This document shows, one piece after another, positions 1 through 64,000 of a DNA stretch of 64,000 bases. The position numbers were made by a program, and so were the translations under genes. Under the pieces are notes generated by a model that ran no database searches, had not been told where the DNA came from, and saw only the letters and a list, made by a program, of their open reading frames with translations. The stretch comes from Octopus bimaculoides. Lineage: Eukaryota. The stretch's first letter is position 1. Each line of letters begins with the position of its first letter. Location: positions 138,978,323 to 139,042,322 of the forward strand of contig NC_068981.1 in the NCBI RefSeq assembly GCF_001194135.2, read 5' to 3'.

Positions 1-367
1 CCCAATGTGCATTCCAGATTTGAAGAAAATTTGTCAAGAAGAATGGGAAAAATTCCCTAAAGAAACATGCGAGTCATTGATTAAGAACTACAAGAAGAGA
101 TTGGTTGAAGTGGAACTGAATAATGGTTATGCTACGAAGTATTAAATCAGAATTATCAGTTATTTATGTTCTGTATGAATACTTTTTCACCCCTAAATAT
201 TTATATTTGTATATGAATTCATTAGTTACTATAATTTATTAGTTTCTTTTGCATATTCTTAGTTTATGTATGTGTATGGAAATATAGTATTGGTATATCC
301 CATTTATGTTCATTAGAAATTAAATAAAGAATTTTGACAAGTACGAATATTTATTTCCCCCACTGTA
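1..367 (+). mobile_element. 3' end of a Tc1-family DNA transposon (transposase C-terminus plus right IR/DR terminal repeat)
   Basis: 2..145 reads PMCIPDLKKICQEEWEKFPKETCESLIKNYKKRLVEVELNNGYATKY*, the typical Tc1 EEW...KRL...G..TKY end. The element terminates in ...CCCCCACTG followed by TA (361-367). An inner direct-repeat-like copy lies at about 175-193. Confidence 0.85.
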
Positions 368-465
368 CATTCATAATTATATACTTCAAAATTAATTTTA
401 CCAGTATGATCATTTTTTATACGCTAGCCACTGATATAATTATATCCTCAATTTATAAGTGTGTG

Positions 466-499
<34 letters not shown>

Positions 500-654
500 T
501 ACATACGTATGTCGCTTTGTGTTTGTCACCCCACACACACACCACTTGACAACCAGGGTCAATTTGTTTGATTAAAAGCCTTCAAAGTAGTGCTCCAGCC
601 AGACTTCAGTCTAATGACTGAAACAAGTAAGATATGTGTGTGTGTGTGTGCGTA

Positions 655-1030
655 TCCTTTTATTTGTTTCAGCCATTTGACTGCGTCCATGCTAAAGCAC
701 CGCCTTTAGTCGAGCAAATCAGCCCCAGGACTTATTCTTTGTAAGCCTAATACTTCTTCTATCAGTCTCTTTTGCCAAACCACTAAGTTATGGGGATCTA
801 AACATACCAACATCACTAGTCAAGCGATGGTGGGGGACAAACACAGACACGCAAACATACACATACATAACAGGCTTCTTCCAGTTTACATCTACCAAAT
901 CCACTCACAAGACTTTGGTCGGCCTGAGGCTATAGTAGAAGACACTTGCCTGAGGTGCCATGCAGTGGGACTGAACCCGGAACCATGTGGTTGGTAATCA
1001 AGCTACTTACCACACAGCCTCTCCTGTGCA
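655..1030 (-). mobile_element. tRNA-derived SINE, family A (CORE-type centre), diverged copy; approximate ends
   Basis: Same head, CORE-like cttgggcaagtgtcttctactatagcc block and tail as the copy at 25222-25648. Confidence 0.8.
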
Positions 1031-1667
1031 TAAATATATATTATTAAGTACAGTTTTCATCAGAGTAGAGGATGACTTGGCATGCACCATTCTTTTACTT
1101 ATTATTTTAGGTCCCATGTAGTTTTTGTTCCAACAGAACAGCTAGGATGTGCCACCTGGCTTGGTTAAGAGAGATGGAGACAGAGAGAGATGAACCAGTA
1201 TTCAGCTAGTACTTTTGTTAACAAGACCAAAAACCTGAAAAGTGAAGTTGGCCTCAGCAAGATTTGAACTCAGACTTTAGAGAGCCAAAGCAAATATTAC
1301 CACAATAAGTTTATCCAATGCTCCAGTGACTCTGCCAACCAGCCATGTCTATATGTATATGTTACATTATGGGTGCACATCATAAAGATGCTAATAAAAA
1401 ACAAATAAAAAAAATTTGGAAAAAATATTTAATTTCATAGAAGTTATTTAATGGTGTGTTTTGAGTGAACAATTAGAAATTTTAAAAGTTTTCCAGAAAA
1501 AAATTTTTCCAAAAAAAAAAAAATCAAAGAAAAAAAACCTGATTTGCCCTTCTATACATTTTTTTTAAAATATATATTTTCATTTTCCAAAATGACAAAT
1601 AGTATTCTAAAGAAAATCTGCAGGTTATTGTATAAAGCCAACTTAAGATAAATGTGTAGAGGATTAA

Positions 1668-2094
1668 CCCATGAGCATTTAAACCAACCCTATCTGGCCC
1701 TAATATTTTACCTGTTTTATGTTCAAACTGGCCAGATCCAACCTCTCATACCTACCCAACAATGTCATTCTAAAAATAAACAATCACATCATTGAAATCC
1801 CAAAACTACAAGATAATAAATGATAAATTCAATATAATGTGAAGAAATATTACATTTGACAGAGTAATCTCAATGCCTAAGGTTTAAACCAGCCATATCC
1901 TGCTCAGATAATCTACCTGTTTTATGTTTTGAAAATCTGCCATATCCAGTCTCTCTCACCTACCCTCCAACAATGTCACTCTAAAGATATACAATCACGT
2001 CATTGAAATCTCAAAGCTACAAGATCATGCATGATTAATTCAAAATAATGTGAATAAATATTACATTTGACAGAATAATCTAAATGCTAAAGGG
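1668..2094. mobile_element. piggyBac-type MITE with an internal duplication
   Basis: TTAA|CCC...AGGG|TTAC ends; two diverged internal units of about 210 bp. Confidence 0.65.
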
Positions 2095-3283
2095 TTACAA
2101 TAAAAGAATTACAATTGCAGAAGCAGAAAATTCAAAAATTCAAAAATTCCGAAAAAAAAAAAAAAAAAAAAAAAAAATCATCAGAATCAATAAGAAATTC
2201 TTAATTTTACAACTTTGCTGAAAGAAGTGGAGATTTTTCAAATTTTTATTTTTAATGAAATTTTGCATTTATAGAATAGATTCTTTTCTTTTTTCATAAA
2301 CTAGAATCAAAAATAGATTTAGACATAGAATCGCAATACAGAGAATCAAAATTTATAATTAGAATAATTTTGGTTTTAATTAGTTCCCAATTTCTCAAAC
2401 ATTTACTAATGTTATACTGGAAACTTTTCTGTTTTTGAGTTTGTATTTCTCTTCATTCAGCCCCTATCCTTTTATCTCTTAGTGATTACAGCTAGTGGAT
2501 TGTAGCCATGCTGGAGCACTGCCTTAAAGAGTTCTAGCTAATGGTACATATTTTATCTCTTTAACCAAGACTAAGTTATGAGAACATAAACCAACACCAG
2601 TTGTCAAATGGTGACACACATACACACACACATATGACAGGCTTCCATACACTTTCCATCTACCTAATTCACTCACAAGATATTGGTTAGCTATTGTAAA
2701 AGACACTTGCCTAAGGTGCCACATGATGGGACTGAACCCAGAAACATATGGTTGCAAAGCAAAATTCTTATTCCCACAACAATGCTTGTATCTATATTCA
2801 CAAATTATGTTTATGTAAGATTTTAATTTTACTTGTTCACTCATCATCATTTAACATCCCTTTATCCCATGTTAGCATGTGTTGGACAGTTCGATAGGGA
2901 CCAACAAATCAAAGGCCTTGTGCCAAGCTTCAGTGTTTACTTTGCCATAATTTCTACGGCTGGATGTCCTTACTGCAAATATTTCAAATAAATAATTAAA
3001 AGAAATTTCAAACATAATTTCCATTCCAACCTACCTGTGTTAAATCAACAATACATTCACTCTCAACACCTTTTACTACCAATGTGCCAAGTTTTACAAA
3101 GCACATTTTCAGGTTTCATATCAGACATAAAAGAAAACAAGAATCAAGATCTTTTAAAGAATAAAGCAAACCAGACAAAGGTATGGCATGTCGTTTTTTT
3201 CTTAAAATATAAAAACAAGGAGTGGCTTAATGTTCCCAAATTAAGCCTTTTTCGAAAGGCTTAAGTTTTCTTTCTTTTTTTAA

Positions 3284-3650
3284 CCCTTTAGCATTGAATC
3301 CGGTCATATCCGGCCCAAATATTTTACCACTTTTATGTTACAATTGACCAGATACAATCTCTCACACCTACCCTACAATGTCATTCTAAAAATATACAGA
3401 AATACCATTCAAATTTTGAAACTCGCAAGATAATCCTTTCTACTTATAGGCACAAGGCCCAAAATTTTGGGGGAAGGAGTTGACTCAATTACATCGACCC
3501 CAGTGTTTAACTGGTACTTAATTTATCGACCCCAAAAGGATAAAAGGCAAAGTTGACCTCAGTGGAATTTGAACTCAGAAGGTAGCGATGGGCAAAACAT
3601 TGAGAACAAATAAGCAGAGTCTTTGACAAAGATATCTGAATGCTGAAAGG
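3284..3650. mobile_element. piggyBac-type MITE with a SINE family M copy inside (about 3438-3600, minus)
   Basis: TTAA at 3280-3283 and 3651-3654; TIR ccctttagcatt / aatgctgaaagg. Confidence 0.72.
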
Positions 3651-3717
3651 TTAAAAAGACATCAGCATTGTTGTGCTAGACTTAATCCACTGCCCAGTTT
3701 AACATCACCACATAGTG

Positions 3718-3898
3718 TATCAGGACAATTACCCTGACCCCAAGGACAATTCCCCCTGACAACAACTACCTCCTAGAACAATTACCCCCACCACCACCAC
3801 CACGTCCAATATATTAAGTTTTAAATCATCATCTGTTGTCCTCAGGGGTAATTGTCCTTGAGGGGTTATTGTCAATGGGGGGTAAATGTCCTAGACTC
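3718..3898. mobile_element. Small foldback MITE with repeated ggacaattaccc subterminal motifs in inverted orientation
   Basis: Three ggacaatt(a/c)ccc-like motifs on the left are mirrored by gggg(t)aattgtcc motifs on the right; TSD not resolved. Confidence 0.55.
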
Positions 3899-4199
3899 CA
3901 TAGTAGTAGGCTGCCTTTAATGGAATCCATTGGTGCAAGCATTCGGGCCATATCTCCAGTTTGAAAATACTTTCTTCTGATCACAGAGTCTCTGTAAAGA
4001 AGATTCATGGACATTACCATCCCCTTTTAAAAGGAAAAATCCTTTTGTCACATCATAGGATAATTGGTTGCATTTTCAGTCTTATAATTATTAAATGAAT
4101 TGGTACAGAACTCCAAGTCAACCTTTCAAACATAACCACCCAACCATCACGAGTGTATATTAATATAAACATTCAGAATGAATATTATATATATCTTTT

Positions 4200-4363
4200 T
4201 ACTTTTTACATGTTTCAGTCCTTAGATTGTAGCTATAATAATAATTTTTTTTTTAAGCCTATTTATTCTACTGGTCTCTTTTACTAAACCACCAAGTTAT
4301 GAGGATGTAAACACACCAACACCAATTGTCAAGCATTGGTGGGGGACAGATACACACACACAT

Positions 4364-4411
<48 letters not shown>

Positions 4412-4575
4412 CACATGACAGGCTTCTTTCAGTTTCCATCTACCAAATCCACTCACAACGTTTTGGTCAGACCAAGACAATAGTAAAAGATACTTGCTCA
4501 ACATGCTACACAATAGGACTGAACCCAGAACCATGTGGCTGAGGGATAAACTTCTTAACACACAGCCATGCCAGT
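4200..4575 (-). mobile_element. SINE family A, diverged copy with internal (TA)n; approximate ends
   Basis: Matches the family A head and tail. Confidence 0.75.
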
Positions 4576-4848
4576 ACTTCAATAAGTGGGTATGGTGTTA
4601 TTTGAGGAAGATTTGACTGTTATTTCTAACAGATCAACAACTTCTTAGAAGCTCTTTTATTCTTGGTTTCTATAAATATGTATGTATGTATATATATATA
4701 TATATACAATTTGAAAATCCTACACGACTAGGTGAAAAGCGCTTTATTTAATATGTGACATTAATAAAAATCTGTAAATGTACAAACATCCAGATTTCTG
4801 AGTACCTTAATTTTATCTATATAATTTCTGTACATCACCTCCAAACCT

Positions 4849-4879
<31 letters not shown>

Positions 4880-5673
4880 AGTACATAAGTTCTAAAAGGT
4901 GTCTTATCTTTCTATATATCTTAACATTCTATAGTTTGTTTTTTGTTTTGTTCTTTTCATAAATGAATTCTATTATTTCATTAAACCAGCGTTGCAGTGA
5001 AACAAATGGTCAAAGTTCGACAACTCCGTTAGATTTATTCTCTGTAAGAGTCTGTAATCCATAAAAGAAATGTAAATTTTTTTTTTTTTTACATGATTCT
5101 ATTTCACTATTTTAATCCCGTTTTCATAATTAACATGGGTGGCGTGGTTATTTGACGTTTTCCCCTAGTTAACTTTACAACTAATGACACTAAAAGCATG
5201 AATGGTTGAATGTGACTAATAAATAACCAGAGTAGTCAGAGTTATATACCTTACAACAGTTCGTTTTCATTAACGTAACATAGATGGCTCTATCAGATAA
5301 GTTAAATCCGTTAAGCTAAAAAAAAAAGAGGTGCAAAATAATAATCATTGATTCAGGATTTAACTGAGAACTGATCAAGCAAGCTAAGATTTCTCTAAAT
5401 AGAAAAAAACAAAAATGGAACTTTTCACATAGACCTATTCGTCATCTTGTGGTTTTTTTGTTTATTCCGTAAAAGTTAGTGAAAGTATTGTGTTACTGGA
5501 AGCCTTAAAAACAGGCTATGGTTCAGATATTGATTGACTGAAATAAAACCAACCGGCTAAAAGCAAAATAAGTTCATACGAAATAGGTACATTTTTCTTT
5601 TTTTATCCCTAAGTTTTCTGTAGATAAGTTCATTATTCAAACGATTCATAAACTTGTGCCAATAATACATAAT

Positions 5674-5875
5674 TTTTGCCACAAGGGCAGCTTAGGGGAG
5701 GTGGGGATAAGTTGATTACATTAACCCCACTGTTCAACTGGTACTTATTTTATTGAGCCCAAAAGGATGAAAGGCAAAGTCGACCTTGGCAGTATTTGAA
5801 CTTCCAAATGTAGCGACGGGCGAAATACCACAAAGCATTTCGTCCAGTATGCTAACGATTCTGCCAGCTCACCGC
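5674..5875 (-). mobile_element. tRNA-derived SINE, family M, with a 21-bp target-site duplication
   Basis: Reverse complement starts ggcggtgagctggcagaatcgttagc (A-box-like) and carries the gtcgactttgcctttcatcctt central block. TSD cttgtgc(c/t)aataatacataat at 5653-5673 and 5876-5896. Confidence 0.85.
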
Positions 5876-6912
5876 CTTGTGCTAATAATACATAATAAAA
5901 AGGAAAGTATCCCCTAAATTAGAAAAATAAATTACAGCTTTATCAAAAAGCAAAAGAAATAGTATTTCAGAATTAAGTCAGAAATATTTTGTGTATAAAA
6001 CAAAAAAAGAAAACCTGTTTATGATCACTCCTTTTTAACTGTATTTTTCTCACAAGAAACCCTTTTTTTTTTTTATTTAAAAAAATTTTCAAAAATTAAA
6101 ATAAGAAGATTACTAATGACAATTACAAAGTTTTATAAATGTATATTATATGTATATAATCCAAGCAAAATAGTTTCTCTTTTTTGTACAAGATGCTTTT
6201 GTTTACTAAAATGTCAAATTAACAAGTGAAAAAAACTGATTCAGTAGGTGAGGAAAAAAAAGAAAAAACTTCATTTTAACAAGCATTTTAAACTGATAAA
6301 TAATAGTGAAAAGGAATGAGACGGGTGCAGCATCCCTTACGTCACCCAATCGCAGAAAACTTCCAAAAATAGTGATAATGATTCCTTTGAAGTAGTCAGT
6401 CAAAAAGTGAGAATAGCAAATGCAAAGGAGAAAGAAAAAAGAAAAGTAAAAAAGAAAAAAAAAATAGATATAAGATAAACGTGTATTCATTCGTGCGTAT
6501 CTGTTTTGTGTTTAAGAGATCATATATGCTTGTATAAGCGCCAAAACAATGAAAACAGATCACCCTATCATAAGCAAAAGATTTCAAGTTAATTCACCAC
6601 AAAAGGTCTAAGGCTTTTTAATCATTCTCTGTATTAGCCTAAGACCTTTTGGTTACCTTATGAACAGCCACTCAATTTTGCATAGTTCAACTTGGCAATA
6701 TTCACACACATGTATGCAAAAGTTCAAACTTATAATCAACAAATCCACTGATGCATTACATGTGGAACTTTCAGCAACTGGTTAATACTTAAAGAACAAT
6801 TGGCTTCTTTTTTTTTTTCGTCATTCTGTTTGCAGGGCCTAATTTGATGGATAAATCTTTTTTTTTTTTTTCTTAATAAGAAAGAATAAAATTTGTTTAT
6901 GTAAATTAGTCA

Positions 6913-7168
6913 TTAGGATTGCTTTGTATGTTTTTGTGCCGTAATCCAGATTTCATCATCTGGTTTAGTAACCAGTCCATAAACAGGAGTGACAACCTGA
7001 CCTTTAACAAGACCCAAGCGGAACATTCTCAAAATCTTTGTGATACAAATGCTGGCACATAAATAAAGTAGTGCACGCTTTGGATCTCCGTTTTTGCCAT
7101 AAATATCAAAAGGTTGGAAAACTAAACCAGATTTGGCCTTATCCTCAGCAAATCTTTCTGGATCAAAC
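6913..7168 (-). CDS. CYP20A1: CYP20 exon 11, terminal coding exon (FDPERF...[19 protein letters not shown]...[13 protein letters not shown])
   Basis: 256 nt; TCAG acceptor; TAA at 6915-6913; PERF motif present; heme loop has no Cys. Confidence 0.92.
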
Positions 7169-7610
7169 CTGAAACAAAAATAAAAATTATAAAGTTAGAA
7201 TCCTTATATACTGTATATGTTCACCATTCTTAACAATATCAATGAAGAGAATATTGTCTGCCATCATTGTTTTAATCTCCACTTTTCTATGCAACCATAG
7301 GTAAGATGGAATTTATTGGGGCAAATTTTCTACAGCTGGATACCCTTCCTGTTGCCAACTCTCACCTGCTTCCAAGCAAAGTGATATTTCCCAACAGCTA
7401 GACATGTTTTTGACAGAAGACAAGAAACAAACAACATTGCTTGTACGACAATGATGTTCATTTCAACCATCATGTGATATCTAGACAAGGGTACACACAA
7501 ACACACACATACATATATATATATATAGATATATATACACACACACACACATATATATACACACATATACATACACACATATATATTTACATACATATAT
7601 ACATATACAC

Positions 7611-7671
<61 letters not shown>

Positions 7672-10600
7672 TGATGAGCTTCTTTCAGTTTCCATCTACC
7701 AAATCCACTCATAAGGTTTTCGTCGGTCTAGGTTTATAACAGAAGACACTGGCCCAAAGAACCATGCAGTGGGACTGAATCCAAATTTCCAAGGTTGGGA
7801 AGCAGGCCTCTTTAACCACACAGCCAATGCCAGCACCTTCATACGTAAATAAAAACTATCATGATGAGATCTATCACAAAGCTAATCAATTCAGTGACCA
7901 TCAAGACCTGCAGCTTTTCAACCTGAGATCCACAAGACTTGTACTGGAGTCTGTGAACCATGCTCAAAACTTTAAAAGGCTGCAGTGTAAAATGCGTGAT
8001 TATTCATTTATATATTTTATTATTACTGAATCACACATCATTACCACTCAGTTGCACTTTATTATTCTCTACATCATTTAATGTCTGTTTTCCATGCTGG
8101 CATGGTTTTACAGGAGCTGACAAGGCCAGAGTCTGCACCAGGTTCCATAATTTGTTTTGGCTTCATTTCTATAGGTGAATGCCCTAATGCCAACCACTCT
8201 ACAGAGTGTACTGAGTACTTTTTATGTCACATCATCATACAACGCTTTTTATATGGCATTACACCCACACCAATGTTTTTTTTTTATGTGGCACCTTGGT
8301 TTCAGGGTATCAATTCTGTTGTGGTGGGTGGGCTTTGAGTACAGCAATATGCCACTTATCTAAATCTTACACAATCAGTTACAGATTACTATTATTCAAT
8401 TACATATATCTTTTTCAACCAAGATGAAATTGGTGGCAAACTTCTTAACCATATATCTATGACAGTAACCTTGTTTTATAAGAATTTAACCCCCAAAATT
8501 CTATAATCATCATCATCATCATCATCATCGTTTAACGTCCGCTTTCCATGCTAACATGGGTTGGACGATTTGACTGAGGACTGGTGAACCAGGTGGCTAC
8601 ACCAGGCTCCAATCTGATTTGGCAAAGTTTCTACAGCTGGATGCCCTTCCTAACGCCAACCATTCCGAAAGCGTAGTGGGTGCTTTTATGTGCCACTGGC
8701 ACGAAGGCCAGTCAGGAGGTACTGGCAACGGCCATGCTCAAAATGGTGTATTTTACGTGCTACCGGCACAGGATGTAAAGGTTTAACCAGGCCTTGTCAC
8801 ACATTTGTATGTTTCTATGCTGTTCTATGAACTTGGACACCATCATTACAGAACATTGCAGCAATTGACTTATTAGATACTAATAATGCTAACTAAAAAC
8901 ACAAAAATTTAAACATACTGAGTAGGAAGAGGCCAATATTGTTCTTCTTGCATTAGGACACCGATAGCATGAAGGATAGGAGTCTGAAGAAAGAAAATAA
9001 ATAAATAAATAAATAAATAAAGTGATCTGTACTAAAACATTTAATGAAAGCAGAACAACAATTTAAAGTGATATTCTTGTGTATGCTTTAAAAGACAATT
9101 AAAACATGGAGCTATGAACAGATAACAGTTTATAAAATAGCTACACATTTATTTCAACAAGGTAAAAGAGTTTTCCAAAAATAAATATTCATCATAATCA
9201 TCATCATTTAACATCTATTTTCCATACTGTTGTGAGTTGGGTGGTTTCCAGTCAAAAGACTACCCCAAGCTCTGTTTTGGGCTTCAGTATGGGTTCTACA
9301 GCTGGATGCCCTTCCTAATGCCAACCACTTTACAAAATGTACTGGGTGATTTTTACATGACACCAGCAGCAGTGAGGTCACCAAGTAACTTGCAGGACAA
9401 GACCCCTCAACTAAAGTGGGAAGTGGGAGTAGTACTGAGGGGCAGAAACTGTTGTCTTGAAGTAGAAGAGAAACATGGCTATCTCAGGTGGAGAAAAAGT
9501 GGAAAGAGAGAAGGACAGAGAGAGAGAGAGATGGTGAGGATGTGGTGGGGAAGGGGTGCATACACCCAAGTTACAGGGATGTGTATCATGTGAAGTGGAC
9601 AGGGGATAGAAAAGAGTAAGTAGGTGGCTAAGTTCACGAGATTGAGGAAAAAGAATGAGAGATGGGAGGAGGAAGGAATGTTACTATAATATATACTAGC
9701 TAGCTCCATGCCGTCAAAAATGATAGCTAATTGTAGTATTTTATATATAAGGTACATAATAATCACACATACAAACATTCACATATTTTCTTAGTACATG
9801 CACAAACATACTCACACAGAGTTGAAATGCTGTTTGATATATTTTTTCACCCCTTCCTTTGTCATTCATATGTTGTGACAGAGAAAGACAAGAGTATTAT
9901 TATAGTAGATTGTTCCTTAGAACTGACTGGTCTCATTCCTTCTCCAGGGGAGCACCACCAATCCTCTTGGCTCTCCACAACTCATTATCCCATCCCCAAA
10001 CTTAAATAACCATATGCCCAGTCCTCGCTCCCTAGAATACCAGCTCCCTCTGGAATCTTCTACTTGCTCATATCATTCCTTTTGGTTGATGACCCGAAGC
10101 AATTTTAAAAAAATATTAATGGCATCAAGCTCGCCAGTCCCAGGACCTACAAAAGCCCTTTCCTTTATACTCAACCAGTAAAATAAAAAGAAAAACCACA
10201 TTAATCCTAAAACCCTGCAAAAATAAACAACCCCTTCCTCTAGGTGCAATTGTAAATGAACCCATGAATGCAATTGCAGCTATTTTTTTTATATAGATGT
10301 TCATACAGATCCATTGAAAGAGATAAGAACACAGACCTTCAGTTACAAATATCTATTATCATCATTAAAGCCTGAGAACAAGATTTTAAAATTCTAACTT
10401 AAAAATTGAATGTTAGTTGAAATAAATATAACATTTTAGGAAGTTAAAAAATAAATTAAATTAAAGATAAATTTGTAAAATAAATATATTACATTTTTGG
10501 GAATTTTATGTCCTTCAAGTTCTCCATCAAAACTCTGGGTGTAAGCAGACCATTGTATTAACACAGCACATCGATGAGTTTCATCCAACACTTGCTTCAG

Positions 10601-13600
10601 ATATCTGAGTAAAGAAGAAACAGATGGAAACAGAGAATTTATTCCATTGTTTTGCAGACATATTTCTAACAAGAATATAATATAATAGCCTTTGTGTTTT
10701 AATTTGCAAAATGGATAGGATGGGTCATCACAATCTGTATCGTCTTGCACACACAACAACACAGAAGACCATCTGATTTGGGTGTAGTGTAACTTGTAGG
10801 TGCAAGCAACAGGTACATGGTAACTTTAAGGTACATGGTAACTTTAAGGTACATGGTAACTTTAAGGTACATGGTAACTTTAAGGTACATGGTAACTTTT
10901 AGGTACATGGTCTAGTGGTTGCACTCATGATTGCAAAATTGAAGTTTCAATTCTTGGGCCAGGTGATATATTGTACTTTTGAGCAAAACACATCATTTCA
11001 CATTGCTCCAATCCACTCAAGCTGTAAATGAGTAACTTTGTAACAAACTGGCATCCTGTTCTAGAGGATTGTTGTGATCTCAGTCACTTGTATGCCATAG
11101 AAACTATGTGACCAGCCTTATGTGTCCTAGAACTTGAGACACTAATGTCCAAGGGTTGATGTTGACAAAGAAACTTCTTAATCAGACTGCCATGCCTGTG
11201 CTACAAATTTAATGGATCCCATTATCGATTAGAATAACTTCTCTGGCACTGCCAATCAACAATCTACTGCCTTCTCTTCAAAATTCTCAATGAAGAACCT
11301 CTACGCAGTATAAAGTTCAGAACTAGAACATCCTCATCAGTATTTTAATGTCCACTTTTCCATGCTTGCGTGAGTCAGATGGTATTTGTTGAGGCAGATT
11401 TTCTACAGCTGGATACACTTCCTTTCATTAGCCTTCACCTGTTTCCATGCAAAGTCAATATTTCCCCATAACCAGACATGTTTCAATACATCATCATCAT
11501 CATTTAACGTTCGCTTTCCATGCTGGCATGGGTTGGACGGTTTGACAGGACTGGCAAGCCAGAAGGCTGCACCACGCTCCAACCTGATCTAGCAAAGTTT
11601 CTACAGCTGGATGCCCTTCTTAATGCCAACCACTTTGAGAGTGTAGTGGGTGTTTTTTACATGCTGAAATGGTGTTTTTTACAAGCCACTGGCACAGGAG
11701 CCAGTCAGACAGCACTGGCAACGACCACATTCGTATGATGCATTTTACATGTTACCAGCACGGGAGCCAGTCTGGTGGGACTGGCATCGACCACGCTTTT
11801 TACTTGCCACTGGCACGGGTGCCAGTCAGGCGGTAGTGACATTGGCCACAACAATGATTTCACTTGACTCAACAGGTTTTCTCAAGCACAGTTTATTGCT
11901 CAATGATTGAAGGGTACTCTTAAATGAGCCAGTTATACTACACTGGCATAGGCCATGGTTACAGTCTCACTTGGCTTGCTGGGTCTTCTCAAGCAACACA
12001 AGATTAGAAACAAAGACACTGCTTGCATAATGGCAATGCTTGTTTACAACTATCATGTGATGTCAGGACAAAAGTACACAAAAACACACACATCACCACA
12101 AACTCATACACACATATGCAGGTCATCATCGACTTATGACTGCTCAACTTTACAATGATTGGTGCACCAGCTCCCTGAAGCAATACTAAATAGTCCAGCT
12201 AAAATCTAATGGATTTAATTTCTTAGAAATTAACCCGTCTACAGATGATGTTAGGTAACAAACGCTTCTCCTAGGTTTGGTTATCAATCGCCAGTATGTT
12301 GGATGACTATCCCGTCGTGGAGACATCGAGGCAACCTCATATTTGTTTATAAGGCGACTGCTTGAGACTCCAAAATTTTTGACTAATGCCGGCATAATAG
12401 TATAATACAGAATGCTGTGTGTGACTTTTACCTGAGAATGTACCTTAAGAATGTAAAAATATAAAACAAAGCTATGTAGGCCTATAAGCTGACTTACGAC
12501 CAGTCAGTCGGAACCAATTGTAGTCCTAAGTTGATGACAACCTGTATATATAATGGGTTTCTTTCAGTTCCTCTACCAAATCAACCTACAAGGTTTTAAT
12601 CAATTTGACGTTACAGAAGACACTTACCCAAGATGCCAAGCAAGTGGAATCAGATATATAAAGTTTGAGAGGGAATATAGATGAAAAAAAAAAAACAGAA
12701 AACTGCATTCCTTACTTCAATTTTTTAAGATTCTCTGGAGTAATTTCATCATCTTTCAGAGTTTGTACTTCTTTTGTAAGTTTGGTTTGTACATCACTAT
12801 GAGTAGCAAGGAAATATAACAACCAAGTCAACACTGAAACAAAAGTTTGAGAAGCATTAAAGCAAAAGAAATGTTTAGAGACAAAGAAGCTAAGTTAAAG
12901 GGAGACGAAACTGGGGTTTAAGAATAGACCTATATTATCTAATATTTTCTTCCTTTTTTTTTTACAGAGACAGAAAAGTGTGACTTGATGCAGATTTGGA
13001 AACAAGTCTAACAGATCAAGCAACAATGCAGAGGTTCTCTACTGCCAGATGTGGTTGTAGTGAAAGTATGACACCTGGATTAAGATTAAGGAGATCGTTG
13101 CCAGTGCCGATGGACTGGCTCCTGTGCAGGTGACACGTAAAATACACCATTTCGAGCATGGCCGTGGATTGTTACCAACGTTGCCTTCCTGGCACTTGTG
13201 CCAGTGGCACGTGAAAAAACATTCGAGCGAGATCGTTGCCAGTGCCAATGGACTGACTCCTGTGCAGGTGACACGTAATACACTATTTCGAGAGTGGCCT
13301 TTGCCAGTAAGACATCCAAGCGAGATCGTTGCCAGTGCCCCTGGACTGGCCCTTGTGCAGGTGGCACGTAAAATACACCATTTCGAGTGTGGCCGTTGCC
13401 AGTACCCGCCTGACTGGCCCTCGTGCCGGTGGCACGTAAAGCACCCACTACACTCTCAGAGTAGTTGGCGTTAGGAAGGGCATCCAGCTGTAGAAACTCT
13501 GCCAAATCAGATTGGAGCCTGGTGTCGCCTCCTGATCCACCAGTCCTCAGTCAAATCGTCCAACCCATGCTAGCATGGAAAGCGGACGTTAAACGACGAT

Positions 13601-16600
13601 GAATCATTACATTTTTGTTTGCAATGAATTTCAATCTCTTGATAAATTTGTGACTGTGAAACAGATATTTAAAAAGAATGTGATGCTGCATAATACTGGA
13701 GCATAAGCATAGAATGTGGAAGGTAGCAGAGGCTGGCGAAAAACAGAATATAGTCTATTGGACATGCAACATTAATTTACATGAAAACATCCAAAACAAC
13801 CAGAATGTAAAGGCATAAAGATGATGTGTGCAGAAATATAGAAATATATACTTCTTATATATTCTCTATGATTAAATTAATCCTTTTGACAAAGTTTCGC
13901 GTAGTTTATTTTATTCAATCCAATGTTAATAAATGTTACCTTTACTGATAGTACTAATTGACAGGAAACTTGTAAGTTATTTGCAGAGCTAGACTTAAGA
14001 TAGAGTAATTAGGTGAGTCATGGGGAAAAAAGATGTTCTTATAGAAGAGATCACAATGGAACAAGTTGTAGAGAATAATGCAGTTTAATGCAGCCCCTGG
14101 CAAGATGTTGCACTAAAAGCCAAAAAAACGATGATGTTGCACTGTAAGCTAACCAAACCTGCAGAGAGATGCTGCACCACAAATTCATGGAGGACTGCTA
14201 CACTACAAAGCCATGGAGAGATGCTACCACTACAGATCCATGGAGAGCTGCTACCACTACAGATCCATGGAGAGCTGCTACCACTACAGATCCATGGAGN
14301 NNNNNNNNNCATGGAGAGCTGCTACCACTACAGATCCATGGAGAGCTGCTACCACTACAGATCCATGGAGAGATGCTACCACTACAGATCCATGGAGAGC
14401 TGCTACCACGACAGATCCATGGAGAGATGCTACCACTACAGATCCATGGAGAGATGCTACCACTACTGATCCATGGAGAGATGCCACCACTACAGATCCA
14501 TGGAGAGATGCCACCACTACAGATCCATGGAGAGCTGCTACCACTACAGATCCATGGACAGCTGCTACCACTACAGATCCATGGAGAGCTGCTACCACTA
14601 GAGATCCATGGAGAGATGCTACCACTACAGATCCATGGAGAGATGCTACCACTACAGATCCATGGAGTGATGCTACCACTACAGATCCATGGAGATATGC
14701 TACCCCTACAGATCCATGGAGAGCTGCTACTACTAGAAATCCATGGCCGGATGCTATGCAACAAACTTATAGAGAGACTAAAGCAGGTCTCTCAACCTCA
14801 TTGTAAGAGTACACAACAGACCACAACAAGCAATGCCAGTATTAATATAGTGGTAGGGTGTGGCACAAGGAGAGCAATAAAGTTTTGAAAACTGAAATAA
14901 AACAAAGAACGGTAAAAGATGTTAAATGAGACATTACAGCAGCCAAGAGTATGAAAATCAAACATCATTGTCATGAAGAGGTCCATAACTATTTCACTAT
15001 CAGCTGCATCAGTCTTCAACAAGAAATCAATTAGCAAGGAATTCTCTGGAGAAACAGTTGGCTGGTCACGCCGCTTTGTAACAGCATCTTGCAGATATTT
15101 CTCAAGAAAATTCTGAGCTGCAAACAAAAAAAAAGTAAAAAATATATAAGTAAATAAATACATAAAACTGGTTAAAATGAAAAATTATGCTTTATTAAAA
15201 GAAAAAAAAATCAGATTTTAACAAAATATTTCTCGTGATTAGCTTTTTTTAGAAATAAGACAAAATGTTCAGAGGCAAGGTGGCTGAGTTCCTTTCAAGC
15301 AGGCCTTACAGAGGTGAGGTGGCTAAGTTCCTTTCGAGTGTTGGGCCTCATGGAGGCAATGACCAAGACCTTTGGCATTATGTCATGCTTGAGAAGAAGT
15401 CCCATCAAACCGTGCAAAATTGCAGTTGTGGCAGATACCAGTGTTGCGCAAATGGCACCCTTTCTGGTGGCACACAAAAGCACGCATGACACTCTCAGAG
15501 TGGTTGGCATTAGGAAGGGCATCCAGTCGTAGAAAACCATGCCAAAATCAGACTGGAGCTTGGCACAGCCTTCCCATGTGCCAGCCCAGTCAAACAGTCC
15601 AACCCATGCCAGCGTGGAAAACAGATGTTAAATGATCATGATCATGATCATCATTCCTAAATATAACAATAACAAAATGAAATGGACATTATCTATTATC
15701 ATTCACAATTCGGGGGAAAAAGGCAGACAGCTAGCCCATTAATTTTGCAACAGACGCTAAAAGTACTAAAGAAAAGGAAAGCAGCCATGACTAATGGGTC
15801 ACTGCAGTAGTGAGTACAACATCCTCATCAGTTAACATCCACCTTTTTGTGTTTGCATAGCCAGATTCATTTCTTATTGCCAACCATCACCTGTTTCCAA
15901 GCAGGGGAGTATTTATCATAGCCAGATGTGTTTTTCACAGGAGTCTGGAAACAAACAGCGTCACTTGTATGATGGTGATGCTCATTTGCAACCGTTATGT
16001 GATGTCAAGATAAGAGTACACACATATATGAACACACACACACACACACACACATTTTAACATATGTGAACACATACAATGGGCTTCTCTCAGTCTCCAT
16101 CTACCAAATCCTTTCACAAGGCTTCGGCTGATCTAAGGCTATAATAAAAGACACTTGTCCAAGGTGCCATGCAGTGGGACTGAACCCAAAACCATATGGT
16201 TAGGAAACAAACCTCTTACCCACACAGCCACATATGATGTACCTAATTCTACTCAACCCACAACCACATGATTCTGAATCGAATTTCTTCACAAGACAGC
16301 CACACCCATATTCAAACAACAACAAAGCAAAAAAGCAAAAAAACATGGTAAATGTGGAAAATATTTTCATACCTTCTTTAAAAGCTTGTATCCGATGAGA
16401 CTCCGGTTCAGCCAGATCCTGCAGGCATCTCTGGATTTCATACCAACACTGGACAAATGGAAAGAAATATAAAACAACTTAAACACAAGTGTCTGCTATA
16501 TACACAGTTCAAGATTTTGAATATCTGTGAACAAAGGATATAGATATATATGTAATATGTGAACTAAGAGTGTATATAGATTTCAGTACATACAAAATAT

Positions 16601-19600
16601 ATCATCATCATTTAGCATCTGTTGTCCATGCTAGCATGGGTTGGACGGTTTGGTAAGCTGGGAGGTTACACCAGACTCCAGTCTGATTTGACATGGTTTC
16701 TACAGCTGGATGCCCTTCCTAATGCATTTACATGTCACCAGCACAGGTGCCAGTTGCGTGACACAAGTATTTGCCACAACTATGATTTTACTTGACTTAA
16801 TGGGTCTTCTCAACCACAGCATATTGCCAAAGGTCTCGGTCATTTGTTATTGCCACCATGAGGCCCAACACTCGAAAGGTGCTTTTTACATACCATATAT
16901 ATATACATATATCATCATCATCATCGTTTAACGTCCGCTTTCCATGCTAGCATGGGTTGGACGATTTGACTGAGGACTGGTGAAACCGGATGGCAACACC
17001 AGGCTCCAATCTAATTTGGCAGAGTTTCTACAGCTGGATGCCCTTCCTAACGCCAACCACTCAGAGAGTGTAGTGGGTGCTTTTACGTGTCACCCGCACG
17101 AAAACGGCCACGCTCGAAATGGTGTCTTTTATGTGCCACCCGNNNNNNNNNNNNNNNNNNNNNNNNNNNNNNNNNNNNNNNNNNNNNNNNNNNNNNNNNN
17201 NNNNNNNNNNNNNNNNNNNNNNNNNNNNNNNNNNNNNNNNNNNNNNNNNNNNNNNNNNNNNNNNNNNNNNNNNNNNNNNNNNTCTCACTCGAAAATCCTA
17301 CGGGAGCCAGTCAGGCGGTACTGGCAACGGCCATGCTCAAAATGGTGCATCTCATGTGCCACCCGCACAAGAGCCAGTCCAGGGGCACTGGCAACGATCT
17401 TACTTGGCTTGCCGGGTCTTCTCACGCACAGCACATTTCCAAAGGTCTCAGTCAGTAGTCATCGCCTCGGTGAGGCCCAATGTACGAAGGTCTTGCCTCA
17501 CCACCTCAGCCCAGGTCTTCCTGGGCCTACCTCTTCCACGGGTTCCCTCAACTGTTAGGGTGTGGCACTTTTTCACGCAGCTATCCTCATCCATTCTCAC
17601 CACATGTCCATACCAGCGCAATCGTCTCTCTTGCACACCACAACTGATGGTGTGCAAGAGAGACGATTGATATATATATATATATATAAAACAGATCAAC
17701 ATCAGTAATTAATTTTGAAGACTTACACTTATTCTGTTGGGTACTTTTGCCAAACTGCTATGTTGTGAGGACATAAACAAACTAATACTGGTTGTTAAGC
17801 AATGGTGTGGAGAGAAAAAGGATACTCATAAATATATATATATAGACACGCACACACACACACAAACATACATATACAAACACATACAAATACACACACA
17901 TGTACAAACACACATGCACGCACAAGTGATAAACATCTACACAGTTTCTGTCTACCAAAGTCACTCACAAGGCATTAGTCAACCCAGAGATATGGAAGAC
18001 ACTTGCCCAAGGTACCACATGGTGCGGCTGACCATGAAACCTTGTGGTTGCAAAGTGAGTCTCAACCACATGGCCATACCTGCACCCATACATGTGAACA
18101 CTGAACATGTACGTTATATGAAATAAGTATACACATTTTAGTATGTTGAATATATATGAGGACAATAGTGAAGGTGTGTAGGCAAGTGGTTACGATGTTA
18201 GGCACCTAATCCTAACACCATACACTCAATTCCTGGGCTGGGCAGCACATTCCATCCTTGAGCAAGGCACTTCATTTCACATTGTTCCAGTTTACTCAGT
18301 TGAAATAAGTAACAGCCCAGTGTTGAATCAGACCCTGACTCCTCTCTCCCTCTCTCCCCAACTGTTACATCCTGGATGTTTCAGCTGAGTCAAAGATGGG
18401 AAAGACCAAGAGGATATTGACAGTCATCTAAAATAACCATCGAAAGGCTAATACAGATACATGCTAACATGTAGTTCTACTATTACATATATGGTTATAT
18501 ACCATCATTATGGCAATCTAATGTAATACAAGAGAAATTCAGAATCTGGCAGGAGAAAACATTTCAAGTAATATATAGACAACAACAAATAAGAAAGAGA
18601 GCCAACAGAATCATTAGCATGCCAGGCAAAATGCTTAATAGCATTTCATCCATCTTTGTGTTCCAAGTTCAAATTCTGCAGAGGTCGCCTTTGCCTTTCA
18701 TCCTTTCAGGATTTATAAAATAAGTACCTGCAATTGATTTACCACCCCACTCAAATTGCTGGCCTTGTGATAAAATTTGAAACCAATATATAGACAAGAA
18801 ATACAATACTAGGGCAGGTAAGGACATACAAACAGAAATGGTAGATAAGCATTCTTGAATGTACAGAGCAGATATGTGCATGCACCGTGTAGCTAGACTA
18901 TGAGGCATTATCACTTACCGTATCAAAATTCCTCCGCAATGTGAAAATCCCCATGTTGTCTTTGAAGGTGTCACCAATTGTGCTAAGGACTTGATATTTA
19001 ATTGCTAAAGCCATCATGTGCTCCTCTGCAGGAATATGTTGATCGCTCATCACTGACCATTTTGTCAGTAATTCATCAGTAATCTAAGAAAAGAAACAGT
19101 TTAGATTGGATAATTCAACATTCATTTGCTTTCATCAAGAAAGATTGTACAACTCAGAGAGAAATGACAAGAAAATGAAATAAAAGTTCACTGATGAATA
19201 AGATAACTTCTTGAAAAATAAGATAATGGGCTTTATTTTACATGTGGAGAAGACCAATTTTTATAAGTTTGCTCTGGCACCACAACACTACAATCTTTAT
19301 CTTCTTCCTAGCTATTCCTACCCACTCTTATATAATATGAGGTAGCCATGTATCTCTTCTATAGCAAGACACCTGTGCTTGTTCCTCTATCATACTTAAA
19401 CCTCTCAATACCTGGCACAAAGCCACTCTCAAATACTACCCCCTGCTTGTCGAAGAAGCTTTTTCTGGATCTTTTCCATCTTGCAAGTTACTTAGCAACT
19501 ACATTAGTGCCAGTGGCATGAAAAAAGCACCCAGCACACACTATAAAGTTGTTGGTAGTAGGAAGAGCCAAATCTAACATTGGAGTTTAACGAATCCTCT

Positions 19601-22600
19601 CAAACCATCCAACCCATGACAACACAGAAAACAGATGTTAAACAATGATAATGATGGTGATGAGAAGAACAGTTAAGTGAACTTTAATTCTAGTATCAAA
19701 ATGTAATTTACTTCTTGGACTCAAGAAAAATAAATGGTAAAGTTAGCTCTGGTAAGATTTGAAACTGTAACAGAAAAGGATCTAACTAAATGCATTTCGT
19801 CAAACACTCCATGTCAGCCATCCTGGTTATTTTGTATTGTAAATGGTGAAGTGGACATCAGAAATTACATGTTTCCAATGAGTCGATTACTGGTTCACTG
19901 CATTTCTGGCAAGAGCAACAAGGGAGTGCCTGTATCTTGGTGTAGAACACACATCACAAGAACTTCATTCAAGAAGTACTGGTTGACCAGTTTTCTCGAA
20001 GTTTACATTCTTTGTTAATAGAGGTACATCATGTCCCTCAGTAACAACAGTACTAGAAAGAACAGCGTCTGGAAGGGCATCCAGCTATAAAACACGACTA
20101 CAATGTCTCTCCCAACCCATGCCTGCATGGAAAAACAAATATGAAAACAATGGTTATACAACGTATTCATACACATGGGCACAATAGCCTTCTAGTTTTT
20201 CTCTACCAAATTCCATTCACAAGAAAAGCGGTGAACGTTTCAAGGGAGGTAACTCACATCAAACTTAGAGCAAGGCCATTTAAAATAAAACGGAAACGGG
20301 TTTTATAATTACTACTGTTATATCAAAGACTGGGTTTCAGAGTGAACTTATGCCAAGCTGAAATATGTTCCAAAGCTGTTATAAGCCATCCAACTATCAC
20401 ATTTCCTATCCCCATATAAATAGCAACCTTGTCGTCTAAGGAAGAAATATCTATTCATATAATCAGAGAACAAGCACTGTAGATGTAAATTTAATTTCTA
20501 GTGAGTGAGTTGGCAGAGTCATCAGAGCAACAGATGAGATGCCTAATAGAATTTCTTCCAGCTTCTTACTTTCTGAGTTCAAACCCTGCTAAGCTCAACT
20601 TTACTTTTTATTCTTCTATGGTCAATATATAAAAGTGCTGGTCTAAGGCAGTGCACTGGCAGAAATGTCAGAACAATGGACAAGATGCTTTGCCATATTT
20701 GTTCCAGCTCTTTGCATTCTGAGCTCAAATTCCTCTTATGCCTACCCACATAGTAAACTTAAATTTGTCACCCATTCTAACACCATCACCTGGTCTTTGT
20801 TTTTTACTCAATTGCAAGCGGTCAGGTCAAGTGTCCAGTTTGAGAGTAACTTCCTCACACACACACCCCTACTGCCCCATTTCAGAAGCCCTGTAAAATA
20901 TTGAAAAAAAAAAAAAAAGTTTGGATAATGATTGAAACAAAGTTACAAAACCTTAATATATCATCTGCTTCTTCTTCTTCCAGTCAACTCTGCACTAACC
21001 ACTTTGTTCTTTCCAGAATGTTAGCCCTTCAAAATTCCCTTCATACTCATGGCTTTCTTCTGCAGCAATCAACTTGCAAGCATTCGTAAATTTCAACAGC
21101 ATCAAGATTTCATCAGTCTCAACAAGGCTATGAAATGTATGAGCAAGCCACTCCCTTCCTCCAGACACAATAATTTTTCTTGCACTTTCACTTGTTTCAG
21201 TCATCTGACTGTAGCCATGCTGGAGCACTGCCTTATAAAGGGCTTTAGTCAAAGAAATCGACCCCCAAGACTTATTCTTTATAAGCTTAGTACTTCTTCT
21301 ATTGAACTCTTTTGCCAAACTGCTAAGCTATGGGGACATAAACACACCAGGGCGATCTTTCGATACCAGTCCGAAATATCGGCCTTTTCCGTAACACCCG
21401 CACGATCTTCACTAGGGTGTTAGGGTTAGGGTTTTAGAGTTAGGTTAGGGTTAGGGTTAAGAGAGATAGAGAGGGAGAGAGAGAGGGAAGGTATGTTTTT
21501 TTTGTTTTTGCTTGTTGTTTGCTGTTTACCACAGCCACTGTGGTAAGTAGCATGCCAACTTCAAAAGAAATTGCGCTCTCTCTATCTCTTTCGAGTCCTT
21601 TCCCACTTCCCTAACCCAACACTTTTTACGGAAAATGCCAAAGTGATGTAAATAAACACACGTGGTCTAAATGACATTTTTCGGACTACTACCAAAGGAT
21701 CACCACACACCAGCATCAGTTGTCAAGTGATAATGAACAAATTTATTAGAGAAAAAGTTATAGAAAGTTTTCTGATAAGTGGGAGATAAACAGGAGCAAA
21801 ATTGTGATCTATTGTATAGTATAATGAAAATAATTCAAGTAAGAATTGGTTGACTCAGTATGAAGTGGGTATAAAAATGCATGATTGAGAGTTTCAGGTT
21901 ATGAAAATTCATTTCAAATGACTTAAGAACATGAAATACCTTTGCTATAATGGTGGAATGGATTTTGATAGAATTTTCATTCAAAGACTTTGTATACTTA
22001 ATTCTGCGTTGCTTTCCTGATTCATCACCGTTAAAAAGGCTTTCTGATCCCAAAAGTGGTTCAAACAGCAAGTAGACTTCACCTAAAATGTTTGAAAAAA
22101 ATTATAATAGAAATATTGAGCAAACAACAATAACACAAACTACCACAAGCAGAAATAGAAAATAAGTGAAATTTAAAAAAATAAAATGGTTGGTAAATAT
22201 TTAATAATAAATACTTCAGAATTTTAAATTCAGATATATGTGGATTATTTCACTATTACATTAAAATTCCAAGTTCAAAGTCTACTGTGAACAGGTATCA
22301 TGGAACCCCGAGGTTTAGAAAAGGACTGNNNNNNNNNNNNNNNNNNNNNNNNNNNNNNNNNNNNNNNNNNNNNNNNNNNNNNNNNNNNNNNNNNNNNNNN
22401 NNNNNNNNNNNNNNNNNNNNNNNNNNNNNNNNNNNNNNNNNNNNNNNNNNNNNNNNNNNCAGCTGTATGAAAATTTCCTGACACCCCACCCCACCCCTTG
22501 TCAGAAAACAGCTTCAACAGTTGTGAAGAACGAATTTGTACGTAGTCTGTTTCTGAGAGCTATTCTATTGGACCTCTGTCTAATCATTGAAACATTGATT

Positions 22601-25388
22601 TAATTATGAACATAGAAAGAAATTATACATTAATCCCTATTTTTGTAAGCAGTTGTATCTGTAAAAATTTTATTTGCAGAGAGCAAAAATTGAAAGAAGA
22701 TATATGAAATGGACGTGTGTGTATGTGCGTGTGTGTGCGCACATGCACACTTGCGTGGGTGTATGCTTATGATAGCTGATTTATGGAAAAGATTATTAAA
22801 TTTTTGAAATGCAAATATGTAAATGACAATTAAGTTCAGATCTCTACATAGTAGCTAGACCTGGTAGAAATAGCAGCCAAATCTCCCTCAAAACACCCTA
22901 CTGTCTTAATCTGACAATTCTGCCTATTATGTAGTTTGAATGAGAAACTGTAACTAAAGATTAAGATTATTAACTCCACAAAGAGGTGAAAGAGAGATAG
23001 CATAGCGAAAGTTTTGGCTGACTGTCATCCTGTATTCCCCATGTTGCTAGCGAAATGGTATATGCTGGCTGTGAGCAACTGGTTGTTTTAATGGCGGAAG
23101 AAACAGGAGAATTCCATTAGAAAAAGTGTTAATCAATTTTCTCGGTAAGTATGGGGGCTAGGAAAAAAATACAAACCGCATTCCAATCTATGCACCCGTC
23201 TCCACATGTGTGCCATTTTTCACGCGAATCCACCCAGCCATTTGGCTGTGAACCTCAAGACAAGAAAGAATACAACGATCACCCATGTCCAATTTATATT
23301 ATAGATTTAGAATTTTCCTCATCAATAAGGGTTAAACAATTCTTACTTGATCGGTCAACAATTTTCTTCTGGTTCTTGAAAAGTTCTGGAGATGCCAGAC
23401 TGATAATTTGATAATTTGACATCCAAAAAGAAGTGATAGAACCATACTGCTTATGTATATTGATCAGAAATTCATGAAGACTTCCAGAGCGAATAATGTC
23501 AGCCAAATTTCCATCTCTGTAAAATAAGAGGGTTTAGTCATTTACATTATTAAAACATCATTAATTTTTTTAAAGTTCAAATCGGAAGAGAAAAATAGAA
23601 AAGACATGACATATTATGGATATTATGTCAAGAAATAGGAAACGACTACATCATTTTTCTTCACATCAATAAAACCTAAAAACTAAATTCTGTATGAATT
23701 AAAATCTGGCATACTAGATTTTTATTCAGCCAGGTGGCTATTCACAATATTAGCATTTTATTCATCTTTCTCTATATCAAAGACAAAGATTTCTCATTCA
23801 AGCATGTTAGGGAATAGAGATATAAAGTTGTTGAATTATGATCGTCAAAAGAAAAAATGTCTACTATCATTTTATCAATTATATTTTGTTCTTTTAGTAG
23901 TTACAGTTTCTCTTTATTAAAAGATATGTCCATAAGAGATGTTACTGCAATAACTGACCTCTCAACAGTGTATATACCTTAGGTATGATACATAGATAGC
24001 TATTTTACATTCTGTAAATCACTTCGTTCACATGCCTCATATAAATTTCATTTGGAAAAAAATCCCTTTTCTACTCAATGCAAGTAGCACCTCTTCAAGT
24101 GGTTTAACTAACACAATTAAGCCACTGAAGTAGCATCTCTATAAACAATGAAACAACTTACAAATAAGTAGCAGAATTCCATACAAACCTCTACAATCTT
24201 TCTTTTCAAGGTCATATTTTAATTTAGATACACCATTTGTTACAAATTATTTCATAAATAAACAAGTATTTGGTAAAATATCTTTTTTACCTCTGCCTTA
24301 GTGAAGGCACAGGTGTTGTTTGCAGTCATGTTTGTTTCTTTGTTTGTCCGTGGACAAGATATCTCAAGAACTGCTGGATGGATTCAGATGAAACTTTCAG
24401 GGATGTTTGGCCTCGTGACTGGCACAAACTGATTAGATTTTAGGATTGATCTGGTACTGGATAAAGATTCTGGATTATTTTCCCTTTTTTACTTAATTTT
24501 TGAGAGCAGTCCAGTTCAATTTTAGTATTCTCATTTGTGAGAGCAGTCGAGTTTATTTCAGATATTCTCATTTTAAAAATCATCTCTGGCTAATCGTTGA
24601 GAGGACGTTAGTGTTGCCTTGGCAGAGGTCTGTGCTCTCTGAGCACTCTTGTTATTATTAAACCAGTGTTTGGAACATGAAGTAAGAGTGAACTGCTTAA
24701 GCAAGATACCTACAAAAGAGCTAACACAAAGAATGTTATAAATTCTAAGCCTTATGATACTATTTGTTCTTTTACATGTTTTTCCATATTTCCATGGATT
24801 GGACCAGAGGTTCTCAACCATTTTATATCTATGGACCCTTTTGATTACTAGTTTATTCAGGTGGACCCCCACAGCCATTCTATATTAAAAAAACAAGTTT
24901 TATAGAAACTTCTTTCAAAATTCCTATTTTGTTTTTCACACATTAACTTATCTAAGTTGAACTATGTAAAACGTTAGAGAAAAAAACCTAGCTATTTCTT
25001 GCAAATCATACCAATATATGCATCTAAAACAACATCTTTTCAGAGGCCCTTAAAATTCTATTGTGGATTCCCAATTTACTATTTTGCTGTATGGACCCCC
25101 AAAAATCTTACATGGACCTTCAGGGGCCATATGGACCCCAGTTGAGAACCAGTGGGTTAGACAGATACTTATTGAAGTATCTTATTTTTGCCTTTAGATA
25201 CAGGGCTAAAGTAAATTTTCACAGGAGTGGCTGTGTGGTAAGTAGCTTGCTTACCAACCACATGGTTGCGGGTTCATTCCCACTGCGTGGCACCTTGGGC
25301 AAGTGTTTTCTACTATAACCTCGGGCCGACCAAAGCCTTGTGAGTGGATTTGGTAGACGGAAACTGAAAGGAGCCCGTCGTATATATG

Positions 25389-25423
<35 letters not shown>

Positions 25424-27966
25424 ATATGTTTGTGTGTCTGTGTTTGTCCCCCTAACATCGTTTGACAAACGGTGGTGGTGTGTTTACGTCCCCGTAACTT
25501 AGCGGTTTGGCAAAAGAGACCAATAGAATAAGTACTAGGCATCCAAAGAATAAGTCCTGGGGTCGATTTTCTCGACTAAAGGCGGTGCTCCAGCATGGCC
25601 GCAGTCAAATGACTGAAACAAGTAAAAGAGTAAAGAGAGTAAAGAGTACAGTAATTCCCCATTCCCACTGAACAGACAGGAATATTCTTGTATATTTTTT
25701 TCATAAAACAACAAAAATGAACATACTGTTTGGAAGACGGTTCAAGTCCCAGGATTGTAGTTGGCCGTCTTGAACCCTAAAAAGAGAATTTTAAAAAATA
25801 TTTAAATATAAAGATATAAAACAAACGAAAAAAACATTTTCTTGCTGATGCCAGATGTGCATTACAACTTTCCATCCTTGATGTTCAACCCCAGGTCAGC
25901 ACTGACCAAACAAACCTATGAACAAAGACACTGCAGCTGAGAAGGCACTGGTTATATTTTAGGTGCAGTCTTGGCTGTGTGGTTAAGAAGTTTGCTTGCA
26001 ACCATGTGGTTTCGGGTTCAGTCCCACTGTGTGGAATCTTGGACAAGTGTCTTCTACTATAATCATGGACCAACAAAAGCCTTGTGAGTGGATTTGGCAG
26101 ACGGAAGCTGAAAGAAGCCCATTCTATAAATGTGTGTGTGCATGTGCACGCACGCACGCGTGCGTTTCCGTGTGTTTGTTCCCCCACCACCACCACCACC
26201 ACTTGACAAACTGGTGTTAGTATGTTTACATTCCCATAACTTAGCAGTTCAGCAAAAGGGAATGATAGAATAAGTACCAGGCTTTAAAAAATTAAGTACT
26301 GGGGTCAATTCATTCGACTAAAATTCTTCAAAGCAGTGCCCCAGCATGACCACAGTCTAATGACTAGAACAAAAGATAATGTAAGAAAGATATAGTTGTC
26401 TTTTTTTTTTTTTTAAAGATAGAGAATGATTTGAGGGAAATTTGGCTTCTATTTCAAGCAGATTAAGCAACCACCAAAAAGTTTTCTTTGGCTCATCTCA
26501 CCTTATCATCATCATCATTTAACGTCCACTTTCCATGCTAGCATGGGTTGGACAGTTTGATTGAGGGCTGGCAAGCCAGAAGGTTGTACCAGGCTCCAGT
26601 CCAATCTGGCAAAGTTTCTACAGCTGGATGCCCTTCCTAACACCAACCACTCTGAGAGGTAGTTTTGCTAATTAAGTGTAACAAAACTAACACATACTGC
26701 TACTACATGTTACACAATACTCTCAAATTTTTTCAAATGATGCCATCCCCATGACTTGCATATCTTCATCATCATCATCATTTAACATCTGTCTCCATGC
26801 TGACATGGGCTAGACGGATTGACAGGAGCTGACAAACCAGGGGACAGCGCTTACCCCCACAATGTCNNNNNNNNNNGTCTATATTGACATGGTCTTTACA
26901 ACAGGATGCCTTTCCTAATGTTAGGAGCATTTTTTTTTTTTTTTTTTGAATTAGACTGGGGCCACAATTTCACATATCTGTACTCCGAAACAAAACATTG
27001 CTTAAATTAGCCCCTGAAACACATAACCAACTTATGACCCAACTAAGAAGCATCCAGAAGTCTTTGCACAATTGCTAGACCTCCAAGAAATATCACCAAA
27101 ATCTTTCTCAACACCCTACCATCTTGAAAAAGAAAACAATAATATAGTGCAACATTTATATCCCTGAAAAGGCAGGATAGTTAAGGCTAGAATGATTGTC
27201 ATCATAGGTTTGTTAAGCCAGGGACAGCTTGAACTTAAACATTATGTTAGAAAGAGGCAGAAGACATATGCATGCAGGATGGTGTATTCCTAGATGCATT
27301 GCACCTTGATCCTCAATTATTCAGATTATTATGTCAAAAGTAGTGATTATTTATTCATATTGTTCAGAAATTAATCATACATTATTTCATACTTTGGAAA
27401 TTTCAATGACGTGGTTGTGTATTTTTTAGAATGACATTTTTTAGAATGCCACTCCTCGCATGGGGCAGGCACTCCTCGCGTGGGGCAGGCATTCCTTGCA
27501 TGGGACAGGCACTCCTCGCGTGGGACAGGCACTCCTCGCCTGGGGCAGGCACTCCTCGCGTGGGACAGGCACTCCTCACGTGGGACAGGCACACCTTGTG
27601 TGGAACAGGCACTCCTTGCGTGGAACCAGTACTGGTGCTTCTTAGAAGGTGTGAGAGGCCAGATCTGGCTGGTTTGAATTTAAAACAAGTAAAATACTTG
27701 GACCAGAAAATATTCTAACAGTTTAAGTGCTAAGGGGTTAATCATACATTATTCTTTTCTTTTATTTGTTTCAGTCATTTGACTGTGGCCATGCTGGAGC
27801 ACCGCCTTTTTAGTCGAACAAATCGACCCCAGGACTTATTCTTTGTAAGTCTAGTACTTATTCTATCGGCCTCTTTTGGCGAACCACTAAGCTACAGGGA
27901 CGTAAACACACCAACATCAGTTGTCAAACAATGGTGGGGGACTAACAGACACATAAACATGTACAT

Positions 27967-28033
<67 letters not shown>

Positions 28034-31000
28034 TACGACGGGCTTCTTTTAGTTTCCGTCTACCAAATCCACTTACAAGGCTTTGGTCAGCCCGAGGCTA
28101 TAGTAGAAGACACTTGCCCAAGGTGCCATGCAGTGGGACTGAACCCAGAACCATGTGGTTGGTAAGCAAGCTACTTACCACACAGCTACTCCTGCACCTG
28201 GCTACTTACCACACAGCCACTGCTGCACCTAATTATCACGTAACTTCAATATTTTGATGATACAATTGTCTCTTTTTAAAATAACATTCTACAATAGGTA
28301 TGGGAAGCTGGATCTGGCTTGTTTGAACATAAAACAGGTAGAATCTTTGGGCCAGATATGGCCATTTTAAATGCAGAAGGGTTAAACAAAGACAAGATGA
28401 TCCCAGCTTGAACAGCTTACAGATCTGCTAAATAGAGACTGAAATGGGACTAAATAAGCAGTAACAAAACCAACGTGAATTAGATGAAACTGGTTCGTGA
28501 GCAGTTGTCATCCTTCACTTGTATGCTTCAAAATCTTGGTCACTTCCTTATTCAAACTGGACTAATATATTGCCAACAAAAAGTAGTGTGTGGCATGGCA
28601 GACTTAGTAGAATGGTGGACAAAATGCTTTGTCGTATTCAGTGATGCCCCATTAAATTTATTTCAGTTGAAATTCTTGCCATACAACCTTTTAAGGGCTG
28701 ATGAAAATGTACTAGGCGAGTACTAAGGTGCTTTGGTTGGTCACAGTTGACTATGAATCTGGACCTGCACCAAGGTGCAGGGTAAGGATTTTGAAGATTA
28801 GCAGTTGCCCAAACATCTAAGATTCTCTTCTTGATAAAATTTTCCAAGAGAAATTCACATCCCTACAGTTCGAAATCAGTGTTGTCTTAGGCATTTCCTT
28901 CAGAACACAGAGAGTAAGAATAGATACTTCATATTCTTCAACGCTAATAATTCAGGCAATCTACTACTTTGAAACTTTTTTTTTTCTTTTCTAATCAATC
29001 TTGACAGGACAACATTCTAATCAAGCCTGAAAGGATAGTAGGTCAGAGCAACACCAAATTCTGCAAGCAATTCCGTATGACTCATTATATACCTCTCCCC
29101 AACAAAATGTGGCCCTGTGCTCTTGTCAGAAATCACAATCTCAAAAACCAACTTAATGCATATTTCCAGCATGCACTAAAAATATCTAAAGAAAATACTA
29201 CAAGACAAAACGGCTGGGTTTTCCATACAGGTTTTTATCAATGCCATCGAGGTGAAGATAGGTGAAGTAGCTTCCACCACATGGCTGCTGCAGCAGCATA
29301 TCGGTTTGGCAATTGCCCAGGATAATGCTGTGTTTTAGTCAGTTGTTGGACAGGGATAAAGAATGAAAACAAATTTCCTAGTTTGGCATTCATACAACCA
29401 AATGAAGTAAAAGTGTTTCAGCATCAACAGGCTGAAAAATAAGTGGAACCAATAATGTGAGTAATATAGAGAGAGGAAAAAAATATTCTGACATTAGCTG
29501 CACTTAAAGAGTGATCAGAGGAATACAGAGGATACGTGAAGACCTTATCTTTGGCACTGTAACAATACTAACATTACTAATGTCTGTCTTTTACTCATTT
29601 CAGACATTGGATGCAGCCACGCTGGGACACTGCCTTGAAGGATTTAGTCAAACAAATTGACCCCAGTACTTTTTTTTTAAGCTTGATATTTGCATGGCTC
29701 AGCAGTTAGAACATCAGGCTCACAATCATGAGGTAGTGAGTTTGATTCCCAGACTGGGCTGTGTGTTGTGTTCTTGAGCAAGACACTATTTCATGTTGCT
29801 CCAGTTCACTCAGCTCTAGAAATGAGTTTCAACATCACTAGTGCAAAGCTGTATCAGCTTTGCCTTTCCCTTGGATAGCATCAATAGCATGGAGAAGAGA
29901 GGCTGACATGCATGAGCGACTGTCGGTCTTCTACAAACAACTTTGTCCAGACTTGTGTCTCGGAGGGGAACTAAGTGCAATCCCATGGTCATTCACAACC
30001 GAAGGGGGGTCTTAACTCTATATTTTTTTACTTATTCTATTGATCTTTTTTGCTGAACCACTAAGTTACAGAGCTGTAAACAAACCAACAGCAGTTACCA
30101 AATGCCAATGGGGGACAAGCACAAACACACAAACATGACTGGTTTCTTCCAGTTTTTGTCTACCAAATCCACACACAAGGCTTTGGTTGGCCCAGGGCTA
30201 TAGTAGAAGGCACTTGCCCAAGGTACCATATAGTGAGACTGAACCAGGAACCATGTGGTTGGGAAGCAAATCTCTTACTACATAGCTATGCCATGGAAAT
30301 TTATAATTTTTTTTATTGTCTATGCCATCTTTTTTCTATGCTGTCATGCATTAAACAAGATTTCTTGAGACAGTATTTAAAGATGAGTACTCTTTCTAAT
30401 ATCAGCCCATATTTACAAGTAAGATTTTGTAATACTTAACATCTCAAACTGCTGGACTTTGTGTGAGGCATAAATCACTACTGTTCAACAAGTACATCAT
30501 TTTAACATCAACTTTTCAATGCCTGCATGGGTCAGATGGAATTCACTGAAGTATGTTTTTCTACTACCAGATGCCTTTCCAGTTACCAACCCCTCCGCCC
30601 TGTTTCTATGCAAAGAAATAATCCCCTAGTCTATCAAGCAACAAACAGCCCAGACACAAGTTATGAGTCTTTTTGTGTATAAAGATCAAACAATATGTCA
30701 AGATGCTCAGACATGCTTTCATGAATATCTGAAGCATATGACTTTGCCTATATTCAATATTCAGTAGTGAGGTTATTGTCTTGTTTATGGTTAATTGTTG
30801 GCACTCCGTCGCTTACGACGTCGAGGGTTCCAGTCGATCCAATCAACGGAACAGCCTGCTCGTGAAATTAACGTGCAAGTGGCTGAGCACTCCACAGACA
30901 CGTGTACCCTTAACGTAGTTCTCGGGGATATTCAGCGTGACACAGTGTGACAAGGCTGACCCTTTGAATTACAGGCACAACAGAAACAGGAAGAAAGAGT

Positions 31001-34000
31001 GAGAGAAAGTTGTAGTGGAAGAGTACAGCAGAATTCGCCACCATCCCCCTGCCAGAGCCTCGTGGAGCTTTAGGTGTTTTCGCTCAATAAACACTCACAA
31101 CGCCTGGTCTGGGAATTGAAACCGCGATCCTATGACCGCGAGTCCGCTGCCCTAACCACTGGGCCATTGCGCCTACACTTATGGTTAATGAACATGTGTA
31201 AAACAAGGAGAAAATACAAACCATACAAACATACATATTTAAACATATATGACAGACTTCTTCATTTCCTGCTTCCTATTTTCATGCACACAGATTCGTT
31301 AACATGTGGCTATAATACAGAATGTTCATCGGCAATATTCACATAGTTAACTGGATTCTCTGCATTCTGTGCCCACATTTTGCCAAAATGCAGCATCACA
31401 GTTTGTACACAAGCAGTGGATAATCTCATCTTTGTTCAAAGCGAATCCCCTTGTTGACAGATGCCATAAGCCCCAGAACTTTTTCCATGTCTTATTCTAG
31501 CTACTTTTTCCATCTTATTCAAGCTACTATGCTTTCCAAGTACCTTTGTACAGAAGCTACCAAAAATTGATATGGAACATTCTGAGCAGTGGAATTATCT
31601 TACTGGTACTCTTATTGATAACTAAGTCTGTCGTCTGCTACAAAGTGTTTATTCATTATCAGTTTGCCTTTGATTCCACTGAATACATTATTTGCAATTA
31701 CTACCTACTTCTTTTCTGTGTATTGTGCACAGCATTTCTCTGATGGCAGCAGGTTTCATCTCAATTCTAGTTTTTGTTTACCAATCACTTTACAGAGTGT
31801 ATTGGGTGCTGTTTACATAGCACCGGCACCAGGGCTATTATGTGGCACCAGCATCAGTGCTTTATACGTGGCATTGGCATGGGTGCTATATACATGGAAC
31901 CGGTATGGGTGCTTTTTACATGGCACACACATACGATGTGCACATTTTTCCTCAAAAGAAATCTCAAAAAAAAAATCGATTCTATGTATGAAGTTAGGCC
32001 TATATTATACGTTTTAATGCACAAAAAACATTTTAATTCTGAATATGAACTGCTGAAATTGGGCTATATCTAATGAATCCAGGTAAGAAAAAAGTTACAG
32101 GAAAGTAAGTTAGAGGGGTTTTGTCCAGATCCCATAAATTAATTGTGACTTTTTCTCTGTGACTTTATTACCGGTCACCCTATCTAATATGAGTGTACGT
32201 CTTTTATGCCATCAAATAAGGCATTTTTGATGTCAAAAAAGACTAGTCGAGGTCTTGTGTTGGAAAAACTGATTTAGTAAAGTCCACTAATATTTGAGGG
32301 GACACCAAAAAGGATTTACAGCAATAAGCAAACTAAATAATGGTTTTACATGTTGGCACAGGGCTAGCAGTCTTTGAGGGGAAGGAAAGTCGATTACACT
32401 GACTTGCTCTGTTTTGGACTGGTACTTATTTTATCGACCTCGAAAGAATGAGAGGTAAAAGTCGACCGCGACGTAATTCTGATAAGCACTTTGTCCGGCG
32501 TGCTAACGGTTCTGCAGCTTACTGTCTTAACACAAAGAAACTAAATAAATTGTGCAATGGCACTTAGTTTATTTCCGGTGATTAGTCATTTATTCCTATT
32601 TGTTATCGTTTAGTCCAGGACAACACCCAACGATCAATAGCATTCTAGCTGTAACCACCGTCTTTTTCAATAAGCAACACACCGTTAAGAAAAATTAAAC
32701 TGGTGGTGTGTGTTAAATATAAATAAGTTTGCGGTCGATTGTGTAATCCGAAATGGAGAAGAGATTTAAAAAATTGAATTTGTAATATGTTTTCCCATTT
32801 ACAAAATCAAAATGTAATTCAGAAAACAACTTTCGAGAAAGTTAAAAAAAAGTTACAACCGGTCTAGGACTACGAAACGAGAGTAGGGAGAGCTAACAAA
32901 AAATACAAATTGATTTCTTCTTTCCGTAAAACTCACAATATTTGATGTTTAAAACAGACATTTAAAGAAAATTTTTTTAAATGGAAAAAATATAACTGGG
33001 TGGAGCACTAAATCAAAACACCACCCATATTTTTATCATTAGACAGAGTGCGATTCGAACAAGATTTAGCTACTAATTATAACAGGTCAAATCACTGCAT
33101 CCCTTCGTTGGTGATAATAAACAAGGGCGTTGCTTAGCCCCTAATAGTGCAGACCTTTAATCGGGTACATTCAAGCCATCACCCTCTCAGCATTTTTCTT
33201 TCATGCATAGTGGACATTATCCAATGTGTCTTTTTAAAATAGTTGGGTATCATTTGTGTATGTGAGAGAGAGAGATGATTATTTCTAGCATATCAGATGA
33301 TCATGTACAGGCTCCCACGTTAACGTGAGATACATGACTTCTAAAGCAAATTCCCAAATTTAGAGAGCTCTGGCGATCATATTAAGGCAGCGAGCCGGCA
33401 GAATTGTTATCAAGCCGAACAAAATGCTAAGCGGTATTTCGTCCGTCTTTACGTTGAGTACAAATGCCGCCGAGGTTGACTTTGCCTTTCATTCTTTCGA
33501 GATCGATAAAATAAGTACTAGTCAAGTACTTGTGCCTATCTATAGTAGAAAGGATGGTAATCTTCAAGTTTAGGGGGATAAAAAAATAAATAAAAATATT
33601 CAAGGGAAGTAACTGAACGTCTTACCAGTATTCTCCGTACATCTCTGTTTATAAATAAATTACACACGTGATTTGATTGACGTTAGGGTTAGGATTAGGG
33701 TGTGATTTATTTATAAACAGCTAGAAGAAAACGGATAATACTGGTAAGTCGTTCAGTTATTTCCCTTGAATATTTTTATTTATTTTTTTTACCCCCCTAA
33801 ACNNNNNNNNNNNNNNNNNNNNNNNNNNNNNNNNNNNNNNNNNNNNNNNNNNNNNNNNNNNNNNNNNNNNNNNNNNNNNNNNNNNNNNNNNNNNNNNNNN
33901 NNNNNNNNNNNNNNNNNNNNNNNNNNNNNNNNNNNNNNNNNNNNNNNNNNNNNNNNNNNNNNNNNNNNNNNNNNNNNNNNNNNNNNNNNNNNNNNNNNNN

Positions 34001-34723
34001 NNNNNNNNNNNNNNNNNNNNNNNNNNNNNNNNNNNNNNNNNNNNNNNNNNNNNNNNNNNNNNNNNNNNNNNNNNNNNNNNNNNNNNNNNNNNNNNNNNNN
34101 NNNNNNNNNNNNNNNNNNNNNNNNNNNNNNNNNNNNNNNNNNNNNNNNNNNNNNNNNNNNNNNNNNNNNNNNNNNNNNNNNNNNNNNNNNNNNNNNNNNN
34201 NNNNNNNNNNNNNNNNNNNNNNNNNNNNNNNNNNNNNNNNNNNNNNNNNNNNNNNNNNNNNNNNNNNNNNNNNNNNNNNNNNNNNNNNNNNNNNNNNNNN
34301 NNNNNNNNNNNNNNNNNNNNNNNNNNNNNNNNNNNNNNNNNNNNNNNNNNNNNNNNNNNNNNNNNNNNNNNNNNNNNNNNNNNNNNNNNNNNNNNNNNNN
34401 NNNNNNNNNNNNNNNNNNNNNAAAAAAAAAAAAAAAAAAAAAAGAAAACTCACGAAGTCCGTCAAGAGAATTTAAGTGTGTTGGGGTTTGCGTCATTGTA
34501 TCAAATATTTTCTCAGTCAACAAAAACAAATGGAAAGCCAAACAATAAATGACAATTCTTTACTACTTACACGATAATTCATTTTTACAGTGAGAGTAGA
34601 CAAAATTTCATATCGGAAACGAGAAGAATTGCATAAAATGATAATACTTACTGGATAAAGGTAAATTATTGAAATTATTAAAGTCACAACGAAAAAGACA
34701 GCGAATATAACGAAGTCGAGCAT
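6913..34723 (-). CDS. CYP20A1: Cytochrome P450 family 20 (CYP20A1-like), complete 11-exon gene, 468 aa; heme-ligand Cys replaced by Asp
   Basis: Exons assembled by hand: 72+50+170+143+165+76+180+118+112+65+256 = 1407 nt. All introns are GT-AG with compatible phases and there is no internal stop. The N-terminus [24 protein letters not shown] and the block [17 protein letters not shown] match human CYP20A1 as I recall it (MLDFAIFAVTF...LYLYP; [17 protein letters not shown]). ETHR (ExxR), FDPERF and the C-terminal [21 protein letters not shown] are present. One-to-one orthology needs a phylogeny. Confidence 0.93.
7480..7830 (-). mobile_element. SINE family A 5' half with expanded (TA/CA)n microsatellite
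   Basis: Family A head at about 7690-7830; the microsatellite explains ORFs 7330..7695 and 7481..7672. Confidence 0.75.
8508..8775 (-). mobile_element. 5'-truncated RTE LINE 3' end (family R) with (GAT)n tail
   Basis: (ATC)n followed by gtttaacgtccgctttccatgct..., matching the 3' UTR that follows RTE ORF2 at 16913-17669. Confidence 0.85.
8919..8983 (-). CDS. CYP20A1: CYP20 exon 10 ([22 protein letters not shown])
   Basis: 65 nt; TCAG acceptor, GTATGT donor. Confidence 0.92.
10493..10604 (-). CDS. CYP20A1: CYP20 exon 9 ([23 protein letters not shown]...GHKIPKN, K-helix ExxR)
   Basis: 112 nt; TCAG acceptor, GTAATA donor; ETHR at 10582-10571. Confidence 0.93.
10811..10910. repeat. 18-bp minisatellite (ggtacatggtaactttaa), about 5.5 copies, at the head of a degenerate SINE
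   Basis: Directly visible; gives the MYLKVT repeat in ORF 10699..10908. Confidence 0.95.
11488..11995 (-). mobile_element. RTE LINE 3' UTR fragment (family R, older subfamily)
   Basis: (ATC)n tail, ttctacagctggatgccctt block and modular 3' UTR repeats. Confidence 0.8.
12716..12833 (-). CDS. CYP20A1: CYP20 exon 8 ([24 protein letters not shown]...[11 protein letters not shown])
   Basis: 118 nt; TCAG acceptor, GTAAGG donor; typical P450 end-of-I/J helix W..YFLA.H..VQ.KL. Confidence 0.93.
13085..13603 (+). mobile_element. RTE LINE 3' UTR (family R) built of about 60-65-bp modules
   Basis: Repeated cgttgccagtgcc...tggactggc...gtgcaggtg(a/g)cacgtaaaa modules ending in ...ggacgttaaacgacgatga. 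Confidence 0.85.
14198..14745. repeat. 27-bp minisatellite (agatccatggagagctgctaccactac), about 20 visible copies, spanning a 10-N gap, in CYP20 intron 7
   Basis: Directly visible; explains the overlapping ORFs 14085-14888. Confidence 0.97.
14938..15117 (-). CDS. CYP20A1: CYP20 exon 7 ([13 protein letters not shown]...SLLIDFLLK...[17 protein letters not shown]-helix)
   Basis: 180 nt; GCAG acceptor, GTAATG donor; overlaps ORF 14798..15163. Confidence 0.88.
15290..15655 (+). mobile_element. RTE LINE 3' fragment (family R, diverged)
   Basis: Remnant of the ORF2 end (gaggcaatgaccaagacctttggc) plus 3' UTR and ATG/GAT tail. Confidence 0.75.
16373..16448 (-). CDS. CYP20A1: CYP20 exon 6 ([25 protein letters not shown])
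   Basis: 76 nt; CCAG acceptor, GTATGA donor; phase 0 in, phase 1 out. Confidence 0.88.
16913..17669 (-). mobile_element. Young 5'-truncated RTE LINE (ORF2 C-terminus plus 3' UTR, internal gap), inserted in a (TA)n tract
   Basis: ORF 17448..17702 gives [19 protein letters not shown]...GRGRPRKTW, the RTE-clade C-terminal signature; (GAT)n tail at the left end. Confidence 0.9.
18919..19083 (-). CDS. CYP20A1: CYP20 exon 5 ([29 protein letters not shown]...RRNFDT)
   Basis: 165 nt; TTAG acceptor, GTAAGT donor; resembles the CYP20 ELLDKW...QHVP segment. Confidence 0.92.
21351..21704. mobile_element. MITE with about 26-bp imperfect TIRs, a 9-bp TSD (Mutator-like) and internal TTAGGG repeats, inserted into a family A SINE
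   Basis: TIR ggcgatctttcgataccagtccgaaa versus tttcggactactaccaaaggatcacc. TSD acacaccag at 21342-21350 and 21705-21713. The SINE sequence resumes after the right TSD. Confidence 0.85.
21940..22082 (-). CDS. CYP20A1: CYP20 exon 4 ([30 protein letters not shown]...TIIAK)
   Basis: 143 nt; TTAG acceptor, GTATTT donor; overlaps ORF 21835..22071. Confidence 0.9.
23347..23516 (-). CDS. CYP20A1: CYP20 exon 3 ([31 protein letters not shown]...KKIVDRS)
   Basis: 170 nt; ACAG acceptor, GTAAGA donor; overlaps ORF 23294..23506. Confidence 0.93.
24289..24655 (+). mobile_element. Non-autonomous Helentron/HINE (DINE-1-like) element
   Basis: Follows a T-run. Subterminal inverted repeat acctctgcc (24289) / ggcagaggt (24621), gttt-type microsatellite, two core repeats of about 39 bp (24500-24575), and 3' hairpin gtgctc-tct-gagcac. 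Confidence 0.65.
24805..25154. mobile_element. hAT (Charlie-like) MITE, family H
   Basis: cagaggttctcaacc...agttgagaaccagtg TIRs; imperfect 8-bp TSD gattggac/ggttagac. Confidence 0.78.
25222..25648 (+). mobile_element. SINE family A, well-preserved full-length copy
   Basis: A-box-like tggctgtgtggtaag, B-box-like gggttcattccc, CORE-like cttgggcaagtg, internal (TA)(TG)n, and tail gtaaaagag repeats. Confidence 0.9.
25727..25776 (-). CDS. CYP20A1: CYP20 exon 2 ([17 protein letters not shown])
   Basis: 50 nt; pyrimidine tract plus TTAG acceptor, GTATGT donor; phase 0 in, phase 2 out, which fits exon 3. Confidence 0.88.
25964..26378 (+). mobile_element. SINE family A, diverged copy
   Basis: Collinear with 25222-25648. 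Confidence 0.82.
27451..27630. repeat. 20-bp GC-rich minisatellite (actcctcgcgtgggacaggc), 9 copies, inside a partial piggyBac-type MITE
   Basis: Directly visible; explains ORFs 27371-27718. Confidence 0.95.
27756..28229 (-). mobile_element. SINE family A, full-length, with a short tandem duplication of the head (about 28170-28229)
   Basis: Reverse complement of the family A structure. Confidence 0.9.
29690..30015 (+). mobile_element. tRNA-derived CORE-type SINE, family C
   Basis: tggctcagcagttag (A-box-like), gagtttgattccc (B-box-like) and a cttgagcaagacact...ccagttcactcagct CORE-like block. Related pieces lie at about 10910-11100, 18170-18330 and 50330-50450. Confidence 0.75.
30785..31175 (-). 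mobile_element. Young tRNA-derived SINE (tRNA-Arg-like head), family O
   Basis: Reverse complement begins aggcgcaatggcccagtggttagggcagcggactcgcggtc...ggtttcaattccc, with A/B boxes and CpGs retained, followed by a non-tRNA body. Confidence 0.78.
33568..33802. mobile_element. Foldback MITE with about 70-bp TIRs and TTAGGG repeats in the centre (right end abuts an N-gap)
   Basis: gtttagggggataaaaaaataaataaaaatattcaagggaagtaactgaacgtcttaccagtattctccgt is mirrored at 33731-33802. An inner palindrome ctgtttataaataaat / atttatttataaacag is also present. Confidence 0.82.
33803..34421. other. Assembly gap (others: 14300-14309, 17143-17282, 22329-22459, 26867-26876, 35371-35663, 37161-37664, 41771-42063, 57783-58098)
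   Basis: Runs of N; X-containing ORFs in the track are artefacts. Confidence 1.
34652..34723 (-). CDS. CYP20A1: CYP20 exon 1 ([24 protein letters not shown], signal-anchor)
   Basis: ATG at 34723-34721; 72 nt; donor GTAAGT; hydrophobic N-terminal anchor. Confidence 0.93.
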
Positions 34724-35340
34724 GGTCGTGGAAAGCCTCCTAGATTTGCATTCATAAATGTTAACAAAATCGGAAGTTGAAATATAAATATAGGAAAGTC
34801 TATTTGCTTCTGATTAATATAAAGAAAAAAAATTAGCAGTTTCGTTGCAAATCTTGATTTTACTTCGTTAGTGTTATCAGGTTTTCCCACGAAATTCTGC
34901 AACGTATCAATGGGATGCAGCCGCTGCTGCGTGGACAGCAAAATATTTAGCTGCCGGTGAAACCCAAAGAAAAGTTCCTAATTCAGAAAAAGGTTTAAAA
35001 CACGTACACGCATCATTATTGTTAATTTCTTGTACCGGCAATTTAAATATATAAAAGTAAATATTAACTGAATAAAGGACTCCCTACAAACGTTGAGCCA
35101 GATATTTTAAATAAATTTATTGACAGTCGCTTCCAAGTTTCGCCGGTCGTCGATCTCGTATCACACACACACACACAGCAAAAACTGGTTACACATTAGA
35201 ATATACAATTAATGCATACGCAATTAAACAAAACTCAATATAGTTGAGTGGAGTGAGATCATTTTTATTCAAAACTTTCTCTCCGCAAATCATGATTCCG
35301 AACAGTATGTTGGTACTTTCGTCCGCCTGACTAAAGCGGT
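34724..35340 (-). promoter_or_regulatory. Probable CYP20 5' UTR and proximal promoter
   Basis: Immediately upstream of the ATG; CpG-retaining; ETS-like CGGAAGT and an octamer ATTTGCAT within about 60 bp of the ATG. The TSS cannot be determined and the motifs could be chance. Confidence 0.45.
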
Positions 35341-35674
35341 AAAATATCTAAATATTTCTTTTCAAAATACNNNNNNNNNNNNNNNNNNNNNNNNNNNNNN
35401 NNNNNNNNNNNNNNNNNNNNNNNNNNNNNNNNNNNNNNNNNNNNNNNNNNNNNNNNNNNNNNNNNNNNNNNNNNNNNNNNNNNNNNNNNNNNNNNNNNNN
35501 NNNNNNNNNNNNNNNNNNNNNNNNNNNNNNNNNNNNNNNNNNNNNNNNNNNNNNNNNNNNNNNNNNNNNNNNNNNNNNNNNNNNNNNNNNNNNNNNNNNN
35601 NNNNNNNNNNNNNNNNNNNNNNNNNNNNNNNNNNNNNNNNNNNNNNNNNNNNNNNNNNNNNNNNGCAGAAACAA

Positions 35675-36900
35675 GAACGTTGGGAATACCTAAGTAGTGG
35701 AGGTACGAGACTAGCCATTCCAAGGAGCATAGGAAAATAGTAACAATAAAAAAAAAAGACAGAGAGGAAACAGCACTCTTGTAGGTGAGAAGCTGGAATG
35801 TGTCGTTTAGTGATGGAGCACCAATCAGCCGACTAGTTCTTTTCTGGATGCGATCCAAGATGTGTGTGCGTAGTAGAAATGGAAGCAGTTCTCAGTTATG
35901 AATCTACTTGAGCCTTCAGCTGCTGTTGAAAGCTAAAATATGTAAGATAAATATATTTCAATGCAGTTATCGTCAGTGTAGCAACGATATACTTTGGTTG
36001 AGTTAAGAGATGAATGAACAAGAAGTCTGTGTGAAGTTCCAAAGATAAAATATTTATTTGTCGTTAAAACGAACGACAGAAGAAAGAAACATATTTAAGC
36101 CAAATTAATCAATCCAACAGTTTGTTTGAGATGTTGCCAGTAATAGTAATCGTCGTTGTATGTATTCTAGCAGTGAGCTGGCTTAGGCTGTATCGTGACC
36201 ATTGTCGTAATTGACCTTAGCTGATGTTGCGTGTCGTAAATTCCTGCAGCGATTGGCCTTGTTTGTCTTACGATCACTGGCCAGTTAGCAGGAAAGCAAA
36301 AAGAAGCTGCTATATTGCGAAGAAATGGACGCTAAGGACGAAATTGTTAATGACAATTTAATATGTTGTTCCGAAAATAAATGCTTGTTACAGTTTTAAC
36401 AGAAGGATTTGGAAGAATTAGATGAAAGTTCTCCGGTCATTTTCTTTCGTGTAAATAATTATGTTAGTTTAAGAATTTGCCACCAAAATCTTATAAAATG
36501 ACAATGTTCTAAAAGAAGAAAAAATGCTTGTTTACAAAACCGGGATGATGAATTACACCTCTGCTTGGTCTATTGATTTGAGTGGTCAGTTCTTTACTGA
36601 TGTCATCAAACCATGACAGCATCCACTTTCGGGTATTTTTACTTTTACGTGTGAAAATAGTGATTCGGATATGATTCCTTAAAAGCTAGTTTATGTTTGA
36701 GACTCTGCCAGATATTCCTGCTAAAGATATTTTCTAACCTTGAAGAGAGGCGCTAATTTGAGGGACGTGGTCTTTGCTATGTTGAGGATGTGCTTTCACT
36801 CAAAGAGAGGCTCATGATAGTGAGGCCCAGTATTTGGAGTGACTGTGAGGGCTCTAGCTGACATCAGCTCATGTTTAGAGGGCTGAGGTGCAGTGGTGTT
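35675..36900 (-). mobile_element. Degenerate CR1/Jockey-type LINE RT C-terminal fragments, interrupted by an unclassified repeat (about 35990-36720)
   Basis: Minus-strand MDRIQKRTSRLIGAPSL (35858 downward) resembles LDRVQKRAIRLI. About 36880-36720 reads like LGLTI...IAK...KL..LFKVRKY. Confidence 0.6.
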
Positions 36901-38899
36901 TTTTTCATAGAAGTAGTACTTGATTTCTGGCTGCTGAAAGAGGCAACGTTAGCATGTCCCCACCAGATGTTCCCAACGTTTCCGTTTATATGGTGGTTAT
37001 CTATATATTCTTTGGTTATTCACAATGTGAGGTAGCTTGCGTGTGTAGACAATGACAGTTAAAGTTCAATTGAGTTTTCAAATAGTTTATTAAACTGCAT
37101 TGTTACATTGGCAAATATATGTAGTGAAACTACCTATCGTCACTAGATACAAAACTGCTANNNNNNNNNNNNNNNNNNNNNNNNNNNNNNNNNNNNNNNN
37201 NNNNNNNNNNNNNNNNNNNNNNNNNNNNNNNNNNNNNNNNNNNNNNNNNNNNNNNNNNNNNNNNNNNNNNNNNNNNNNNNNNNNNNNNNNNNNNNNNNNN
37301 NNNNNNNNNNNNNNNNNNNNNNNNNNNNNNNNNNNNNNNNNNNNNNNNNNNNNNNNNNNNNNNNNNNNNNNNNNNNNNNNNNNNNNNNNNNNNNNNNNNN
37401 NNNNNNNNNNNNNNNNNNNNNNNNNNNNNNNNNNNNNNNNNNNNNNNNNNNNNNNNNNNNNNNNNNNNNNNNNNNNNNNNNNNNNNNNNNNNNNNNNNNN
37501 NNNNNNNNNNNNNNNNNNNNNNNNNNNNNNNNNNNNNNNNNNNNNNNNNNNNNNNNNNNNNNNNNNNNNNNNNNNNNNNNNNNNNNNNNNNNNNNNNNNN
37601 NNNNNNNNNNNNNNNNNNNNNNNNNNNNNNNNNNNNNNNNNNNNNNNNNNNNNNNNNNNNNNNNTGACCAACACGATTACTACCAAGCATCAATCTCCAC
37701 CAGCGTCAACACGACTTACTATGTACACCAAACCAAACCTCCGCGGCACATCTCTCTCTTCGATTCTGTTAGGTGACTCAGCTTCACCACTAGTGATCAG
37801 CTCTGCCACACTCATCCCCCTCACTTTCCCATACAGAACTTTTCCTATAGTGTACTAAAGAACTGGTATAATTGCTCACGTGTTATTGACTCTCTTTCCA
37901 TCTGCTGTAATATTTCACATACACACACATGTATCACTCACATACACACTTTTCTTTGTATGACGGCCTATCTTTGATTATGTTCTTATATGTCGCATTT
38001 CACACTCACACACAGACACATCTTTAACGCTACAATAAATATCTCTGTAATTCATCTTATACGGTTGTGGTCTTTCATTACTGGTCATCTATGTTATCGT
38101 CGCATAACATTATTTGTATATCATCATTTGATATATATTTTGTGTTCGACCGTGTGACACGTTTAAATAAAAGGAGTCCTCTGTTTTTCCATTCGTCACC
38201 ATATCTCCTTTTTGAGTTCGCACGGTCGTTTCCTTACATATATATCCAATTAATTAATGGAATGTAACGAAGAAATAATTGTTGGTTGGTAAATGGAAGA
38301 ACAAGAAGTCTATATGAAGTTATAAACACGAAATATTTATTATCGTTAACATAAATGTGCTGTCGTTGCGACGAACGACAGAGAAAAAAAGAAAAAGATA
38401 TTTAAACCAAGTGAATCTGTAATGATAGCAGCCATCGTTGAATTACTGATGTAGTCGTCGTCGAATTTCATAGCCGAAGTTGAATTGGTGTAAATTCCTA
38501 ATCTTGGCTGTCACGACCATCTATATATAGCTAATGTCTGTCAAAGAAAAGGCGCCAAATACGAAATTGTTAACGACATTTCAATAAGCTGTTTGTCCAA
38601 AAAACGCTTGTTCACAACATCAGAGTTAGTTCTGATTTTTTTTTTTAGCGGGGGGCCGGTCAAACTAGCAACTGATAAAAAAAAGTTTTGTGTTTATCAC
38701 AAACTTGCTGACGTCATTAATCTTTGACAGCATCCTGTTTATAATTTAGTTTAGTTCTTTTTACATTTGATTATAATGATTCGGGTTCGATTCCTATGCA
38801 GTGAGATGGTGTTTGGGACTCTGCCATTATTCTTGCTACAGGAACAATGTTCAATGAACATAACAGTAGGAATCTTCAGTTGAAAATAATGAAAGGAAT

Positions 38900-41130
38900 A
38901 TAAATCACGACATATAATTAATATGGGTTATTCGTCATTAAAAGTTAGGGTGAATGCCTTTTGTCGAGTACTGCACAAGATGTTAAATGAAAGAGGTGGA
39001 GAGAGATCAAGTCGTTGAGACAAGCGACATAGATTCCACTAGACAGCTAGTGGCTCTTTAGCCTGAGGTTAAATAGGTGAGACACTATTATGCGAGTGTA
39101 AAGCAATATGACCAGTATAAACTTGAGATAACCTTGCTAAAAGTTGAATTCGTTCAGAATCTTCGTTCAAACTGTTTGGCAGGACAACTCAAACGCTTCC
39201 ATAGAAGTTTGCCTCAGCCATAGGTCAACCATTGCAAATTGGTCGAACCATATTCACGTAAGCGTTAATGCATTTTATGGCAACACTTTTCTTTTTATGG
39301 AGATACATTAGCTCGTGGTTGTCGACTGGAAAAACTAGAGCTATGGTTCAAATCTCAGGCAGGATTTTGCTGCAATGCAGGCTGGTGTGTGGTGTCTAGG
39401 TTGCGTGTGGATGATGCATAGTTAGAGAAGATTAGGGATGAATGAAGGCTTGTGTCATCTCCATAAGAATAGGCATTGTTGGATGTAGCGGTAAGAAAAT
39501 CATTGTTTATAGGCGAAGAGAGTGGGGGACAAAACCGAATTCCAAAGAACAAATTGATTGAGAATGGCACAGAAAGGGCTTGATCAATGCATATTGCAAC
39601 GGTGCTATCTGATAGGAAGCCAATGGTCCAGGTAATGAGAGATGGATGGAACTCATAAGCGTGAAATTTTGATAGGAGATTCGCTTTCTCGACACAGCCG
39701 AAGGCTTTGGTGATATCTAGAGTAGCAACATTGCTTTCGCCGAACTTCTCTAAATCGAAAACCTACTGGTGAATAACATATGAAACGAGTTCTCTTGTGG
39801 GAAGCCGTACAGGAGGTCACTACGGAGAGGAGACAGAAAGAAAGGAAATTAAGATATCAGAACATCATTGTTAATGACTGTCTCCCTTACCTGGATCGAA
39901 GATATTGCTTTTCTTGAAGTTGGAACACATAACTATGTACTTCCACATATCAGTGTATATCCCCGTAGACATTAAGAAATTAAAGAATTTGGTAGATATA
40001 GAAACAAGTTCTATGGTGCCGAGTTTTAATGTAGTCAAAGCCGATGGCCTTATTTGTTTGACACAAATGGGGTTACTTCTGCATTTCACGTTTATTCAAT
40101 ACATTCCTACACATATTTCATTAATGAAAATATCCATTATGCAAGGTATTACTTTAAAATCACATTACATAACCAAATCAGTTATCTTATGTCCTGAACA
40201 GAAGTCAGATTCTGTTGAAACATTAAATCTGGCGAACTATTATAGAGGGTCATACGGTTAAATTTTCTTTTGTTATACAAACTCTGATGATTTGATGGTG
40301 CAATCTGATTGTAAGCTAATACTTTGCAAAAACAAATAAGTGTAAGAAAGAATTAAATAAACAGGAAAACTTGCCTGCATTCTTTTGCGGGCGGGCGCAC
40401 GCGCGCGCAACACACACACATGCATGCGTGCAATCTGTGTTCGAGAGAGAGAGAGGGGAGGGAGGGAGAAGAGAGAGAGCATGAATCTTACTTGGTGGAT
40501 GAACAAATGCATGTCTATCACAGCAGCATAATCAGCATTGACAATGATAAAAGGAAGATTAATTTTTATTGATGATTCTCGTGGCACAAGCAAACCCTTC
40601 CTTAAGAAACACCTACACCCGAAAGTTCCCTAAGGGCAGCATATTACTCTGACAGTAGCATCAAATGGCATTGTAGCAACACGTTTTGATGGAGGAAACT
40701 GCACACACCATCACTAAATTTCCCTAAGACCTCACACGACATGACTACTATGAAACATCATGAACAAATTACCCAAGGCAAGCCGAAGGTGGGCAACTGA
40801 CGCTTTGGATTGCTCAATGCAGGATTTGAAAGACAACACACACCTAACAGGAACAGTGACCGTGGTTCTAGCTGGGGATTTCTAACGAACTTTGTGCACT
40901 TGAGTATTGAGGATTCTGTTGGTGAATTTGCTATCCAGCTACTCCTAGTGGGAAATGAATTTCTTGACAGGGATTCTAGTGGCCATATTCCATTGTCCTG
41001 AGGGCAGATCACTGAGAGAGAACGAGCTGATTGTTAATCTTTTCAAACATTTATATTCGATAGTTTGATTCCAAATGGCTTTGCGAGCGAGTCATCTCCG
41101 CACGAAAACTGTTACAGTGAGAAAAATTAA
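38900..41130 (-). mobile_element. Degenerate CR1/Jockey-type LINE (RT and probable endonuclease remnant)
   Basis: Minus-strand remnants: LKLGTIELVSISTKFFNFLMSTGIYTDMWK (RT N-terminal block), VATLDITKAFGCVEKANLLSKF (DxxKAFD block) and NNDFL...YSYGDDTSL (YADD-like). Many stops and frameshifts. Confidence 0.8.
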
Positions 41131-41201
41131 TGGAAGCTACAGGAACCCTTTCACACCATCTAATGTTGAAGCATCGAGTATGCTACTTTATTAGTCTAGA
41201 C

Positions 41202-41541
41202 CTGGAGTTCTCAACCGGGGTCCATATGGCCCCTAAGGGTCCATATGAGAATTTTGGGGGTCCATGCTACAAAATAGTAAATTGGGGATCCACAATAGTA
41301 TTTTTAAGGGCTCTGAAAAAGATTTTGCTTTAGATATATGTATTGGTATTTATTGCAAGAGGCTTCTTTCTCTAATTTTACATAGTTCAACCTGCACAAG
41401 TTAATTTTTGAAAAACAGAAAAGGAATTTTGAAAGAAGTTTCTATAAAACTAGTTTTTAAACATCGAATGGGTATAGGGGCCCATCAGAATAAGATAGTA
41501 ATCAAAGGGATTCATTGGTAAAAAGTGGTTGAGAACCCCTA
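41202..41541. mobile_element. hAT (Charlie-like) MITE, family H, opposite orientation to 24805-25154
   Basis: ctggagttctcaacc...ggttgagaacccct TIRs; TSD gtctagac/gtctagat matching the NTCTAGAN target. Confidence 0.85.
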
Positions 41542-43610
41542 GTCTAGATCTTCTGAAGCCAAAGTATTTGACAAAGTTTTCCGTTTCCTGTCACACTCAA
41601 GTCTGCCATGACTACCAATCAATATTTAGAGCAATCACTGAAAGTTGCTAAACTGAACCTGGCAGATGCTAAATTCTCATGTGCAAAGATTTGTGATGAT
41701 TACTTCAAGAGTTGGGAAACTCGATCCTCTTTATTATAGTACCACAGAGTAAAAATCAAGAACATTGTTTNNNNNNNNNNNNNNNNNNNNNNNNNNNNNN
41801 NNNNNNNNNNNNNNNNNNNNNNNNNNNNNNNNNNNNNNNNNNNNNNNNNNNNNNNNNNNNNNNNNNNNNNNNNNNNNNNNNNNNNNNNNNNNNNNNNNNN
41901 NNNNNNNNNNNNNNNNNNNNNNNNNNNNNNNNNNNNNNNNNNNNNNNNNNNNNNNNNNNNNNNNNNNNNNNNNNNNNNNNNNNNNNNNNNNNNNNNNNNN
42001 NNNNNNNNNNNNNNNNNNNNNNNNNNNNNNNNNNNNNNNNNNNNNNNNNNNNNNNNNNNNNNNAAATTTAAAAAGAAAAAAGCAAATAAAACGAAGAAAA
42101 AAAAAAGAAAATGAAAAAAGCAAATAAAACGAAGCTATGGCTTAATCAGCCAAAGGAGTAAATATAAACAACTGAATACTTGTCAGTGATTGGTTGAAAT
42201 GATCGAAATAAGACAATTTTTTACATGAAATAAATTCGAATACAAAAATATTTTTCTGTTCTATAACACAAAATAGATAAGTATACGAAGTTTGAAAGTC
42301 TTTCGGTACCAAAAACACTACGTAAAACATTAATGAAAAATGTGGCCCCCGTTTTTAAAAAGATCCCATATATGTATGTATACATGCATATGCTCATATA
42401 TCATTTGTGTCAGTCATTGGACAGCAACTACACTGGAAAATCACCTTTAAGGGTCTTCAGACGATGATACCGACTGGACTACTTGTATCGATCTTTCTTT
42501 GGGGACATAAAGGGATACAACATAAACAGCCACACCGGTTTTTGAACCGATGTAAACATAAATGCAGACGCATTATATATGTGTATGAGTGTGAAGTATT
42601 TCTGTAGTTATTATTTCAGAAGTTCCATTCAGAAAAAAACTGGTCAATCGACAGTTACTATTAAAGATACATGTACTATATCTATCACACAGTGGAACTG
42701 AACAAGCAACGACGTGGTTGCTTAGCGACTTGTTAACCATATAGACATGCCTGAAAATAATATAGTCTTGGCATGGCTGAAACGCTTTGATCAAAGGGCC
42801 GGCTTGATAAACGCGGACATGAAGCTGTTAGCCTATACAGACCTGAGACTAAATAATGCAAACCTCCTCACAAAATCCCACCCCTGTCTTATTGATAGAT
42901 TTCAAGTTGACTATATTGATGGAAGATTATAAATATTAAAATAATTATTCTTTCCAGTTAGCTTTAAAACACTTTTTTCCTTGACGAAAAAACAGAAAGG
43001 AACCTGTCAACATTAACTTAACTAATTACAAGTATAAGTTAACCTAACATTAAAAAAAATCAATAATAAAAATAATACAAACAAAAATTAAAAATTTTAA
43101 AAAGTTATGTATAATGTCATGAATAAAATATCTTTAATTATTTCAATTTCAAGTACTTCTAAAAGCAAAATAAATTTAATATAATAATCATAAATAAATA
43201 AATAAATTTAGAAGTTTGCATGATCATAGAAAAATCTATTTCTTCTTCCAGAATATTCTGGATGGTTAATGAATGCTGCGGCATTGAAACATTCAGTGCG
43301 GAATAGTTGTAGGTCTAATACATCCAGTGTACCGTATCTCCTCCCTCTTTCAACGTTGTTATACCATAACGACATTCAATCAGTTGGGAAACATTATAAG
43401 GCAAACTTCTCTCTTGGTTTATTATTATTTATTACTGTAACATTGCTAATTTTACATATCGAATTATCTATATACATATATATATTTACCGGTTATATAT
43501 ATATAACTTATCTGTTGGAGGAAAGAGGAAAAAGGATTCAAAAACAAACAGAACGAAACAAAACAAAAACTGGTAGAAAAGAACGCATAAAAAAAAAAGT
43601 AGCAGACAAA

Positions 43611-43646
43611 ATGAGTATAAACTACAGCAAGTGGGATCATATTGAG
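43611..43646 (+). CDS. CDC37: CDC37 coding exon 1 ([12 protein letters not shown])
   Basis: ATG in the context gacaaaATGA; 36 nt; donor GTAAGT at 43647. Confidence 0.92.
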
Positions 43647-43856
43647 GTAAGTAAAAAAAAGATATAGTTTTGTCACCATGAAGTATCATTATACATAGCG
43701 GCGAAGAGAATTAACTAACGTTGAGTGTAGCTTCGAACAAGTAAACTGCATGTGTCGAGTAGTAAGCTCTTATTTTATTTCCTCTTCGTTTATACTTTGA
43801 AACGGGATTGTGTGTATGTATATACTTATACGTGTCTCTCTCTTTCTCTCTCTCTC

Positions 43857-43920
<64 letters not shown>

Positions 43921-46900
43921 CACATACCTATATTTATATATACGCATTACTTACATGCCCGTTTCAAAGTACGAGAACAAGTACACGCAGACAAAACATA
44001 TACACACGTATCTATCTATCCGTACACACACACACACACACCTGTGTGTGTGAGTGTATACTGTATGTATATATGTGTGTGTGTATACTGTATGTATATA
44101 TGTGTAGCTATGTATATACAGGTGCATGTATGCGTGTGGTGTGTATATCTCTTCTGAATTTATTTAGCTCTGCATTTAGCCACATTAATCATATATTGTT
44201 GGTAGTCGTCATACTTACAGTTAAAGAAAAAAAATCCAGAAAAAAGGGGCTTTGAACTGATTGTTCGAATTATAAAAAATAACCCTTTTCACTCTGTACA
44301 CATGCGTTCCCTTGAATAATGAACAAATCCTCAGCGCGGTGCTCAGCCTTTTACAAATAGCAACCAAATTTTCCCAGAAGTCACACCCTCCCCGTCTTTA
44401 AGAAGTGGGGAAAGACACATTAAAACTAATCTTAGTCTTCCATTCATACGTAAGATGCTTTGTAGGAATATTCCATCTATCTGTACTTGACAGGAATATC
44501 GTTTTATATATATCTCTGGAAGAATATTTAAAGCGCATTTGACCTCAGCTGTTCTAAATATCTTAAAAGGATGGGATGGCCACAGTTGAAATGTATTTGA
44601 TCGTCTAGGTCAGTCTGTTGGAGCAGGATTGACCTGGAAGTAAACAACGAAAAAAAAAATCTATTCGAAATTACGCACTGGAATTTCCAGTTATTTATAG
44701 ATCAGTGTTGACAGTCAAATTATCTGAAGTCTGTTATAGTTAATTTTGATTTTTAAATGGATTAAGATCCTTTTAAATGTCTGTCATACTCATGAGGTTT
44801 TATACGCCAAATTAGTTGGTTAGTGATTGGACTATATTCTCTTTTAACGATGTTCTTACACCTTTTCTTCTCGGATTTATTTATTTGTTTTCTTTTTTCT
44901 TATCTCCTAATTTATGTTTGTCAATATTTAGGGTATATTGTTCTTTGAGTGCGGCGGACTTTTTAAGTTCTCCGTTCAGACCCCATAGGAAAATCTCATC
45001 GTTTTTGGAACTGATAAAATAAATGGAGTTCTAGAGGGAAAGTCGATTAAGGTGATTACACCCCTGCGAACTAAAATGGGCGTGTGTGTGGACTTGTTGC
45101 TAAAATCAGAAATTGACATTTAAATCGATCCAACGTCGTAAATCTTATTCTGGATACCAGACCTATTAAAAGTTGCAAATTTATATCAAATCATTTCTTA
45201 CTGTATTTTTTATATTTTATTTATTATGAAAAGTAGGACACATTGGATTACATAGTCCTGCATATACGGGCAACATTTGATAGACGACTGGGCGTCAAAT
45301 CACAGGACATTTTGGCCGCAGTCTCCGACGGTGGTTCTCGCAATCTGCAGTTCTGCAGGCACTGAAGCTTGTTGCACTAAAATATCTGCTTCCTTATGCG
45401 AATACGCGGTCTCCAATTGGCCCATGCCAAACAACAAGCTTTTTAATACTAGATTAGAGAATTAGGTAATTTTTCAGATTAATACCCGCACGATTTTCAC
45501 TAGGGGGTTAGGGTTTTAGGGTTAGGATTAGGATTAGAGTTAGTGTTAGGGTCACGGTTTTATAGTCAGGGTTAGTGTTAGGGTTACGGTTTTATAGTTA
45601 GGGTTAGGTTTAGGGTTTTAGGGTTAGGGTTAGATAATTAATATCTATCATGGTTATCGAGGGCGGTGAGCTGGCAGAATCGTTAGTACGCCGGGCGAAA
45701 TGCTAAGCGATATTTCGCCTGCTGTTACGTTCTGAGTTCATATTCCGCCGAGGTCGACTTGCCTTTCATCCTTTCAGGGTCGATTAAGTAAGTACCAGTT
45801 ATGCACTGGGGTCGGTGTAATCGACTTTAATCCCTTTGTCTGCCCTTGTTTGTTCTCTCTATTATTTACCCCCCTGTGGGCAATAAAGTAATAAATATCT
45901 TTCATGGTTATCTTGTACTTAGTCTCTCTCTGGAAAAAAAAAATTTAAGTCAATTTAATTTTAAACCATTCCAAAGCTACTCGTCCACCATAGAAACGTC
46001 TCGAGTAAATTTTTACATTCATTCCCCTCCACTCGCTGTCTTAGTAAAGACTATTTCAAGATTTTTTCAAATTTTGAAAGTTTTGCAATACATTCAGAAA
46101 TTTTGCAGTCATTTATTAAAGTCGACAGAAGAATATGGACGTTGTTGTTTAGCTCCACAACAGGATTTCTTTCCGTTCCTCTTCAGTCTAAAGTGTTGTT
46201 TAAAACAGACTGCAGATTTGTTTGCTGTTTCGTTCTAACAGGTTGAGCGACTACGTAGAAGTTCAATCTTTTGTTGACGTACATGTTGTTAACATTGTGT
46301 TTTTTAGCTCCAGATCAGCTGTATATGAACAGACATATCAGAGGACGGCCCCTCCCATCTTTTTTTAAGGGGTATAGTACGATTCATGAGATATTTTTAG
46401 CAAGTCAAGCAACCACGTGTAGTCCGTCTTGTTGGTAATATAGATACGTATGGTTATATTGATATGCATATTTATTAGATATGTGTATTTATTAAACTAA
46501 CCTTCATTTTATATTTATATATTATCACTAAAAATTATTTTTCTCTGTGACCAAGGGTTTCGTCTGAAACGTCGACTTCTCGTCTTCCTCACGACATAAA
46601 ACTTATTCCACTGTGTGAATTATTGGTATTACTTTCTGCCGACGCAAAGCATCACAAGTTTCTTCAGATTCTGCTCTTTTAATTGGATATGCATTTATGT
46701 CTGTTATATTTCTGACATTATTACAAGTCAAGATTTAGGCGGCAAGATGGCAGAATGGTTAGCATGCCGAGCAAAATACTTAGCGGCATTTCGTCCATTT
46801 TTACGTTCTAATTTCACATTCCCCCGAGGTCGAATTCTCGACCAAGGTAAAGAATACGTACACCCGGTGGTTAGGGTTTAAGGCTAGGGTTTTTGTTAGG

Positions 46901-49900
46901 CCGAAAACGGGTGGTGTACGTATTCTTTTCCTCCGCCGACTTTTCATTTCATCCCTTGCGGGGTCAATAAAATAAGTACCAGTTGAGTAATTGAATTACT
47001 CCTTCTCCGAAATTTGCTGGCATTGTGCGAAAATTTGAAATCGTTATAAATCAAGAAGTAAAGGTGGTGATGGAGGGAAGACCTGTTTGCATTAACGTTC
47101 TAGGTTTCATAATCTTACTACATGGAGAAATTCCTTACTGAAAGCGTTTGAGCTTTACATTGAATCCACTGTAGTAGACGAAAATTTTTTTTTTAACTGT
47201 GACTTGTGAAGGCACGGAAAGAATCCCTTTCGTTCCTTCGACCATTTTTGTCATATAGCAATAAATATTAGTGATAATTATTAAGTACATTTTTGTTCCG
47301 ATATAATAGGTCCTCCTCTCTCTCTTTTTATTTTTTCAAGTTATCTTAAAAGACAGTAGGGTGTCATTTGAGGGAGGTATTTGGCTCTGGTTTTGCTGGC
47401 TTGAATATAGCTAATGTTTTCAACTTTGTTATTTGTTCCCATATTTCAAGTTTCTTGAGAATGTAAACAAAGCGAAACAAAATCATCTGTTTATAGGTAA
47501 CTATGAGTTGTTTAGTCTCCAGTAAAATCTTGATTGAGCTAACCTCTGTCTAAAGGCGTCCCAGCTGTAACCATGTCGTCTCTTTTCTCCCCAGACATAG
47601 CCGAGGATGTAAGTTGGGGAGCGAGAGTTGGTTGCTATTTCTAGCTCGCTCCTTCGTTGTGTATCAATGGGACATTGTTGTTTATAGTTCCATGCTAGTC
47701 AGTCTTTTTACGAGAAGACCTATGATGAAAGATGGCCCAGTTAGAACCGTTCCGTCTATGGAACAACTCTATTTTTATACAAACTCTGAAAAGTTATTTC
47801 TAATTTCTGGGAGACAGTTTGAAACTCGTGTAAATAAATAAACAGATAAATGAAAAAAGTTATTTGTTACAGACGCTGATCGCTTTTCCGCACCATTGAA
47901 ATAAAAGTCACGTAGTTCTAGTTTTTTTGTCCCTTGTCAGCTATGATCCAGGAGGTCTTTGATGAAAGGCATTCCAGTCATAGTTTATTCCGTTTAAAAC
48001 AACGAAACAAAACTAAGACACTGTTCTATTTTTTAGACGGTAGAAGGTAATTTGATGGAGATGTGTAGTTATTTTTTACGTTGAACGACTATTAGAGACT
48101 CAATCGTTGACTCATTGTTACGTCTCTGATAGTATCCACATCTTTACTGTTGTAGATTTCACGCTCAGATATGCTTGGCTACTTGTTTTGTGTGCAGTTT
48201 CGTAGACTCGACACTTACTCTTTCCACTGTCCAGTTTATTTTCTGTACAGTTGTTGCTCCAGGTCTGCCCAAATCGAGCTTCATTTCCAGTCTCTTTCAG
48301 GCTTTTAGGTAGCATTTTGGGTGTTGTGCAAAGTGCACCAATTGTTACAGGAATAATTGTCTTGACCTGAGTGTCCTCAGCTTTCTGGTTAGAACCAGAT
48401 CTTTCTCAAGTTTTTCAATTTCTTTGGTATCAACTTCGCTATCGCAAGGAAATTCCAAAATCTATGATCTTACACTTTTGGTTACTTAATGGTGTTCCAG
48501 CTGTGATCATTGCGTTTTTTTTTTAAACAGAACAGTGTGTGATATGGAGAGGCTGCTATTTCAAGCAGATCTAGCAACCAAGTAGAGTAGACCTCGTTGG
48601 TTCGTAGAACAGATTGAAGAGGAGACAAAATCTGATGTTGGTTAGCTGGGCTAAATTTGATCGTGGGTCCTGTCATTAATAAAATGTGCACCCTCGCACA
48701 GAGCTTCTGTTTATTAAAACGATAAATATTTCAATGTGTAATGTTTTCTTCTGTTGGTCTGGGCTGAATGACAGTAATACATTTTTATTATTACGCCAGT
48801 GAAGGTAGAGGACAGGCAGAATCGTTAGCACAAACCCCTTCAGGTAGATGACCCTGCTCGATCTGTAGAAAAGGCGTAGGTAGAAACTCTATAAGATGTA
48901 CCCAGTGTAAACTATGGACACATAAGAGGTGCAGCAATATCAAAGTAAAGCTAACTAGGAAGATAGTTTTTGTATGTGGCAGATGCTCAGGAGCAATAAA
49001 CACTGAAAATGTGCAAAGAACAACTTCTGCCACATTCCAGGGGAAAAACTAGAAGTAATTGATAGTTTCCATTACCTAGGTGACCAAGTCAGTGGTGGGG
49101 GTGGGTGCTCTGAAAGTGTAGCTACTAGAATAAGAATAGCCTGGGCAAAGTTCAGAGAGCTCCTACTTCTGCTGGTGACAAAAGGCCTCTCACTCAGAGT
49201 AAAAGGTAGACTGTATGATGCATGTGTACGAACAGCCATGCTACATGGCAGTGAAACATGGGCCATGACTGCTAAGGACATGCGTAAGCTTGCAAGGCAC
49301 AAAGCCAGTATGCTTTGCTGGATGTGTAATGTCAGTTTGCATACTCGACAGTATAAGGTCCTTGAGAGAAAAGTTGGACCTAAGAAGCATCAGAGGTGGT
49401 GTGCAAGAGAGATGACTGCGCTGGTATGGTCATGTGGTGTGAATGGATGAGGATAGCTGTGTGAAAAAGTGTCACACTCTAGCGGTTGAGAGAAACTGTG
49501 GAAGAGGTAGACCCAAGAAGACCTGGGATGAGGTGGTGAAGCACGACCTGCGAACATTAGGCCTCACTGAGGCAATGACTAGTGACCGAGACCTTTGGAA
49601 ATATGCTGTGCTTGAGAAGACCCGGCAAGCCAAGTGAGACCATAACCCGTGGCCTCTGCCAATGGAGTAACCAGCTCACTTAGGTGTACCTTTCTTTCAT
49701 TGGATGCTAAACTCTGCTTGCGAAGACCTGTTGAGGCAAGTGAAATTGAAATCAAATTCGATGACAGCACTGCATGACTGGCATCCGTGCTAGCGGAGAG
49801 CTAAGAGCACCATCCGAGCATGATTGTTACCAGGGCTGCTGGTGGCACATAAAATGCGCCATTCGAGCATGATCGTTACCAGCGTTGCCTTACTGGCACT

Positions 49901-52900
49901 TGTGCCAGTGGTACGTGAAAAACAGCATTTGAGCAAGGGCGTTGCCAGTGCCACTGGACTGGCTCCTGTGCAGGTGACACGTAAAAACGTCATTTGAGCG
50001 TGGCCGTTGCTAGTACCGCCTGACTGGCCCTCGTGCCGGTGGCATGTAAAAGCACCCACTACACTCAGATTGGTTGGCGTTAGGGAGGGCATCCAGCTGT
50101 AGAAACTCTGCCAGAGAACAACTTCCACCACATTCCAGGGAGAAAAACTAGAAGTAGTTGATAGCTTCAAATCAAATTTGCAAATTCGATGACTGGCATC
50201 CGTGCCAGTGGAGCGCTAAGAGCACCATCCGAGCGTGATCGCTGCCGGAGCAGCTGACTGGCTTCCATGCTGGTGGCATGTAAAAAGCACCATTTGAACG
50301 TATTATTCTCAGCTACTGAAACGGAGAGGGGCGGCTGGTATACATGGGCAACTGTTGGTCTTCTACAAACAACCTTGCCCAGACTTGTTCCTTGGAGGGA
50401 AACTTTCTAGATGCAACCCCATGGTCATTCATTACTGAAGGGGGTTTTTACTTTTATACAATATCTGGACTTATAAAAATTTGATAGTGAATGTGCAAAT
50501 GATTTCTCATTTATTTAAAAATAAAACGTAAAAAACAAAGGCACAAGGTTTTCTGCTACTATAGGGTTCACAATAATATTTGAAACCATAAACATTTACA
50601 AAACTCTTCAAATATTTGCCAACACAGTAATTATAAACATTAACTATTTAGCATTTAAATGAGCCATATCCAGCCCAAAGTTTTCTATGTGTTTCATGTG
50701 CAAACTGATCAGATCTAGTCTCTCACACCTACCCGACAATGTCATTAAAAACATAATCACATCACTGAAATCTCAAAGCTACAAGATAATGCATGATTAA
50801 TACAAATCAATGTGGTTAATGCCAATATCCCCTGACTGGCTCCCTATGTTGGTGGCACATAAAAAGCACTATCTGAATATGATTGGTGCCAGGGCCACCT
50901 GACTGGCTCCTGTGCCGGTGGTACATAAAAAACACCCAATACATTCTTGGAGTGGTTGGCGTTAGGAAGGGCATCCAGCTGTAGAAACATTGCCAGATCA
51001 GACTGGAACCTGGTGCATCTGCTGGCTTACCAGACCTCATCAAGCCGTCCAACCCATGCTAGCATGGAAAACAGACGTTAAACAATGATGATGAATGTGA
51101 ATGAATATGTATTACATTTGACAGAGCAATCTGAATGCTAAAGGTTTAAGTGAACACTTGTGGACTCGAGTGTAGCATTTTGTTTTTTATAATTCTTCCA
51201 ACATGGACTCTTTGTTTGTTTGTTGCCAAGAGTATTGTAAAATACCAGGTGGGTCACTGTTCAGTCAAAATAACACATGTCGACACAATGAAAAGGATGG
51301 AAGATTTAAAAACAACAAAATGGAAGCCTGTGCTGAAGCTGCAGTATGCTTGAAGCCTTGCAGAATAAGTGGGAACATTAGTGTTACGGAAGGCTGTAAG
51401 CAATGAGAATCAAACATTAAATGTCAATAACATTATCAAATATATTGTAATGTCACCTTATAACTTTTTAATTAGTCCTGATATCTCAAGTAAACTACTA
51501 TTAAAAAAAAAAAAAAAGAAAAAAATTTTTTTTTTCAAGTGTTAAAAATCAATAGAGTAGTATATCTGTTATTTTTGCATACCTGCATGTTGTGATCAAA
51601 AGACCATGTGTGATGAGTTATGCAGTTTTTGGCTGTGGATTGTGCTCCATGGACTAGTATATTTGTGAGGAATTGAGTCACATTATCATACATGGTGATT
51701 AAGAGCTACTACTTCTCATTCAAGTTAGTTTGGTTTTTTTAATCAGAATGGTTACTTCAGTCCACAGTGTTCTATATTATGGGCTGTAGCTATGATGGTG
51801 GTTGTGAAGTGCTGGTTCTTAATAAATGCAGGTGCATCTGTCAAGGTGTTTCTTTAATTTAGATGTATAATGGCTGAATTGTGTTACACAATGTAACATT
51901 GCAAACATGTGTTAATATTGTAGATGTGGAAGTTAGTGCTCATAGATTTCTGTTGTTGATGAGCCATTTCTGAGTAGACCAGCTGCATATTTAGTCGTGC
52001 TTGATTGACTGTGTTGATGGCAGTGGTTGTATTTTTGTTGAAGTCCAGTAATTTCAAGGAACAAGCATTTAAAGAGTTTCCGTTTCCTGGGCTTGTAGCC
52101 ATGAAGGTAAGGAATACTGAGTATCCACTGACCTCCAGCACCTTTTTGGAAATTTTGTGGTATGGATGGCCTGATCTTTTAGCTCAGTGCATTTATTCTG
52201 GATACAGATAAGTTCAGTGTGATGTGTACCAACTAATATGAAGTGAATGAACAGATTTCTGGTGGCACAAGTCCATTGCAATTTCTATTTAAAGTTTTTG
52301 TGTATTGATTCTCTTGGAGCTTATCTTGTCTTTCTTTTATACTGTTATACAGTTGCCTCTGCTTCTCAGAGCTTCATCAGCCATTTCTGATTCACTTAAC
52401 TTCTCTCATCATCTATATTGTCAACACCCCAGGCCATACATCTTACCCATTCCTTCTCTTGGAACTTTGACTCTCTGGAATTTCATATCTTGTCATGTTT
52501 TCTCGTAGCCATTGACTTTCAACAGTCACTATTGTTGCAAAGGCCATGGGCAGAGTTCCTTCCAAACTAAAAGAAGGTGTACAACTGAGAGGGAATCCAG
52601 TCATAGAAAATCTGCTTCAATGAACTCTGTTTGATCTATGGAAGCATGGGAATGAAACTTTAAAATGATGATGATGGTGGTGTCAAAGAATAGTGACGAT
52701 AGGTTTTATAATGTTAAAGATAGTTCACTGCAAGTTTGTGTTTTGGAAGTTGTCAGATATTTTTAGAGGTGTGTCATGAGAGATGAAGTTAAAAATTGTT
52801 TTGCTGTTAATGGTTGTCAGAAATGCGTGTATAAAAGAATTTATTTTTAAGCTGTCCTATAGTGTGGTGTTCAAGGATCTGAGTTGGAAAGAGGAATCTG

Positions 52901-55900
52901 CAGATTGATGTCAAGGGCAAGTCATTTCAGGAATTGCATGTGGGGGTGGGAAGGTGATGCATCTGTGTGTTGTTGCTTTTGTTGTTTTGTTTTAGAATTG
53001 TTATATAATGTTGCTCAATTTCCAGATCTTTTGCAGTGTTTGACTAGATGAGCACAGTTTGAAGGTGTATATTTGTGATTTTGCCAAGCTTTGAAGGTTT
53101 TTTTCCTTTTATTTTTTGGTTTTTGTATTTCTCTATTGCTTTTGTTTCTGATGGAAGGTATATATTGTGTTGTGTTATATCTTGCATTTGTATTTCTGTG
53201 TACCCTTTGTGGCTTTTATCTTATGTGAGTTAACTTGCTATTGGTGTATGGGTGTGTTACTTGAAGTTGTCATGTGCAAGGTTGTGTGGCTGTTGTTGAC
53301 TTTGTATGATTTGTTACTGCTTGTTTTGTGGTTTATATCCATCATGAATGTTTGCCTGTTGTAGGATATTTTTTAATTGGCCTATAATTGTTTTATTGTA
53401 TATATTGTGATGTTACTGGTCTTGTTTAGCCTCTGGTCAACCCTGATTGAATAAGTATTCCAGTCACGAACATCCTGTCACTTTAGTGGTATCTTGGACT
53501 ACATTATCCTGTGTCCTTTCAGGGAGTTTTTAACTGCTATTTCTTGGAGAATAAACAACCACATAGCTGGTTCATGCAATGTCTGTATTGGTTATTGTTC
53601 AATCTCAGGTCGTCCGTGAATGAACAAAGAAAGCATTCCAGCTTCCCCTTAAGTATTGATATATAGGATTACATTATCCAATGTCTCCTTTGCTAGATTA
53701 TAGGGTGTAATTAAAGGATAGTTGGTTGCATTTTCTAACAAGGGGCTCCTTCATTAGCTTGTGTAGGGTCTATATTGTTGATTATTGTAATTTTAAATTC
53801 TGGGATTGGTAAACTTATTGTTTTTTAAAGTTTGTGCCTATATATTTGCTTGATTTGTTCAATCTGCTGTGGTGATGATGGACTGTTAATTGGAGGAGAA
53901 TTATGGGGTTGTTTGTCGGCTGGTTGTAATAAGTAGGTGCATGGAGTGGAAAGTAATGTCTGGAGACAAGTTGCAGTTAACTTGGTGAGGTATGTGGGTG
54001 GGTTGTTTAGGTTATAAATAACCTACTTTTAATGTAATTGTGCCTCCACTTATGTTATCTGCTTTGTTTTTGTACCAGGATGTGTTGTGTACATGAAATT
54101 TTACGTGTAGTCTGGTGGGGCAGTTAGTGAGGTTATTCTTGGTATTTTACTTGTTTCAGTCATTTGAATGCAGCCATGCTGGAGCACTGCCTTTTAGTCG
54201 AACAAATCAACCCCAGGACTTATTTGTTGTAAGCTTGGGACTTATTCTATTGGGATGTAGCAATATTAATAGTTTCATCAAAGTAGATATTGTGAGCTTT
54301 AGGAGAGGAACATTAAAATATTGTAATACCCTTGGTTTTACTACAGGTGAAATGTTACTGTTAATATAATAATAATAATATTTTATTGCATTGGTACATG
54401 GCTGCACATAGTTATAGAGCAGGATTATAGTCAACTAAATACAACAAATATTCATTTTATCAACTGTGGAGATATGAACTCGGATTGTAGGCTAATGAAA
54501 CTTTTTTATAAGTTTAGTCAGAGGAATTAGGATGGGCAACATCTGTGATCCTTTGCAGGATGTCTGAGACTGGTGAGAATAAGGGAGAAAGTTATACTAA
54601 GACCAGAGTTTCGACTGGAATGTTTGTAACTAGATGCTACTTCTGTTGATTATTTCTTTTTAATTATTCCGAGTTGTTATAATTTGTCCAATTTCCAGTT
54701 TTTTTTTGTAGTTTGAATGACTAGTTAAGTTGTTGGTGAGCCACATAGGTTTTAGGTCTAGGTCTATGTACTTTTGTGAAAGGGCCAGGTGTAAGTGCCT
54801 ATCTTCTAAACCAGGGGTTTTCAAACTGTGGTCCCTGGACCACAGGGGGTCCGTGGACAGCAAATACTTTTTATGGGCAATTTGATTTTATATGTTTTTT
54901 AATCGAAATCTTTTAATTGACAATAAACCTATTTGTTAAATACTGTTAAAAATAAATAAATGTAAAAATATGTTATCTTAAGCAAATATTTATGTATAAA
55001 TTTCATAAGCGTTTATAAGGTAAAGTCTGAAATATAAAGGTCCGCAAGTCAAAAAGTTTGAAAACCCCTGTCCCAAACCACATACTAAAATGCGTTTAGT
55101 GCAGTACTCTTCCTTCTCAGTGTCATCTTACCACATTTAGATTTTGTAGAAGGGCAAATGACAAGTAAATTAATTGTAGTATGTTGTTATTAATACATTT
55201 TGCATCCCATGTCCTGTCCACTCAAAATTATGACAAACCTGAGTGATTTTTATTTCCTGTTGTGTATATCATGGTTTTAGAATTGGTATCCCTGCATGTC
55301 ATTAGGGGTAGCTAAAAGGGCTGGCATCAAGAAGAGCATTTGGTTATGCCGAAATGGAAAAGCAGATGTAACAATGACGATGTCTTCTGATTCCTTCATC
55401 TGCACATTAACAGATATGAAGTTTATTCTTCATGTATGATGTCTATTGTTATACTTGTGTGAAAGATTTTGTAAATGAAAAGGATTTTCATTTACAAAGT
55501 CTTTTCTTCACTTGTCAGAGCAAAACATGTCTGGAGTTGTCTTAATCTGATAAAAACAATATTGTTTTTTTCTTCATTGCTTAATTATTCCAACTCAGCC
55601 TTTTAATGCTCTTTACATTAAATATATTAGCAATAACATACTCATTGATGTTGTAAATGAATGGATCTCTGATTTATTTTATTCTTTCATATTGAGTGAA
55701 ATGCTGGCTTAATAGCAAATTGATAATTTTGTTACCAACTTCATTGGCAATTTAATGACAGCCTTCTATTTTTTTTAACATGGCAACGTGGGTTGGATAC
55801 ATTATATTACCAGTTGTAACAAACTTTTGTCACCTTGGTTTCTTTCGTTTCATTCTCAGCATTTGGGACTTTTTCACTTTGCAGCCATTGTCTACAGCAG

Positions 55901-58900
55901 TGGTTCTTAATACGGGTAGTAACCTCCCCACGGGGGTGTTGTGAGTTCATGAGGAACAGCAAATGTTAAGGGAATAACATTTGCTGTGGGGGTTGCTGAG
56001 TGTTTAGAGGGCATATTTCTTAGAAATAGAATATTTAAACCAAGTACAGTACTTATTCACAAAAAGTCTTTGTCACAATTAAAATATCAATATAACATTG
56101 GGTAATGAGTGAACATATGGACAGTACCACTATCCATATGATTTCATTATAGAAGTCTTTGCCTTCTTCAATCAATGATAAAGCATTGTGAAAAATTAGC
56201 TTGTTTGGCCAAATATTGGGAGGAACCACTTGTAAAATGCCCTTCTGTGAAAGATGGTGCTGGGTTATAAACGGTTGAGAACCACTTGTAAATGTCCATA
56301 TAGTTGTCTCTCCAGCATGCACTGTCCAGTGTTATCTCAGTTAATTTGTGCTCCTTATTTTATGCAGTTTAATATTCTTTTCTACTCTAGACACAAGGCC
56401 TGAAATTTTTTGGGGGAGGAGGCCAGTCGATTAGATCAACCTCAATATGCAACTGGTACTTAATTTATCGACCCCAAAAGGATGAAAATCAAAGTCAACC
56501 TTGGCAGAATTTGAACTCAGAATGTAAAGACAGATGAAATACCACTAAGCATTTCGTCCGGTGTGCTAACGTTTCTACCAGCTTGCCGCCTTAAATTTAT
56601 GCAATTTAATATTGCACATCCAATGGAGTATATGTGACTCACTTATCTGCAACTCCTACAGCTTTTTTGCATTCAATAATCATCACCATTTTAACATCAA
56701 CTTCTCCATGCTTGCATGGGTCTGGGTTTCTTTACCTTACAGCCATGCCTATACCTGTGTTAACATTGTTTACACAGTATCAAATTCTTACCTATTTTTT
56801 TCCCTTCATATTGAACCTATCATAGAATTTAAACTCCTAATTTAGGAATAAGTCAATATACACAGCACATTCTTTTGCAAAACCAGTACAGAGAACACAA
56901 GTAGGAAGACAGTAGTTATATCACACTGAAACTATTTATACTAAACAACCGAGATGGTATCAGAAATTTCTTCTTTTACTAACTAGCACTTTTAATTTTT
57001 GCCGTGTTGACTATTGGGCCGTTGTCCTTTTATAGTTCTAAGGGGTCCATACCACATTTTTCAGAGCTACCTAAAATGCAGCTGGGACATATAGGTGGTA
57101 CAGAGGTTTCTAAGGAATAATAGGCAAGTTCAACTGCTGATTTTACTTAAAAAATACACATGTTGGGGTTTTGCAACAGGAAGTGCTATTGGCTACAGAA
57201 AGTCCACCTCAATAACTTCCTTCTAATTCATACCAGCATGGAAGAGTAAACTTAAAAAAAGATGTTAACAAGCATGCAATTAACTTTGTCATTATCCTCA
57301 TATGTCATTCTTTGTGCTAATGCAATATGATAAATATTGATCATTACATTACATAACTATAGTTTTGTGTACTATCTAACCACTAGAAATACAAAACTAA
57401 TCACAGAACAAGAACAGCATTGAATAACCTATGTCTTAGATATTTTGCAATGACTTTTGCTTATACACCATTTAATTTGCCTAAAAATGGTTGTTTTTGT
57501 AAGCTACTACAACTACTTCCATTTTTATATAATACAGCTGCAATTAATAAACATTTTGCAAATGGTGAAATAACTTCCATTTTCAGCTAATAACATGTAT
57601 GAGGGGTTATGCATAGGCTCAGATTAAAACCTTGAGTGAAAAGAAAAAAAAAAAAAGTGGACCTCTGTCCAAATTGAAAATTCTTCTCTGCCCGAGTTGA
57701 AAATTCTTCTCTGCCCGAGTTCTCCTCTGTCCGAGTTGAAAATTCTCCTCTGCCCGAGCTCTCCTCTGCCTGAGTTGAAAATNNNNNNNNNNNNNNNNNN
57801 NNNNNNNNNNNNNNNNNNNNNNNNNNNNNNNNNNNNNNNNNNNNNNNNNNNNNNNNNNNNNNNNNNNNNNNNNNNNNNNNNNNNNNNNNNNNNNNNNNNN
57901 NNNNNNNNNNNNNNNNNNNNNNNNNNNNNNNNNNNNNNNNNNNNNNNNNNNNNNNNNNNNNNNNNNNNNNNNNNNNNNNNNNNNNNNNNNNNNNNNNNNN
58001 NNNNNNNNNNNNNNNNNNNNNNNNNNNNNNNNNNNNNNNNNNNNNNNNNNNNNNNNNNNNNNNNNNNNNNNNNNNNNNNNNNNNNNNNNNNNNNNNNNTC
58101 TCCTCTGCCCGAGTTCTCCTCTGCCCGAGTTCTCCTCTGCCCGAGTTCTCCTCTGCCCGAGTTGAAAATTCTTCTCTGCCCGAGTTCTCCTCTGTCCGAG
58201 TTGAAAATTCTCCTCTGCCCGAGCTCTCCTCTGCCTGAGTTGAAAATTCATACTTATGATGTGACAAAATTTCTTTTCCAAATTAAGTAACTTGATCTGA
58301 TGAAGTAATATACACACAATCTATTTTGATCTGACTTGTAATGTAACATAATCACTGAAACAGACCCAAGTTAGTAATTACACAGTAATGGTGTAATATC
58401 AGTATTTTCATTGAATTTGCCATTTACCAGCTGTCGTGTATGCATGGACTTATAATATTGGATATGGTATTGTCTTCACTAGCTTTTGTTAAGTGCCAGA
58501 TCAGCTCTTATTAAGCAGGCTTTTAATTAAGGGCATTCCAGCCTTCATCATCCTTTTCTGTATATCAGAGATTATTATACCTATTAATGTATCTTTTTTT
58601 GTAGCTTTCATTATATGTTGTCTTCATGTAGAGTATTTAAGGTGTGTTGATCTGGCAGAATTCTGCTTAGCTTAAGAATCTTGCATCATATTGACTCAGC
58701 AATTTTAAAAGTTTGTTTTGCAACCGTTTGGTTTTGAGTTTGATTCCACTATGTAGTACCTTAGGCAATTGTGTTCTACCATATATCCTGGTTCACCTAT
58801 GTCTTGTGAGTGAAACTTGGTTGACTGAAACTGTTGAAAGCCCATCGTATACATATTTGTGTGTTTAGATTTTGATTGAAAAATCCATTTTCTAATAAAA

Positions 58901-60545
58901 TTTGGCTGTTTGAATTTGTTTTAAATTTATTTAATTTTATATTCAGATTTCTGATGATGAAGATGACACCCATCCAAATATTGACACAGCCAGCTTGTTC
59001 CGCTGGCGTCACCAGGCTCGTATTGAGAAGATGGAACAAGCGAAAAAGGAGAGAGAAAGCTTTGAAGAAAGTGTCAAAACGTATGTACACAATGTTTCAT
59101 TGTTTGTTGTTGTTTAGTTCCATGTGGAACCACCATATGGTCAAAACTCTTCTAGCCATAACCATCTTGTCATTTTGTAAACCAGAGTCTACACTGCCTA
59201 TGTCTCCTTAATAATGGAACCTTTATCATTTACTTGTTTCAGTCATTGGACTGCAGCCATGCTAGGGTACTGCTTTGAAGGATTTAGTCGAATAAATTGA
59301 CACCCAGTACTTATTTTCTAAGTCTGGTATGTAATCTATTGGACTCTTGCCAAACCACTAAATTATGTGGATGTAAACAAACCAGCATCTGTTAAGTGGT
59401 GGTGGTGGTGGTAAGAGGAGAAACACAAAAGTAGTGTATATTTGAGTGAGATTTAATGTTTATAGCATTTTGAGCCTCTGTGTACAATTTCCTCATTGGC
59501 TCATTCTTTACACATGAAGGCATAGCTACAAAGAAGTTGCTGGACCACTAACCTTATTTCAAACCCTCACTGGAATCATTATGTTGTTCAGCTGACCTCT
59601 GATCAAGGACATTCCGGCCGTAGCTACCCTGTCTTTAGAAATGAAATGGACGATAGAGAGATTAAATCATGGATGGGGTAGACCCAGGAAGATGTGGGAC
59701 AAGGTGGTGAAATGTGATCTTCAGTTGTTGAGCCTCGTAGAGGCAATGACAAATAACTGAGACTTCTGATGATTTGCTGTGCTTGAGAAGACATATCAAG
59801 CTAAGTAAAATTGTGGTAAAAAAAAAATCATCCAGTTCACTTTGTAAAGTAGTTGGCGTTAAGAAGAGCATCCAGCTGTAGAAATCATGCCAAAACAAAC
59901 TGGAACCTGGTGCAGCTCTTCCACCCATGACAGACATTAAATGATGATGATTACAACACATCACCATCCTTTAACGTCTGCTTTCCATGCTGGCATGGGT
60001 TGGACAGTTTGACCAGAGCTGGCAAGCTGGGGAGCTACCCCAGGTTCCAGTCTGATTTGGCATGGCTTCTATGACTGGATGACAACCACTTTACAATGTG
60101 TGCTCAGTGCTTTTAATTTGACACTGGCATGATCGTTTTTGTGTGACACGTTTTGTGTGGCACTCCATGTTATTTTATATGTTGGAGTGTGCAATATAAT
60201 CTTCACCTAGTTGGATGCAGTGACAGTATATTTCTGGCTCTCTGCCTGTTTAACCAACTACCTACAATGACAAATATCCTCTTGAGTGAAACTGGTCTTG
60301 AAAATACTCAACAAAACAACCAATTAATATAAATTATAGCTATTTACTCACTACATCTAAATTCTCAGTCTATTTCCAAAATAAATTGAATTGAAATTTT
60401 ATTGGTTGTGTATTTCAATAGGGGTTAAATTGTGAGTTCAATACAGGTTTTAGGGCAATTGTAGTATAATTTATTTCCTTATAACTATTTCAGAAATAAG
60501 AAAAGGTTAGAGGAAAAAAAACAGAAACTCAATGAAGCTGATAAG
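43611..60545 (+). CDS. CDC37: Hsp90 co-chaperone Cdc37, 5' part (exons 1-3; gene continues beyond the window)
   Basis: Spliced product [74 protein letters not shown]. It carries the diagnostic Cdc37 N-terminal [34 protein letters not shown] motif. Confidence 0.95.
43810..44145. repeat. Compound (CT)n/(TA)n/(CA)n/(TG)n microsatellite cluster just inside CDC37 intron 1
   Basis: Directly visible. Confidence 0.9.
45484..45633. repeat. Degenerate interstitial TTAGGG tract, related to the element at 21351-21704
   Basis: Shares acccgcacgat(c/t)ttcactaggg followed by ttaggg repeats with 21396-21460. Confidence 0.75.
45660..45880 (+). mobile_element. SINE family M, best-preserved copy
   Basis: gggcggtgagctggcagaatcgttag head, gagttcatattcc B-box-like, and gaggtcgacttgcctttcatcctttcagggtcgat...agtaccag centre. 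Other copies lie at about 32365-32530, 33385-33540 and 56389-56592. Confidence 0.88.
46849..46928. mobile_element. 80-bp micro-MITE with 16-bp perfect TIRs and a TTAGGG-like core, inserted in a family M SINE (about 46737-47042)
   Basis: aaagaatacgtacacc / ggtgtacgtattcttt. Confidence 0.7.
48830..50300 (+). mobile_element. 5'-truncated RTE LINE (ORF2 with PHD finger, thumb region and C-terminus; 3' UTR modules; rearranged end)
   Basis: Reads [27 protein letters not shown]...CGRC, then YLGDQ...[12 protein letters not shown]...[16 protein letters not shown]...GRGRPKKTW. It contains stops and frameshifts. Confidence 0.92.
50644..51145. mobile_element. piggyBac-type MITE interrupted by an RTE 3' fragment (about 50820-51093, plus)
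   Basis: TTAA flanks at 50640-50643 and 51146-51149; body collinear with 1880-2094. Confidence 0.72.
54812..55070. mobile_element. hAT (Charlie-like) MITE, second family
   Basis: Perfect 16-bp TIR caggggttttcaaact / agtttgaaaacccctg; imperfect 8-bp TSD ttctaaac/tcccaaac. Confidence 0.8.
57670..58246. repeat. Composite minisatellite of 16-bp (ttctcctctgcccgag) and 8-bp (ttgaaaat) modules spanning an N-gap
   Basis: Visible on both sides of gap 57783-58098. Confidence 0.9.
58947..59080 (+). CDS. CDC37: CDC37 coding exon 2 ([25 protein letters not shown]...EESVK)
   Basis: 134 nt; TTCAG acceptor, GTATGT donor; phase 2 out. Confidence 0.95.
60494..60545 (+). CDS. CDC37: CDC37 coding exon 3 ([17 protein letters not shown], coiled-coil)
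   Basis: 52 nt; TTCAG acceptor, GTAAGT donor; phase 2 in matches exon 2; charged helical composition. Confidence 0.82.
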
Positions 60546-60587
60546 GTAAGTAATTGTGAAGATTTCACCAGGTTTTATGATTTAAAT

Positions 60588-61084
60588 CAGGGGTTCTCAA
60601 CTATTTTTTACCTATGAACCTCTTTGGTTACTATCTTCTAGTGGACTACCGTATCCATTCTATGTTTAAAAACTAGGGCTATCTTTCGATTTGATATGAA
60701 GAAACGACAAGTAAAAGCACATGGGTTTTGTTTACATTTATTCGGCTAACCCTAACCCTAACAGGCCAATTAGATGTAAACAAAACCCATGTGCTTTTAC
60801 TTGAAGTTTCTTCACATCAAATCAAAAGATAGCCAAAACTAGTTTTATAGAAACTTCTTTCAAAGTTCCTATTTTGTTTTTCCCACATTCACTTGTGTAG
60901 ATTGAACTATGTAAACTGTTAGAAAAAGAAACCTATTTGTTTCTTGCCATACACACCAATGCATGCATCTAAAGTAAAAATATTTTAGTGGCTCTTAAAA
61001 TAGTATTGTGGATCCCTATTTTACTATTTTGTCGCTTGAACCCCCCCCCACAAATCTTATATGGACCCTGGTTGAGGACATTTG
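60588..61084. mobile_element. hAT MITE family H, 42 bp downstream of CDC37 exon 3, carrying a nested element
   Basis: caggggttctcaac...ggttgaggacatttg; TSD atttaaat/atttaagt. Confidence 0.8.
60677..60834. mobile_element. 158-bp foldback MITE with about 61-bp TIRs, a (CCCTAA)n loop and an 8-bp TSD
   Basis: ggctatctttcgatttgatatgaagaaac...gtttacat is mirrored at the right end. TSD aaaactag at 60669-60676 and 60835-60842. The empty site is seen in family H copies at about 24890 and about 41450. Confidence 0.9.
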
Positions 61085-62068
61085 ATTTAAGTAATGAGAT
61101 AGATCTTATTGTGATGTATTTTACTTATTCTAGTTTTTTATAATGGCAATATATTTACTGTCTTTTGAAATTTTGCTTTGCTATTGTAATAAATTTATAT
61201 GTCCATAAGCTACATGCTCTTTTATTGGATTCAACCACTGAATTGTGGCCATGCTGGGGCACTGCCTTCTAGAATATAGTAAATTATACCAACCCAAGCA
61301 GTTATTTTATTGAACTGGGCAAGAATTGATCTGGCAGTAAAGAGTTGTAATCAAATATTACAAAATATTTTATCCTGCCATCTACTGGTTTTTCCATCGA
61401 AATGCTTATTTGTGTTGTATTTAAATACACAAGGTGGCAGTGCCCTGTAAAAAGCACCCAGTATACTCTGTAAAGTGGTTGATGTTAGGTCATCCAGCCA
61501 ATAGAAACCATGCCAAAGCAGACAATTGAGGCCTGGTGCAGCTCTCTGGCTGGCCATTTCCTGCTAAACTGTCCAATCCATGCCAGCATGAAAATTGGAT
61601 GTTAACTGATGATGATGGTCAGTAAATTAGTACTCAGTAAATATTTATAAATGTATTCAGTGTTGTACTTTTGATCCATTAATTGTTTGCTTTGAAGAAG
61701 GGCCCTATCCAAAATATGTTCATTAAACCTCCATGGTACATGAACTTGTCTTAAAAAAAAATATTATAAGCTGTTTCTCAGATTTCCATCAATTATCCAT
61801 TGATAATTAATAAAGTCTTTCATAACTATTCACATTTCCATTTGCCATCGCTATGAACCAGAATGATATAACTGCATGGGATAAACAGGATTTAGATTAG
61901 AGGGAATTTTTGTTTTTAATATACAAAACCTCATTACCTCTTAATGTGTAGTTTTCAATTAATGATAACTGTACAGTTGTAGTGTCATGTAACTTGCTCA
62001 ATAGCCTATTCTTATTTAATTTTTGCTTAGAAGAAAGTGTCTCACTGAGAGTAATTACTCTCAGTTGT

Positions 62069-62440
62069 TACTCTTTTACTTGTTTCAGTCATTTGACTGT
62101 GGCCATGCTGGAGCACCACCTTTACTCGAACAAATCGACCCCAGGACTTATTCTTTGGAAGCCTAGTACTTATTCTATTGGTCTCTTTTGCCGAACCGCT
62201 AAGTTACGGGGACGTAAACACACCAGCATCGGTTGTCAAGTGATGTTGGGGGGACAAACACAGACACGCAAACACACACACACACACACACATACATATA
62301 TACGACCGGCTTCTTTCAGTTTCCGTCTACCAAATCCACTCACAAGGCTTTGGTCGGCCCAAGGCTATAGTAGAAGACACTTGCCCAAGGTGCCACGCAT
62401 GTGGTTGGTAAGCAAGCTACTTACCACACAGCCACTCCTG
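62069..62440 (-). mobile_element. SINE family A, well-preserved copy with a small internal deletion
   Basis: Reverse complement of the 25222-25648 structure. Confidence 0.88.
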
Positions 62441-63066
62441 TTGATTTGATTTGTTTTAAATTTTGGTATGTAGTAACAGGTTGAAATAGTTTATATTTTT
62501 AGTTTAAGAATTGGGATAATGTGGAATGGAATTGTTGTTTTGTCCCTAGTCAGCTCTGATTAAGCAAACCTTTGATTAAAAGCATTCAAACTATAACCAT
62601 GCCATCTCTTTATATATTGAGGACTACATTGTGCAATGTAGCCTTCCTCTTTTTAAGATAGTAAGGGTGAGTTTCAGGAGGTTTTGACATATTTCTAGCA
62701 AGTAATGTGATTACATAATGGCAACCTTGTTCACATTATAATTATTATTTTTAAAGTGGTAGTCTACAATTCTCCTTTCTATTTCTGAACAATCTTGTCC
62801 AGTCAAGAATAATGTGTTCTGCTGTTGAAACAAGTCTGAGCAAGTTGTGGTAGTTTCAATAGCTGTTAATTAAGCTTTTTTATCATGTGAGGTTTGTTTG
62901 ATATTGAAAATTGATGGAAATAAACAAGCAGTTAATGCTGTAAACATCTTTTGCAAATTGGTTGTATATGTAATGTGATGATTTGTATTCAATGATTCCA
63001 TGTGGCAACTACTAAGCCATGTATGTTACATCATATTGACCATCACATGGGTTGTTGCCAACTTAA

Positions 63067-63432
63067 TCCTTTAGCACTCAGATTTTTCTCTCGAATGTAA
63101 TACTCATTCATTCACATTCATCATCATCATCATCATCGTTTAACGTCCGCTTTCCATGCTAGCATGGGTTGGACGATTTGACTGAGGACTGGTGAAACCG
63201 GATGGCAACACCAGGCTCCAGTCTGATTTGGCAGAGTTTCTACAGCTGGATGCCCTTCCTAACGCCAACCACTCAGAGAGTTTTAAATTAATCCTGCATT
63301 AACCCATAGTTTTGGGATTTAGGTGATGTGATTGTTTATTTTTATAACGACATTGTAGGGTAGCTATGAGAAGCCAGATCAGCTTAGTTTGATTATAAAA
63401 CAAGAAGAATATTTGGGCCAGATTTGGCCGGA
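63067..63432. mobile_element. piggyBac-type MITE (partial) interrupted by a young RTE 3' end (about 63118-63281, minus)
   Basis: TTAA at 63063-63066 followed by tcctttagcactcaga; the RTE part is nearly identical to 16921-17070. Confidence 0.72.
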
Positions 63433-63654
63433 TTGTTAGAAACTGTATGGTTTTGGTTTTGTATAAACTGATCAACAGCCAGTTCTTAGTATTATATAAA
63501 AGAAAAATGACATTGCAGACAGTAAGAGTAGGGATGCTGCTGTGAAGCTGTGGCTATCAGCAGAGAAATGCAGGACAGAGCTAATATGTGTCAATCCTAA
63601 ATAAAGAACCTTCAACAGTTACACTAAATCCCGGATGAGATTATCCTTTATATT

Positions 63655-64000
63655 TTTTTTTTATCTTTTACTTGTTTCAGTCAGATTGTGGCCATGCTGG
63701 GGTACTGCCTTGAAAATTTTTTAGTCAAATGAATCGACCCCAGTACTTTTATTTTGTAAGCCTGGTTCTTATTCTATTGATATCATTTGCCGAACTGCTA
63801 AGTTACGGGGACATAAACACACCGGCACTGGTTAAGTGGTGTTGAGTAGGCATAGGGTACAGTCACACACACACGCACACACATACATCCATATATATGA
63901 CAGGCTTCTTTCAGTTTCCATCTTACCAAATCCATTTACAAGGAGGCTATAACAGAGGACGCTTGTCCAAGGTACCACACAGTGGGACAACCTGGAACTA
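63655..64000 (-). mobile_element. SINE family A, diverged copy running to the window end
   Basis: Family A tail and head sequence. Confidence 0.75.

Follow-up and report, generated by a model that had tools for sequence, protein, structure and literature searches.

Coleoid cephalopods carry a member of the cytochrome P450 family CYP20 in which the heme-thiolate cysteine has given way to aspartate (in octopods) or arginine (in decapodiforms), and the reading that I favor, at a probability of roughly 0.6, is that these proteins have lost thiolate ligation, probably the heme along with it, and would have been kept for a non-catalytic role as P450-fold proteins. The gene examined here lies on the minus strand at 34723-6913 (start to stop codon) of a 64,000-nucleotide stretch of Octopus bimaculoides DNA, hereafter the window, and is intact, with 11 exons, a coding sequence of 1407 nt and a protein of 468 aa. 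RefSeq already lists the gene: its entry XP_014772315.1 ('cytochrome P450 20A1 [Octopus bimaculoides]') matches the translation at every residue.

Membership of the CYP20 family is supported from several directions. A query with the full-length protein retrieved 74 homologues, the named ones nearly all CYP20A or CYP20A1, from molluscs, annelids, nemerteans, a brachiopod, echinoderms, a sponge, ticks and vertebrates, with no non-CYP20 P450 family among the top matches; a query with the last exon alone retrieved just two fragments, and the homologue set rests on the full-length query. Bivalve, gastropod and annelid CYP20A share 43-45% identity with the octopus protein, and vertebrate sequences 32-36% (coverage 94-100%); by the convention of P450 nomenclature, a family takes in proteins with about 40% identity or more to its members. 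PF00067, the domain of the P450 superfamily, is recorded on all the homologues, the O. vulgaris and Argonauta proteins and the O. bimaculoides cluster among them, and the protein search found one CYP20 cluster per cephalopod lineage, in keeping with a single-copy family. In a neighbor-joining tree the coleoid sequences are monophyletic, with a position among the molluscs that is distorted by their long branch. The octopus protein has the same N-terminus (MLDFxIFA) as CYP20A1, equal length and many blocks in common with it; however, the 64 non-cephalopod proteins keep an FGFAGKRxCPG or (in vertebrates) GFSGxxECPE pocket, an arginine at the R346 column (wherever they have a residue there) and mostly a G/A-G/A-x-x-T I-helix, whereas the coleoid proteins have none of these. 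That the window holds a functional O. bimaculoides orthologue of CYP20A1 is the best explanation, and forms part of the reading weighted above. The literature refers to CYP20A1 itself as 'the last human orphan P450'; it has no known physiological substrate and is expressed in brain, and its loss leads to behavioral phenotypes in zebrafish (PMC8669017).

The cysteine position and the surrounding heme site

MAFFT was used to align 69 CYP20 proteins, of which 64 are non-cephalopod, three octopod (from O. bimaculoides, O. vulgaris and Argonauta hians) and two decapodiform. The heme-thiolate column holds cysteine in all 64 non-cephalopod rows, from sponge to vertebrates, aspartate in every octopod row and arginine in both decapodiform rows; the CYP20 of O. 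sinensis also has aspartate there. This invariance confirms the proposal of the initial annotation, made from the DNA letters, that Asp412 (codon GAT, read 7086-7084 on the minus strand) fills the cysteine position, and the human CYP20A1 motif that was cited in its support agrees with the vertebrate sequences retrieved (LGFSGSQECPELRFAY). The same annotation called for an alignment of orthologues, and this places the loss in all coleoids sampled, with aspartate in octopods and arginine in Sepia and a second decapodiform. Elsewhere the pocket reads FGFAGKRxCPG, or GFSGxQECPE in vertebrates; the octopus protein, with Asp412, departs from the general P450 pattern FxxGxRxCxG, and its degenerate pocket (residues 404-414, positions 7078-7110, minus strand) differs from the orthologues by G405D, F406I, R410N and C412D. 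Around residue 412 each lineage has its own conserved loop, KNGDPKR in Octopus and Argonauta and DKRTRLA in both decapodiforms.

The decapodiform sequences come from transcripts. One (P0005) is a Logan contig assembled from Sepia esculenta RNA-seq reads (run SRR20545806), and its cluster includes 'CYP20A [Acanthosepion (Sepia) pharaonis]'; the other (P0006) represents a second decapodiform cluster, 88.5% identical to the first and drawn from two other RNA runs. Since these contigs are 1.7-kb transcripts with complete open reading frames and no introns, and one member of the Sepia cluster is found on 101 contigs, decapodiform CYP20 is evidently expressed. The transcript evidence is from decapodiforms only, the sequence collection searched having returned no octopod CYP20 transcript contigs. 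An exhaustive HMMER search added about 60 further CYP20-like cluster representatives, of which nearly all full-length ones have the cysteine. Four CYP20-like entries known from single Logan or JGI contigs (P0102, P0104, P0147 and P0151) lack cysteine at the aligned column, with asparagine there in P0104 and deletions in P0102 and P0151; they may represent either additional independent losses or assemblies of low quality.

Furthermore, the cysteine is not the only position to have changed. In non-cephalopod CYP20 proteins 79 columns reach at least 90% conservation, and coleoids keep 64 of these; P97, P342, R346, V365, G405, C412 and R464 are altered in all five coleoid sequences, and within this set of seven R346, G405 and C412 are 100% conserved elsewhere (for R346, arginine in 62 of the 64 non-cephalopod proteins and a gap in the other two). 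Residue equivalences were taken from a profile alignment with CYP3A4, which pairs R346 with R375 and C412 with C442. In CYP3A4, R375 and R440 (the equivalents of R346 and R410) hydrogen-bond the heme propionates. Position 346 is tyrosine in octopods (codon TAC, 10541-10543, minus strand, in the window) and threonine in decapodiforms, while R410, two residues before the cysteine position, is asparagine in octopods and kept in decapodiforms. The I-helix sequence (G/A)(G/A)FHT(T/S)G, which is GGFHTT in most other invertebrate CYP20, has become FDFHTLG in five of five coleoids (residues 278-284, positions 14942-14962, minus strand), so that the oxygen-activation motif (A/G)Gx(D/E)T(T/S) is gone from all of them; under strict criteria the protein holds six fixed coleoid-specific substitutions, and G278F, G279D and T283L make up three of the six. 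The loss that the initial annotation described for the octopus is real, but it was understated there, being neither specific to the octopus nor confined to the cysteine, with R346 and the I-helix also changed.

Other landmarks have stayed in place. The K-helix ExxR (ETHR, residues 333-336) and the PERF motif (DPERF, residues 386-390) are present, with E333, R336 and R389 invariant in the alignment, and the C-helix arginine pair is kept in all coleoids. Across the five coleoid sequences, the proximal region has no new conserved cysteine, histidine, methionine or tyrosine that might act as a substitute ligand, and Cys421 and Cys425, dismissed from the outset as unlikely substitutes, are indeed not conserved, being tyrosine and histidine or phenylalanine in decapodiforms. 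Unique substitutions are about twice as numerous in the coleoid lineage as in other molluscs (97 against 40 in Tajima's relative-rate test with an annelid outgroup, p = 1e-6), and the test is significant (p < 0.05) in 20 of 20 comparisons.

Octopods and decapodiforms separated some 250-300 million years ago. Judged from the distribution of residues, the cysteine was probably lost before that split, on the coleoid stem: I-helix changes that are common to all and frozen, alongside lineage-specific residues at 346, 405 and 412, are the pattern to expect from a single abandonment of heme ligation followed by drift at the ligand positions. Octopods and decapodiforms may instead have lost the cysteine twice, independently. 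A search of the representative library returned no Nautilus or other intermediate sequence, all coleoids falling there into one cluster.

Purifying selection and the question of a second copy

It is reasonable to ask whether an aspartate in this place is simply an artefact, arising from a mistake in sequencing or assembly at codon 412, or else the mark of a recently inactivated pseudogene. The assembly is gapped (2317 N in the window), which would favor such an explanation, but three independent octopod assemblies (O. bimaculoides, O. vulgaris and Argonauta hians) all read GAT at codon 412, two decapodiform transcript assemblies read CGT, and decay is at odds with reading frames that are intact in all octopod and decapodiform sequences, with intact splice sites and with dN/dS of 0.07-0.10 over dS of 0.8-1.0; artefact and decay together deserve practically no credence. 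The recurrence of the same GAT in the O. vulgaris and Argonauta hians assemblies also bears out the earlier judgment that a single sequencing error was unlikely.

The dN/dS values are pairwise Nei-Gojobori estimates, with coding sequences taken from the genomic loci of the octopods and the transcripts of the decapodiforms. They come to 0.073 for O. bimaculoides against Argonauta (dN 0.060, dS 0.82), 0.079 for O. vulgaris against Argonauta, 0.101 for O. bimaculoides against O. vulgaris and 0.070 for Sepia against the second decapodiform (dS 1.01), and the last exon alone gives 0.067-0.091 in two deep pairs. CYP20 is under strong purifying selection after the loss of the cysteine in both coleoid lineages, and the original impression that the gene was not decaying holds within octopods and within decapodiforms alike, with ratios far below 1.

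Another possibility is that coleoids still possess a canonical, cysteine-bearing CYP20, supplied by a paralogue that annotation has missed, by an alternative last exon beyond the window or by recoding, and that the copy in the window is a diverged duplicate. Incomplete genome annotations, the nine assembly gaps in the window and an annotated O. vulgaris isoform with an alternative C-terminus (P0077) leave some room for this. However, there is a single CYP20 cluster per cephalopod lineage in a search that reached orthologues at 31-45% identity in more than 50 other animals; the O. vulgaris isoform also has the aspartate and stops before the L-helix; and the assembly gaps overlap no exon. The initial annotation had named two finds that would speak for such a spare copy, and neither turned up. 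A cysteine-retaining cephalopod paralogue, or any second cephalopod CYP20, was absent from the protein search, which extended to orthologues at about 31% identity, and tblastn with 12 orthologue C-termini, together with a six-frame regular-expression scan for the motif, found no cysteine-pocket-like exon on either strand of the 64-kb window besides the last exon itself (7170-6931). Recoding fares no better, as the codon table upholds the earlier point that A-to-I editing cannot restore the cysteine: GAT can only become GGT, CGT is unaffected, and neither ever yields a cysteine codon. I regard a surviving canonical copy as very unlikely.

Sequencing error, pseudogene status and RNA editing to cysteine were thus each considered as explanations and ruled out, by the independent GAT and CGT codons, by dN/dS and by the codon table, respectively.

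Predicted fold, cofactor and precedents

Now considering what such a protein may look like, an AlphaFold2 model was built from a 46-sequence alignment for the O. vulgaris protein, which shares 98.7% identity with that of the window. Its mean pLDDT is 87 and its pTM 0.87; outside the linker that follows the membrane anchor, confidence is among the lowest over residues 391-410 (block means 68 and 55), in the loop that runs up to what was the cysteine pocket. Foldseek aligns the model to CYP3A4, CYP3A7, BM3 and CYP51 with TM scores of 0.74-0.79, and the P450 fold is accordingly predicted to be retained. A sequence search of the PDB returned no CYP20-named chain; CYP3A4 and P450 BM3 are the closest solved structures (profile E = 3e-50 for CYP3A4), although they share only 17-19% identity with the octopus protein and are both canonical heme-thiolate enzymes. 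The claim that selection keeps the fold and not thiolate catalysis, already put forward in the initial annotation, gains support from the shared loss of the cysteine, from the dN/dS of 0.07-0.10 and from this predicted fold.

The sequence of events that I favor would begin on the coleoid stem, where the changes would have arisen before octopods and decapodiforms diverged. Thiolate-dependent P450 chemistry would have been abandoned, and the heme, to judge from the residues replaced around it, is most likely no longer held. The protein would then have been kept as an ER-anchored P450-fold pseudo-enzyme that acts by binding. It might take up a lipophilic ligand in the cavity where the active site used to be, or it might dock with another protein, in analogy to the heme-less P450 homologues by which bacteria activate glycosyltransferases. 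Some observations count against a heme-less protein. The C-helix arginine pair in all coleoids and R410 in decapodiforms leave part of the propionate cradle standing, and bulky I-helix residues over the heme are known from true heme P450s, such as the tryptophan in prostacyclin synthase and in the Ser-ligated P450-G9 (PMC11703216).

The main alternative is a non-canonical P450 that still binds heme, with the Asp412 carboxylate as ligand in octopods and an arginine-lined pocket or a water or hydroxide ligand in decapodiforms, and with altered, non-monooxygenase chemistry, for example that of an isomerase, a peroxidase-like enzyme or a sensor. The retained fold, ExxR, PERF and C-helix arginine pair would suit such a protein, as would the conservation of the 412 loop within each coleoid lineage, and bacteria have families whose axial residue is glutamate or arginine, besides a native member with a serine ligand that binds heme (PMC11703216). 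However, the ligand position differs between the lineages (aspartate or arginine), so no common ligand is conserved; Arg346 is lost in all coleoids, and R410 as well in octopods; G405 of the cysteine pocket is lost; and heme binding by the bacterial Glu and Arg families has not been demonstrated (PMC11703216). I consider a heme-binding coleoid CYP20 possible, if unlikely.

Precedents for the favored pseudo-enzyme are to be found in bacteria. EryCII and DesVIII, of the PDGAF group, are heme-less P450 homologues that serve as protein activators of partner glycosyltransferases (PMC3391682; PMC11703216), and they are the sole characterized precedent for a P450 fold that selection has kept with neither cysteine nor heme. 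They act as non-catalytic partners or chaperones, and they preserve helices I, J, K and L, with mobility at the former heme site (PMC3391682; PMC11703216). The octopus protein resembles them in lacking the cysteine ligand; it is, however, a full-length, membrane-anchored animal CYP20, and the likeness is one of analogous mechanism, not of membership. A preprint by Nguy et al. (2024) describes 20 non-canonical P450 families (ncCYP subfamilies A-T), all of them bacterial, the largest two of which have glutamate and arginine at the axial position; heme binding is established only for a Ser member, and a Sec family has been proposed and is under characterization (PMC11703216). The Glu and Arg families parallel the aspartate of octopods and the arginine of decapodiforms, but the coleoid loss lies inside a single-copy and otherwise strictly cysteine-bearing animal family. 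The literature search found no paper joining CYP20 with cephalopods, nor one noting a cysteine-less CYP20 or a cysteine-less animal P450. Thus, while cysteine-less P450 homologues are known in bacteria, one inside a conserved animal family is new as far as could be found, and coleoid CYP20 would be, within the reach of that search, the first clade-wide cysteine-less member of such a family.

With Cys and Arg346 lost and dN/dS at about 0.07, coleoids provide a natural experiment in which a heme-independent function of CYP20 becomes directly testable. A broader proposal is that the role of CYP20 across animals is independent of heme-thiolate catalysis, consisting of ligand binding or scaffolding at the ER membrane, and that coleoids dropped a cofactor which was already unneeded; I hold this to be doubtful, but if true it would account for the two decades over which human and zebrafish CYP20A1 have defied de-orphanization. 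For those compiling inventories of cephalopod CYP genes, a PF00067 match should not automatically be counted as a monooxygenase.

Gene model and surroundings

The exons were first located by tblastn with a human CYP20A1 sequence, which was used as a probe only, and their splice borders were refined afterwards. All exon borders in the O. bimaculoides model are AG/GT, every intron being GT...AG, and the 11 exon lengths and the AG/GT borders are equal in the genomic loci of O. vulgaris (OX597814.1) and Argonauta (BAAFZT010000006.1). On the minus strand of the window, exon 1 (34652-34723) holds the start codon and the N-terminal membrane anchor (MLDFVIFAV..., predicted helix 2-22), and is followed by exon 2 (25727-25776), which was recognized by comparison with the O. 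vulgaris protein and is missed by a scan for the 'IPG' motif, the octopod exon having ILG. Next come exon 3 (23347-23516), exon 4 (21940-22082), which covers the C-helix region with its RR pair, exon 5 (18919-19083), exon 6 (16373-16448), exon 7 (14938-15117), where the I-helix motif lies, exon 8 (12716-12833), exon 9 (10493-10604), which carries the ExxR at 10582-10571 and the Tyr346 codon, and exon 10 (8919-8983). The last exon, 11 (6913-7168), is preceded immediately by the acceptor tttgtttcag and contains PERF (7164-7150), the degenerate cysteine pocket, the L-helix and the stop codon TAA (6915-6913). Every detail that had been read from the sequence at the outset (11 exons, canonical splice sites, 468 aa, codon coordinates, and the anchor, ExxR and PERF motifs) proved correct against this rebuilt model and its RefSeq identity.

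The O. vulgaris isoform mentioned above (P0077, CAI9716097.1) has 426 aa. It retains Asp412, diverges after ...DPKRALNY, at a point that corresponds to about position 7066 of the window and lies inside the last exon, and ends in HLYDVHL, without the L-helix and the C-terminal sheet.

The nine assembly gaps (14300-14309, 17143-17282, 22329-22459, 26867-26876, 33803-34421, 35371-35664, 37161-37664, 41771-42063 and 57783-58098) include five that fall in CYP20 introns. A scan for open reading frames of at least 110 aa found no long non-repeat frame in 1-6900 or 35000-64000. Intron 7 holds a 27-bp minisatellite (14164-14746, about 16 copies, 93% matches, also scored with periods of 54 and 81) that is broken by the 10-N gap at 14300-14309 and yields long spurious open reading frames on both strands, and intron 1 a 20-bp tandem repeat (27450-27623, 8.7 copies, consensus CACTCCTCGCGTGGGACAGG). 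A long TA/CA-rich, microsatellite-like stretch that also gives open reading frames occupies 7330-7700 in intron 10, just upstream of the last exon, and similar stretches occur at about 17800-18000, 28000 and 43800-44150. Finally, an interspersed repeat, recognizable by recurring pseudo-peptides on both strands and found in and outside the CYP20 introns (13086-13505, 16980-17558, 49790-50170, 9237-9593, 61982-62449 and others), is probably a SINE-like element.
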